32,000 bases of DNA from an uncultured Chloroflexia bacterium (GTDB lineage Bacteria; Chloroflexota; Anaerolineae; Anaerolineales; Anaerolineaceae): assembly GCA_963704755.1 (NCBI GenBank), contig OY969938.1, forward strand, positions 4,740,001-4,772,000, written 5' to 3'. Below, one piece after another: positions 1 through 32,000 of this stretch. A program made the translations under genes and the position numbers. Under the pieces are notes generated by a model. That model searched no databases, was not told the DNA's origin, and saw only the letters and a program-made list of their open reading frames with translations. Each line of letters starts with the position of its first letter. The first letter of the stretch is position 1.

Positions 1-261
1 GCCGGCGCCCACATTGACGATAGGCGTGACGGCGATCCGCTTGTTGACCACCGGGATGGCATAATCGGCGCTGACCGCTTCGCAGGTGGCGACCAGTTTC
101 CCGGCCTGGCGGCGGATCTTTTCTTTGATCGCCTGGCAGGTGCTTTCGACGCTGACGCGGTGGCAGTCGAGCAGGCTGATGCCCATGGTCACGGTGCGCA
201 CATCCAGCTTTTCTTTCTGGATCATATCAACCGTATTGAGAATTTCTTCGGATTGAATCAT
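1..261 (-). CDS. UPF0210/DUF711 (PFL-like) family protein, N-terminal 87 codons only; the gene runs off the left edge of the window
   Basis: Hand translation of the reverse strand from the ATG at 261-259 gives MIQSEEILNTVDMIQKEKLDVRTVTMGISLLDCHRV..., matching the conserved UPF0210 N-terminus (..IRT[IV]TMGISLLDC). It is absent from the ORF track because no stop lies in the window. It sits just downstream of an ACT-domain gene, the usual partner. Confidence 0.7.
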   Translation of the reverse strand, partial: MIQSEEILNTVDMIQKEKLDVRTVTMGISLLDCHRVSVESTCQAIKEKIRRQAGKLVATCEAVSADYAIPVVNKRIAVTPIVNVGAG

Positions 262-350
262 GAGGTTACTTCCTATCGAAAATGGCTTTCCTCTTGGGGA
301 GAGCCGCCAGAAAATTTGGTTGGGGGGTGAAAGCCAAAATATGCGGAGAT

Positions 351-929
351 TTAATGAATGGGAAAATTGATTTCGTTGACGGCTTTGAAGATGTCGTAAT
401 GCTGCAAGACGACTTTCAAACCGGTTGCTCGAGAAAATTCCACCAAATCCTGGCGGACGATGTCGATCGAGGCCGTACGGCTGGCATCGATGATCAAAAT
501 CATCACGTAAGCGCCATCTGAGACGGTAGTGGAAAGATCGAGAATGTTCAGGTTGTGTTTCACACAAAAGGAGGATACGGTGGCCACAAAGCCGATGCGG
601 TCCTCCCCGGTAGCGGTTAAGACGTAGGCATTATCCGGGATGTGCGGGCAAGAATTTTGGATCGAATCATCGACCGGTTTAATCACCGAATCGATCACGG
701 TATCGCTATGGGCATCGATTTCGGCGAATTTTCGCTCGATATCGCGTTGGCTGATACTGGTGGGAAAAGATACCAGCAAGATCATGGTGAAATACCCGCA
801 TAAAACACTCTGGCGGATATCGGCGATGTTGCCGGACAAATCGCAGATCGCGTTGGAAACTTCGTGGACAATGCCGACCCGATCGCGGGACATAATCGAA
901 ATTACAAATTCTTGTTGCGTTGTTTCCAT
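351..929 (-). CDS. Tandem ACT-domain protein (GcvR/UPF0237-like, two ACT repeats)
   Basis: 192-aa ORF with two repeats of the ACT pattern (FVISIMSRDRVGIVHEVSNAICDLSGNI... and YVLTATGEDRIGFVATVSSFCVKHNLNI...). It is co-directional with, and upstream of, the UPF0210 gene. Confidence 0.8.
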   Translation of the reverse strand: METTQQEFVISIMSRDRVGIVHEVSNAICDLSGNIADIRQSVLCGYFTMILLVSFPTSISQRDIERKFAEIDAHSDTVIDSVIKPVDDSIQNSCPHIPDNAYVLTATGEDRIGFVATVSSFCVKHNLNILDLSTTVSDGAYVMILIIDASRTASIDIVRQDLVEFSRATGLKVVLQHYDIFKAVNEINFPIH

Positions 930-1160
930 AGAAAACCCTTGCAGGATATGAAAAATAAAAACCGTGATAACTGCCCAGGCAGGTTCAAAAAAGGAGTGGA
1001 TTATTATTTTGCGCCGGCCGAGAAGTATAAAACTGGAAAACTTGCTCTACCTGTAGGAAGAATGTGCTTTCCAAACAAGCAGGGGCAGTTCCAAACCTGG
1101 TTGAATTATATGTGGGTTTTCCCGATTCGGTGGGATTAATGGATTGCGGGATTGCTGTGA

Positions 1161-1394
1161 AAAGACATCTCGAAATGCTGCAAGGACATTCTTCCCATTC
1201 GCCAATTGAGAGACAGTTCCGCTGGCAAAGTGCGCACCCTTGCAGCGACTTTGATCAGCGCCGGTCGTTTCGATCCACAGACACCGCTGGCCTGCGCCGC
1301 TCAATTGGCCACGGGAACTGCCTCGGGCAGGCTGGTTGTGTTCGAGAACAGCGGGCATTTCCCATTTTTTGAGGAAAAGGGCCGGTTTGTCTAG
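1161..1394 (+). pseudogene. 3' remnant of an alpha/beta-hydrolase gene (C-terminal ~78 codons, no nucleophile-elbow region)
   Basis: The open frame after the TGA at 1158-1160 reads ...KVRTLAATLISAGRFDPQTPLACAAQLATGTASGRLVVFENSGHFPFFEE. This is the typical C-terminal block of alpha/beta hydrolases (PTLVI.GR.D..TP......IP.A.LVVFE.SGH.PF.E). No matching N-terminal part or credible start lies upstream. Confidence 0.4.
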
Positions 1395-1594
1395 TCGCTG
1401 AATGATTTTTTTGCGAGGAAGTTCGGTGAATAAAACGACCGGATAAGGACTTTGCCAACCAGTTTATCATTTTCTTTTGTGAAATGCGGCATTGTGTACG
1501 ATAAAATGCTATAATAATTATTAAGATAGACAATATCCGAATTAATTCCCATTGACCCAGATGCGGGCTTGTTCTGGCCCGATGGCCAAATCTT

Positions 1595-3265
1595 ATGGTT
1601 GATAATACTGGTAGAAAAATGTCTGACATCTATAATGTCCCAGAAACGGCCATCCTGGCGCTCACTACTTCTGAACGAGAGCGGCTGCAAGATTATTGGA
1701 CCGTTTATGTGGCTCACCGGAAGGAAATTGACCAGGAAATCCTGCGCCAGGTGGTCGCTTTTCCTGAATTTAAAACGATTATCTTGAACCGCGACCAGTC
1801 ACAAAGCCAGGCTGCTGCCGGTTCGAATGGTCAGGATCTGCAAGAACGTGCGTTGATTTACAATGAGTGGGCGCCTTACCTGGAAAACCTTGAAAGACAG
1901 GGAAGTGATTATGCCCGTAAAGGATTGAGCTTCCAGGCCTGGTTCAAAATCGTTGGGGTTTTCCGGAAAACGATCACACCTTACCTGGTCGATGCGTTCA
2001 GCGCTGATCCGCAAAAGCTATTGGCCGTGACGAACGGCATGAATTTCCTGGTTGATCTTTCGATGGGCGTTATCGGTGAGGGTTACCTCAACGCCAAAGA
2101 GACGATTATCCGCCAACAGCAAGACGCGATCGGCGAAATGAGTGAAAGGAAAATTGCCGATAGTAAATTCCGCGGCTTACTTAAATCGGCCCCGGATGCC
2201 AATGTGATCGTAGATCCATCCGGGCGGATTTCGCTGGTGAACTCGCAGACCGAGCGCTTATTCGGCTATACCCGTGAAGAGGTCCTGGGCAAGAGCGTCG
2301 ATATGCTGGTCCCGCATCGTTTTCGGGCAGTTCACCCGCATCACCGCGACAGCTATATTGCGACACCCCGCTTCCGGCCAATGGGTGAAGGCCTGGAATT
2401 ATACGGACTGCGTAAAGATGGCAGCGAATTCCCGGTCGAGATCAGCCTCAGCCCATTGGATAGCGAGGATGAACTGCTGGTTATCGCTTCCATCCGCGAC
2501 GTGACCGAACGCAAGCGGTTCGAGCAGACGTTGCGGGACAAGAACATCGAGCTTGAAAACGCGATACAAGCTAAGGACCGTTTTTTGGCCAGCATGTCGC
2601 ACGAATTGCGGACGCCGCTAAATGCAATCATGGGGTTCACGGGTACGTTGTTGATGAAACTACCCGGCCCGTTGACCGGCGAACAGGAAAAACAGCTCAA
2701 AACGATCCAAACCAGCGCCAAGCATTTGCTTTCGCTGATCAATGATTTGCTGGACCTGGCCAAGATCGAATCCGGTAAAGTCGAACTGAACTTTGAGCCG
2801 GTCATCTGCCAGGCAGCGCTGGAAGAAGTCCGGGCAACCTTGCAGCCCATGGCCGAAATCAAGGGGTTGCAATTTACCCTGGTTTTGCCCCCCGAACCGG
2901 TGATCTTGAACACCGACCGGCGAGCGTTTAGCCAAATTATCATCAACCTGGCCAATAACGCGATCAAGTTTACCGAAACCGGCCAGGTACAGATCGAAAT
3001 GACCATCACAAATCCTCCGGATGGACAGGGAGGCAGGGTGAATTTCTGTGTCAAAGACACCGGCATGGGCATCCGGGCTGAGGACCAGGACAAACTGTTC
3101 AAGGCCTTCGAACGAATCGAAACGACGCGCAGCCGGCGCATAGAAGGCACCGGCCTGGGATTGTATCTCTGTCAAAAGCTGGCGCTCTTATTAGGAGCAC
3201 AAATTTCATTCGAAAGCGAGTTTGGTAAAGGCAGTGCTTTTTGTTTGAATTTCCCGCTCGCGTAA
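1595..3265 (+). CDS. Sensor histidine kinase: N-terminal helical sensor domain, PAS, HisKA, HATPase_c
   Basis: 556-aa ORF. H-box SHELRTPLNAIMGF, N-box NLANNAIKFT, G1 DTGMGI, G2 GTGLGLYLC. PAS-like segment VIVDPSGRISLVNSQTERLFGYTREEVLGKSVDMLVP. The start could also be the ATG at 1619. Confidence 0.9.
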   Translation: MVDNTGRKMSDIYNVPETAILALTTSERERLQDYWTVYVAHRKEIDQEILRQVVAFPEFKTIILNRDQSQSQAAAGSNGQDLQERALIYNEWAPYLENLERQGSDYARKGLSFQAWFKIVGVFRKTITPYLVDAFSADPQKLLAVTNGMNFLVDLSMGVIGEGYLNAKETIIRQQQDAIGEMSERKIADSKFRGLLKSAPDANVIVDPSGRISLVNSQTERLFGYTREEVLGKSVDMLVPHRFRAVHPHHRDSYIATPRFRPMGEGLELYGLRKDGSEFPVEISLSPLDSEDELLVIASIRDVTERKRFEQTLRDKNIELENAIQAKDRFLASMSHELRTPLNAIMGFTGTLLMKLPGPLTGEQEKQLKTIQTSAKHLLSLINDLLDLAKIESGKVELNFEPVICQAALEEVRATLQPMAEIKGLQFTLVLPPEPVILNTDRRAFSQIIINLANNAIKFTETGQVQIEMTITNPPDGQGGRVNFCVKDTGMGIRAEDQDKLFKAFERIETTRSRRIEGTGLGLYLCQKLALLLGAQISFESEFGKGSAFCLNFPLA

Positions 3266-3326
3266 GCCGGCTTTTATTTTCTCTCCCCGTGCTTTAAGAG
3301 GAGAGTCGCTGCCAGAGGAAAAGACC

Positions 3327-4121
3327 ATGGCAAAAATCCTGATCATCGAAGACAATGAAACCAACCTTGAGCTGATGGTCTATCTCTTGAAGGCCTTTGG
3401 CCATGAACCCAGTGAAGCAATGACTGGTGAGGATGGGATCGAAGCGCTGAATCAGGAACTCCCTGACCTGATCCTATGCGATTTACAGTTGCCAGGTATG
3501 GATGGTTACGAAGTAGCCAATATCCTGAAAAACCGGCCATCTCTGGCGCAAATTCCCCTGGTTGCGGTGACTGCCTTTGCGATGGTTGGCGACCAGGAAA
3601 AGGTACTCAATGCCGGCTTCAATGGCTATATCGCTAAACCCATCGCGCCGGATTTGTTCGTTGGCCAGGTAGAAAAATTCTTGTTGTTCAAATCGATCCC
3701 ATTCAAGCCGCACACTTTTGACAACAACGTTGAAAGTACACCGGTACCCTCCAAACACAAATCCATTTTGCTGGTGGATGACATGGCAATCAACCTGGAG
3801 GTGCTGAAAAGTGTGCTCAATCTGTCTGGCTACGACGTTGTCCCGGCCCGTTCAGTCGAGCAGGCCCTGACCCTTGCCCACCAAACGCCCCCGGACCTGG
3901 TCTTGACTGACCTGATTATGCCCGGCCAGGATGGGTTCGACTTACTGCAAGCCGTAAAATCTGATCCAGGGTTAGCACATATCCCTGTGGTGGTCCATTC
4001 CGCTTCTTCACCGAGCCTGGTGGACCGGCAGCGGGCTATTAACCTGGGTGCATCCAATTTTATTATTCGCCCTATCGAGACTGACAAATTTCTGCTAGAG
4101 ATCGAAAAAAGCCTGGATTAG
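3327..4121 (+). CDS. Double receiver-domain response regulator (REC-REC, no output domain)
   Basis: 264 aa. REC1 has ILIIEDNETN...DLILCDLQLPGMDGYEV...AKP. REC2 has ILLVDDMAINL...DLVLTDLIMPGQDGFDL. A GAGGAAAAG Shine-Dalgarno lies upstream of the ATG. Confidence 0.9.
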   Translation: MAKILIIEDNETNLELMVYLLKAFGHEPSEAMTGEDGIEALNQELPDLILCDLQLPGMDGYEVANILKNRPSLAQIPLVAVTAFAMVGDQEKVLNAGFNGYIAKPIAPDLFVGQVEKFLLFKSIPFKPHTFDNNVESTPVPSKHKSILLVDDMAINLEVLKSVLNLSGYDVVPARSVEQALTLAHQTPPDLVLTDLIMPGQDGFDLLQAVKSDPGLAHIPVVVHSASSPSLVDRQRAINLGASNFIIRPIETDKFLLEIEKSLD

Positions 4122-4141
4122 GGATAAGGAAAAATCGAGCT

Positions 4142-6637
4142 ATGGCTACTATCCTGGTTGTAGATGACCAACCGGAAAACCGGGAATTATTGGTCACCCT
4201 TTTGCAATATCAAGGCCATACCATGCTGGAGGCAGGCGATGGCCAGGAGGCATTGGAGGTCACCCGGAATGAGCACCCTGAGCTGGTCATTACCGATGTG
4301 TTGATGCCGACGATGGACGGCTATGAATTTGTGCGCCAGCTACGCCTGGATCCCCAGATCGACCACACTTCCATCATTTTTTACACGGCTACTTACCTGG
4401 AATTTGAGGCGCGCAGCCTGGCAGAGGCTTGCGGGGTGGACCATATTTTGATCAAACCGGTCGAGCCGCAAAAGGTTTTTGAAGTAGTCAATGACGTCCT
4501 AACCACCACGAAGCAGATCCCGGAGCCGTTGCCGGTAGAAATGTTTGGTGAGCAGCATCTGGTGCTTTTGACCAACAAGCTGGCCGAGAAGATCGAAGAC
4601 CTGGAAAAGGTAAACCTGCGCTTGCAGACCGAGATTCAGCAGCGAAAAGTGATCGAAGAGGCCCTGCGCCGTTCGGAAGAGCATTACCGCCTGCTGTTCG
4701 AGAAGAACCCGCTCCCGTTATGGGTTTATGATCTGAGAACCTTGCACTTTCTGGCGGTCAATGAGGCCGCCATTAATCATTATGGTTATAGCCAGGCGGA
4801 ATTTTTGGACCGGTCCATCAAGGACATCTGGTTAGAGGCCGAGACGCAAGGATCAAACCCCGGACAGGCCGGTTCGCCGGGTGGACCGGAAGAGCTGCCG
4901 GCCTGGGTCCACCGTAAGAAAGACGGGAGTCTGATCCAGGTAGAAGTCACCGCGCATGAAATCGAGTTCAACGACCGCCCGGCCAGATTGGTGATCGCCA
5001 ATGATGTGACGGCTAAGCTCCAGGCCGAACAGGAAGTCCGCCGCCGGCTGGCAGAACTGGAGGCCATTAACAGGATCTCATCCACGTTGAGAGCTGCCCA
5101 GGGACTGAGCGAGATGGTCACCTCGCTCCTGGATGAATCGCTGGATATTTTCGGGTTTCGCGAAGGCGGTATTTTTTTCTTCGATAAACTCAACAACGAA
5201 CTTCGTGTAGCCTACTCGCGCGGTTGGCCGGAAATGCCGGCTAAACTGAATCTAAGCGCGTTCCGCCTCAGCACTGAACTCAAGGACGGGATTCCAAGTA
5301 TTATCGAGGACATGCAGAATTCAACCGGTATACCCGAAGAGCTGCGAGAGCAGATTCCGGCAAATACCCAAGGTGTGTGTATCCCGGTGCGCGAAGAAGA
5401 CGAAGTAGTGGGGGCCATGCTGGTCACTGACGAAGCCGGCCGTACGATTAGCGAAACGGACCTGAACCTGCTGGTGACTATGGCCGAAATTGCCGGGAAC
5501 GCCTTTCAACGCACCCGGCTGTTCGAGCAAACCCAGCAGCGTTTGCAGCGGATCGATGCACTCCATAAGATCGACATTTCGATCAGCAGTAACTCGGATC
5601 TACAACTGACGCTAAATTTTTTGCTCGACCAGGTGCTGCTTCATTTGAAAGTCGATGCAGCCGACATTTTGCTGCTCAACCCGTTTTCGCAAACGTTGGA
5701 ATTTTCAGCCGGGAGAGGCTTCCGCAGCGGTATTGCCGGGTTTGCACCGCTGCACCTGGATAAAGACCAGGCCGGCAAAGCAGTACTCGACCGGGATACG
5801 GTCAAGGTTTCGAACCTCAGCCAATTCCAAAACTTCACCACACGTTCCTCGGTATTGACCGCCGAAGGTTTCGACGCCTATTATGGCGCGCCGCTCATTT
5901 CCAAAGGCATGGTCCGCGGGGTCCTGGAAACATTTTTGAAAAAGCCATTTTCAGCCGATGCGGATTGGGTCAACTACCTGGAAACATTGGCCGGGCAAGC
6001 CGCGATTGCCGTCGATAACCATGCCCTGTTTACCGACTTACAGCAGTCGGAGACCGAACTTCTGCTGGCTTACGAGGCTACGATCGAGGGCTGGTCGCGG
6101 GCGCTCGACTTACGGGATAAGGAAACCGAGGGACACACCCAGCGGGTAACCGATGCGACCCTGGTGCTGGCGCGTAAATTTGGCTTTGGGGATAAAGACC
6201 TGGTTCATATCCGCCGGGGGTCCACGCTGCACGACATCGGCAAAATGGGTGTGCCGGATGCCATCTTGCACAAACCCGGTCCTTTGACCGAAGAAGAATG
6301 GAAAATCATGCGCAGACATCCCGAATTTGCCTACGAGATGCTTGCCCCGATCCGATATTTGCGCTCGGCTCTGGATATTCCCTATTGCCACCACGAAAAA
6401 TGGGATGGCAGCGGTTATCCGCGCGGGCTGAAGGAGGATCAAATCCCATTGACGGCCCGTATTTTTGCCGTGGTGGATGTGTGGGATGCGCTGCGTTCGG
6501 ACCGGCCTTACCGCGAAGCCTGGCCAAAGGATGAAGTTGAAACATACATTCGGGAAAAGTCCGGAACGCATTTCGACCCCGAGGTGGCAAACATTTTCCT
6601 GGGGTCGAATGAGATCTTGAACGAAGTCCGGCTTTAG
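4142..6637 (+). CDS. Response regulator with PAS, two GAF-like domains and an HD-GYP phosphodiesterase output
   Basis: 831 aa. REC ILVVDDQPENRELL...VITDVLMPTMDGYEF, then a coiled coil and PAS (YRLLFEKNPLPLWVYD). Two GAF-like blocks follow. The HD-GYP motifs are GSTLHDIGKMGVPD and HHEKWDGSGYPRGL. Confidence 0.9.
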   Translation: MATILVVDDQPENRELLVTLLQYQGHTMLEAGDGQEALEVTRNEHPELVITDVLMPTMDGYEFVRQLRLDPQIDHTSIIFYTATYLEFEARSLAEACGVDHILIKPVEPQKVFEVVNDVLTTTKQIPEPLPVEMFGEQHLVLLTNKLAEKIEDLEKVNLRLQTEIQQRKVIEEALRRSEEHYRLLFEKNPLPLWVYDLRTLHFLAVNEAAINHYGYSQAEFLDRSIKDIWLEAETQGSNPGQAGSPGGPEELPAWVHRKKDGSLIQVEVTAHEIEFNDRPARLVIANDVTAKLQAEQEVRRRLAELEAINRISSTLRAAQGLSEMVTSLLDESLDIFGFREGGIFFFDKLNNELRVAYSRGWPEMPAKLNLSAFRLSTELKDGIPSIIEDMQNSTGIPEELREQIPANTQGVCIPVREEDEVVGAMLVTDEAGRTISETDLNLLVTMAEIAGNAFQRTRLFEQTQQRLQRIDALHKIDISISSNSDLQLTLNFLLDQVLLHLKVDAADILLLNPFSQTLEFSAGRGFRSGIAGFAPLHLDKDQAGKAVLDRDTVKVSNLSQFQNFTTRSSVLTAEGFDAYYGAPLISKGMVRGVLETFLKKPFSADADWVNYLETLAGQAAIAVDNHALFTDLQQSETELLLAYEATIEGWSRALDLRDKETEGHTQRVTDATLVLARKFGFGDKDLVHIRRGSTLHDIGKMGVPDAILHKPGPLTEEEWKIMRRHPEFAYEMLAPIRYLRSALDIPYCHHEKWDGSGYPRGLKEDQIPLTARIFAVVDVWDALRSDRPYREAWPKDEVETYIREKSGTHFDPEVANIFLGSNEILNEVRL

Positions 6638-6641
6638 GCTT

Positions 6642-7988
6642 TTACGGCGCTGGGGTAAATTCTACGTCAACCGGCATACCCGGCTTTAACCTCCCGTCCA
6701 CGTTTTGGATGCCGAGCTGTACCGCGTAGACGGTGGTCTGGCGCTGGTCGGTGGTTTGAACGTTACGCGGGGTAAACTCAGCCTGATCGGAGATGCGCGA
6801 GACGGTCGCGCTGAAATTCTGGCCGGGGAAAGAGTTTACCGTGAGCACGGCCTGTTCGCCCAGGCTGACCTGGCCATACTGGTTCTCGGGGATATAAACG
6901 GTTACGGTCAGGTGATCCAGGCTGGCCAGGCTCAGGCCGGTCATACCGGCTTGCAGTATTTCACCCGGCTGGGCGCTGCGGGTCAACACGACACCGTCCA
7001 GGGGAGATGTGACGGTCAGTTGGGCGATCTGTGCATCCACGAAGTCGAGGTCTGCCTTAGCCTGGTCCACGGCGGCTTTGGCCTGCTGTAAGGCTGCGCT
7101 GGCCTGGTCAACCGTTTGTGAGGCAGCCTGGAGCTCCAGCGAGTGACTGCCCGTTTGCAGGGCGGCCAGGGCGATGCGAGCAGCGTTATCCCGTTCCTGG
7201 GCCACGGTGACTTTGGCGCGCGCTATGAGCACGTCCTGGGCGCCTTCGGTCGTGATCGTATCGTCATAGGTTTTTTGGGCGTTCTCCAGGTCGGATTGGG
7301 CGTCGTCCAGGGCAGATTGAGCTGCATCGCGGACTTCACCGGAGGATGTGGCTTTATTACTCTGGTCGAGCACCGTTTTAGCCACGTTATAGCGGCTGCG
7401 GGCCTGGGCCAACTGCGTTTCGGCCTGCAAAAACTGGTTGCTGCCGGCGTTTTTCTTGATGCCGTCCAGGTTATCCTGGGCCTGCTGCAAAGCCGTATCG
7501 GCCGCCTGGATTTCCGCCTGGGCAGCGCTGATGCGTTCATCGCTGGGATAATACCAATCCGGTAGTTTCAAGGCACTGCTGGCGGTCTTTTGCAAGGTAG
7601 AAAGAAGGTCGGCCTGGTCCTGGCCGGTCGCTGCCTCCTGGGCCAGGGTGTATTGGGTCTGGGCGGAGTCCAAAGCAGCCTGCGCGACCTGGACGCCGGC
7701 CTGAGCGGCCGTCAGGCCGGCCGCGGCCGTCTGGCGCTGCGATTGCAATAATGCCCCGTCGATTTTCAACAGGGTGTCGCCGGTCTTAACTGTGTCGCCT
7801 TCCGCGACCGGCACTTCAATCACCCGGCCGCTGACGGCCGGCGCGATATTGACCTCGGTGGCCTCGATCAGGCCGGAGGCACGCAGAGTTGTGCTGGTGT
7901 TGGTGGCGGTCAAGGCGCTGCAGCCGGTTGTGACCGTGAGCAGCACTGCGAGTGCTACGGATAAGATTATCCCGTGATTGATTTTCAT
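6642..7988 (-). CDS. HlyD-family periplasmic adaptor (membrane fusion) protein, probable lipoprotein
   Basis: 448 aa. The N-terminal signal ends in a TTGC lipobox-like Cys. It has a barrel/lipoyl motif (IEATEVNIAPAVSGRVIEVPVAEGDTVKTGDTLLKID) and a long Ala/Gln-rich coiled coil. The C-terminal beta domain reads VYAVQLGIQNVDGRLKPGMPVDVEF. Confidence 0.85.
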   Translation of the reverse strand: MKINHGIILSVALAVLLTVTTGCSALTATNTSTTLRASGLIEATEVNIAPAVSGRVIEVPVAEGDTVKTGDTLLKIDGALLQSQRQTAAAGLTAAQAGVQVAQAALDSAQTQYTLAQEAATGQDQADLLSTLQKTASSALKLPDWYYPSDERISAAQAEIQAADTALQQAQDNLDGIKKNAGSNQFLQAETQLAQARSRYNVAKTVLDQSNKATSSGEVRDAAQSALDDAQSDLENAQKTYDDTITTEGAQDVLIARAKVTVAQERDNAARIALAALQTGSHSLELQAASQTVDQASAALQQAKAAVDQAKADLDFVDAQIAQLTVTSPLDGVVLTRSAQPGEILQAGMTGLSLASLDHLTVTVYIPENQYGQVSLGEQAVLTVNSFPGQNFSATVSRISDQAEFTPRNVQTTDQRQTTVYAVQLGIQNVDGRLKPGMPVDVEFTPAP

Positions 7989-8016
7989 TTCAGCCTCCCG
8001 ACTACGATTAGGATCA

Positions 8017-8090
8017 AATTATTTGTAACTTCTCAGGCTTATCCCAAATTCGGTTTTCTTACCCGATCGACTGAGCAATTACAATTATTT
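8017..8090. mobile_element. Internally deleted copy (58 bp, 8025-8082) of the nested-palindrome MITE-like family, flanked by a perfect 8-bp direct repeat AATTATTT
   Basis: Termini are GTAACTTCTCAGGC (8025-8038) and GACTGAGCAATTAC (8069-8082), 11/14 complementary. AATTATTT occurs at 8017-8024 and 8083-8090. The interior keeps CCCAAATTCGG..TTTTC, which resembles the right half of the full-length copies. Confidence 0.65.
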
Positions 8091-8124
8091 ATGTGCAAGC
8101 CCGGTGGGGATGAACCCTTTTGGC

Positions 8125-9072
8125 TTAATTCGTTTTCATGCAGGCGATGAACACGTCTTCCAGGGATGGGTCGATCAGCGCTTTTTCCTGGACGCGGATA
8201 CCGGCCTGCTTAAGCTCATGCAGGATGGGTGTTTGTAATTTGGTCACGTCCGCGGCGGTCACGTGCACCAGCGAACCGTAGAGTTCGACCTCCTGCACCG
8301 CCAGGCGGCCCTCGCGTTGGGCCAGGCGCAGGAGCTTGACAGTCTCAACCGGGTCGGAGGTGGCCAGCTCGAGTACCTGGCCTTGCATGACCTGGTCCTT
8401 GATCTGCTGGGGCGGGCCATAAGCGATCAGCTTACCGTGCTGGATAAAACCCAGGCGGTGACAATGCTCGGCTTCATCCATATAGTGGGTGGTCACGAAG
8501 ACGGTCACGCCGCCGGCAACCTGTTTGTACAGCAAGTTCCAGAAGGTGCGCCGGGAGAGCGGATCTACTCCGGCGGTAGGCTCGTCCAGGAAGAGGATTT
8601 CCGGCTGGTGCAAGATGGCCGCGCTGAGGGCCAGGCGTTGGCGCCAGCCGCCGGAGAGGTCCCTGGTCTTGTGGTGGCGGTAGTCGTCCAGCCCGGCCAG
8701 GGCCAGGGCTTCTTCGATCCGCACGGCCAGGTGTTCGCGGGACAGGCCATAGGCCGCGCCGTAGAAATTGAGGTTTTGCAGCACGGTCAGGTCGTTGTAC
8801 AAGCTGAAGCGCTGCGACATGTACCCCACGCGCGGGCGGATGCGAGCCGAATTCCCCTCCACTTGCAGGCCTAACACCTCAACCGAGCCTGAAGTGGGCT
8901 TCATCAACCCCAGCAGCATACGGATGGTGGTGGTTTTGCCTGAGCCGTTTGGGCCGAGAAAACCGAAGATTTCTCCACGGTGGACTTCGAACTCGACGTT
9001 ATCTACGGCCGTGAAGTCGCCAAAGCGGCGGGTCAGGTGATGGGTGGCAATGGCTATTTCCATGTTATCCAT
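8125..9072 (-). CDS. ABC transporter ATP-binding protein (ABC-2/YbhF-like)
   Basis: 315 aa. Walker A GPNGSGKTT, signature LSGGWRQRL, Walker B ILFLDEPTAGVD, H-loop TTHYMDEA. Confidence 0.9.
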   Translation of the reverse strand: MDNMEIAIATHHLTRRFGDFTAVDNVEFEVHRGEIFGFLGPNGSGKTTTIRMLLGLMKPTSGSVEVLGLQVEGNSARIRPRVGYMSQRFSLYNDLTVLQNLNFYGAAYGLSREHLAVRIEEALALAGLDDYRHHKTRDLSGGWRQRLALSAAILHQPEILFLDEPTAGVDPLSRRTFWNLLYKQVAGGVTVFVTTHYMDEAEHCHRLGFIQHGKLIAYGPPQQIKDQVMQGQVLELATSDPVETVKLLRLAQREGRLAVQEVELYGSLVHVTAADVTKLQTPILHELKQAGIRVQEKALIDPSLEDVFIACMKTN

Positions 9073-9090
9073 GATCTTCTCCCATCTCTT

Positions 9091-10215
9091 TCAATCCAGG
9101 GCCCGGCGGACGAAGCGCCAGGAGAATGCACCGATCACCAATCCCAGCCCGAGCAGGATCAGCAGGTTGGGCCAGAGCACGTCCAGGCCGGCGCCTTTGA
9201 GCAGGATCCCGCGCAAGATCACCAGCCAGTGGTGAGCCGGGATCAGGTTGGCGAACCATTGCAGCACCTTGGGCATACTCTCCACCGGGGCGGCATATCC
9301 GGTAAACATGAAATCGACCATGCCGACCAGCAGCACCAGCAGGAAAGCCTGTTGTTGTGAATGCGACAATACCGATATAACCATCCCTTTGGCCAGTTCG
9401 ACCAGCAGGTAACCGAGAGCCAAGATGAATAACAAGGGTAATGAACCGTGGACGGGCACCCCGAAGGCAAAGTGGATCATGGTCAGCATCAACAGAAAGT
9501 CGCTGAAGCCGATGATGGCCACCGGGATGGCTTTACCGATCATGATTTCGAGTGAGGAATAGGGCATAACCAGCAATTGTTCCAGCGTGCCTAACTCACG
9601 TTCACGCGAGAAGCCCAGGGCGGCGAACAGCAGCACGGTGAATTCCAGCATCAAGCCCATTTCAGCCGGGGCGGTGTAGAGGGCTTCACTGAGGGTCGGG
9701 TTGAACCAGACCTGTAGGCTGGGATCGAAACCGCTGAATTGGGTTGGGCTCACTCCCAGGCGCTGCAGGAAGATGCGCTGGTCGAGCGATTGGACCAGAC
9801 CCTCGATGGTGTTCTCGGCCGTGGTAGCAGGCGTGCTTTCGGCACCCGAGAGGATGAATAGAAGCACCGGCTTTCCGGTCGGGGAGGCCATTTGGCGGTC
9901 ATAATCGGGCGGGATGACCAGGGCAGCATTGATCTTGCCTTGCTCGAGCGCAGTCTGGATGGTGTTCATGTCCTCGACGTATTGGGGGGCCTGAAAGGTA
10001 CCCGTGTTTTGGACGGCGCTGATCAGCGAGCGGCTGTAAGCACCGCGGTCCTGGTCCCAGACCATGTAGGGCAGGTTGGTCACCGGGCGCGAGGTGGCCC
10101 AGCCGACCAGGAGCAGCTCACCGGCCCCGCCGATCAGCATGAAGGCCGGCATCCACCAATCGTTGCGCAGATGGATAAATTCTTTGATTACGATAGACCA
10201 GATCCTTCTGAACAT
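9091..10215 (-). CDS. ABC-2 type transporter permease (YbhR/YbhS-like)
   Basis: 374 aa. It has an N-terminal TM helix, a large extracytoplasmic loop and a C-terminal cluster of about five TM helices. It is tightly packed against the neighbouring permease and ATPase genes. Confidence 0.85.
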   Translation of the reverse strand: MFRRIWSIVIKEFIHLRNDWWMPAFMLIGGAGELLLVGWATSRPVTNLPYMVWDQDRGAYSRSLISAVQNTGTFQAPQYVEDMNTIQTALEQGKINAALVIPPDYDRQMASPTGKPVLLFILSGAESTPATTAENTIEGLVQSLDQRIFLQRLGVSPTQFSGFDPSLQVWFNPTLSEALYTAPAEMGLMLEFTVLLFAALGFSRERELGTLEQLLVMPYSSLEIMIGKAIPVAIIGFSDFLLMLTMIHFAFGVPVHGSLPLLFILALGYLLVELAKGMVISVLSHSQQQAFLLVLLVGMVDFMFTGYAAPVESMPKVLQWFANLIPAHHWLVILRGILLKGAGLDVLWPNLLILLGLGLVIGAFSWRFVRRALD

Positions 10216-10218
10216 GAG

Positions 10219-11355
10219 CTACCCCAATCTCTTGCGAAAGAATAAGGACGCCAAAGCGATGAACGCTACCCCTAACGCCACCAGCATGACCGCATATGGC
10301 CAGAGCACATCCAGGCCGGCGCCTTGCAGAAAGATCCCGCGGGTGATGATGGCGTAATGGGTGCCCGGCAGGGCCAGGGCTTCCATACGTACTTCTTCGG
10401 GCATGGAGGCCAGTGGGAAGAAGATGCCGGTCAGGAAAAAGCCGGGGAAGAAGATCACCAGGAAGGAAAGCGCCAGGGCGGCCGCCTGGGTGCGCATAAA
10501 CACACCCACGATCATGCCCATGCTCAATACCGAAAAGAGGAACAGGGCCGACAGGCCAAAAAACAGCAGGAAATTCCCGTTAAACGATATGCCGAACCAG
10601 GCAATGGCCAGGATGGGGATGAGGATCACGTTGAACAGCCCGACGGTGATATAAGGGAAGATTTTGCCCAGCATCAGTTCGGCGCGGGTGATGGGGGTCG
10701 CCAGCAGTTGCTCCAAAGTGCCGTGCTCGCGCTCGTGGGCCAGGGTAAGGGCCACCGAAAGGGCCGGAAAGCCCAGCACCATCGAGATCAGGCCGGGGAT
10801 CAAAGCGTTGCGTGCCTTGAGGTCCGGGTTGAAACGGGTCTGGATGCGCAAGTCGATGGGCTGGATGGTATCCACGGAAAGGCCCTGGACACTCAACTGG
10901 TTTTGGATGGTTTGGGTGGCGAAACTCTCGGCGCGCCGGGAGATGTGCTGCACGGCAAAATTACCGCTTTCGGGCTCGGTGCCATCGATGATGACCTGGA
11001 TTGGAACGCCCTGCGCGGCCTGCAACTGTTCGGCAAAACCCGGCCCGATGATCAGGGCCGCCTTGATGGTACCGTTCATCATCAGTGTGTTGATTTCATC
11101 CATATTGGTGGCGACCGATTGCAGCTCCAGGTCTTGCCCGGCGGTGATCTGCTGGATGAAGGCCTGCGAGGCCTGGCTCTGGTCGTAATCCAGGACAGCG
11201 ATGGGCACGTCTTTGATATCCACGGTCAGGGCGTAGGCCATTAGCAGCAGTACCAGGGTAGGTGTAAACAGGACCAGGATGAGGGTGCTGCGGTCGCGGA
11301 AGATGTGGTTGAATTCTTTGCGGGTCACTGCCCAGATGTGACGAAATGACATCAT
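10219..11355 (-). CDS. ABC-2 type transporter permease (YbhS/YbhR-like)
   Basis: 378 aa with the same topology as the 9091-10215 paralogue. Its start overlaps the stop of the upstream ATPase by 4 nt (ATGA), which indicates translational coupling. Confidence 0.85.
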   Translation of the reverse strand: MMSFRHIWAVTRKEFNHIFRDRSTLILVLFTPTLVLLLMAYALTVDIKDVPIAVLDYDQSQASQAFIQQITAGQDLELQSVATNMDEINTLMMNGTIKAALIIGPGFAEQLQAAQGVPIQVIIDGTEPESGNFAVQHISRRAESFATQTIQNQLSVQGLSVDTIQPIDLRIQTRFNPDLKARNALIPGLISMVLGFPALSVALTLAHEREHGTLEQLLATPITRAELMLGKIFPYITVGLFNVILIPILAIAWFGISFNGNFLLFFGLSALFLFSVLSMGMIVGVFMRTQAAALALSFLVIFFPGFFLTGIFFPLASMPEEVRMEALALPGTHYAIITRGIFLQGAGLDVLWPYAVMLVALGVAFIALASLFFRKRLG

Positions 11356-12287
11356 TCCTCCTGGTTGCGAATCAAAGAGATAAAGGCTTCTTCCATGCGA
11401 GCCGGGGCGATGCGAATTTTCGTATAGGCAATACGGTTGGCTTTCATAAATTTTTGGACTTCCGCCAGCCGGCGCTGGCCCGAATCGACCAGGAGATGGA
11501 CCGATTCGCCATAGGTCTGGACTTCTGTGATCCAGGGAAGCCCGGCGACCAGGTCCGGTATCTTCTGCCAGTCAGCGGTCTGGACCTCGATAATCTCACC
11601 TTCCAGGTGGGCGCGGATGCTGCCCGGTGTGTCGCATTCGACCAGCCGGCCGGCGTACATGAGACCCACCCGCGAGCAGCGATCGGCTTCGTCCATGTAG
11701 GGTGTGCTGACCAGGATGGTGGCGCCGCCCAGGTGCAGGTCGGTCAGGATGTTCCAGAACTCGCGCCGCGAGATCGGGTCCACCCCGGTGGTGGGCTCGT
11801 CCAACAACAGGATCTCGGGCTGGTGGACCAGGGTACAGGCCAGGGCCAGCTTTTTTTGCATCCCACCGGAGAGGTACATGGCGCGCCGCTGGCGGAACTC
11901 GTTCAGCCCGGCGAAGGCGAGCAGTTTTTCGGTGCGCTCACCCAGCACGTGGGCCGGTACGTCGAATAACTCGGCGAAGAAGCGCAGGTTCTCGATCACC
12001 GAAAGCTCGGCGTACAGGCTAAACTGCTGGGCCATGTAGCCAACGTGGGGCTTGATCGCCTCGGCCTGGCCGGCCAGGTCGAAGCCCAGCACACTGGCGC
12101 TGCCGGAAGTGATGCCCAGCAGCCCGGCCAGCAGGCGCAGGGTGGTGGTCTTGCCAGCGCCGTCCGGCCCGACCAGCCCAAACAACTCACCCGGTTGGAT
12201 GGCCAGGTCCAGTTCGGCTACGGCGTGGGTCTTTTTGAAATCCCGCGACAGGGCTGTGGTTTGGATGACAGGGGCTGCGCCTGGCAT
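11352..12287 (-). CDS. ABC transporter ATP-binding protein (ABC-2/YbhF-like)
   Basis: 311 aa. Walker A GPDGAGKTT, signature LSGGMQKKL, Walker B ILLLDEPTTGVD, H-loop STPYMDEA. Confidence 0.9.
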   Translation of the reverse strand: MPGAAPVIQTTALSRDFKKTHAVAELDLAIQPGELFGLVGPDGAGKTTTLRLLAGLLGITSGSASVLGFDLAGQAEAIKPHVGYMAQQFSLYAELSVIENLRFFAELFDVPAHVLGERTEKLLAFAGLNEFRQRRAMYLSGGMQKKLALACTLVHQPEILLLDEPTTGVDPISRREFWNILTDLHLGGATILVSTPYMDEADRCSRVGLMYAGRLVECDTPGSIRAHLEGEIIEVQTADWQKIPDLVAGLPWITEVQTYGESVHLLVDSGQRRLAEVQKFMKANRIAYTKIRIAPARMEEAFISLIRNQEE

Positions 12288-12290
12288 GGC

Positions 12291-12560
12291 TTATTTCCGC
12301 GCCAGGCGGATGATCCACAGCACCAGCAGGGCGCCCATGACCGGCTCCAGGGCCACCCCCAGGTATTTAAGCGATGTGCTGAAGCCCATGGCCGGGATAA
12401 CGTACCAATCCAACAGCCCAACCGCAAGCGCAGTGATAATGGCGGCGATGTAATCTCCGCGAACACCAACCGGGCGGTTGTTCTTCCAGATGACTCCACC
12501 CAACCAGCCCACAATCAGGCCAACGACGATCATCAGGACGATCAGGATAACGATTTGCAT
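12291..12560 (-). CDS. GlsB/YeaQ/YmgE-family (transglycosylase-associated) small membrane protein
   Basis: 89 aa with three hydrophobic helices and the family pattern IVGLIVGWLGG...GDYIAAIITALAVGLL. A GAGGAGG Shine-Dalgarno lies 5 nt upstream of the ATG, on the minus strand. Confidence 0.8.
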   Translation of the reverse strand: MQIVILIVLMIVVGLIVGWLGGVIWKNNRPVGVRGDYIAAIITALAVGLLDWYVIPAMGFSTSLKYLGVALEPVMGALLVLWIIRLARK

Positions 12561-12582
12561 TTTAACCTCCTCTACGAATTTC

Positions 12583-12605
12583 TATAACTGACCGGTCAGT
12601 CATTA
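12583..12605. promoter_or_regulatory. Putative TetR operator copy 2 (TATAACTGACCGGTCAGTCATTA), between tetR and the glsB-ABC genes
   Basis: This 23-bp sequence is identical to 13243-13265. Its core is the perfect 14-bp palindrome ACTGACCGGTCAGT. It lies 22 nt upstream of the glsB-like start codon. Confidence 0.6.
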
Positions 12606-12621
12606 AAGGGCGTAAAAAAAT

Positions 12622-13221
12622 TTAGCGAGCCAACATTCCTTCCAGTAATAGCTCGATCCCGGTGTGAATGTGCCGGCCAGGCTCTACCAGGGTCTTATCG
12701 TATACCCATAACAAGACGGTGCCTTCGAAGATCGCGCCCATGGCAATGGCCGTTTCTTGGGGGTCAACCGGGCGGAACTCGCCGGTCTGGATACCATGTT
12801 GGACGATCGGGATAACCACTTCCATGTAGCGTTTCATGTATAGTTTGAGGGCAACCTGGACATACTTGTTGCGGAAGGCCAGGGCCAGGAATTCGTACGC
12901 AATCGGCATAATACGCATCATATCCAGGAAACCACGCGTGGCCATGTCGGTATATTGCCAGATGGCGTCAATCGCCGATATTTTGGCCAGATCCAGCTCT
13001 TCCATGCGTTTGAACTCGATATTGAAGATGCGATCGAGAATGGCCACGATCAGGTCGTCTTTACTTTTGAAATAGAGATAAAGGGTACCTTTACTTAACC
13101 CGGTTTTCCCCGCGATATCATCCATGCGCGCCTGGTAAAAACCTTTTTCGGTAAAGACCTGTTCGGCGGCATTGATGATCTGGTTTTTGCGTTCGTTGCT
13201 GACGTCTGGGCGAGGGGACAT
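12622..13221 (-). CDS. TetR/AcrR-family transcriptional regulator
   Basis: Taken from the internal ATG at 13221, giving 200 aa that begin MSPRPDVSNERKNQIINAAEQVFTEKGFYQARMDDIAGKTGLSKGTLYLYFKSKDDL (the TetR HTH). The longer ORF-track version (to 13461) would read through the operator and promoter and adds non-TetR sequence. Confidence 0.85.
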   Translation of the reverse strand: MSPRPDVSNERKNQIINAAEQVFTEKGFYQARMDDIAGKTGLSKGTLYLYFKSKDDLIVAILDRIFNIEFKRMEELDLAKISAIDAIWQYTDMATRGFLDMMRIMPIAYEFLALAFRNKYVQVALKLYMKRYMEVVIPIVQHGIQTGEFRPVDPQETAIAMGAIFEGTVLLWVYDKTLVEPGRHIHTGIELLLEGMLAR

Positions 13222-13242
13222 AGTGTTGGATAATCCTTTGTG

Positions 13243-13265
13243 TATAACTGACCGGTCAGTCATTA
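13243..13265. promoter_or_regulatory. Putative TetR operator copy 1 (TATAACTGACCGGTCAGTCATTA), in the tetR promoter/leader
   Basis: Exact 23-bp repeat of 12583-12605 with the 14-bp perfect palindrome core. It lies 22 nt upstream of the proposed tetR ATG and abuts the predicted -10 box. Confidence 0.6.
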
Positions 13266-13293
13266 TAATAGATCGTTTTTCGCCATTCGTCAA
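13265..13293 (-). promoter_or_regulatory. Sigma-70-like promoter for tetR (TTGACG-N17-TATTAT read on the minus strand)
   Basis: The reverse complement of 13288-13293 is TTGACG and the reverse complement of 13265-13270 is TATTAT, with a 17-nt spacer. The operator starts at the -10 edge. Confidence 0.45.
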
Positions 13294-13481
13294 GAGGAAA
13301 ATGTAATAAAGATACCTCATATTCGGGATCTTTACCTTTTGGGTTGAGCGGTACGGATACTTTTTATTTTCACCCCACGGGTATAAAATTACCCTGGCTG
13401 GTCTGAACAAGAGCGGAGCCGCCTGGCCTGCAATATCCGGGGCTTGCACAGCGAGCCCCACCTGCTCGGGTTAAGTGGTCC

Positions 13482-13515
13482 CGGAATTTGAGGTGCCATG
13501 ACACCTCAAATTCCG
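13482..13515. repeat. Short hairpin sharing the CGGAATTTGAGGTG / CACCTCAAATTCCG arms of the repeat family
   Basis: 14-bp perfect arms (13482-13495 and 13502-13515) with a 6-nt loop. The arm sequence is nearly identical to the inner hairpins at 15513-15567 and 20141-20194. No recognisable terminal inverted repeats surround it. Confidence 0.6.
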
Positions 13516-13572
13516 AGCATTTACCTGTTGGGCCAGGCAGCAATAATAAGAAAATTAAAAAGGAGGATTCAT

Positions 13573-14562
13573 ATGCGTGTTTTATTCATCGGTGGTACCG
13601 GAATAATCAGTACGGCCTGCACCAAGCTGGCCGACGAAATGGGGATGCAGGTGTATTTGCTCAATCGGGGCCAATCCACACGGCCTATCCCGGTGGGGGT
13701 GCAGGTGATCCAGGCTGACATTCGCAAACCAGAAACGGTCAGCCAGGCGCTAGGCGATATGACCTTCGACGCAGTGGTGGATTGGGTGGTGTTTACCCCG
13801 GAACAGCTCGAGCTCGACTTGGGGCTGTTCCGCGGGCGGACCGGTCAGTATATCTTTATCAGCTCGGCATCGGCCTACCAGACGCCGCCCGCGACCCTGC
13901 CGGTGACCGAATTGACGATCCTGGATAATCCTATTTGGAAATACTCCCAGAACAAGATTGCCTGCGAGGAAAGGCTGGTGCGGGCCTACCGCGAAGAGAA
14001 ATTCCCCATCACGATTGTGCGCCCCAGCCATACCTATGACCAGACCTCCATCCCTTTGAGCGGCGGCTGGACCGACCTGGACCGGATGCTCAAAGGCAAG
14101 CCGGTCATTGTGCCGGGAGATGGCACTTCCATCTGGGTCTTGACCCACAACTCCGATTTTGCCAAAGGGTTCGTGGGCCTGTTAGGCAATCCGCACGCCA
14201 TCGGCGAAGCGGTCCAAATCACCTCGGACGAGCTGCTCAACTGGAATCAGATCTACGAGCTGTTCGCTGGTGCCCTGGGCGTCAAGGCCGAGTTCGTCCA
14301 CATCCCTTCGGACCTGATCAACGCTTACGACCCGGAATGGGGCGCCGGGCTGTTGGGAGACAAATCCAACAGCATGATCTTCGATAACAGCAAATTGAAA
14401 CGGCTGGTGCCGGGTTTTGCCGCCTCGGTGCCCTTTGTACGTGGGGTAGAAGAGATGGTCACCTGGTACCGGCAGCACATCGACCACCAGGTGGTAAACC
14501 AAAACTTCAACCAGATGTGCGACCGGATTTTAACGGCTTACCGGTCCGCCTGGCCGAAGTAG
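13573..14562 (+). CDS. NAD-dependent epimerase/dehydratase family (extended SDR) protein
   Basis: Start moved to the ATG at 13573, which has an AGGAGG Shine-Dalgarno 6 nt upstream. The N-terminus MRVLFIGGTGIIS is a Rossmann GxxGxxG motif. The catalytic YSQNK (YxxxK) is present. Confidence 0.85.
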   Translation: MRVLFIGGTGIISTACTKLADEMGMQVYLLNRGQSTRPIPVGVQVIQADIRKPETVSQALGDMTFDAVVDWVVFTPEQLELDLGLFRGRTGQYIFISSASAYQTPPATLPVTELTILDNPIWKYSQNKIACEERLVRAYREEKFPITIVRPSHTYDQTSIPLSGGWTDLDRMLKGKPVIVPGDGTSIWVLTHNSDFAKGFVGLLGNPHAIGEAVQITSDELLNWNQIYELFAGALGVKAEFVHIPSDLINAYDPEWGAGLLGDKSNSMIFDNSKLKRLVPGFAASVPFVRGVEEMVTWYRQHIDHQVVNQNFNQMCDRILTAYRSAWPK

Positions 14563-14609
14563 ACTTTAGCTTTTGCCAATTTCCCCCTGCCTTTGGAGCT
14601 GGGGAGACT

Positions 14610-15455
14610 TTAACTCAGCAGCGTTTGAAGAACCGGGACGGGCTGGTTGAGTTCATCCTCGACCGATAAACCCGGTTCTTCGTTTTTATTTTTCCATTCC
14701 CAACTGTTCAGGTCGGAGATCAGGCGATAGGCTGTCAGGTCCAGTTGGATGGGAGTGATCGAAACGTAGCCTTCGCTCAGTGCGCCGAAATCGGTGCCGC
14801 GTTCGGCGATGCCCGTGGGCGATTCGCCGATGACCCAGTAGTACGGCCGGCCGCGCGGATCGGCGCGTTCGTCTACTTTGTCGTGGTACACGCGTAGTCC
14901 CATGCGGGTAATGCGCATGCCCTTGACCCGGTGAATGGGCAGGAAAGGCACGTTGACGTTCAACAGGTTTTCGGCCGGCAGTCCGTTGCGGATGCAGGCT
15001 TCGGCAACCAGCGCGGCGACTTCGCCGGCCGGCTTGAAATCGATAGTGCCCTGGTACGAGTCGGGCGTGTCGAGCGACATGGCGATGGCCGGCAGGCCCC
15101 AGATAGCGGCTTCCATGGCGGCGGTGACAGTGCCGGAATAGGTCACGTCATTGCCCAGGTTGGCATACGGGTTGATCCCGCTGACGACCAGGTCGACTTT
15201 TTCCTTGAGAAAGCCGCACACGGCCAGGGAGACGCAGTCGGAAGGCGCACCATCGCTGGCGTAAGCCGGGCTGCCGTCTTCCAAAACCACTTCGCGGACG
15301 CGCAGCGGCCGGTCGATGGTTTTGACATGCCCGGAAGCAGACCAGTTGCGGTCGGGGGCCAGAACAGTGACCTTTCCAAGGCTGCGCATGGCCTGGGCCA
15401 GCGTCAGCAAACCGGGAGAAAATACACCATCATCATTGGTGACGAGTATATGCAT
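14610..15455 (-). CDS. surE: 5'/3'-nucleotidase SurE
   Basis: 281 aa. The N-terminus MHILVTNDDGVFSPGL is the SurE signature. GINPYANLGNDVTYSGTVTAAMEA is also conserved. Confidence 0.9.
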   Translation of the reverse strand: MHILVTNDDGVFSPGLLTLAQAMRSLGKVTVLAPDRNWSASGHVKTIDRPLRVREVVLEDGSPAYASDGAPSDCVSLAVCGFLKEKVDLVVSGINPYANLGNDVTYSGTVTAAMEAAIWGLPAIAMSLDTPDSYQGTIDFKPAGEVAALVAEACIRNGLPAENLLNVNVPFLPIHRVKGMRITRMGLRVYHDKVDERADPRGRPYYWVIGESPTGIAERGTDFGALSEGYVSITPIQLDLTAYRLISDLNSWEWKNKNEEPGLSVEDELNQPVPVLQTLLS

Positions 15456-15485
15456 GATTTTTCCTTTCGTAAATAAACATTTTTA

Positions 15486-15596
15486 GTAACTGCACAGCCC
15501 AGAGGGAAGAAACCCGAATTTGAGGTGTATTCGTGGGCTTCGCCCACGAATACACCTCAAATTCGGGGACTTTTTCACAGGGTCCTGAGTAGTTAC
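15486..15596. mobile_element. Full-length (111 bp) nested-palindrome MITE-like element with a perfect 8-bp flanking direct repeat CATTTTTA
   Basis: Termini are GTAACTGCACAG.. (15486-) and ..CTGAGTAGTTAC (-15596). The inner hairpin has perfect 26-bp arms at 15513-15538 and 15542-15567 with a TTC loop. CATTTTTA occurs at 15478-15485 and again at 15597-15604. Confidence 0.7.
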
Positions 15597-15873
15597 CATT
15601 TTTATAACTTCCCAACCCGATGGATGCGACCTTCAAATTTGGAGTGCTTACCCATCCAGCCGGGTTGTTCCTATTGAAATAAAAATAGTGTGGGGTATGG
15701 TTCCTGACCCCACACTTGGAAAAGGAAGGAAGGAGATCCTTGGGTACTAGCCTGGAACGGATCGAAGGAATTTGATGGAGTAAGCAGCGATAAGAAATGA
15801 TCCATTCCATTAAAGATATGATAACCCGGACTTTTTCAAATCCAGAATAAGGCCAGGTTAATGGATTGTAAAA

Positions 15874-15934
15874 AGAGCCGCTGGGGGTGTTTTTTCACGT
15901 GTTTCACACGTGAAAAAACACCCCCAGCGGCTCT
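15874..15934. repeat. 61-bp perfect palindrome (28-bp arms, 5-nt loop) related to the inner hairpins of the repeat family
   Basis: AGAGCCGCTGGGGGTGTTTTTTCACGTG / CACGTGAAAAAACACCCCCAGCGGCTCT. The tip (TTCACGTG-TTTCA-CACGTGAA) parallels the tips of the 15513 and 16019 hairpins. It is followed by CTGAGTTG, which resembles the family's right terminus. No clear flanking duplication was found. Confidence 0.65.
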
Positions 15935-15992
15935 GAGTTGAGCTGATGCGATATAAAATAAATTTGGCTATTAGAGATAACGTTGATTATGT

Positions 15993-16104
15993 GTAACTGC
16001 TCAGGCTGGTTAAGAAGTAGAGAATGTTTTTGAAGATTTTCGTGTGGTTCGCACACGAAAATCTTCAAAAACACTCTCTTTCTATCGGGTAGCTGAGTAG
16101 TTAC
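15993..16104. mobile_element. Full-length (112 bp) nested-palindrome MITE-like element with a perfect 8-bp flanking direct repeat GATTATGT
   Basis: Termini are GTAACTGCTCAGGC (15993-16006) and AGCTGAGTAGTTAC (16091-16104). The inner hairpin is at 16019-16079 (about 28-bp arms with one mismatch, loop GTTCG). GATTATGT occurs at 15985-15992 and 16105-16112. Confidence 0.7.
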
Positions 16105-16173
16105 GATTATGTTAGTATTATACAGAGCAGGGTGAATGGAGTTTCATCAATTTATGCTGCAAAGGTAGAAAAG

Positions 16174-17682
16174 ATGGTCAATATAAAAGAACCTACCATA
16201 CTCGTTATTTTTGGCTGCATGGGTGACCTGACCTGGCGCAAACTGGCCCCGGCTGTGTTCAACTTGCTGCTTTCCCACGAACTGCCAGAGCAGTTTGCCA
16301 TCATCGGCCTGGATAAAAAAGAACAAAAACAGGATGAGTTCAATCAGCGGCTGCGAGATGGCGCCAGCCATTTCTGTGATTGCGGGCACGTAGGCGAAGA
16401 AGATTGGACCGCGATCGCCGCGAATTTATCTTTCATTTGCGGGGAGTTCGATGGCCCCGAGATTTACGCAGAGTTAAAAAAGCAGATCCGGGAGCGGGAA
16501 TCCGATTGGAAACAGCCAGTAAACAAAATATTCTATTTAGCCACCCCGCCCGGGATCATGGAGATGATTGTCCACGGGATCGGCGCTTCGGACCTGGCGC
16601 TGGACCGCGGACGGACCCGCATCGTGGTCGAGAAGCCTTTCGGGCACGACCTTGCCTCGGCGGAAGAGTTGAATTCGATGATGGCGGGGGTGTTCGAAGA
16701 GAACCAGATTTACCGCATCGATCATTACCTGGGTAAAGAAACCGTCCAAAATATCCTCGCTTTCCGTTTCGCCAACGCCTTGTTCGAGCCCATCTGGGAC
16801 CGGCGCTACATCGATAATGTGCAAATCACGGTAGCCGAGCAAGTAGGGGTCGAGCACCGCGGAGCGTATTACGAGCACGCCGGCGCGCTGCGGGATATGA
16901 TCCAAAACCACCTGATGCAGGTTTTATGCATGATGGCCATGGAGCCCATGGTTTCCTTCGAGGCGGATGAGATCCGCAACAAGAAAGTGGATGTGTTGCG
17001 CGCCATCCGCCGGATCAACCCGGACCAGGTCCATCAAGTGGCCGTACGAGGCCAATATGGCCCCGGGCGGATCGATGGAAAAAAGGTGCCGGGCTACCGT
17101 GACGAAGCCGGGGTGGCAGCGAATTCGTCCGCCGAGACTTTCGCTGCGCTCAAGTTATTCGTGGACAACTGGCGCTGGCAAGATGTGCCCTTCTATTTAC
17201 GCACGGGCAAACGCCTGCAGGAACGTGTATCCGAAGTGATCATCCAGTTTCGGCCAGTGCCGCACCAATCTTTTCCCAATTCGGCTACTTCGACCTGGCA
17301 GCCGAATCATCTGGCGATTCACATCCAGCCGCAGGAAGGGATTGTACTGGGCTTTCAGGCCAAGCACCCGGGCGCCAGCCTGCACCTCAGCCCGGTGAAT
17401 ATGGATTTCTCTTACCAGGAGACCTTCAAAGCCAGGTCGCCGGAGGCCTACGAGACCCTGCTGGCCGATGTGATGATCGGCGACGCGACCCTTTTTATGC
17501 GTTCTGACCAGGTCGAAAATTCATGGTCGGTGATCATGCCGGTCCTGGACCATTGGGCCAGTTCCACGCCATTCGAATTTCCAAACTATGCCTCCGGTTC
17601 GTGGGGGCCGCAAGGTGCGGATGAGCTGCTGGCTCGTGACGGCCGGCGCTGGCAGCAGATCGAAACCGAAGAAAAAGAATAA
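16174..17682 (+). CDS. zwf: Glucose-6-phosphate 1-dehydrogenase
   Basis: NADP-binding motif [14 protein letters not shown], substrate motif RIDHYLGKE, and VVEKPFGHD. The start is taken as the ATG at 16174 (MVNIKEPT...). The GTG at 16132 is an alternative. Confidence 0.9.
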
Positions 17683-17684
17683 TC

Positions 17685-17722
17685 GCAGCTACTCAGCCTT
17701 TCCCGTTAGGCTGAGTTGTTAC
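17685..17722. mobile_element. Possible minimal (38 bp) derivative of the repeat family, consisting of the two termini only
   Basis: GCAGCTACTCAGCC (17685-17698) and GGCTGAGTTGTTAC (17709-17722) form an 8-bp stem (ACTCAGCC/GGCTGAGT) with a 10-nt loop. The flanks are GAATAATC (17677-17684, includes the zwf stop) and CAATAATA (17723-17730), which share AATAAT. Confidence 0.4.
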
Positions 17723-17772
17723 CAATAATATATATTTGCGATAGCATCGCTATCGCAAATATATATTATTGG
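17722..17772. terminator. AT-rich 51-bp perfect palindrome between convergent zwf and the histidine kinase gene; candidate bidirectional terminator
   Basis: CCAATAATATATATTTGCGATAGC-ATC-GCTATCGCAAATATATATTATTGG, with 24-bp arms. The right arm contains the last two codons and the stop (17766-17768) of the minus-strand kinase gene. Confidence 0.5.
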
Positions 17773-19286
17773 CTGGGCAGCCAGATGGTGAAAATTGCGC
17801 CTCTCCCCTCGGCATTGGCGGCCGTTACACAGCCGCCGTAAGCCTGAGCAATCGAATACACGATCGCCAGGCCCAAACCGGTCCCAGAAGGAACGTTTTC
17901 GGCATCGCTGTCGTCGCGGGTGCGAGCCTGGTCGATGCGGTAGAAGCGCTCGAAGATATGGTCTACGTGTTCGGGGGGTATCCCTGGGCCGTTATCGCTC
18001 ACTTTCACCCAGGCGAATTTACCATTGCTGCGTTCCTGGACGCCGGTTTCGACGTTCACCCAGGCATCTTCGCCTTTGGCGTATTTGATCGCATTTTCGA
18101 CCAGGTTATTGATCATCTGGGTGAGGTAACTCCAATTGGCTTTGACGACCGCCTCGCCTAATTCTCCGGTGTGCAAATTGACCCCGTTCTGGGCAGCCAG
18201 GTAATTCAGGCGCTCCAACGAATCCAGGACCAGTTCGCTCAAATCGATTTCTTCATTGCGCAGGTTGGCCTGGCCGGAATCCATGCGGGCCAGAGTCAGC
18301 AGCTCGTTGACCAGGCGGCCCATCCACTCGTTCTCAGATTGGATCACCTGCAAGGCTTGCTCGTACTCGGCCGGGCTGCGTGGGTGTTCCAGCGCCCGGT
18401 TGGCTTCCAGCTCGATGATCGACAAAGGCGTGCGCAGTTCGTGGCTGGCATCGGCGGTAAACTGACGCTGGCGGACGAAGGCGGCTTCCAGGCGCTCCAG
18501 CATACGGTCAAAGGTAAGAGCCAGTTCGCCTAGCTCATCTTTGCGTTTGATATTCAGCCGGCGGCTTAAATCTTTCTCGCTGATATCTTCGGCCGTGTGG
18601 GTAATCAGATCGACCGGCTTCATAGCCCGGTCGGCCAGCCAGTACCCGCCGCCGAAGGCGGCCAGCAAAATAATCAAATCGATGATCCCCAGCACAACCG
18701 CCAGGGCATAGATCTGGCGGTTCGGGTCGATCGGCGCCCCCAAGATCAACAATCCACGCATCTGGTGTTCAACGGCCAGGGGAGTTACGTTGAAATAATA
18801 TTCATCGTTGCTGAGGTTTTGATCCGAATTGCCGGGATCGGTTCCGTGGTAAGCCAAGGGGTGATTGCCCCCGGAAGGCGATTGTTGCCAGGCCTTGACC
18901 ACGTTGTACAAATCCAGGTCGCTGATGTTGCCAATCTTTTGGGCGATGGTACCATCGGAGCCGACAATCGCCATGACCTGATCGCTGCCGATCAAGGGTT
19001 GGCCGTTGGTCGAAGGCACGGTCACCGCCTGGTTGGGATCGTCCGGATCGAAGGTCATGCGCAGCAGGCCTTCGTAGAACGTGGATAACTGGTTGGCCTG
19101 GGAGGAGAGCCGGGCAGCGGCCTCCGTCCGCATCAAGTGATACTGTCGATAGAAAACGGATACGCTGAAAGCGACCAGAATAACAGCCAATATCCCAACA
19201 AAATAAAGAGTCAGGCGGAAGCGGAAGCTGTGGAAGAAGCGGATGAAATTGGCCTTGGAGAAAAAAGACCGCACCCTTTTTCCCAT
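17766..19286 (-). CDS. Sensor histidine kinase (two TM segments, extracytoplasmic domain, HAMP, HisKA, HATPase_c)
   Basis: 506 aa. H-box ASHELRTPLSII, N-box NLVENAIKY, G1 DNGPGIP, G2 GTGLGLAIV. Its start codon directly abuts the stop of the upstream response regulator (TAGATG). Confidence 0.9.
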   Translation of the reverse strand: MGKRVRSFFSKANFIRFFHSFRFRLTLYFVGILAVILVAFSVSVFYRQYHLMRTEAAARLSSQANQLSTFYEGLLRMTFDPDDPNQAVTVPSTNGQPLIGSDQVMAIVGSDGTIAQKIGNISDLDLYNVVKAWQQSPSGGNHPLAYHGTDPGNSDQNLSNDEYYFNVTPLAVEHQMRGLLILGAPIDPNRQIYALAVVLGIIDLIILLAAFGGGYWLADRAMKPVDLITHTAEDISEKDLSRRLNIKRKDELGELALTFDRMLERLEAAFVRQRQFTADASHELRTPLSIIELEANRALEHPRSPAEYEQALQVIQSENEWMGRLVNELLTLARMDSGQANLRNEEIDLSELVLDSLERLNYLAAQNGVNLHTGELGEAVVKANWSYLTQMINNLVENAIKYAKGEDAWVNVETGVQERSNGKFAWVKVSDNGPGIPPEHVDHIFERFYRIDQARTRDDSDAENVPSGTGLGLAIVYSIAQAYGGCVTAANAEGRGAIFTIWLPSQ

Positions 19287-19976
19287 CTAATTTGCCTCAT
19301 TTTTTACCGGGCGAACCATACGATAACCCAGTCCACGGACGGTCTCCAGCAATTTTTGTTCAAATGGCTCGTCGATTTTGCGACGCAGCCGGCGGATGTA
19401 CACGTCGATCACGTTCGATCCGGAGACAAAATCGTAATTCCAGATATGGGTTTCGATCATCTCACGCGTGACCAGGCGGTCGGTATTGCGCATCAAATAT
19501 TCCAGCAAGGCAAATTCGCGGGTCGTCAATTCGATCATGATGTCTGCGCGTTTTACCTGGTGCGAAGCCGGGTCGAGCACCAGGTCGGCGATTTGCAGTT
19601 TCACCGATTTATCGGAAGCTTCCCGGCGCAGAAGAGCGCGTAAACGGGCACGCAGTTCGTTCATGGCGAAAGGCTTGACCAGGTAATCGTCAGCGCCACT
19701 GTCCAGGCCTTGCACGCGATCTTCTATCGCGTCCCGGGCGGTGAGCATCAGAATGGGGGTACTGACGTGCTGCCCACGCAGTTCCTTGCTGACCGCATAG
19801 CCATCCTTTTTGGGGAGCATCACGTCCAGGATGATCACATCGTAGGGGGTAACCAGGGCGTAGTCCAACGCCTCCTCACCATCGAATGTCGAATCGACGG
19901 CGTAACCATCTTCTTCCAGGGCGGTCCGCAACGAGACGTTTAGCCTGCGGTTGTCTTCAACTAACAAGATGCGCAT
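19287..19976 (-). CDS. OmpR/PhoB-family response regulator
   Basis: 229 aa. The receiver reads MRILLVEDN...DVIILDVMLPKKDG...KPF. The winged-helix output reads LTTREFALLEYLMRN...VIDVYIRRLRRKI...TVRGLGY. Confidence 0.9.
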   Translation of the reverse strand: MRILLVEDNRRLNVSLRTALEEDGYAVDSTFDGEEALDYALVTPYDVIILDVMLPKKDGYAVSKELRGQHVSTPILMLTARDAIEDRVQGLDSGADDYLVKPFAMNELRARLRALLRREASDKSVKLQIADLVLDPASHQVKRADIMIELTTREFALLEYLMRNTDRLVTREMIETHIWNYDFVSGSNVIDVYIRRLRRKIDEPFEQKLLETVRGLGYRMVRPVKNEAN

Positions 19977-20112
19977 AGAAAATTTCCTCTAAGGGTAAGT
20001 TGCGACCGGCTTGACCCATCCCAGCTTACCCTCAACCCTTATTTTTCGAATTGTTGCTTAATTTTACCCGGATTACATGAATAGCCGGTTAATCTTTTAA
20101 GGAAGAAGGGTT

Positions 20113-20223
20113 GTAACTGCTCAGCCTAAATGGGAAGATTTCCGAATTTGAGGTGTTTGCGGAGATTCACCCCCGCAAACACCTCAAATTCGGAGACTAA
20201 TTAAGAGAAGCCTGAGTAGTTTC
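20113..20223. mobile_element. Full-length (111 bp) nested-palindrome MITE-like element with a degenerate flanking repeat (GAAGGGTT / GAAGTTTT)
   Basis: Termini are GTAACTGCTCAGCC (20113-20126) and GCCTGAGTAGTTTC (20210-20223). The inner hairpin has 22-bp perfect arms at 20141-20162 and 20173-20194. The flanks at 20105-20112 and 20224-20231 match at 6 of 8 positions. Confidence 0.6.
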
Positions 20224-20226
20224 GAA

Positions 20227-20269
20227 GTTTTAGTATCTTGCCCGACAGCACCGGACAAGACACTAAAAC
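20227..20269. repeat. Imperfect hairpin (18-bp arms, 16/18 paired, 7-nt loop) directly abutting the 20113 element
   Basis: GTTTTAGTATCTTGCCCG-ACAGCAC-CGGACAAGACACTAAAAC. Confidence 0.5.
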
Positions 20270-20347
20270 ATATTATCCTGTTCATGATTTTGTCATCAAG
20301 CTAATTTATACTAAATTCAGCTTATTACGAATATTCAGGAGGTATCC

Positions 20348-20782
20348 GTGATTTCATCAACGAAAGGCCCTAGCCGTAAGCCTAATAAAACAATTCCGGC
20401 CGTATTGGCCGCTTTGGGAATGACCCTGATCGTTGGTGTCATTATCGTCGCAGTGAGTTTCAATTCACTTTTCAATCAGAATGTGACCCCGGTCCAGGCA
20501 TCCCCAAATAGTACACCGGCGGCCACCAGCACCGATACGTCAACTGCCGACCAGCAGACGATCCAACAACTGCAAAGCCTGGTTCAGCAGTACCAGACCC
20601 GTGAACAACAATACCAGACCGAGCTGCAGCAGGCTGCAACTCAGTTGAACCAGGCCAATTCCGAAGTTCAACAATACCAGATGCTGGTGAATGCCTTACA
20701 GCAAGCCGGCGTCATCCAGATCAATGCGAATGGGCAGGTATCGATCGGGCAACGAGGATTCCGGGGCGACGATGGTAATTAG
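20348..20782 (+). CDS. Hypothetical membrane-anchored Gln-rich coiled-coil protein
   Basis: GTG start with an AGGAGG Shine-Dalgarno 6 nt upstream. It has one N-terminal TM helix (IPAVLAALGMTLIVGVIIVAV), a Ser/Thr/Pro linker and then QQ-rich heptad-like repeats (QQLQSLVQQYQTREQQYQTELQQ). No family was recognised. Confidence 0.6.
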   Translation: MISSTKGPSRKPNKTIPAVLAALGMTLIVGVIIVAVSFNSLFNQNVTPVQASPNSTPAATSTDTSTADQQTIQQLQSLVQQYQTREQQYQTELQQAATQLNQANSEVQQYQMLVNALQQAGVIQINANGQVSIGQRGFRGDDGN

Positions 20783-20810
20783 CCATCGCGAACCGATAGG
20801 ATAATCAACG

Positions 20811-21107
20811 ATGAAAAAATTTACGAAGGTCCTACTTCGATTTTGGATCGCAATGACTTCGATCCTGGGGTTGATATTTGGATGGGCTGCCCTGGCGCAT
20901 TCACAAAAGCCGGTCTCCACAACCACGACCCAGGCGTCCGTCGTACAGGCTCAAAGCCTGCCATCCGCCACGCTGGCACCGGTTCCTTCTTTACAACAGT
21001 TAGCCGGTTCATCAACCACCTTTAGCAACCAGCCGTCGGTTACGATTAATAACACCGCACCGGTCAACAACTTTGTAACTACCCGCTTGCGCACCCGAGG
21101 GTCATAG
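20811..21107 (+). CDS. Hypothetical small signal-anchored/secreted Ser/Thr-rich protein
   Basis: 98 aa with a signal-like N-terminus (MKKFTKVLLRFWIAMTSILGLIFGWAALAHS). The rest is low complexity. Its stop is 1 nt before the apbE-like start. Confidence 0.45.
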   Translation: MKKFTKVLLRFWIAMTSILGLIFGWAALAHSQKPVSTTTTQASVVQAQSLPSATLAPVPSLQQLAGSSTTFSNQPSVTINNTAPVNNFVTTRLRTRGS

Positions 21108-21108
21108 A

Positions 21109-22050
21109 ATGGAATACGACGAGTTTTCCGCCATGAATACGCTCGTGCAGGTGGCAGCGGAAGGCGAACCGGAAGAAATTCAGCGAGGGTTTGCTGAAGT
21201 TCGCTCCTACGTAGCCGAGGCGGAACAGCGCTTCTCGCGTTTCCGCCCCACCAGTGAGCTATCCCAACTGAACCTTTCGGCGGGAAGCTGGTTCCAGGCC
21301 TCGAAGGATATGCTGGCACTTTTACACGAAGCAATCGAAATGTACTCGCTCACAGATGGTTTCTTCAACCCTTCGATCTTGGGAGCATTGAAGATGATCG
21401 GCTATGACCGCAGTATGGACGAAATCCGCAAAATCGAGCGGCTGCCCGGACTGAACGATTACACCTGGGTATCGCCGCCTTTCGAAGAGATCATCCTGGA
21501 CGATCAGAATAGCAGGGTTTTTCTACCTCAAGGTGTGCAAATCGACCTGGGCGGGATCGGCAAGGGCTGGATCGCAGAGCAGGCTGCGCAAAGGCTTGCG
21601 AAATACGCACCGGCCTGCGCGGTTAGCGCCGGCGGCGATATGGCCATGCTGGGACTGCCGGCCGGTGAGAATCACTGGCAGGTCACCCTGGAAGACCCGC
21701 GCGACGTGGAGCGAGACCTGGCAGTGTTCAGGATCGGCCCCGGCGCTTTGGCCACCTCCACGGTGACGCGGCGGCACTGGATACAGGGCGACGAGGAGCG
21801 CAACCATATCATCGATCCACGCGCCGGCTTATCCGTCCAGTCGGAATGGCTGAGTGTAAGTGTATTCGCACCTCGGGCTTCACAGGCCGAGGCTTTCGCT
21901 AAAGCGATTTTGATCGCCGGTCCACAGCAAGGTACGCAACTTGCATCGCGCATAGCCGGTTTATCCTTCGTGGCCGTCGAACCGGACGGGAGTTTATGGG
22001 GTCCGGCCCAAAGTAAGGAGATTATCGATGTCCCAGAATACGTCCATTAA
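21109..22050 (+). CDS. apbE: FAD:protein FMN transferase (ApbE family)
   Basis: 313 aa. It has the ApbE-typical blocks AMNTLVQV, RFSRFRPTSELSQLN, DLGGIGKGW, AVSAGGD and HIIDPRAG. No signal peptide is evident. Confidence 0.8.
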   Translation: MEYDEFSAMNTLVQVAAEGEPEEIQRGFAEVRSYVAEAEQRFSRFRPTSELSQLNLSAGSWFQASKDMLALLHEAIEMYSLTDGFFNPSILGALKMIGYDRSMDEIRKIERLPGLNDYTWVSPPFEEIILDDQNSRVFLPQGVQIDLGGIGKGWIAEQAAQRLAKYAPACAVSAGGDMAMLGLPAGENHWQVTLEDPRDVERDLAVFRIGPGALATSTVTRRHWIQGDEERNHIIDPRAGLSVQSEWLSVSVFAPRASQAEAFAKAILIAGPQQGTQLASRIAGLSFVAVEPDGSLWGPAQSKEIIDVPEYVH

Positions 22051-22807
22051 CCGCCGCACCCAAAGCCGTTCCGGGGATATTCCTTGGGGCTGGATCATTT
22101 TATCTGTGGCGATCTTTGCCGGCGGCACAGCCGCTCTGTATATTTCCTCCCCGCAAGGGGCGTCCATCCGCCAATCGCTGGACTGGCTGTTCGGGTTCTC
22201 GACCATCAACACTACCTGGTACCTGACCCGTATCGCCGGTATCATTGCTTATTTACTTTTATGGATCTCTGTGGCCTGGGGAATTGCCATCCCGGCTAAA
22301 TTCTTTGACAAAGTGATCCACCGCAGCGTGACCTTCGAGTTCCACCAATTCATCTCATTATTATCGTTGGGATTCCTGGCGCTGCACATGTTGGTCCTGC
22401 TGGCCGATCAGTATGTACCGTATAGCGTTGCGCAGTTGTTGGTTCCTTTTATTTCGCCCTACCGGCCGGTGTGGGTAGGGATTGGCGTGATCGCTTTTTA
22501 CTTGTTGGTGTTGGTGACGGGTACGTTTTACATTCGCCAAAAAATCGGAATGAAAACCTTCCGTTACATTCATTACACCAGTCTGCTGGCTTACCTGGGC
22601 GCAACTGTTCACGGAATTTATTCCGGTACAGATACCCCCTTAACCATGGTGATGTTCATGTACGCCGGAACATTCCTGGTAGTCATTTTCCTGTTCACGT
22701 TTTGGATCGTTTCGATTTACAACGAGAAAAAAGCCAAAGCCGTTGTGGCTCCTGCGCCGGTGCCCTTCAAACCTATCCAGCTAAGGGGCGGGCGGGCCAG
22801 GCGCTGA
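22028..22807 (+). CDS. Ferric-reductase-like transmembrane (di-heme, MsrQ/FRD-type) domain protein
   Basis: 259 aa with about six TM helices and paired histidines in helices (FEFHQFISLLSLGFLALHMLVLL and YIHYTSLLAYLGATVHGIY). It overlaps the apbE-like stop by 23 nt. Confidence 0.7.
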   Translation: MSQNTSINRRTQSRSGDIPWGWIILSVAIFAGGTAALYISSPQGASIRQSLDWLFGFSTINTTWYLTRIAGIIAYLLLWISVAWGIAIPAKFFDKVIHRSVTFEFHQFISLLSLGFLALHMLVLLADQYVPYSVAQLLVPFISPYRPVWVGIGVIAFYLLVLVTGTFYIRQKIGMKTFRYIHYTSLLAYLGATVHGIYSGTDTPLTMVMFMYAGTFLVVIFLFTFWIVSIYNEKKAKAVVAPAPVPFKPIQLRGGRARR

Positions 22808-22874
22808 ACGGCAATCTTCTCTCCCTCCAAGGAATGCCTTGCCCGTGGTGGTCCTCCGCCGCGGGCATTGCATT

Positions 22875-23516
22875 TTAAAGCCCTACGGCAGGCAGGTACA
22901 CTCCATCAAACTGCCCGCCGAGCATCCCGGCTTCATAGGAACGCCGGTCCACCCGTGAAAGCTGGGAGACCGTCTGCGGATCGATCAGGGGCAGGGATTT
23001 CCGTTTACAGAACCTGGTGATGATTTTATCGATGCCGGCCGGTTGTGTGGGCCAGTCGAAGCGGTCGAATTGGCTCAGGTCCAGGGGGATGGTGTATCTG
23101 CGTAGGGTCTTTTCGCCGTTGATATTGTAGAACCCTTCGAAATAGGACATGGCCAACTCGCGCAGCGAGCGGTAAACTGGCTCACGGAAACGCAGCCCGG
23201 CAAAATTCGACTTGGCAATTGCGCCGTAGCAGCGATTGACCTTGTAGATGGCCAGGGTATGGTCTTCATCCAGTGCAGGATCGGGGACGAGGTCGACCAG
23301 GTGAGGGCTAAAACCGGACTGGCTCAGTGCCAGAGCGGCAAAAATAGCCCCATCCTGGCAATAACACTGGCGATCCTTCAGAATTTGTAGGGGGGTGCGG
23401 TTCAGTTCTTCGCCTACGTAAGGGAGGCTGTCGAGGAACTGCTGAATGCGATAAGGCGTATCCAGCCCGGTAAAGAGCCGGCGGTCTTCATCTGATAATG
23501 CTTCAAGAAATCCCAT
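22875..23516 (-). CDS. Transglutaminase-like / papain-fold superfamily protein (function uncertain)
   Basis: Taken from the ATG at 23516 (214 aa, MGFLEALSDEDRR...). It has a candidate Cys...His pair (RQCYCQDGAIFAALAL ... DEDHTLAIYK) in transglutaminase-core spacing. The ORF-track N-terminal extension (to 23690) merely translates the intergenic repeats. Confidence 0.55.
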   Translation of the reverse strand: MGFLEALSDEDRRLFTGLDTPYRIQQFLDSLPYVGEELNRTPLQILKDRQCYCQDGAIFAALALSQSGFSPHLVDLVPDPALDEDHTLAIYKVNRCYGAIAKSNFAGLRFREPVYRSLRELAMSYFEGFYNINGEKTLRRYTIPLDLSQFDRFDWPTQPAGIDKIITRFCKRKSLPLIDPQTVSQLSRVDRRSYEAGMLGGQFDGVYLPAVGL

Positions 23517-23583
23517 GGCGGTCCTCCGTTTTGAGTATATCACGGCTTCTGTGGGTGGAGGAATGCACCAGGAAGAAGATAAA

Positions 23584-23655
23584 AACCACGGAGGCACGGA
23601 GTGCACGGAGAAGAAGGAAGCGTTCAACCACGGAGGCACGGAGCGCACGGAGAAA
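23584..23655. repeat. Two direct copies of a 30-bp unit (AACCACGGAGGCACGGAG[T/C]GCACGGAGAA) with a 42-bp period
   Basis: Copies at 23584-23613 and 23626-23655 match at 29/30 positions. A degenerate inverted copy lies at 23727-23754 (TTCTCTGTGAACTCTGTGTTCTATAGTT), and CTGTGGGTT recurs at about 23793. Confidence 0.7.
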
Positions 23656-24241
23656 AGAAAGAAAAAAAAACGAGAAGAAAAATATGCCATCTATTTTTTA
23701 TAGCAGTTACTTTTCTTCTTTTTCTTTTCTCTGTGAACTCTGTGTTCTATAGTTTTCTTTCTTGACAATTTTCACAGTTGTTCTGTGGGTTTTCCTCTTG
23801 AGAGCCGCTCGTATGTCGCCGTTTCATTCATTTCACCTTAACCCGCAACTATCAATATAGACCGGTGTTACTACGTTCAGGAATTTCCCTGGTTCGAATT
23901 ATAGGGGGATTCCAGCTAACGAAGAATACTGGTAACTTTGGCGGCCTGCGCGGGAAAGCGCTTTTTATGGCGGCCGAACCGTTACAAACGAATTCGGAAA
24001 TTTCGACAAAAATGCTGAAGCTGCGTCGCCAGTCCTGGGTCACTGGCGCTGATAGCGCAGATTCATCTGCCGGGTGAGCGAGCAATTGTTTTTTACCGAA
24101 AAACAAATCTTCCCTCTGCCTGGAATTGCCTAAAGACCAATGTAAATTTTCCGTGTTTGCGGGGAGCGGAAAAATGGTCAAATGCAGCATTTTTCTAATG
24201 AAAGAAGAAAAACATCCCTTGAATATCAGAGGAGTTTGAAT

Positions 24242-25645
24242 ATGTACGATCCAAGAGCTGTCGCAATCGTCGGGATAGGGTCGATTTTACCTGAATCACA
24301 AACCACCGCAGATTTTTGGCAAAAAATCAAAGAGGGGCGTTATTTGATCAGTGAGGTGCCGGCCGATCGCTGGCGACCGGACCTGTATTACGATCCTGAT
24401 CCGACCGCGCCGGATAAGACCTATAGCAAAATTGGCGCCTGGGTGCGTTCATATGATTTCGATCCGTTGAAGTGGGGCATCCCCATCCCACCCAGTGTGC
24501 AATTGGTGATGGATATCGGCCAGAAGTGGGGTATCGCTGCTGCCCGTCAGGCATTGCTGGATTTCGATTATCTCCACAAGGACCTGGACTACAGCCGGGT
24601 GGCGGTGATCCTGGGCAATTCGATGGCCGGTGAAAACCACTATATGACCAGTCTGCGTATCCACCTCCCGGAATTTTTGGATACGCTCTCCGGGTTGGAT
24701 TCATTCCAGGCCCTGCCGGAGGATATGCAGCGGACTCTATTGCAAGGGATGCAGCAAAAGTTCCGCCAGCGAATTCACAATATCACTGAAGATACCATGC
24801 CGGGCGAGCTCGGGAACGTCATCGCCGGGCGGATTGCCAATGTTTTCAATTTCGGCGGACCGAACTTCGTCACCGACGCCGCCTGTGCATCTTCACTGGC
24901 TGCTTTGCAGGCCGCGGTGGATGGGCTGGCTAATCACCAATTTGACGCGGTCTTGACCGGTGGCGTGGACGGTAATATGGGTGTGGAAGGGTACGTCAAG
25001 TTCAGCAAGATTGGTGCGCTCAGCCCGGATGGCTCGCGCCCGTTTGATGAAGGCGCCAACGGCTTTGTAATGGGTGAGGGAGCGGTGCTGTTTTTGCTCA
25101 AGCGTCTGGCCGACGCCGAAAGGGATGGCGACCGGATTTATGCGGTTGTCCGTGGAATTGGCGCCAGCAGTGACGGCAAAGGAAAAGGGATCACCGCCCC
25201 CAACCCGGTGGGCCAACTCCGCTCGATCGAACGTGCCTGGAAAAACGCCGGGGTTGACCCTGCCAGCGTTGGGTTGATCGAGGCGCATGGGACTTCGACC
25301 CGTGTAGGGGATGTGGTCGAAGTGAACAGCATGACCGAATATTTTAGCAAATTCGACATCCCGGTCCATAAAGTGGCACTGGGTTCGGTCAAATCGAACA
25401 TTGGCCACTTGAAAAGTGCTGCCGGGGCGGCCGGCCTATTGAAGGCCACCCTCAGCCTGTACGAGAAAATACTGCCTCCCTCGATTAATTTCGACAAGCC
25501 CAACCCAAAAATCGATTTCGCGAACATCCCATTTTACGTCAACCGCGAGTTACGTCCCTGGGAGCGCAAGGAAGGCGATATCCGCCGGGCGGGAGTGAGT
25601 TCGTTTGGCTTCGGCGGGACAAATTTCCACGTGGTTCTGGAAGAA
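24242..25645 (+). other. Domain: ketosynthase 1 (PfaA/PKS-type)
   Basis: Active-site [11 protein letters not shown] (Cys codon 24884-24886), [26 protein letters not shown], and the C-terminal [14 protein letters not shown]. Confidence 0.9.
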
Positions 25646-28600
25646 TGGGTGCCGGGTCTGTTGACCAACGAAAATAAGGTCTATCCGGCTGCACAGGCCA
25701 GCGCAGCGGCAGCGCAACCGGCGCAAATCGCAGCTATGGAGCTCGCTAACGCGGTCCCGGAACCTTACCGCGGGATTTTGTACGTGTCAGCCGGGACACC
25801 GGCTGAACTCCGCACGCTGCTGGCGGTTAAAGTAGAAGAGGCTCGTCGCGGGCAGGTGCCTCCGCGCCGGCTTCCCTCAAATGAAGCCTTGAGCCGGCCA
25901 GAACGCCTGGCGATTGATTTCGAGACGGCCGAAGAGCTGGTTACCCGTGGGGAAAAGGCCTTGAAAGTCCTGGGTTCCGAGGCTCCCAATGCCTGGCAGG
26001 CGTTGACTGCCCAGGGGGTGTACCGCGGCAGCGGCCCGGCCGGAAAAGTGGCCTTCATGTTCCCCGGCCAGGGCTCTCAATACGTCAACATGCTCAAAGA
26101 TCTGTGCGAAGTCGAGCCGGTGGTCGAGGAGACTTTTGCCGAGGCCGACCGGATTATGAAACCGATCCTCGGCCGGACGTTGACCAGCTATATTTATGTC
26201 AACGGCGATGAGGAATCGCTCAAGCAGGCCGAAGATGCCCTGCGGGACACAGCCATCACCCAGCCGGCCATGTTGACCGCCAATGCCGCCATCCTGCGCC
26301 TGATGCAGAAGTTTGGCTACGTCCCGGATATGGTCATCGGCCACAGCCTGGGCGAATATGCCGCCCTGGTCGCGGCCGGAGTTTTGACTTTCGCCGAGGC
26401 ACTCGAGATTGTCAGTGCCCGCGGGCAGGAAATGAAGAAAGTCTCCATGGCCGATAACGGCGGCATGGTGGCCGTTTCCGCGCCAATCGCGGAAGTGGAA
26501 CGGATCCTTCAAGGGATCAGCGAATATGTGGTAATCGCCAACATCAATAGCCCGCTCCAATCGGTGGTCGGTGGCAGCACCCCCGGCATCAATGCCGCTT
26601 TGGAGGCCTTCAATGAGGCCGGCTATCAGGCGACTCGCATCCCGGTTTCGCATGCTTTCCATACCAAAATTGTGGCCCCGGCCAGCGGGCCATTGAAGCA
26701 GGTCATTGCCCGGATGAGCCTGAATTCTCCCCGCATGCCGGTGGTAGCTAACGTCACCGGAGAGATTTATCCGCAGACCCGCGAAGGGATCCTGGACATT
26801 CTTGGCCAGCAAGTAGCCTCTCCGGTGCAATTCATCAAGGGAATGAATACGCTCTACGACAATGGGGTCCGGATATTTGCCGAGATCGGGCCGAAACGGG
26901 TGCTCAATTCGTTGGCCAACGACAATCTCAAAGGCAAAACCGATGTGACTCTGCTCTCCACTAATCACCCCCGTAAAGGAGCGGTGGTCAGCTTTAATGA
27001 AGCCTTGTGCGGGATGCTGGCGGCCGGCGTGTTGCCGGCAGGCGCAGCAAGTTCAGCCGCCGCCGAACAATCTGTTCGGGAAGCAGTACAACTCCAATCT
27101 CCGGCAGCGACCGTGGCGCCTGGGATTGCACCCCAAAACAATGGGCACGATCATTCCAATCCTGGCCCGGTCATCGTTTTTCCGGGCGCTGGGCGCTTGC
27201 CCCTGACCGGCTCGGTCGTCGTCAGCGGGGCCGGGTTGGGGCTGCCGGGTAAAAAAGGCCATGTATTCGATGACGCGAATATCGAAAGCATCCTGCGCGG
27301 TGAAATCCGCATCGAGGGATTGCCAATCGGCTTACGGGAAAAGATGGTTGAACGGAACGCGGTGCGGGTGGAAAAGAGCGAGGCCGGCGCTCAGATGGTC
27401 AACATCAATGACCTGGATATGACTATAAAATTAAAGTGGCCAGCGCGGCCAGTTCGACCTGGCCGAAGAGTTCGGCGTGCCCGCAGAGCGGGTAGAGGCT
27501 ACCGACATCAGCACGCAATTGGCAATCGCCGCCGGGATCGAAGCCCTGCGCGATGCGGGCATCCCCCTGGTGATGCGTTACCGGCTGACCAGCAAGGGCA
27601 CTTACCTGCCCGACCGCTGGAAACTGCCGGAAGCCCTGGCCGACGAGACCGGGGTAATCTTCGCCAGTGCCTTCCCGGGCGTGGACCGCATGGCCGAGGA
27701 GGCTGCCCGGTTCGCCGATTATCGCCAGGCGGGGAAATTGTTGGAAGAAGTTCAAAGCATCCTCGCTTTGGTGCCACCCGACCAAACCGGCTTACGCAAA
27801 ACCCTGGAGGAGCGCGCCCGAGACCTGGAAACTCAATTGAAGGAGCTGGATTATACCTTCGACCGGCGCTACATCTTCCGCATACTGGCGATGGGGCACT
27901 CCCAGTTTGCCGAATATATTGGCGCACGCGGGCCAAATACCTATGTCAACGCGGCTTGCGCCACCACTACCCACGCTATGGGCATCGCCGAGGACTGGAT
28001 CCGCATGGGGCGGGCACGCCGGGTGGTCATCGTAGCCGGTGACGACGTAACCAGCGGCAGCTCGGCCCCCTGGATTGGGACCGGCCTGCTGGCTTCCGGG
28101 GCGACTACCACCGAAGGGGAACTGCGTATGGCAGCGCTGCCCTTCGACCGCCGCCGTAACGGTATGATCATGGGCATGGGCGCGGCCGCCCTGGTGGTCG
28201 AGTCCGAAGATGCCGTCCGCGAGCGCGGGATGCGCGGAATCTGCGAAGTGTTGGCGACCCAGATTGCCAACAGCGCTTTCCACGGGACCCGCCTGGACGT
28301 GGCCCACGTCAGTGACGTGATGGACCGGCTGGTCAGCCAGGCTGAAGAACGGTTTGGCATCGACCGGCGCGATTTCGGCGACCGGACCATGTTTATGTCG
28401 CATGAAACGTACACCCCGGCACGGGGCGGTTCGGCCTCGGCGGAGATCAATGCCTTACGGCATACCTTTGGCGACCAGGCCAACAAAATCATTGTGGCCA
28501 ATACCAAGGGCTATACCGGTCACACTATGGGGGTTGGCATCGAAGACGTGGTGGCCGTGAAAGCGCTGGAAAACGGGGTTGTGCCACCGATTGCCAACTA

Positions 28601-31600
28601 CGATGATAATTTCGAGCCCGATCCTGAATTGGGTGATTTGAATCTTTCGCGCGGCGGCGCCGTGCCGCTGCGCTATGCCCTGCGCCTGGGCGCCGGTTTC
28701 GGCTCGCAGATCGCCATGTCGCTGCTGCGGACCATTCCAGGCGGTAAAGAACGCATCAACCGGCCGGTTTATAACCAATGGCTGGCCGACGTGGCCGGCT
28801 ATGACCAGGCCGACCTGGAAGTGGAAAAACGGACCCTGCGTGTCCATCACGCCGGCCCACCGGCGAAAACACCGGCTCAATCCCAATGGAAGTTTGGCCA
28901 GGGACCCACCCTTTGGGCAGACCGGCCAGAAGACAGTGCGCCACTCGGTGCGGCGGTTGCCCGGCCAGAGGAACATATCACCCAACCTCAACCTGTGGTG
29001 GAAGTTCAGGACCAAATGGAGCCGTTGGCTCTGGCCTCAGCGCCGATGCCGGCCGGCATCGATCGCCAGGAAGTCAAATCGTTCGTGCTGGATCAGGTCA
29101 GCCAGAAGACCGGATACCCGATCGAGATGTTGGATTTGGACCTGGACCTGGAGGCCGACCTGGGCGTGGACACGGTCAAGCAGGCCGAATTATTCGCTGC
29201 TATCCGCGAACACTACGACATCCCCCGGCGGGAAGACTTGCGCCTGGTGGACTACAACACCCTCAATAAAGTGGTCCAGTTTATGATCGATTCGGCCGGG
29301 CAGACTCTGCCGGCAGCACAGCCGGTCGATGCCGGCCAGGCCAATCCCCAACCGCAGCCGGCAGTAAGCGCTGCAGCAGTTAAAACTGCTCCGGTTGCGA
29401 CCGGAGCGGTGCTAGCCGGTACACCGGCGGCCGGGCGTGAGGAGGTGCAGGCCTTCGTACTGGCCCAGGTCAGTGAGAAGACCGGCTACCCGATCGAAAT
29501 GCTCGACCCGGACCTGGACCTGGAAGCCGACCTGGGTATCGACACGGTCAAGCAGGCCGAATTGTTCGCGGCGATCCGCGAGAAATATGACATTCCCCGG
29601 CGGGAGGACCTGCGCCTGGTGGAATACAACACTTTGAATAAAGTCGTCCAGTATATGCTGGATATGCAGAACCAGCCTGAAGCTCCGATCGAAGTGCAGC
29701 CCTTATTGGCCGTTGAGAGCAAACCCGTCGCTGAACCGGTTGAAGCGGCTGTTCCGGCAGTAGAAAGCCAACAAACCGTAGGAAGTATCCCGCGCGAGGA
29801 AATCCAGGCTTATGTGCTGGCTCAGATCAGTGAAAAGACCGGCTACCCGGTCGAAATGCTCGACCCGGACCTGGATCTGGAGGCTGACCTGGGCATCGAC
29901 ACGGTCAAGCAAGCCGAGTTGTTTGCCGCGGTGCGCACCAATTACGATATTCCCCGCCGGGAGGACTTGCGCCTGGTCGATTACAACACATTGGCCAAGG
30001 TGACCGACTTCGTAGTCGATTCACTGGAAGAAAAAGCCGCACTAAAGACTCTTGAAGCCGCCGAGCAGGTCGTGGTGAATCTGCCTGAAATAAGTGCAGT
30101 TCAGCCACAAGCTGCAGCGGAGGCTGCCCAGACTGAAGCGGAGTCCCAGACCGTGCAGATCCGCCGCAGAGTGCCGGTGCCGGTACTGCGACCCAGGTTG
30201 GACCTGTGTGTGCCGACCGGGGTGGAATTGAACGAGGGCGACCGGGTGCTCATTTATGCCCGGCGGAGCAAGGTCGCCGATTCACTGGCCCGCCGGCTGC
30301 GCGGCCGTAAGGCACAGGCAATTTTGCTCCATCCCGAAACCCTGGCGGCCGGACTGGATAAGGTCCGCACGCTTCAGGCGGAGGGGCCGATCAAAGGGAT
30401 CTATTATCTGGCCGGACTGGATGAAGAAACACCTATCGATGATTCGACGGCTGAAGCCTGGACCGGCGCTTTCGAGGAACGGGTGCTCCCGCTGTATCAC
30501 CTGCTGAGAGAGGTGCAGGGCGACCCATTCCTGGTGTGCGGTACCCGCCTGGGCGGCCTTTTGGGATATGGCCCGCAGAGGATCCAATCCCCCCTGGGTG
30601 GCGCGATTTCCGGCTTCACCAAGGCACTCAAACTCGAACGGCTGGAATCGCTGATCAAGGTAGTCGATTTCGAGGCAGAAACGCCGGATGGGCAAATCGC
30701 CGGGCGGCTGCTGGACGAGACTCTGCGAGACCCGGCGATCTATGAAGTTGGTTACGAGGGCGATAAGCGCTTCACCGTCGTGCTGGTGGACCGCGAGGCA
30801 GCGGAAGGCAGCTTTGAACTGGGCGAGAAACCGGTATTCCTGGTCAGCGGCGGTTCGGGCGGAATCACCGTCCCAATCGTGGAAGACCTGGCCCGTAAAA
30901 CCGGTGGCATTTTCTACCTGCTCGGGCGCAGCCAAATTCAAGAGAAAGTTGATCCCGATCTGCAGCGCGTGCTGGCTGACCGGGAGAGCGTCAAACGATC
31001 ATTGATCGAGCGGGCGGCTACGGCCGGCCAAAAATTGACCCCCTCCCAGATCGACCGGGAACTGTTGGCCCTGGAACGTGCGGCTTCGGCCCTGGACGCC
31101 GTCCGGCGGGTCGAGGCAGCCGGTGGGCAGGCGACTTACCTGTCCTGCGATGTCAGCGATGCGCAGTCGGCCGAACGGGCAGTGGCGCAAATTGTGGCGA
31201 AACACGGGCGAGTGGACGTGCTGCTGCACGCTGCCGGGATCGATCGCAGCCGCAAGCTGGAGAGCAAACCGGAGGATGAATTCCGCATGGTCACGGCCAT
31301 CAAAATGGCCGGGTTGATCCATTTATATAAAGCGATCCAGTCCCAGGGCAGCTTGCCAAAGGCGGTGGTCATGTTTGGCTCGGTGGCCGGGCGGTTTGGC
31401 AACACCGGCCAGACCGATTACGCGGCGGCCAACAGCTTCCTTGCGATGATGGGTTTTGCCTTGCAGCAGGCCCATCCCCAGATGAAAACCGTGGTCATCG
31501 ACTGGAGCGCCTGGGCGGGTGTGGGCATGGCTTCACGCGGCTACATTCCACGCCTGATGGCGCGAGCCGGCGTGGACCTGATCGCAGCGGAGGAAGCCGC

Positions 31601-32000
31601 ACCCCTGGTGTACCAGGAACTGACCAATGGAGAGATGAGCGCCGAGGTCGTCCTGGCCGGATCGCTGGGTGTGCTGGAAGGCGATTTGCGCGCAGATGGC
31701 GGCCTGGATCTGGCGGCAGCCAACAAAGCCCTGGTCGATGGCGAGCCGATCCACGTGATGCTCAGCCGGGCGGCTGGCCTCACTCTGCACGATGGTATTT
31801 TGCTGGAAGCCGAGCTGGACCCGAATAGCGAGCCGTTCCTCAAGGACCACGCCATGAACGGCATCCCGCTGCTGCCGGGGGTAATGGGTATCGAAGGTTT
31901 TTCAGTGGCTGCCCGGCACGTTTCTTCTGTGTTGGGTTCACCTGAAGCCGGATTTAGCGTGACCGGCCTGCAGGATGTCCAATTCCTGGCGCCATTCAAG
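24242..32000 (+). CDS. PfaA-like type I FAS/PKS megasynthase, KS-AT-KS-(carrier)x3-KR-DH...; the frame is interrupted at about 27433 (+1 shift) and the 3' end lies beyond the window
   Basis: The ATG at 24242 has a GAGGAG Shine-Dalgarno 7 nt upstream. The frame of 24242 is coding to about 27433. From 27435 the next frame is open to nt 32000 (hand translated; it is not in the ORF track because it has no stop). Every domain motif is listed in the domain features below. Confidence 0.9.
26042..26917 (+). other. Domain: acyltransferase (malonyl-CoA:ACP type)
   Basis: [13 protein letters not shown], nucleophile GHSLGEYAA (Ser codon 26345-26347), and VSHAFHT. Confidence 0.9.
27209..28730 (+). other. 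Domain: ketosynthase 2 (FabF-like, complete Cys-His-His triad), split by the frame break at about 27433
   Basis: The N-terminus [12 protein letters not shown] lies in the upstream frame. The downstream frame gives [12 protein letters not shown] (Cys codon 27957-27959), [26 protein letters not shown] and [12 protein letters not shown]. About 250 aa separate the N-terminus from the Cys, which is longer than in FabF. Confidence 0.8.
29058..29294 (+). other. Domain: carrier (ACP-like) 1, with Thr at the canonical Ser position
   Basis: [54 protein letters not shown]. The Thr codon ACG is at 29172-29174. Confidence 0.8.
29436..29666 (+). other. Domain: carrier (ACP-like) 2, with Thr at the canonical Ser position
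   Basis: [54 protein letters not shown]. The Thr codon ACG is at 29544-29546. Confidence 0.8.
29787..30023 (+). other. Domain: carrier (ACP-like) 3, with Thr at the canonical Ser position
   Basis: [54 protein letters not shown]. The Thr codon ACG is at 29901-29903. Confidence 0.8.
30828..31533 (+). other. Domain: ketoreductase (catalytic subdomain; a structural subdomain probably begins at about 30150)
   Basis: Rossmann motif [21 protein letters not shown], and catalytic [12 protein letters not shown] (YAAAN). Confidence 0.85.
31749..32000 (+). other. Domain: PKS-type dehydratase, N-terminal hotdog half (truncated by the window end)
   Basis: The HxxxGxxxxP motif reads [22 protein letters not shown], with the His codon at 31848-31850. 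Confidence 0.7.

Follow-up and report, generated by a model that had tools for sequence, protein, structure and literature searches.

MITEs in the Window

The window is a 32,000-nt stretch of DNA from an uncultured Chloroflexia bacterium (GCA_963704755.1 OY969938.1:4740001-4772000). Among the 20 window ORFs scanned, 16 carry housekeeping-type Pfam domains, four have no significant domain, and none encodes a transposase. The spaces between these genes contain short elements (E1 to E5; no strand assigned) delimited by inverted repeats of GTAACTNCTCAGSC and its complement, and the terminal motif GTAACTGCTCAGCC is matched 12 times in the window compared with 1.9 expected. E2 (15486-15596) is a 111-nt MITE with the termini GTAACTGCACAGCC and GGTCCTGAGTAGTTAC and a perfect 8-bp target duplication, CATTTTTA, at 15478-15485 and 15597-15604. 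E3 (15993-16104), a MITE of 112 nt, has the same termini and a perfect 8-bp duplication of its own, GATTATGT, at 15985-15992 and 16105-16112, with a core unlike the family C core of E2. E1 (8025-8082; 58 nt) lacks a core but has termini as in the other members and is also flanked by a perfect 8-bp duplication, AATTATTT, at 8017-8024 and 8083-8090. In the MITE E5 (20113-20223; 111 nt), the right terminus has decayed to GTTTC; its flanks, GAAGGGTT and GAAGTTTT, agree at 6/8 positions. E4 (17685-17722) is a 38-nt remnant that runs from terminus to terminus (GCAGCTACTCAGCC...GGCTGAGTTGTTAC) without a core. A decayed short-form family C element with approximate outer boundaries lies at 13458-13545. 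Its left terminus has shrunk to CCACCTGCTCGGGT (8/14), its hairpin (13482-13515; centre GAGGTGCCATGACACCTC) matches a tip-less 92-nt subfamily, and its core is 96.7% identical to the cores of L131, L164, L186, and L203.

Related elements were found at no fewer than 240 loci, with many copies at unrelated loci, and over 100 family C relatives were recovered. All copies are intergenic, and they measure 38-131 nt; those of the window are 38-112 nt long and carry no transposase. Target duplications in family C are perfect in 42 of 90 copies and have one mismatch in 16 more. Each half of an element begins with the 14-bp terminal repeat, continues through some 15 nt of loosely conserved spacer, and ends in an arm of 19-28 bp; the two arms converge on a 3-nt centre to form a perfect palindrome. 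The halves are inverted copies of one end, with spacers that are 61% complementary compared with 48% after shuffling. Four core families were distinguished, A, B, and C having arms of 25-27 bp and D arms of 19-21 bp. Central perfect palindromes are present as well in Chloroflexota MITEs of other types, whose termini differ.

Central Palindromes

An inverted-repeat search of the window confirmed that the hairpins reported by the first-pass annotation are genuine and correctly placed, and the common offset of about 27 nt from the element end that it described is borne out by hairpin starts 26-28 nt inside. The E2 palindrome (15513-15567) has fully complementary 26-nt arms, CCCGAATTTGAGGTGTATTCGTGGGC, at 15513-15538 and 15542-15567, separated by a TTC loop with a C:G closing pair. 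Its centre, GCTTCGC, is the complement of the mini-hairpin GCGAAGC. The E5 palindrome (20141-20194) shares the family C base CCGAATTTGAGGTG and has 22-nt arms (20141-20162 and 20173-20194; 100%), its tip and loop being disrupted to leave a 10-nt loop. In E3 (16019-16079), the 28-nt arms (16019-16046 and 16052-16079) surround a 5-nt loop and are 96% complementary, so that one mismatch is present and the stem is not perfect. A stand-alone palindrome at 15874-15934 has 29-nt arms (15874-15902 and 15906-15934; 100%) and a TTC loop. ISBst12-type termini are not recognisable around it, its flanks being only weakly terminus-like, and it is at most a candidate relative of the MITE family. The hairpin at 13482-13515 can be read as 14-bp perfect arms around a 6-nt centre or as 17-nt arms at 94%. 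Another stand-alone palindrome, absent from the earlier list, lies at 17722-17772 (24-bp arms, 100%, ATC loop), adjoining E4 and overlapping the stop codon of a histidine kinase gene (17766-19286, minus strand). When folded as ssDNA, all six (three full-length elements and three stand-alone hairpins) give z-scores of -9.8 to -15.6 against shuffles.

When the window hairpins were compared, significant arm similarity was found only among E2, E5, and 13482, and differences between copies are therefore meaningful only for these three. The arms of E3, 15874, and 17722 have no demonstrable homology to them and no relatives among the loci listed (at least 240). The earlier treatment of E3 and 15874 as diverged copies of one hairpin is accordingly not supported, and E3, 15874, and 17722 appear to be palindromes different from the E2/E5/13482 family.

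Relationship to IS66-Family Insertion Sequences

Insertion sequences of the ISBst12 group within the IS66 family have inverted repeats that begin with GTAA and produce 8-bp direct repeats (PMC11946415). The window termini likewise start with GTAA and are accompanied by 8-bp duplications. ISDge4 of Deinococcus geothermalis, a member of the same group, has the terminal repeats GTGACTACTCAGCA and GTAACTGCTCAGCA and an 8-bp duplication (PMC12898284). An insertion sequence on the Geobacillus kaustophilus plasmid pHTA426 (L240:14107-15741) has the ends GTATCTATTCAGCC and GTAACTATTCAGCC with the duplication GACGAGTT on both sides, and it encodes a single 485-aa protein that matches PF03050 (DDE_Tnp_IS66) at 1.9e-64. 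Both resemble the window elements in their repeats, which start GTAAC/GTRAC and continue to CTCAGC, and in their 8-bp duplications; the pHTA426 end GTAACTATTCAGCC agrees with the window end GTAACTACTCAGCC at 13/14 positions. They differ in their interior, which is a gene in these insertion sequences and a central palindrome without a transposase in the window elements. As small, non-coding, multicopy sequences with terminal inverted repeats and target duplications of fixed length, whose termini match those of autonomous single-gene insertion sequences, the window elements are, on the evidence of their sequence, MITEs derived as non-autonomous forms from the ISBst12 group of the IS66 family. 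The transposase that mobilised them was probably of this kind and acted in trans from a gene outside the window, in a genome that is probably that of an Anaerolineae (Chloroflexota) bacterium. Neither the window nor the loci listed contained an autonomous partner.

The classical bacterial MITEs include the Correia elements, ERIC, RUP, and Nezha. The window elements share with these a short, non-coding, intergenic nature, terminal inverted repeats, target duplications, and an overall capacity to form hairpins. They differ in having IS66/ISBst12-type termini with 8-bp duplications and a sharply bounded perfect core between spacers that are only about 60% complementary. REP and BIME sequences, which are mobilised by RAYT, are also abundant intergenic palindromes whose stem changes tend to be compensated, but the window hairpins sit in elements that have terminal repeats and target duplications at their ends, features that REPs are not known to have. 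REPs have been described as imperfect palindromes of 20-40 nt, one end of which bears a GTAG or CGTC tag (PMC3733652). The window hairpins end in CCCGAA, AGAGAA, or AGAGCC and none carries either tag, so the REP/BIME class was rejected. What had been seen as a mixture of REP/hairpin-type and MITE-type features is better described as ordinary TIR/TSD MITEs whose halves are inverted copies of one end.

Mirrored Change in the Arms

The first-pass annotation had noted that differences between arms are mirrored on the opposite side, and this is upheld in a larger sample. Among 17 elements ascertained on their termini only, 38 arm positions are mirrored and four are unmirrored, and within the arm base alone the counts are 13 and 0. 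Pairing is kept in 97.4% of cells across 36 unique cores, in which 10 of the 12 variable pairs are altered on both sides. These cores contain 43 cells changed on both sides compared with 6.6 in shuffles, none of 500 shuffles reaching 43, and controls with slid partners give 3-10. Of the distinct mirrored states in this set, 12/18 are transversion pairs, for which no wobble intermediate is available. Mirrored indels (GATTGCGGGGTGC/GCACCCCGCAATC and GTGTTGCGGG/CCCGCAACAC) and mirrored 10-nt deletions that retain the TCATGA centre also occur.

Stem perfection is not universal. The earlier claim that perfect stems are preserved applies to 50 of 90 copies; a single error is present in 20 and at least two in the other 20. 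Numerous mismatched stems had been named as evidence against mirrored change, and about 45% of copies do have at least one mismatch, though mirrored change still far exceeds that in the shuffled and slid-partner controls. Together with the three mismatches of the L195 hairpin, this indicates that correction does not proceed rapidly in every copy. Of 16 single mismatches, 10 are G:T or A:C and six are of transversion type, and they cluster at the closing pair and beside the loop, where simple intramolecular switching should correct best. Hairpin errors do not correlate with how far target duplications and termini have decayed (rho 0.04-0.07, p > 0.5), decay being an imperfect proxy for age since ascertainment demanded an intact left terminus and left arm base. 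In the most decayed class, duplications and termini have 0.26-0.29 mismatches per site, as against 0.036-0.043 per hairpin pair. The process is not universal, as Proteobacterial relatives with the same termini have imperfect arms.

Loop Inversion and Tip Loss

Orthologous loci in assembled contigs reveal inversion of the loop in place. The L010 and L170 loci are 99.75% identical across 5106 aligned nt, and their element differs only by a GGA or TCC loop; for L138 and L202 the identity is 99.6% across 2132 nt, with TCC/GGA as the only difference within the element. Two of the four flip pairs are weak because of fold-back artefacts at contig ends, such as those at the ends of the metagenome contigs L133, L166, and L221. 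When internal copies only are compared at equal outer orientation, both loop forms occur (in family A, TTC in 10 copies against GAA in seven; in family C, TCC in seven against GGA in four). Gene conversion from an already flipped copy could be the source of flips at individual loci. L157 and L195 represent a further orthologous locus (94% identity), at which symmetric loss of the tip has produced a shorter perfect palindrome. The tip-less 92-nt subfamily is present at several loci, each copy with its own duplications, and the tip is therefore not needed for mobility.

Mini-hairpins of the type d(GCGNAGC) are known from some phage origins. Their stability and its dependence on the closing pair have been described in oligonucleotide biophysics (PMC13037366; PMC3201870). 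In the present elements, the loop is GNA or the complementary TNC in 39 of 50 unique hairpins, compared with 12.5% expected, and nearly all of these are closed by 5′-C...G-3′; the motif may thus have a role at the centre of MITE palindromes.

Probable Arm-to-Arm Copying and Alternative Explanations

The arms most likely remain complementary through repeated copying of DNA sequence from one to the other. The explanation considered reasonably probable is that these IS66/ISBst12-type MITEs are kept palindromic by copying at the DNA level, most likely through template switching and probably not through stepwise compensation of the RNA type. After one arm mutates, the nascent strand would occasionally take the other arm as its template, reaching it by fold-back or by copying across the fork, and the change would be either reverted or matched by its complement in the partner arm. 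The same switch events would also invert the 3-nt loop (flip-flop), transfer indels across the arms, and yield symmetrical tip deletions. The C:G-closed GNA/TNC loop, as a very stable mini-hairpin, would probably nucleate fold-back of ssDNA. No host or RNA function would be required. The first-pass annotation had proposed either selection on folded DNA or RNA or a palindrome-homogenising mechanism, and the latter is favoured by the in-situ loop inversion, the mirrored indels, the preponderance of transversion pairs, the symmetric tip deletion, and the constancy of errors with decay.

Quasipalindrome correction by template switching is described by the Ripley model and in Escherichia coli and yeast reporters, and comparative studies show that such switching homogenises the arms of inverted repeats and inverts spacers or loops (PMC5941160; PMC8794818; PMC8604942). 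Those systems and the present MITEs share perfect arms kept beyond neutral expectation, one-step mirroring of multi-base changes and indels, and inversion of the spacer or loop. Here, multi-base and indel differences are resolved to complementarity and the loop is inverted between otherwise identical alleles. The MITEs differ from earlier cases in having arms of 19-29 bp within a multi-copy mobile element of uncultured Chloroflexota, where the mechanism is inferred, as well as a flip frequency near equilibrium and GNA-type loops. A known replication error process would thus be visible, with unusual clarity, in a new MITE family.

Selection on a DNA hairpin or cruciform is an unlikely alternative, in which the folded core is required by a transposase or host factor, proliferation is limited to copies whose stems are intact, and mirrored differences are compensatory double mutants among master copies. 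Families A, B, and C differ in sequence yet share arm length and a 3-nt loop, which together with the enrichment of the stablest mini-hairpin motif and its required closing pair could reflect selection for a stable hairpin, and the palindromes of MITEs with other termini would fit. However, core-less E1 has a perfect target duplication, the tip-less subfamily continued to insert, loops inverted at orthologous loci without transposition, and hairpin quality holds steady while duplications and termini decay. Mirrored indels and transversion pairs are also improbable as independent double hits. Less probable still is that the GNA-capped hairpin is a functional ssDNA structure, used for fold-back priming or for recognition where transposition passes through a single-stranded or copy-out intermediate, with flip-flop and arm homogenisation as by-products of hairpin-primed synthesis in mobilisation or repair instead of ordinary replication errors. 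If so, a step that depends on the hairpin, and that has not been described for IS66-family transposition, would be common to the many types of Chloroflexota MITE whose palindromes have a 3-nt loop.

It is improbable to a yet greater degree that the hairpins are transcription terminators, mRNA stabilisers, or small RNAs paired through classical compensatory evolution. Their intergenic position, the A-runs and T-runs beside the stem in some spacers, the location of E4 and the 17722 hairpin between convergent genes, and a terminator scan that catches parts of the E2, E3, and 15874 hairpins are compatible with such a role. Against it, E2, the 15874 hairpin, E3, and E5 sit between divergently transcribed gene starts, and the scan found 10 terminator-like sites compared with 8.5 expected, so the intrinsic (rho-independent) terminator class was rejected. 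An Rfam 15 search returned no family at the gathering score, its sub-threshold matches being generic miRNA-precursor hairpin models. The elements also occur in both orientations, their loops flip, and transversion pairs prevail among mirrored states, with six of the single mismatches also being of transversion type. The least probable reading is that unrelated palindromes merely share MITE termini or proximity, or that flips and perfect stems are assembly artefacts. The isolated arms of E3, 15874, and 17722 and the fold-backs at contig ends lend it some substance, but E2, E5, and 13482 are clearly homologous and the family C relatives show graded mirrored variation. A k-mer longer than about 28 nt should already fix loop orientation because the spacers differ. 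In both robust flip pairs the nearest contig end is 750 nt or more away (over 2 kb in L010/L170), and the results persist when elements within 100 nt of locus ends are removed.

Elements with IS66/ISBst12-Type Termini

Allowing up to three mismatches, the motif GTAACTGCTCAGCC has 12 matches in the window where 1.9 are expected, and these matches pair into five terminus-bounded elements, numbered E1 to E5 from left to right. E2 (15486-15596), E3 (15993-16104), and E5 (20113-20223) are full-length, while E1 (8025-8082; 58 nt) lacks the central palindrome, or core, and E4 (17685-17722) spans 38 nt. Perfect 8-bp target duplications accompany E1 (AATTATTT), E2 (CATTTTTA), and E3 (GATTATGT). A full-text literature search with the terminal sequence of these elements led to ISDge4 of Deinococcus geothermalis, a member of the ISBst12 group of the IS66 family with terminal repeats GTGACTACTCAGCA / GTAACTGCTCAGCA, a single 449-aa transposase, and an 8-bp duplication (PMC12898284). 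IS66 repeats begin with GTAAGCG, and their duplications are 8 bp (PMC11946415). The annotated record of plasmid pHTA426 from Geobacillus kaustophilus holds a 1635-bp insertion sequence (L240:14107-15741; L-numbers denote loci fetched from genomes or metagenomes, with the position in the locus) that ends in GTATCTATTCAGCC / GTAACTATTCAGCC, has the duplication GACGAGTT on both sides, and encodes one 485-aa protein with DDE_Tnp_IS66 (PF03050, 1.9e-64) and zf-IS66 domains. The window termini are identical to the end of this insertion sequence at 13 of 14 positions, so the window elements are MITEs with IS66/ISBst12-type ends. The left spacer, between terminus and core, is 61% identical to the reverse complement of the right spacer, compared with 48% in shuffles. 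The element is thus one end in two inverted copies, with perfection limited to the innermost part.

Two-terminus elements were found in at least 118 loci through a scan of representative genomes conditioned on the two termini only. Among the matches listed, copies occur in Desulfobacterota, Gamma- and Zetaproteobacteria, Elusimicrobia, Armatimonadota, Acidobacteria, and Chloroflexota, the last including Anaerolineae, Thermoflexales, Caldilineae, and Dehalococcoidia. Interiors differ by lineage: the long inverted repeats of a 121-nt proteobacterial family are imperfect only, and several Chloroflexota families possess perfect cores with arms of 19-28 bp and, with few exceptions, a C:G-closed loop of 3 nt. 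These comprise family A (core CGCGAAAC..), family B (core CCCGAAAAAAGGGTG..), family C (core CCGAATTTGAGGT..), which takes in E2 and E5, and family D of Brevefilum. Genome bins assigned to Anaerolineaceae and Anaerolinea (L010, L073, L110) contain relatives of family C, which points to an Anaerolineae (Chloroflexota) origin of the window. The elements form a newly recognised, widespread MITE superfamily with IS66/ISBst12-type termini; literature searches found no paper pairing ISBst12 with MITE and nothing on Chloroflexi IS66 MITEs. In family A, ascertained independently of the core, the termini have a nucleotide diversity of 0.03-0.04 and the spacers one of 0.04-0.07; the value is 0 for the arm base (the outer part of the core), 0.12 for the tip near the loop, and 0.46 for the loop itself. 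Among family C copies, 42 perfect 8-bp target duplications (L120-L239) are 69% A+T in a region of about 55% G+C as judged by eye, with a purine or C preferred in position 1 and A in positions 2-3, suggesting an AT-rich target preference.

No transposase was detected by Pfam among 20 window ORFs, 16 of which contain housekeeping-type domains (TetR, epimerase, SurE, G6PD, two-component systems, ABC transporters, ApbE, and a KS-AT protein) and four no significant domain. An autonomous partner was sought in the window and the fetched loci, as pairs of terminal repeats separated by 250-6000 bp and sharing a duplication, through solo termini, and through the IS66 CWAH.RR motif in six-frame translations, and none of these searches returned one. 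Two candidates were rejected: L034:1400-3728 encloses housekeeping genes, and L063:5827-6834 is 1008 bp long with no convincing transposase ORF. The latter has the same termini at both ends and a perfect 8-bp duplication, GTATTTTT, and may be a larger non-autonomous relative.

Hairpins of the Window

An inverted-repeat search recovered every hairpin placed in the window by the first-pass annotation, which had described all stems as perfect. This holds at 100% complementarity for the hairpins of E2 (15513-15567; 26-bp arms, 3-nt loop) and E5 (20141-20194; 22-bp arms, 10-nt loop) and for a stand-alone hairpin at 15874-15934 (29-bp arms), but the E3 hairpin (16019-16079; 28-bp arms, 96%) has one mismatch. 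The stand-alone 13482 hairpin, previously assigned the range 13482-15515, does exist but extends from 13482 to 13515, with perfect 14-bp arms and a 6-nt centre. There is also a hairpin at 17722-17772 (24-bp arms, 100%), making six in all. As had been noted, the hairpin offset is shared: in E2, E3, and E5 the hairpin begins 26-28 nt inside the element end. Folding as ssDNA gave z = -9.8 to -15.6 against dinucleotide shuffles for all six sequences that contain a hairpin, namely E2, E3, E5, and the three stand-alone hairpins.

Significant mutual arm similarity is found among E2, E5, and 13482 only. The 13482 hairpin matches a tip-less 92-nt subfamily (GAGGTGCCATGGCACCTC), with strongly decayed termini on both sides. 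The only contig reached via the epimerase gene, 2.7 kb from the same strain (99.96% identity), shows no change at this hairpin. Orthologous contigs for the window MITEs, sought via the SurE, response regulator, and G6PD genes, are not on record. Homology of the E3, 15874, and 17722 arms to those of E2 and E5 is unsupported by arm comparison, and no relatives of these three cores were found in approximately 1.3 Mb of loci. Since the E3 and 15874 arms have no demonstrable homology to E2 and E5, the original five-way comparison mixes one true family (E2, E5, and 13482) with other palindromes. The 17722 palindrome lies between the convergent G6PD and histidine kinase genes and directly adjoins the MITE remnant E4; its right arm (17749-17772) extends into the kinase gene (17766-19286, minus strand), overlapping the stop codon and the final codon.

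Mirrored Change in a Larger Sample

Metagenomes were scanned for one terminus together with one arm base, leaving the opposite arm free, and this yielded at least 120 loci with at least 129 elements; the matches listed include 91 complete non-redundant elements with 60 unique cores. Among these listed matches, the stem is perfect in 50 of 90 copies, has one error in 20, and two or more in 20, and it is perfect in 40 of 76 once copies less than 100 nt from a locus end are excluded. Across 36 unique 53-nt cores, 97.4% of cells are paired and 10 of 12 variable pairs have changed on both sides. Both-side-changed cells number 43, compared with 6.6 in shuffles (0 of 500 reaching the observed value) and 3-10 in slid-partner controls.

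The cleanest sample consists of 17 family C elements ascertained by termini only, namely bystanders in the metagenome loci, genome-set copies, and window copies. Here, 38 arm differences from the consensus are mirrored and 4 occur on one arm only, so that the core observation of mirrored arm change stands, although not every difference is mirrored as first proposed. Within the arm base of these elements, 13 differences are mirrored and none unmirrored. The seemingly extreme conservation (pi 0.007) seen for the arm base CCGAATTTGAGGT was discounted, as it arises from ascertainment with a one-sided search pattern; variants of it are present in bystander elements, with 13 of 13 mirrored.

Probable Copying Between Arms

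The observation is real and robust, and is best explained by a new IS66/ISBst12-type MITE family whose central palindrome would evolve in concert through a known DNA-level copying process. Template switching between the arms of inverted repeats homogenises the arms and inverts spacers or loops, and it has been suggested to produce "compensatory" hairpin changes in a single step (PMC5941160, PMC8794818, PMC8604942). Among distinct mirrored states in the MITEs, 12 of 18 are transversion pairs (e.g., T:A to A:T, G:C to C:G, and G:C to T:A), which have no wobble intermediate. Indels are also mirrored (GATTGCGGGGTGC/GCACCCCGCAATC and GTGTTGCGGG/CCCGCAACAC), and the centre TCATGA is reached at three depths, after GGGTG, GCGTG, or GAGGTG, indicating 10-nt deletions in both arms. 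In the same outer orientation, the 3-nt loop of family A is TTC in 10 copies and GAA in 7, while internal copies of the GTAATT subfamily of family C have TCC in 7 and GGA in 4. The orthologous loci L010 and L170 (5106 nt aligned, 99.75%) differ within the MITE solely by GGA/TCC, and L138 and L202 (2132 nt aligned, 99.6%) solely by TCC/GGA. The L157/L195 insertion (94% identity) is older; of its two orthologous alleles, one lacks the tip through a symmetrical loss and has returned to a perfect palindrome (GAGGTGCGCGCACCTC).

Perfect stems and loop flips could also be read as assembly artefacts, which are present at the metagenome contig ends L133:24-136, L166:15-125, and L221:45-157, where symmetry is perfect and includes the flanks, probably through assembler fold-back at palindromes. 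These three elements were left out of the re-analysis. Artefacts weaken two of the four flip pairs, L134/L135 and L144/L235, which were set aside: in one the element is located at the end of its contig, and in the other a flank diverges. However, L010/L170 and L138/L202 are unaffected, with the MITE no closer than 750 nt to a contig end (over 2 kb away in L010/L170). A flipped state could spread from locus to locus through gene conversion between copies, but this would leave the first origin of flips and mirrored changes unexplained. An RNA role of the hairpins is unlikely. Divergent gene starts flank E2, the 15874 hairpin, E3, and E5; a scan of the window found no enrichment of terminator-like sites; and the window hairpins match no known RNA family in Rfam.

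The main rival is selection for a stable hairpin, of which the loop motif could be a sign. A GNA loop, or its complement TNC, occurs in 39 of 50 unique near-perfect cores with a 3-nt loop, where 12.5% is expected, and nearly all are closed by 5'-C...G-3'. The d(GCGNAGC) mini-hairpin has the same motif and the same C:G closing pair, on which its stability depends (PMC13037366, PMC3201870). The GNA loop probably favours fold-back of ssDNA and, through it, copying between arms. Errors in the hairpin do not track how far the target duplication and right terminus have decayed (Spearman 0.04-0.07, p > 0.5): copies in the class with most decay carry 0.26-0.29 mismatches per site in these parts but only 0.036-0.043 per hairpin pair. 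The tip-less subfamily and the core-less E1 had their own target duplications at insertion, so the paired tip is dispensable for mobility. On these sequence comparisons, we favour copying between arms over selection on structure.

Support for a template-switch origin of "compensatory" changes comes mostly from reporter genes and ancestral reconstructions. The Chloroflexota copies provide a natural dataset in which concerted arm evolution is read directly as mirrored substitutions, mirrored indels, symmetrical deletions, and loop flip-flop, and these MITEs could act as natural reporters of template switching in uncultured bacteria. Covariation in a stem, taken alone, is no evidence for a selected RNA structure.

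Related Elements

At 23586-23745 in the window, ACCACGGAGGCACGGAG(T/C)GCACGGAGAA occurs twice in direct orientation; next come a purine-rich run and, beyond it, an imperfect inverted partner, CTCTGTGAACTCTGTG, with a terminus-like AGCAGTTAC at approximately 23702-23710. This region may be another decayed element, overlapping an ORF without a Pfam domain (22875-23690). Heptamer-repeat interiors (CACAGAG/CACAAAG and complements) also occupy the terminus-bounded MITEs L006:2989, L030:789, L082:6934, and L107:3392.

Many copies of the 121-nt Gamma- and Zetaproteobacteria family have a third, outer terminal repeat approximately 31 nt outside one end, in the layout GTAACTACTCAGC + ~19 nt + GTAACTGCTCAG... 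(L029:5998-6149, L032:15-157, L087:6854-7006, L092:412-563, L094:1703-1856, and L119:251-402). In an Acidobacteria bin, the whole of L004:3105-3227 is a perfect palindrome with 48-bp arms, and complementarity runs 27 nt past the termini, so that the flanks are inverted rather than direct; no target duplication is visible. Farther out the flanks are unrelated, meaning that the contig is not a fold-back, and the element may represent outward palindrome extension. Family C variants of 127-131 nt have an additional mini-hairpin, CCCCCGAAGTGTGGGGG, within their right spacer, with a repeat of the adjacent TGA (L130, L141, L195:2904-3034, L204:2592-2722, and L191, with two tandem copies); it is absent from L157, the allele orthologous to L195.

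The palindrome architecture is not confined to ISBst12-type termini. Chloroflexota MITEs with other termini (GGTATCTTCTCAATAA.. and CTAAGT..) also contain central perfect palindromes with 3-nt loops (L009:4343-4381, L048:1695-1733, and L069:7008-7048; L055:609-653 and L078:5466-5510), and in one pair of these the difference is AAA versus TTT.

Follow-up and report, generated by a model that had tools for sequence, protein, structure and literature searches.

Five elements (E1 to E5) dispersed in the window, i.e. the whole 32-kb stretch of DNA analysed, are very probably non-autonomous derivatives (MITEs) of insertion sequences (ISs) of the ISBst12 group, IS66 family. The element type is ordinary; the family is unusually widespread. 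The five elements carry the ends GTAACTNCTCAGSC...GSCTGAGNAGTTAC; perfect copy-specific 8-bp duplications flank three of them and 6/8 repeats flank the other two. They are 38-112 bp long and have no coding capacity (the sole ORF across E1, 15433-15810 on the minus strand, has no Pfam match). The density is 5-6 copies in 32 kb. The features are given below in the order E1 to E5, followed by a probable sixth copy. The elements and their flanks were read from the sequence.

15486-15596: E1, 111 bp, surE-zwf spacer; ends GTAACTGCACAGCC / TCCTGAGTAGTTAC.
15478-15485: E1 target-site duplication, left copy, CATTTTTA.
15597-15604: E1 target-site duplication, right copy, CATTTTTA.
15513-15567: E1 inner perfect palindrome, 26-nt arms, 3-nt loop TTC.
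15993-16104: E2, 112 bp, second subfamily, surE-zwf spacer; ends GTAACTGCTCAGGC / AGCTGAGTAGTTAC.
15985-15992: E2 target-site duplication, left copy, GATTATGT.
16105-16112: E2 target-site duplication, right copy, GATTATGT.
16019-16079: E2 inner palindrome, 28-nt arms, 96% complementary, 5-nt loop.
8025-8082: E3, 58 bp, deletion derivative, between the ABC-ATPase and HlyD genes.
8017-8024 and 8083-8090: E3 flanks, AATTATTT on both sides, 8/8.
17685-17722: E4, 38 bp, minimal element with little beyond the two ends, 2 bp past the zwf stop codon; flanks GAATAATC / CAATAATA, 6/8.
20113-20223: E5, 111 bp, E1 subfamily, upstream of a response-regulator gene; ends GTAACTGCTCAGCC / GCCTGAGTAGTTTC; flanks GAAGGGTT / GAAGTTTT, 6/8.
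13458-13544: probable sixth copy, decayed; inner hairpin of E1/E5 type, CCGGAATTTGAGGTG...CACCTCAAATTCCG, degenerate ends.

A preliminary description of this DNA had reported two ~111-bp elements with perfect copy-specific 8-bp duplications in the surE-zwf spacer, and direct reading gives the same result (CATTTTTA for E1 vs GATTATGT for E2). The further copies that it placed at 8025-8082, 20113-20223 and, as probable, 17685-17722 all carry both ends, with flanks matching at 8/8, 6/8 and 6/8 positions, respectively. The 8-bp duplication of E3 was absent from that description. Its 14-bp terminal inverted repeats are present as ends but pair imperfectly (10/14 positions in E1 and 11/14 in E2, own count), and the conserved core of the ends is 12 bp. 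This core, GTAACTNCTCAG, is found at both ends of 5/5 copies with 0-2 mismatches. If up to 2 mismatches are allowed, the 12-mer CTGAGTAGTTAC is present 10 times in the window, one match for each end of the five elements; shuffled sequence gives 0.63 on average and 3 at most. Nine of the ten ends start with GTAA or a one-base variant; the left end of E4, GCAG, differs from GTAA at two bases. The identity between E1 and E5 is about 75-80%. E3 retains both ends and a CAAATTCGG remnant of an E1-type arm. The ends of the sixth copy match the consensus at ~8/14 and ~9/14 positions (aligned by eye), and inspection of its flanks revealed no recognisable duplication. E1 and E2 sit between divergent gene starts, with the surE start codon 30 bp downstream of E1 and the likely zwf start ~70 bp downstream of E2; the identities of SurE and Zwf were confirmed by Pfam. 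The palindromes 15874-15934 and 17722-17772 and a 67-bp insert (15605-15671) could not be assigned to the family, no second copy being found in any sequence compared. Rfam 15 gave no gathering-score match anywhere in the window; the sub-threshold matches are of the generic-hairpin 'miRNA precursor' kind and lie on both strands.

Related genomes were compared at the same positions, as the preliminary description had proposed. In L120, whose SurE is 90% identical, the E1 site is uninterrupted. The syntenic L119 is without E1, E2, E4 and E5 at the matching sites. These relatives are only about 71-82% identical to the window in DNA, so the empty site of E1 is approximate and that of E2 not definable. 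L119 has a single copy, of E2 type and 84% identical to E2, which lies at another locus. It was rejected as an occupant of the E5 position: the distance to the conserved coding start differs (106 nt vs 58 nt) and the flanks are unalignable.

A scan of a genome collection yielded at least 118 loci, elements of at least 89 bp being sampled. The same ends bracket elements of about 90-120 bp in at least 57 assemblies, at least 30 of them from Chloroflexota and the others from at least 10 other phylum-level groups. At least 13 loci are found in one genome bin. The preliminary description considered that flanking 8-mers might generally be unduplicated, or that the same flanks might occur everywhere. 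Neither is seen among the matches listed: the duplication is perfect in 68 of 126 scorable copies and 7/8 in 17 more, and the 68 perfect duplications comprise 67 distinct sequences. The register is exactly 8 bp (0-1 perfect repeats at registers of 5-7 and 9-11 bp among the matches listed), and none of the next 8-mers outward reaches 7/8 in the 126 elements listed. The duplications are AT-rich (32% GC among the matches listed vs 54.5% across the whole loci). Different subfamilies have only ~12-14 bp per end in common; the interior varies.

Two 2.3-kb pairs of ends (L020, 1400-3728; L061, 623-2993) were rejected as longer elements. They have 7/8 AT-rich flanks and enclose other MITEs and several ORFs, phmmer with both seed transposases found no match in them, and they are treated as chance pairings of separate MITEs. 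The 30 unpaired ends in the scanned loci were likewise rejected as IS ends and are contig-edge or decayed halves.

The preliminary description read the ends and duplications as the footprint of a DDE transposase and suggested looking for an autonomous IS whose termini match. The search led to the ISBst12 group of the IS66 family, and both the ends and the 8-bp duplications match those of elements encoding DDE_Tnp_IS66. IS66-family inverted repeats start with GTAA(GCG) and direct repeats are 8 bp long (PMC11946415). ISDge4 of Deinococcus geothermalis belongs to the ISBst12 group, encodes a single 449-aa transposase, has the ends GTGACTACTCAGCA / GTAACTGCTCAGCA and the 8-bp direct repeat CCTCGATG, and its transposition has been observed experimentally (PMC12898284); among the elements considered here, it is the only one for which this is so. 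ISBst12-group ends read GTAACT[A/G][C/T]TCAG[G/C]C, with 8-bp duplications and an encoded DDE_Tnp_IS66 transposase. Transposase domains were identified by Pfam search and from precomputed Pfam annotation. The following copies were read individually.

L122, Geobacillus kaustophilus plasmid pHTA426: IS at 14107-15741; ends GTAACTATTCAGCC / GTATCTATTCAGCC; duplication AACTCGTC, 8/8; transposase with Pfam DDE_Tnp_IS66 (1.9e-64), zf-IS66 and DUF6444.
L135, metagenome: IS at 2006-3555; ends GTAACTGCTCAGCC...GGCTGAGCAGTTAC; duplication ACCCTTTC, 8/8.
L133, metagenome: duplication CTTTTGTT, 8/8.
L217/L218, metagenome: duplication CTTTGCTG, 8/8.
L216, Anaerolineae genome bin GCA_035530035.1: IS at 160-1707; ends the same as the left end of E5; flanks 3/8, not matching.

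Of 80 metagenomic loci with a gene for a relative of the ISBst12-type transposase, 58 have both ends, with a spacing of 1.43-1.66 kb (one of 1.98 kb; typically about 1.55 kb). One relative, P0133, is named ISBst12 by UniRef, and its ends were read. The end logos of the ISs (67 left and 73 right ends) are identical to the MITE logo. Perfect 8-bp duplications are found in only 9 of the 58 two-ended metagenomic ISs (scorable flanks), a low number that is probably due to chimeric assembly across a multicopy repeat, since flank swaps are visible in L123-L132. The window elements share with these ISs the GTAA start, the 8-bp duplication and ends matching single-ORF DDE_Tnp_IS66 elements. They also have the features of prokaryotic MITEs: small noncoding sequences, inverted-repeat ends, fixed-length copy-specific duplications, dispersed copies and presence/absence at matching sites. 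The responsible IS family, the span over many phyla and the ~12-14 bp per end common to subfamilies go beyond the preliminary description.

The statement that the window contains no transposase gene holds in the Pfam scan of 20 window ORFs (no transposase domain, no Y1 (RAYT) transposase) and in phmmer searches of its six-frame translation (no transposase). An ISBst12-type transposase gene was seen neither in the window nor in the 20.8-kb syntenic L119 nor in the ~0.8 Mb of MITE-bearing loci, most of which belong to genome bins built from short reads, in which multicopy ISs often fail to be assembled or binned. When 506 ORFs of the scanned loci were compared all against all, no repeated transposase-like family emerged. 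E. coli TnpC (ISCro1) gave no match in the scanned loci, but it has diverged too far from the ISBst12 type to serve as a fair probe. When the same protein was used in tblastn against plasmids, the matches were dominated by Enterobacteria. No IS66-family structure was found in the PDB.

As no transposase gene lies in the window, we infer mobilisation in trans. An ISBst12-type transposase would be present in the genome of the window, would bind E1-E5 and would have moved them. It would be encoded elsewhere in that genome by a single ORF of about 450-500 aa (DUF6444, zf-IS66 and DDE_Tnp_IS66) and would recognise the ~12-14-bp ends GTAACT[A/G]CTCAG[G/C]C. Insertion would occur at an 8-bp target that is rich in AT and roughly palindromic (about V-A-N-W-W-W-T-B), and repair of an 8-bp staggered cut would duplicate the target. 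The interior would be free to vary, since only the ends are common to the subfamilies.

E1, E2 and E5 fold into nested hairpins, their z-scores lying between about -10 and -11.5 (E1, DNA fold, -39 kcal/mol, z -10.1; E2, z -11.5); for E3, the computation gave no fold. Many element interiors, in numerous lineages and in that of the window, are perfect Watson-Crick palindromes with compensatory changes between copies, and the palindrome arms show covariation in the E1 subfamily. Loops flip (11:11 orientation in one of the subfamilies). Arm lengths are bimodal: the arms are either perfect and at least 15 nt long or at most 10 nt long. The long interior palindrome would be kept perfect at the DNA level, most likely by template switching or gene conversion across the hairpin. 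The strictly Watson-Crick stems, the compensatory changes, the 11:11 loop orientation and the bimodal arm length also suggest a bolder, rather improbable reading, in which ISBst12-type transposition, or its replication coupling, passes through a single-stranded or hairpin DNA stage that the inner palindromes reflect or that requires them. If so, these MITEs would serve as natural reporters of the IS66-family mechanism, which is still poorly understood. In a weaker version, the inner palindromes could be co-opted as bidirectional terminators.

The main alternative is that these ISBst12-type MITEs are now immobile fossils, i.e. that this genome no longer has the partner transposase and retains the copies only as intergenic hairpins. 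It is a possible but rather unlikely reading. The lack of a transposase in the window agrees with it, as do the divergence of the copies (about 75-80% identity between E1 and E5, 84% between E2 and its nearest relative in L119), the degraded ends and 6/8 flanks of E4 and E5, and the one decayed copy. However, 3/5 copies keep perfect 8/8 duplications and near-consensus ends. Moreover, L119 and L120 are close relatives without these insertions, which therefore postdate a fairly recent split. Closely related transposases are also encoded in an Anaerolineae bin and in metagenome samples whose ids and contig prefixes are adjacent to those of the L120 sample. Some window copies may nevertheless be fossils, given their divergence and the 6/8 flanks in 2/5.

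The remaining alternatives concern the origin of the elements. Several prokaryotic IS families make 8-bp duplications, and ISL3, IS1595, IS6 or IS256 might have moved the MITEs. The ends of these families start with GG or GA, not GTAA, which makes their involvement very improbable; the MITE ends and those of elements encoding DDE_Tnp_IS66 are the same over 12-14 bp. The GTAA rule of IS66 is confirmed by PMC11946415. Hairpin-forming, intergenic and highly repeated elements also recall REP/REPIN-like palindromes spread by a RAYT (IS200/IS605-like Y1) or by recombination, with incidental flanking repeats; the GTAG in the right end resembles the REP 'head' tetranucleotide (PMC3733652). This origin is extremely unlikely: it is contradicted by the exact copy-specific duplications in 68/126 copies among the matches listed, the ends match a DDE-type IS, and no Y1 transposase is found in the window ORFs scanned. 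REP/REPINs are not known to be flanked by target-site duplications. Nor is there much chance that the elements are fixed host regulatory hairpins or terminators whose 'duplications' belong to a longer conserved repeat unit. Terminator-like scores are indeed obtained for E1, for E2 and for the palindrome 15874-15934, and several subfamilies in other genomes show an A-tract, GC hairpin and T-tract arrangement. As an origin, this is contradicted by flanks that differ per copy (67 distinct duplications among the matches listed); the elements are also absent at matching positions in relatives, and the location of E1 and E2 between divergent gene starts offers no obvious terminator role. A secondary, co-opted terminator role may still exist.

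The derivation from ISBst12-group ISs places a very abundant class of intergenic repeats, present in Anaerolineae and in many further uncultured lineages, with one specific transposase group. It aids annotation and accounts for contig breaks and for spurious ORF calls, of which 15433-15810 is an example. Functional-looking elements vary in length from 38 bp to about 120 bp, with no more than ~12-14 bp per end in common. They thus make up a natural deletion series that marks out the minimal cis requirement of ISBst12-type transposition, a little-studied mechanism. It may be speculated that E1 and E2, which lie close upstream of the surE and zwf starts (30 bp and ~70 bp, respectively), alter the expression of these genes.

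Correia elements (Neisseria), RUP and SPRITE (S. pneumoniae), MITEPsy and MITEAba12 are likewise small, transposase-less, hairpin-forming, intergenic and multicopy, with inverted-repeat ends; SPRITE is terminator-like (review PMC10969869). They differ from the window elements in their parent IS families and duplication lengths. The duplication of IS630-related MITEs is TA. No IS66/ISBst12-derived MITE is named, and the term IS66 is absent, in this 2024 review (PMC10969869) and in a 2024 survey. Classical IS66 elements (ISCro1, E. coli plasmid pAA-EA11, L121) share the GTAA ends, the 8-bp duplication and the DDE_Tnp_IS66 fold family; in contrast, their ends are GTAAGCG..., not GTAACTNCTCAG, they have three ORFs (tnpA, tnpB, tnpC), and ISCro1 TnpC is so far from the ISBst12-type transposase that phmmer gives no pairwise match. 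ISBst12-group ISs (pHTA426, L224 of G. icigianus, L135, L216, L217 and the 58/80 loci) have the same 12-14-bp ends and 8-bp duplication as the window elements, and L135 and L216 carry GTAACTGCTCAGCC, the left end of E5, at both ends. The Geobacillus copies have T, not C, at end position 8. Unlike the window MITEs, these ISs are 1.43-1.66 kb long, have one DDE_Tnp_IS66 ORF with its TGA stop inside the right end, and are without the long inner palindrome. ISDge4 is autonomous (449-aa transposase) and from a different phylum, whereas the window elements (38-112 bp) share its ends only. These ends, GTGACTACTCAGCA / GTAACTGCTCAGCA, fit the MITE consensus GTAACT[A/G]CTCAG[G/C]C, the E5 left end GTAACTGCTCAGCC matches at 13/14 positions, and ISDge4 likewise makes an 8-bp direct repeat.

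The ends of five short elements in the window (E1-E5, without a transposase of their own) fit GTAACTNCTCAGSC ... GSCTGAGNAGTTAC. The terminal 12-mer (at most 2 mismatches) occurs at 10 sites in the window vs 0.63 expected. Besides the pair in the surE-zwf spacer, the preliminary description had listed copies at 8025-8082 and 20113-20223 and a probable one at 17685-17722; all three have fitting ends (E3, E5 and E4). The flanking 8-bp direct repeat (duplication) is perfect at three elements and matches at six positions at the other two, in line with the element as first observed.

Elements of the window and genes neighbouring E1 and E2 (flanks, left / right; matching positions).
E3: 8025-8082; 58 bp; AATTATTT / AATTATTT; 8/8
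E1: 15486-15596; 111 bp; CATTTTTA / CATTTTTA; 8/8
E2: 15993-16104; 112 bp; GATTATGT / GATTATGT; 8/8
E4: 17685-17722; 38 bp; GAATAATC / CAATAATA; 6/8
E5: 20113-20223; 111 bp; GAAGGGTT / GAAGTTTT; 6/8
SurE gene: 14610-15455; minus strand
Glucose-6-phosphate dehydrogenase (zwf) gene: 16132-17682; plus strand

Nested hairpins are predicted for E1, E2 and E5 (z-scores about -10 to -11.5), no fold for E3, and for E4 a stem formed by its two ends. At about 13458-13544, an inner hairpin of E1/E5 type with degenerate ends probably represents a sixth copy in decay. Scanning of 20 ORFs of the window gave no transposase domain, in agreement with the earlier statement that it holds no transposase gene.

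A scan of one genome per species (GTDB representatives) with the pattern GTAACTNCNCAG-N65-95-CTGAGNAGTTAC matched at least 118 loci. The loci listed belong to at least 57 assemblies, at least 30 of them Chloroflexota as assigned from record titles (Anaerolineae, Thermoflexales, Caldilineales, Chloroflexia, Dehalococcoidia). Other labels among the matches listed are Desulfobacterota, Gamma-, Beta- and Zetaproteobacteria, Elusimicrobiota, Armatimonadota, Ignavibacteriales, Opitutaceae, Chitinivibrionales, Thermodesulfovibrionales, Leptospiraceae and one ANME-1 archaeal bin. Among these same matches, 68 of the 126 elements with enough flank lie between identical 8-mers, and 17 more have a 7/8 repeat; when the register is set to 5-7 or 9-11 bp the count falls to 0 or 1, and the adjoining 8-mers further out, taken as a control, match at fewer than 7 of 8 positions in every case. 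Only two of the 68 perfect repeats share a sequence (67 different ones in all), and their GC content is 32% vs 54.5% for the loci. The target preference, again among the matches listed, is approximately palindromic: A at position 2, T at 7, A/T at 4-6, T rare at 1 and A rare at 8. The flanks are thus duplicated and copy-specific; therefore neither generally unduplicated flanks nor flanks identical at all copies, the two outcomes named beforehand as incompatible with target duplication, were found.

The element of the bin labelled Methanophagales (ANME-1 archaeon; L095:6360-6472) has no duplication, and its interior resembles copies of Desulfobacterales and Thermodesulfovibrionales (L078, L102); cross-domain transfer and contamination of the bin from a bacterial partner seem equally likely. 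The Desulfosarcinaceae bin CAZGPF carries 172-bp composites (e.g. L051:1333-1504, L015:1005-1176, L071:3204-3375), made of a 106-bp unit and 66 bp more, at whose end the terminus appears for a third time; the 8-bp duplication brackets the entire 172 bp.

The window comes from a member of the Anaerolineae: two metagenomic proteins share 90% and 86% identity with its SurE, and remoter matches carry the names Anaerolineae or Anaerolineales. In one relative (L119, a 604-kb ENA contig), the gene order around surE and zwf is that of the window (epimerase, SurE, Zwf, histidine kinase, response regulator), and none of the window copies is present around these two genes. Its sole copy is of E2 type (84% identical to E2); it lies in the spacer upstream of the response-regulator gene, but not where E5 lies in the window. 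In the closest relative (L120), the E1 site is uninterrupted (...GATAAACCTTTCTA|TACGTTAAAAAG...); the window reads ...AATAAACATTTTTA[E1]CATTTTTA there, followed by a 67-bp insert. DNA identity between the window and these relatives is only about 71-82%, and the empty site proposed as a check is therefore approximate for E1 and not definable for E2.

Other features of the window.
15605-15671: the 67-bp insert, directly after the right duplication of E1 and absent from L120; imperfect hairpin (CAACCCGATGGATG ... CATCCAGCCGGGTTG), no recognisable duplication; perhaps another small insertion, different in kind from E1
15685-15722: short GC hairpin (GTGTGGGG...CCCCACAC), kept in the window and L120 spacers; the L119 spacer has a similar hairpin of its own
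15856-15877: motif AGGTTAAnGGnTTGTAAAAA, shared by the surE-zwf spacers of the window, L120 and L119; with the preceding hairpin, a candidate regulatory site of the spacer itself
15874-15934: perfect palindrome without GTAAC ends (29-nt arms, 3-nt loop), after the conserved motif; different hairpins stand at this position in L119 and L120
16013-15986, minus strand: promoter-like consensus match (TTAACC, 16-nt spacer, CATAAT; 9/12) pointing towards surE; first hexamer within the left end of E2, second in the flank
17722-17772: perfect palindrome without GTAAC ends (24-nt arms, 3-nt loop), abutting E4 where the zwf and histidine-kinase genes converge; like 15874-15934, without a second copy in any sequence compared
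23576-23760: tandem CACGGAG-type heptamers and a purine-rich imperfect palindrome (23637-23670 / 23711-23744), upstream of a polyketide-synthase-like gene; the palindrome loop holds a solo ...ATAGCAGTTAC resembling one MITE end, and similar CACAGAG/CACGGAG-repeat interiors occur in MITEs of two other loci (L099, L112)
29068-30020: 224-nt unit, three times in tandem about 360-370 nt apart (74-82% identical), downstream of the KS-AT gene 24182-28042; may encode repeated carrier-protein domains

Subfamilies have nothing in common past position 14. Among 119 distinct elements from the matches listed, lengths of the longest perfect arm of the inner hairpin are bimodally distributed (15-32 nt in 50, at most 10 nt in the rest); shuffled interiors give at most 7. 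In the E1-type subfamily (n = 7 sequences), 16 of the 43 predicted pairs show compensatory double changes, and the inner stem is almost wholly Watson-Crick, with one wobble pair; differences between E2 and its L119 relative are also compensated. In one subfamily of the matches listed (bins CANJQH and CAXNFZ; e.g. L016:2417-2528, L052:5400-5511, L025:370-481, L028:869-980), the outer segments are asymmetric and served to orient the elements. The copies then divide evenly by their 3-nt loop, 11 with TTC and 11 with GAA, and either stem variant and either genome has both; recurrent inversion of the loop, or of the entire palindrome, follows from this. Some subfamilies are laid out as A-tract, GC hairpin and T-tract; E1 and E2 have a terminator-like score, but both lie between divergent gene starts. 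Watson-Crick strictness and loop inversion would be explained better by upkeep of the DNA itself than by selection for an RNA fold. Template switching or gene conversion across a quasi-palindrome, both familiar from such mutations, are candidate mechanisms by which the inner palindromes would be kept.

IS66-family elements have ends starting with GTAA and an 8-bp duplication (PMC11946415), and this family was therefore considered. A full-text search with the terminal 12-mers retrieved ISDge4 of Deinococcus geothermalis, an IS66-family element of the ISBst12 group with a single 449-aa transposase, ends GTGACTACTCAGCA and GTAACTGCTCAGCA, an 8-bp direct repeat and observed transposition (PMC12898284). 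Autonomous ISs with such termini, for which a search had been proposed, do exist (ISDge4 and those below).

ISs with MITE-like ends.
L122, Geobacillus kaustophilus plasmid pHTA426: 14107-15741; ends GTAACTATTCAGCC / GTATCTATTCAGCC; duplication AACTCGTC, 8/8; 485-aa ORF matching DDE_Tnp_IS66 (1.9e-64), zf-IS66 and DUF6444
L224, Geobacillus: ends GTAACTATTCAGCC / GTAACTATTCACCC; protein 58% identical, named ISBst12 by UniRef
L135, metagenomic: 2006-3555; GTAACTGCTCAGCC at both ends; duplication ACCCTTTC, 8/8
L133, metagenomic: duplication CTTTTGTT, 8/8
L124, L126 and L129, metagenomic: duplication ATAAAAAG, 8/8
L216 (GCA_035530035.1), Anaerolineae: 160-1707; ends GTAACTGCTCAGCC / GGCTGAGCAGTTAC
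L217 and L218, metagenomic, from among the relatives of the L135 transposase: IS copy with duplication CTTTGCTG, 8/8

A metagenome scan with an alignment of these ISBst12-type transposases gave 80 loci. Both ends (at most 3 mismatches to GTAACTNCTCAG, mostly 0-1) are present in 58 of them, 1.43-1.66 kb apart (1.98 kb in one case), and nine of the metagenomic loci have a perfect 8-bp duplication. The logo of the IS ends (67 left, 73 right), GTAACT[A/G]CTCAG[G/C]C, is that of the MITE ends. The L135 transposase has more than 120 clusters at 80% identity or above, including one relative named 'IS66 family transposase [Anaerolineae bacterium]', whose contig is L216. From the L216 ends and the logos, MITE and IS ends therefore match at 12-14 of 14 positions, up to the class of the window organism. 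In full-length ISs the transposase reading frame stops 8 bp short of the IS terminus (L135:3545-3555, L123:4516-4526, L133:4489-4499 and others), so that the conserved CTGAG of the right end supplies its TGA stop codon.

No ISBst12-type transposase was found in the window, in 20.8 kb of L119 or in about 0.8 Mb of the MITE-bearing loci listed; a classical IS66 TnpC probe, too distant to count, had no match there. Most of these loci are from genome bins built on short reads, whose assembly a multicopy IS of 1.55 kb usually interrupts, and many transposase homologues are on contigs of about 1.6-1.9 kb. We infer that the window genome carries such a transposase. Flanks do not match in most metagenomic ISs. 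In L123-L132 (JGI contigs with protein P0147), one IS has three flanking 8-mers (ATAAAAAG, CACCTTTT, AGAAGTTC), in pairs that vary between contigs; this shuffling suggests chimeric assembly across a multicopy IS and calls for caution when duplications are read from metagenome contigs.

Readings of the window elements as REP/REPIN sequences, as derivatives of other IS families with 8-bp duplications, or as fixed regulatory hairpins each conflict with at least one feature that was tested; the elements are MITEs in every tested respect, and in ends and duplication they agree with the ISBst12 group of the IS66 family. No paper in the literature searched describes an IS66- or ISBst12-derived MITE, and neither a review nor a survey of prokaryotic MITEs, both from 2024, contains the term IS66. 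The kind of element is itself ordinary. Of some value are its spread across phyla although only about 12-14 bp are conserved, the minimal substrates that it offers as a natural series, and the way its palindromes behave, all of which matter for a transposase family of poorly known mechanism.

Follow-up and report, generated by a model that had tools for sequence, protein, structure and literature searches.

The window, a stretch of 32,000 nucleotides from an uncultured Chloroflexia bacterium, carries most of a gene from an Anaerolineae (Chloroflexota) genome. With a probability of about 0.8, its predicted product of ~2,800 aa is a Type R 'secondary lipid synthase', a type I FAS/PKS-like enzyme that acts iteratively. 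Type R synthases have been described as KS-MAT-CLF-ACP(3-6)-KR proteins with a downstream PPTase (Shulse and Allen, 2011, PLoS One 6:e20146, PMC3098273). Their hosts include Acidobacteria (Koribacter, Solibacter), Elusimicrobium and Roseiflexus, their product is uncharacterised, and in Koribacter an ACC gene lies between the synthase and the PPTase (PMC3098273). The window gene is a single pfaA homologue with the same order, KS-MAT-second KS-ACP(3-6)-KR. It is one more copy of this very common synthase catalogued in 2011, and its architecture is not new. The sequence-only reading had named no characterised PUFA, heterocyst-glycolipid or olefin synthase subunit with this order. This stands for characterised synthases, none with a KS-AT-KS-ACP order being found in the searchable literature, but the order itself has been on record as Type R since 2011 and is common.

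The order KS-AT-KS-ACPx3-KR-DH proposed earlier is real, as Pfam searches of both reading frames indicate (Table 1). In frame 2 (ORF 24182-28042, starting from an alternative upstream ATG at 24182), ketoacyl-synt N/C matches aa 25-490 and Acyl_transf_1 matches aa 625-934. Frame 3, which stays open from 27435 to the last base of the window (32000), contains a weak ketoacyl-synt N/C, three PP-binding domains, KR and PKS_DH_N. This 4.5-kb frame is missing from the ORF list, as had been remarked, because it continues past the last base of the window; the 3' end of the synthase gene lies ~650 nt beyond. A relative, L007, has a full PS-DH domain and scores 1040 bits against TIGR02813 PfaA (cut-off 1010). 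The assignment to PfaA/HglE-like megasynthases is borne out.

Table 1. Features of the synthase locus (window coordinates).
Feature	Position	Strand	Evidence or remarks
Divergent upstream ORF, no domain recognised	22875..23690	-	Homologue conserved at the same place in 18 Bellilinea-group loci
Type R synthase gene, KS1-AT-KS2-ACP3-KR-DH	24242..32000	+	Frame 2 to 27436, frame 3 from 27438
KS1, type I PKS/PfaA-type ketosynthase	24257..25651	+	Pfam E 4e-57 and 1e-36; Cys in DAACASS 24875-95; EAHGTST 25280-300; NIGHLK 25397-414
Acyltransferase (AT), malonyl type	26054..26983	+	Pfam Acyl_transf_1 E 8e-42; GQGSQ 26066-80; GHSLGE 26339-56; HAFH 26651-62
KS2, FabF-like ketosynthase	27212..28727	+	Pfam, PDB searches, AF2 model, alignment
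Frame disruption, one extra base, N-terminal part of KS2	27434..27437	+	Relatives continuous here
Two-helix hairpin ahead of KS2 active-site Cys	27681..27848	+	AF2 model residues 174-229; FabF alignment gaps
Carrier domain 1	29067..29300	+	Attachment-site Thr, codon 29172
Carrier domain 2	29439..29672	+	Attachment-site Thr, codon 29544
Carrier domain 3	29796..30029	+	Attachment-site Thr, codon 29901
Ketoreductase (KR)	30837..31517	+	Pfam KR E 3e-32; GGSGGIT 30849-69; YAAAN also there
PKS-type dehydratase (DH), N-terminal part, cut by window end	31752..32000	+	Pfam PKS_DH_N E 2e-8; HxxxGxxxxP 31848-77

The two ketosynthases are of different kinds, with only 25% identity to each other. By its sequence KS1 is type I PKS/PfaC-like: its best PDB matches are KS domains of trans-AT PKSs, and the PfaC KS-CLF entry 6riw is matched at E 5e-71. 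The AT is 38% identical to E. coli FabD and carries the motif HAFH, which we take, from established PKS knowledge, to be malonyl-specific.

KS2 occupies nearly the span first assigned to it (27209-28730). It is a genuine thiolase-fold domain of the FabF type. The AF2 model (pLDDT 91, pTM 0.91) has FabF as its top Foldseek match in the PDB (TM 0.86, E 1e-28), FabF leads both the phmmer and the profile searches against the PDB, and discrete FabF is the best match of the KS2 family profile (E 5e-32). Aligned by Foldseek, KS2 and FabF are only ~20-24% identical; with MAFFT, identity to the E. coli enzyme is 28%. The Cys-His-His set reported earlier is complete, with NAACATTT at 27948-71, SHETYTP at 28398-418 and TKGYTGH at 28503-23. 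These motifs align to FabF Cys163/His303/Lys335/His340, and in the alignment both KS1 and KS2 retain FabF C164, H304, K336, H341, F401, T306 and T308, so that the gatekeeper Phe and Thr-x-Thr of KS2 are also kept. The motif HETYTP, standing where FabF has HGTGTP, is unusual. An insertion ahead of the Cys is present, although it spans ~56-60 aa and not the ~85 aa first estimated; it folds as a pair of helices, at residues 174-203 and 209-229 of the model. Two further insertions relative to FabF lie in the N-terminal part, making three in all.

These data bear on whether KS2 condenses at all. Shulse and Allen named the domain CLF (PMC3098273), and PfaC and HglC use KS-CLF pairs; KS2 could accordingly be a non-condensing partner of KS1, forming a KS-CLF-type pseudo-dimer that merely shapes the acyl pocket, and its large insertions could remodel a tunnel. 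We consider this improbable. The extra KS of Type B PfaB lacks the active-site Cys (Shulse and Allen, PMC3098273), whereas the Cys, His, Lys and His of KS2 are invariant in 121 of 121 family members. Nor does any of the 54 full-length proteins from Anaerolineae lack the catalytic set; the Cys pattern matched 52 of the 54, and the other two still read NAACS. Classical CLFs, with a KS-like fold, normally have no active-site Cys. KS2 keeps it, as the sequence-only reading had stressed, together with both His, the Lys, the gatekeeper Phe and Thr-x-Thr of a KAS II/FabF-like enzyme. Its family profile also favours discrete FabF, and 6riw is not among the best 60 matches of that profile, which reach to E 1e-15. 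Judged from these residues, the label 'CLF' is wrong for the second KS of the Type R family. As each KS has an intact Cys-His-His-Lys set, KS2 is read as a working ketosynthase, not a chain-length factor, and its invariant residues make catalytic activity likely.

The family is widespread. A single search matched more than 1,057 proteins, and clustering gives 580 representatives across many phyla (50% identity, E<=1e-30); KS2-family matches come from Chloroflexales and Acidobacteria. A scan of GTDB species-representative genomes with six exact peptide patterns gave 231 confirmed matches from 298 candidate stretches. All 80 distinct loci kept from it belong to Anaerolineae or related Chloroflexota. 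Among relatives the number of ACPs varies from 1 to 6 and their positions shift, so that they can precede the AT or KS2.

Downstream of the synthase, the PfaB/C/D-like subunits that had been suggested are represented in relatives by a PfaD-type ER; otherwise there is only a PPTase, and no PfaB or PfaC genes lie near the synthase (Anaerolineae loci, +/-10 kb). The PPTase gene follows directly in all Anaerolineae loci that reach past the synthase (~66; 67 loci by tblastn, including L001 and L082). The L007 enzyme has the motifs hShxH (LSISH) and xGxP (HGYP), which have been reported for PPTases of Types M-T. The PfaD-type ER (680 bits against TIGR02814) is encoded convergently in 57 Anaerolineae loci. 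Both partners also occur as fusions, the ER at the N-terminus of P0254 (ER-KS-AT-KS-ACP6-KR-DH) and the PPTase at the C-terminus of P0155. From these relatives we infer that the window genome has PPTase and ER genes past the window end. In other phyla a PPTase again accompanies the synthase (L082, L084, L085), and L082 and L085 have the synthase-ACC-PPTase order of Koribacter. No PfaD gene was found in the +/-10 kb flanks of these three loci, and acyl-CoA dehydrogenase, ETF and FeS oxidoreductase genes lie upstream of the synthase in other phyla. Reduction may accordingly proceed differently from one lineage to another.

In the 84 fetched loci, the +/-10 kb flanks of the synthase do not encode PfaC (KS-CLF-FabA-like DH x2) or PfaB, the partners that install cis double bonds in PUFA synthases. 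Neither in these flanks nor in the window was an extra KS gene or a FabA/FabZ-like gene found. The lack of PfaB, PfaC and FabA-like genes nearby, together with the PPTase and PfaD-type ER partners, points to a fully reducing, non-PUFA synthase. In the proposed scheme, the synthase would act with two downstream-encoded partners, a dedicated, divergent PPTase and the PfaD-type trans ER. The AT would place malonyl units on the carriers, both KS1 and KS2 would carry out condensation, and the KR, DH and trans ER would bring about full reduction, so that the product would be a long acyl chain, either saturated or mono-functionalised. The two ketosynthases may divide the work by chain length, or into priming and elongation, like KS_A and KS_C of PUFA synthases.

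A wider role has also to be considered, namely that the system is the main fatty-acid synthase of its hosts, in effect a type I FAS of bacteria assembled from components of the Pfa type. All activities of a full FAS cycle are present or fused, as in P0254, a large acetyl-CoA carboxylase clusters with the synthase in other phyla, and the 80 kept species-representative loci all fall in the group noted above. For Types M and S, Shulse and Allen suggested as much (PMC3098273). We nevertheless regard this role as unlikely. Neither a thioesterase nor an acyltransferase that could pass chains on to phospholipid synthesis is conserved beside the synthase. The search for fab genes covered the +/-10 kb flanks of the synthase loci and found none. 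A secondary lipid synthase remains the preferred reading.

The carriers have an unusual attachment site. In a canonical PP-binding domain, helix II opens with a conserved Ser that serves as the attachment site; the window carriers have Thr there, as do 325 of 335 carriers in the representatives and 569 unique ACPs of the family. In the alignment the Thr falls on the Ser that is modified in PigH and in the S. coelicolor and mitochondrial ACPs, and no other Ser is conserved within the family carrier domain. Members of the Ser type are dispersed among Thr-type relatives, and the two residues mix within one protein: the tandem carriers of P0248 read S, T, S. The phosphopantetheine arm would thus presumably be held on the carrier Thr, for which the literature searched contains no report. 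Our fuller proposal joins an arm placed on Thr by the dedicated, highly divergent PPTase to two active KS domains per iterative polypeptide, in what is perhaps the main FAS of Anaerolineae. It is put forward tentatively, with somewhat less than an even chance of being right. If true, the carriers would bear a natural O-phosphopantetheinyl-threonine.

The window copy itself is interrupted. At 27434-27437 it reads ATA AAA TTA AAGT GGC CAG, four bases where three are expected, and relatives read ..T[IV]KL[G/A]GQRGQF.. at this site. About 55 of the 80 Anaerolineae relatives have a single uninterrupted ORF of 2,670-3,040 aa. The break stems from an error of assembly or from a mutation that inactivates the gene, and the copy would be non-functional if the extra base is real. 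Translation would then stop at 28042 and yield KS1-AT followed by junk. Such a pseudogene is possible, though we think it somewhat doubtful. The break interrupts the fold of KS2, no restart would retain the first strands of the domain, and the ~20 other genes of the window look intact, suggesting that the assembly is not error-ridden. Against it, frame 3 is open for 4.5 kb with all downstream catalytic motifs intact, which is unlikely for an old pseudogene. The 4.87-Mb source contig, moreover, suggests a long-read assembly, in which single-base errors in A-runs are typical, and similar breaks occur in other long-read MAG loci (L017, L046, L052, L064, L071, L079).

The overlap of the two long open frames (27435-28039) might instead suggest a KS-AT gene next to a distinct KS2-ACP-KR-DH gene, or programmed +1 frameshifting. 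These readings are excluded for practical purposes by the position of the junction inside KS2, with the N-terminal strands GSVVVSGAG in frame 2 and the remainder in frame 3, and by relatives that are continuous exactly across it. The frame-2 tail past 27436 is Arg/Pro/Gly-rich out-of-frame sequence, and direct reading of 27434-27437 gives no slippery motif.

Among known systems, HglE (Type F) is likewise a PfaA-like subunit that acts iteratively, has tandem ACPs and produces long chains other than PUFAs. It has no internal second KS, however, and needs HglC (KS-CLF-AT) and HglD, both absent near the Type R synthase. PfaA (TIGR02813) shares the KS-MAT...tandem ACP-KR-DH backbone, the PfaD-type ER partner and the motif context of the carriers, EKTGYP...EADLG[IV]D. 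The Type R synthase differs from it in the extra FabF-like KS between AT and ACPs, and from PUFA systems in having no PfaB/PfaC (KS-CLF-DH/I2) or FabA-like DH nearby. Its carriers have Thr, whereas PfaA ACPs have an active Ser (PMC5067506). PfaC/HglC KS-CLF (6riw) likewise provides two thiolase-fold domains per synthase system, but in Type R the KS domains are separated by the AT and are both catalytically complete, and KS2 is nearer to discrete FabF than to the PfaC domains. In PUFA synthases, according to work by Hayashi and Dairi, the condensing domains reportedly each handle different chain lengths. FabF (KAS II), the best structure and sequence match of KS2, has in common with it the fold, Cys-His-His, Lys and gatekeeper Phe; KS2, in contrast, is embedded in a megasynthase and has three insertions, including the ~56-aa helical hairpin. 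The closest likeness is to Type R of Shulse and Allen, with its single pfaA-like gene, KS-MAT-second KS-tandem ACPs-KR, downstream PPTase, ACC gene between synthase and PPTase in some lineages, and Chloroflexi and Acidobacteria hosts. The 2011 description calls the second domain CLF and leaves DH and Thr carriers unmentioned, whereas the full KS2 catalytic set, found here and family-wide, the DH and the Thr carriers are all seen here, and the Anaerolineae clusters also hold a PfaD-type ER gene.

The window locus belongs to a known, uncharacterised family of megasynthases, of which it is a new copy whose reading frame is broken. Two forward frames carry the gene: frame 2 is open over 24146-28039 (ORF 24182-28042) and frame 3 from 27435 to the window end. 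Pfam recognizes the N- and C-terminal ketoacyl-synt domains and Acyl_transf_1 in the frame-2 part; its matches in frame 3 are a weak pair of ketoacyl-synt domains (N and C), three PP-binding domains, a KR and the beginning of a PKS dehydratase. The order KS-AT-KS-ACPx3-KR-DH described in the sequence-only reading was right, as judged from Pfam on both frames and from the motif positions. At the level of DNA the three ACPs have diverged, since Tandem Repeats Finder detects no repeat across their array.

Features of the synthase and of other genes in the window (window coordinates)
Feature	Position	Strand	Motifs or matches
KS1	24257-25651	+	DAACASS, EAHGTST, NIGHLK
AT, malonyl type	26054-26983	+	GQGSQ, GHSLGE, HAFH
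KS2	27212-28727	+	Pfam ketoacyl-synt N/C and catalytic motifs
Carriers ACP1-3	Thr codons 29172, 29544, 29901	+	DLG[VI]DTVKQAELF
KR	30837-31517	+	GGSGGIT, YAAAN
DH	from 31752, cut at 32000	+	HxxxGxxxxP at 31848-77
Divergent upstream ORF	22875-23690	-	no Pfam match
HlyD/ABC gene set	6642-13461	-	HlyD-like protein, 2 ABC ATPase and 2 ABC-2 permease genes, TetR regulator
Two-component systems	1595-6637 and 17766-19976

The frames meet inside KS2. Relatives read ...T[IV]KL[G/A]GQRGQF... in a single uninterrupted frame, and the window has ATA AAA TTA AAGT GGC CAG at this point, that is, four bases in place of one codon. The frame-2 product is an ordinary protein up to the break and then becomes Arg/Pro/Gly-rich out-of-frame sequence, while frame 3 carries on. 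Since the break falls within the KS2 fold, it is not a gene boundary; its intra-domain position and the continuity of the relatives rule out both a split into two genes and programmed frameshifting, and no slippery motif is present at the site. The synthase is a single ORF of 2,670-3,040 aa in about 55 of 80 related loci (2,851 aa in Bellilinea caldifistulae), and the few relatives in which it is broken are long-read MAGs. The extra base is either an assembly error or a recent inactivating mutation, with error favoured at roughly 65:35. About 20 other genes of the window appear intact. Exact look-ups of the frame-2 ORF and of the upstream ORF, each with two start sites, gave no match; ApbE and the gene beside it are present on the source contig of 4.87 Mb (NCBI/ENA) and on a Logan contig of 2.7 kb. 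Two exact-pattern scans of metagenome contigs returned no independent copy of the frame-shift site; the closest relative among the GTDB representatives, a set that does not include the window genome itself, is 78% identical.

Judged by its sequence and its modelled structure, KS2 is a real and complete ketosynthase. Among solved structures, discrete FabF enzymes give the best sequence matches (E 1e-25 for a single query, 5e-32 for a family profile), and its Cys, His, Lys and His align on the FabF catalytic residues. The AlphaFold model, built on a 50-sequence alignment (pLDDT 91, pTM 0.91), superposes on the entire FabF fold (target TM 0.86, E 1e-28). All 54 full-length Anaerolineae proteins retain the four residues, and relatives from across phyla show no variation in them (121 of 121); on this ground a chain-length factor (CLF) is rejected as the reading. 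FabF matches, model and conservation together bear out the earlier proposal of a thiolase-fold domain with a complete catalytic set. The helical insertion that had been noted ahead of the Cys is present in the model as a two-helix hairpin, at about 56 aa (model residues 174-229) rather than the suggested ~85 aa, and two smaller insertions lie N-terminally. KS2 also has an invariant motif, S-H-E-T-[YF]-T-P (28398-28418), where FabF and PKS ketosynthases have H-G-T-[GS]-T-P; the Glu beside the catalytic His is invariant (121/121).

KS1 falls outside this lineage, among the type I PKS/PfaC-like domains (PDB 6riw, E 5e-71), and shares only 25% identity with KS2. KS_A and KS_C in PUFA synthases offer an analogy for why there are two catalytically complete domains: most likely they would share the work according to chain length, or one would prime and the other elongate. 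KS, malonyl-AT, ACP, KR and PKS-type DH, with an ER acting in trans, could supply each step of a fully reducing cycle. Because the reducing set is present in full and cis-double-bond machinery is missing within +/-10 kb, a saturated or mono-functionalised acyl chain would be the expected product. A PUFA product is rejected on the lack of a FabA-like DH and of PfaB/PfaC within +/-10 kb of the synthase, and an Ole-type olefin synthase because loading, sulfotransferase and TE domains are all lacking. No domain for chain release was detected.

A PPTase gene lies directly 3' of the synthase in every Anaerolineae locus reaching that far (~66). In Anaerolineae the conserved set comprises the synthase with its PPTase plus a PfaD-type ER in convergent orientation (TIGR02814, 680 bits), and nothing else near the synthase is conserved in these loci; an intact three-gene set is that of Bellilinea caldifistulae at L007 7055-18101. 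Fusions tie both activities to the synthase: in one family protein (P0254, 4019 aa) a PfaD/NMO-like ER is fused N-terminally, and in another (P0155, 3910 aa) a PPTase is fused C-terminally. The N-terminal region of P0155, of ~740 aa, is without domain assignment. In the +/-10 kb around the synthase, none of the 84 fetched loci showed a PfaB/PfaC-like or FabA/FabZ-like gene, and tblastn with E. coli FabH, FabD, FabG, FabF, AcpP and PlsX, and with FabA and FabZ, against all loci with their +/-10 kb flanks found the synthase itself or nothing. In three members from outside the Anaerolineae (L082 790-6492, L084 3428-7416 and L085 1217-6783), a FeS/CCG oxidoreductase and an acyl-CoA dehydrogenase of ~560 aa precede the synthase. 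In L082 and L085 these two are separated by ETF alpha/beta genes, and PfaD is absent from the 10-kb flanks of all three loci. The oxidoreductase, dehydrogenase and ETF set may be an alternative module for enoyl reduction or desaturation.

Elsewhere in the window, the upstream ORF that diverges from the synthase likely has its true start near 23516-23522; 18 Bellilinea-group loci conserve a homologue in that position, and identity to the B. caldifistulae protein (L007) is 57%. The HlyD/ABC gene set is unrelated, and neither it nor the two-component systems have an evident link to the synthase.

By the textbook rule, carrier proteins are modified on Ser. All three window carriers have Thr at the phosphopantetheine site, and pairwise alignments put this Thr at precisely the position of the Ser that is modified in the PigH, Streptomyces and mitochondrial ACPs. 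The same residue is found in 222 of 225 motif matches from the Anaerolineae loci and in 47 of 47 carrier-domain motifs of the cross-phylum matches; the carriers of family representatives (n=335) have Thr in 325 cases, Ser in 9 and Gln in 1. A total of 569 unique carrier sequences have Thr here, with no other conserved Ser in them. Ser-type members are few and scattered among Thr-type relatives, and the tandem carriers of one protein (P0248) read S, T, S; Ser and Thr thus appear interchangeable at the site, which argues for Thr as the predicted attachment residue. The adjacent PPTase is highly divergent (best PDB E-value 0.03; NCBIfam HetI match far under the cut-off). A literature search found no report of Thr phosphopantetheinylation, nor of the DTVKQAE motif. 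If Thr is truly the attachment residue, the Ser rule needs a footnote, and automated annotation that requires Ser will mis-score these carriers. The active residue of canonical PfaA carriers is Ser (PMC5067506), in contrast to the Thr in carriers of this family, which matches Type R, a secondary lipid synthase class.

The carriers also differ in position. Anaerolineae synthases are arranged as KS1-ACP-AT-KS2-ACP2, KS1-AT-KS2-ACP3, KS1-ACP2-AT-KS2-ACP or KS1-AT-ACP-KS2-ACP2, with carriers at three kinds of place: from KS1 to the KS-AT linker, in the AT-KS2 interval, or downstream of KS2 (loci L066, L074, L031, L025, L026, L055 and others), and the total stays at ~2-5 per synthase despite the shifting positions. 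The commonest order in Anaerolineae, KS1-ACP-AT-KS2-ACP-ACP, differs from that of the window.

The synthase family is among the most widespread megasynthases without a known product. It has >1,057 matches in a 90%-clustered database and forms 580 clusters at 50% identity (E<=1e-30), and a narrow pattern search of GTDB species representatives gave 231 confirmed matches from 298 candidate stretches, with 80 distinct loci kept. Members occur in Chloroflexota, Acidobacteriota, Actinomycetota, Myxococcota and Gemmatimonadota, phyla that are abundant in soil, sediment and wastewater. One protein with five Ser-type carriers (P0178, 3234 aa, MCY3414055.1) is annotated as from a Candidatus Heimdallarchaeota MAG, and could reflect either horizontal transfer to an archaeon or contamination during binning. 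An isolated KS2-only fragment of 601 aa, flagged partial, in Nostocoides australiense (L083 10001-11804, HG764815.1) has unrelated genes around it and a transposase near, and is probably the remnant of a degraded synthase.

The domain order alone adds little, being found in hundreds of lineages, and the window locus on its own holds moderate interest; experiments would be justified by the Thr carriers seen across the family and by the two predicted-active KS domains. The appeal lies in two intact ketosynthases within one iterative enzyme, in a near-universal Ser-to-Thr change at the carrier site beside a private PPTase, and in a compact three-gene system (synthase, PPTase, ER) expressible as a unit. 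Known secondary lipids are still only a handful (PMC13291983, 2026).

The pfa-like clusters were divided into Types A-T by Shulse and Allen (2011; PMC3098273). Type R, found in Koribacter, Solibacter, Elusimicrobium and Roseiflexus and of unknown product, has one pfaA homologue of the order KS-MAT-CLF-ACP(3-6)-KR and a PPTase gene after it (PMC3098273). The domain order, and the PPTase seen in relatives, match Type R, so the architecture is a catalogued one and not new; of the sequence-only interpretation, the megasynthase with a complete KS2 stands, and the order, of which it knew no characterised example, was already on record in 2011. The literature search found no paper, including later than 2011, that characterises a Type R synthase. 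In Koribacter an acetyl-CoA carboxylase (ACC) gene lies between synthase and PPTase (PMC3098273). In L084 carboxyltransferase genes lie upstream, and the PPTase comes straight after the synthase. A PPTase 3' of the synthase is common to Type R and the Anaerolineae loci, and the Koribacter order, synthase-ACC-PPTase, is seen in L082 and L085, where the ACC is multidomain.
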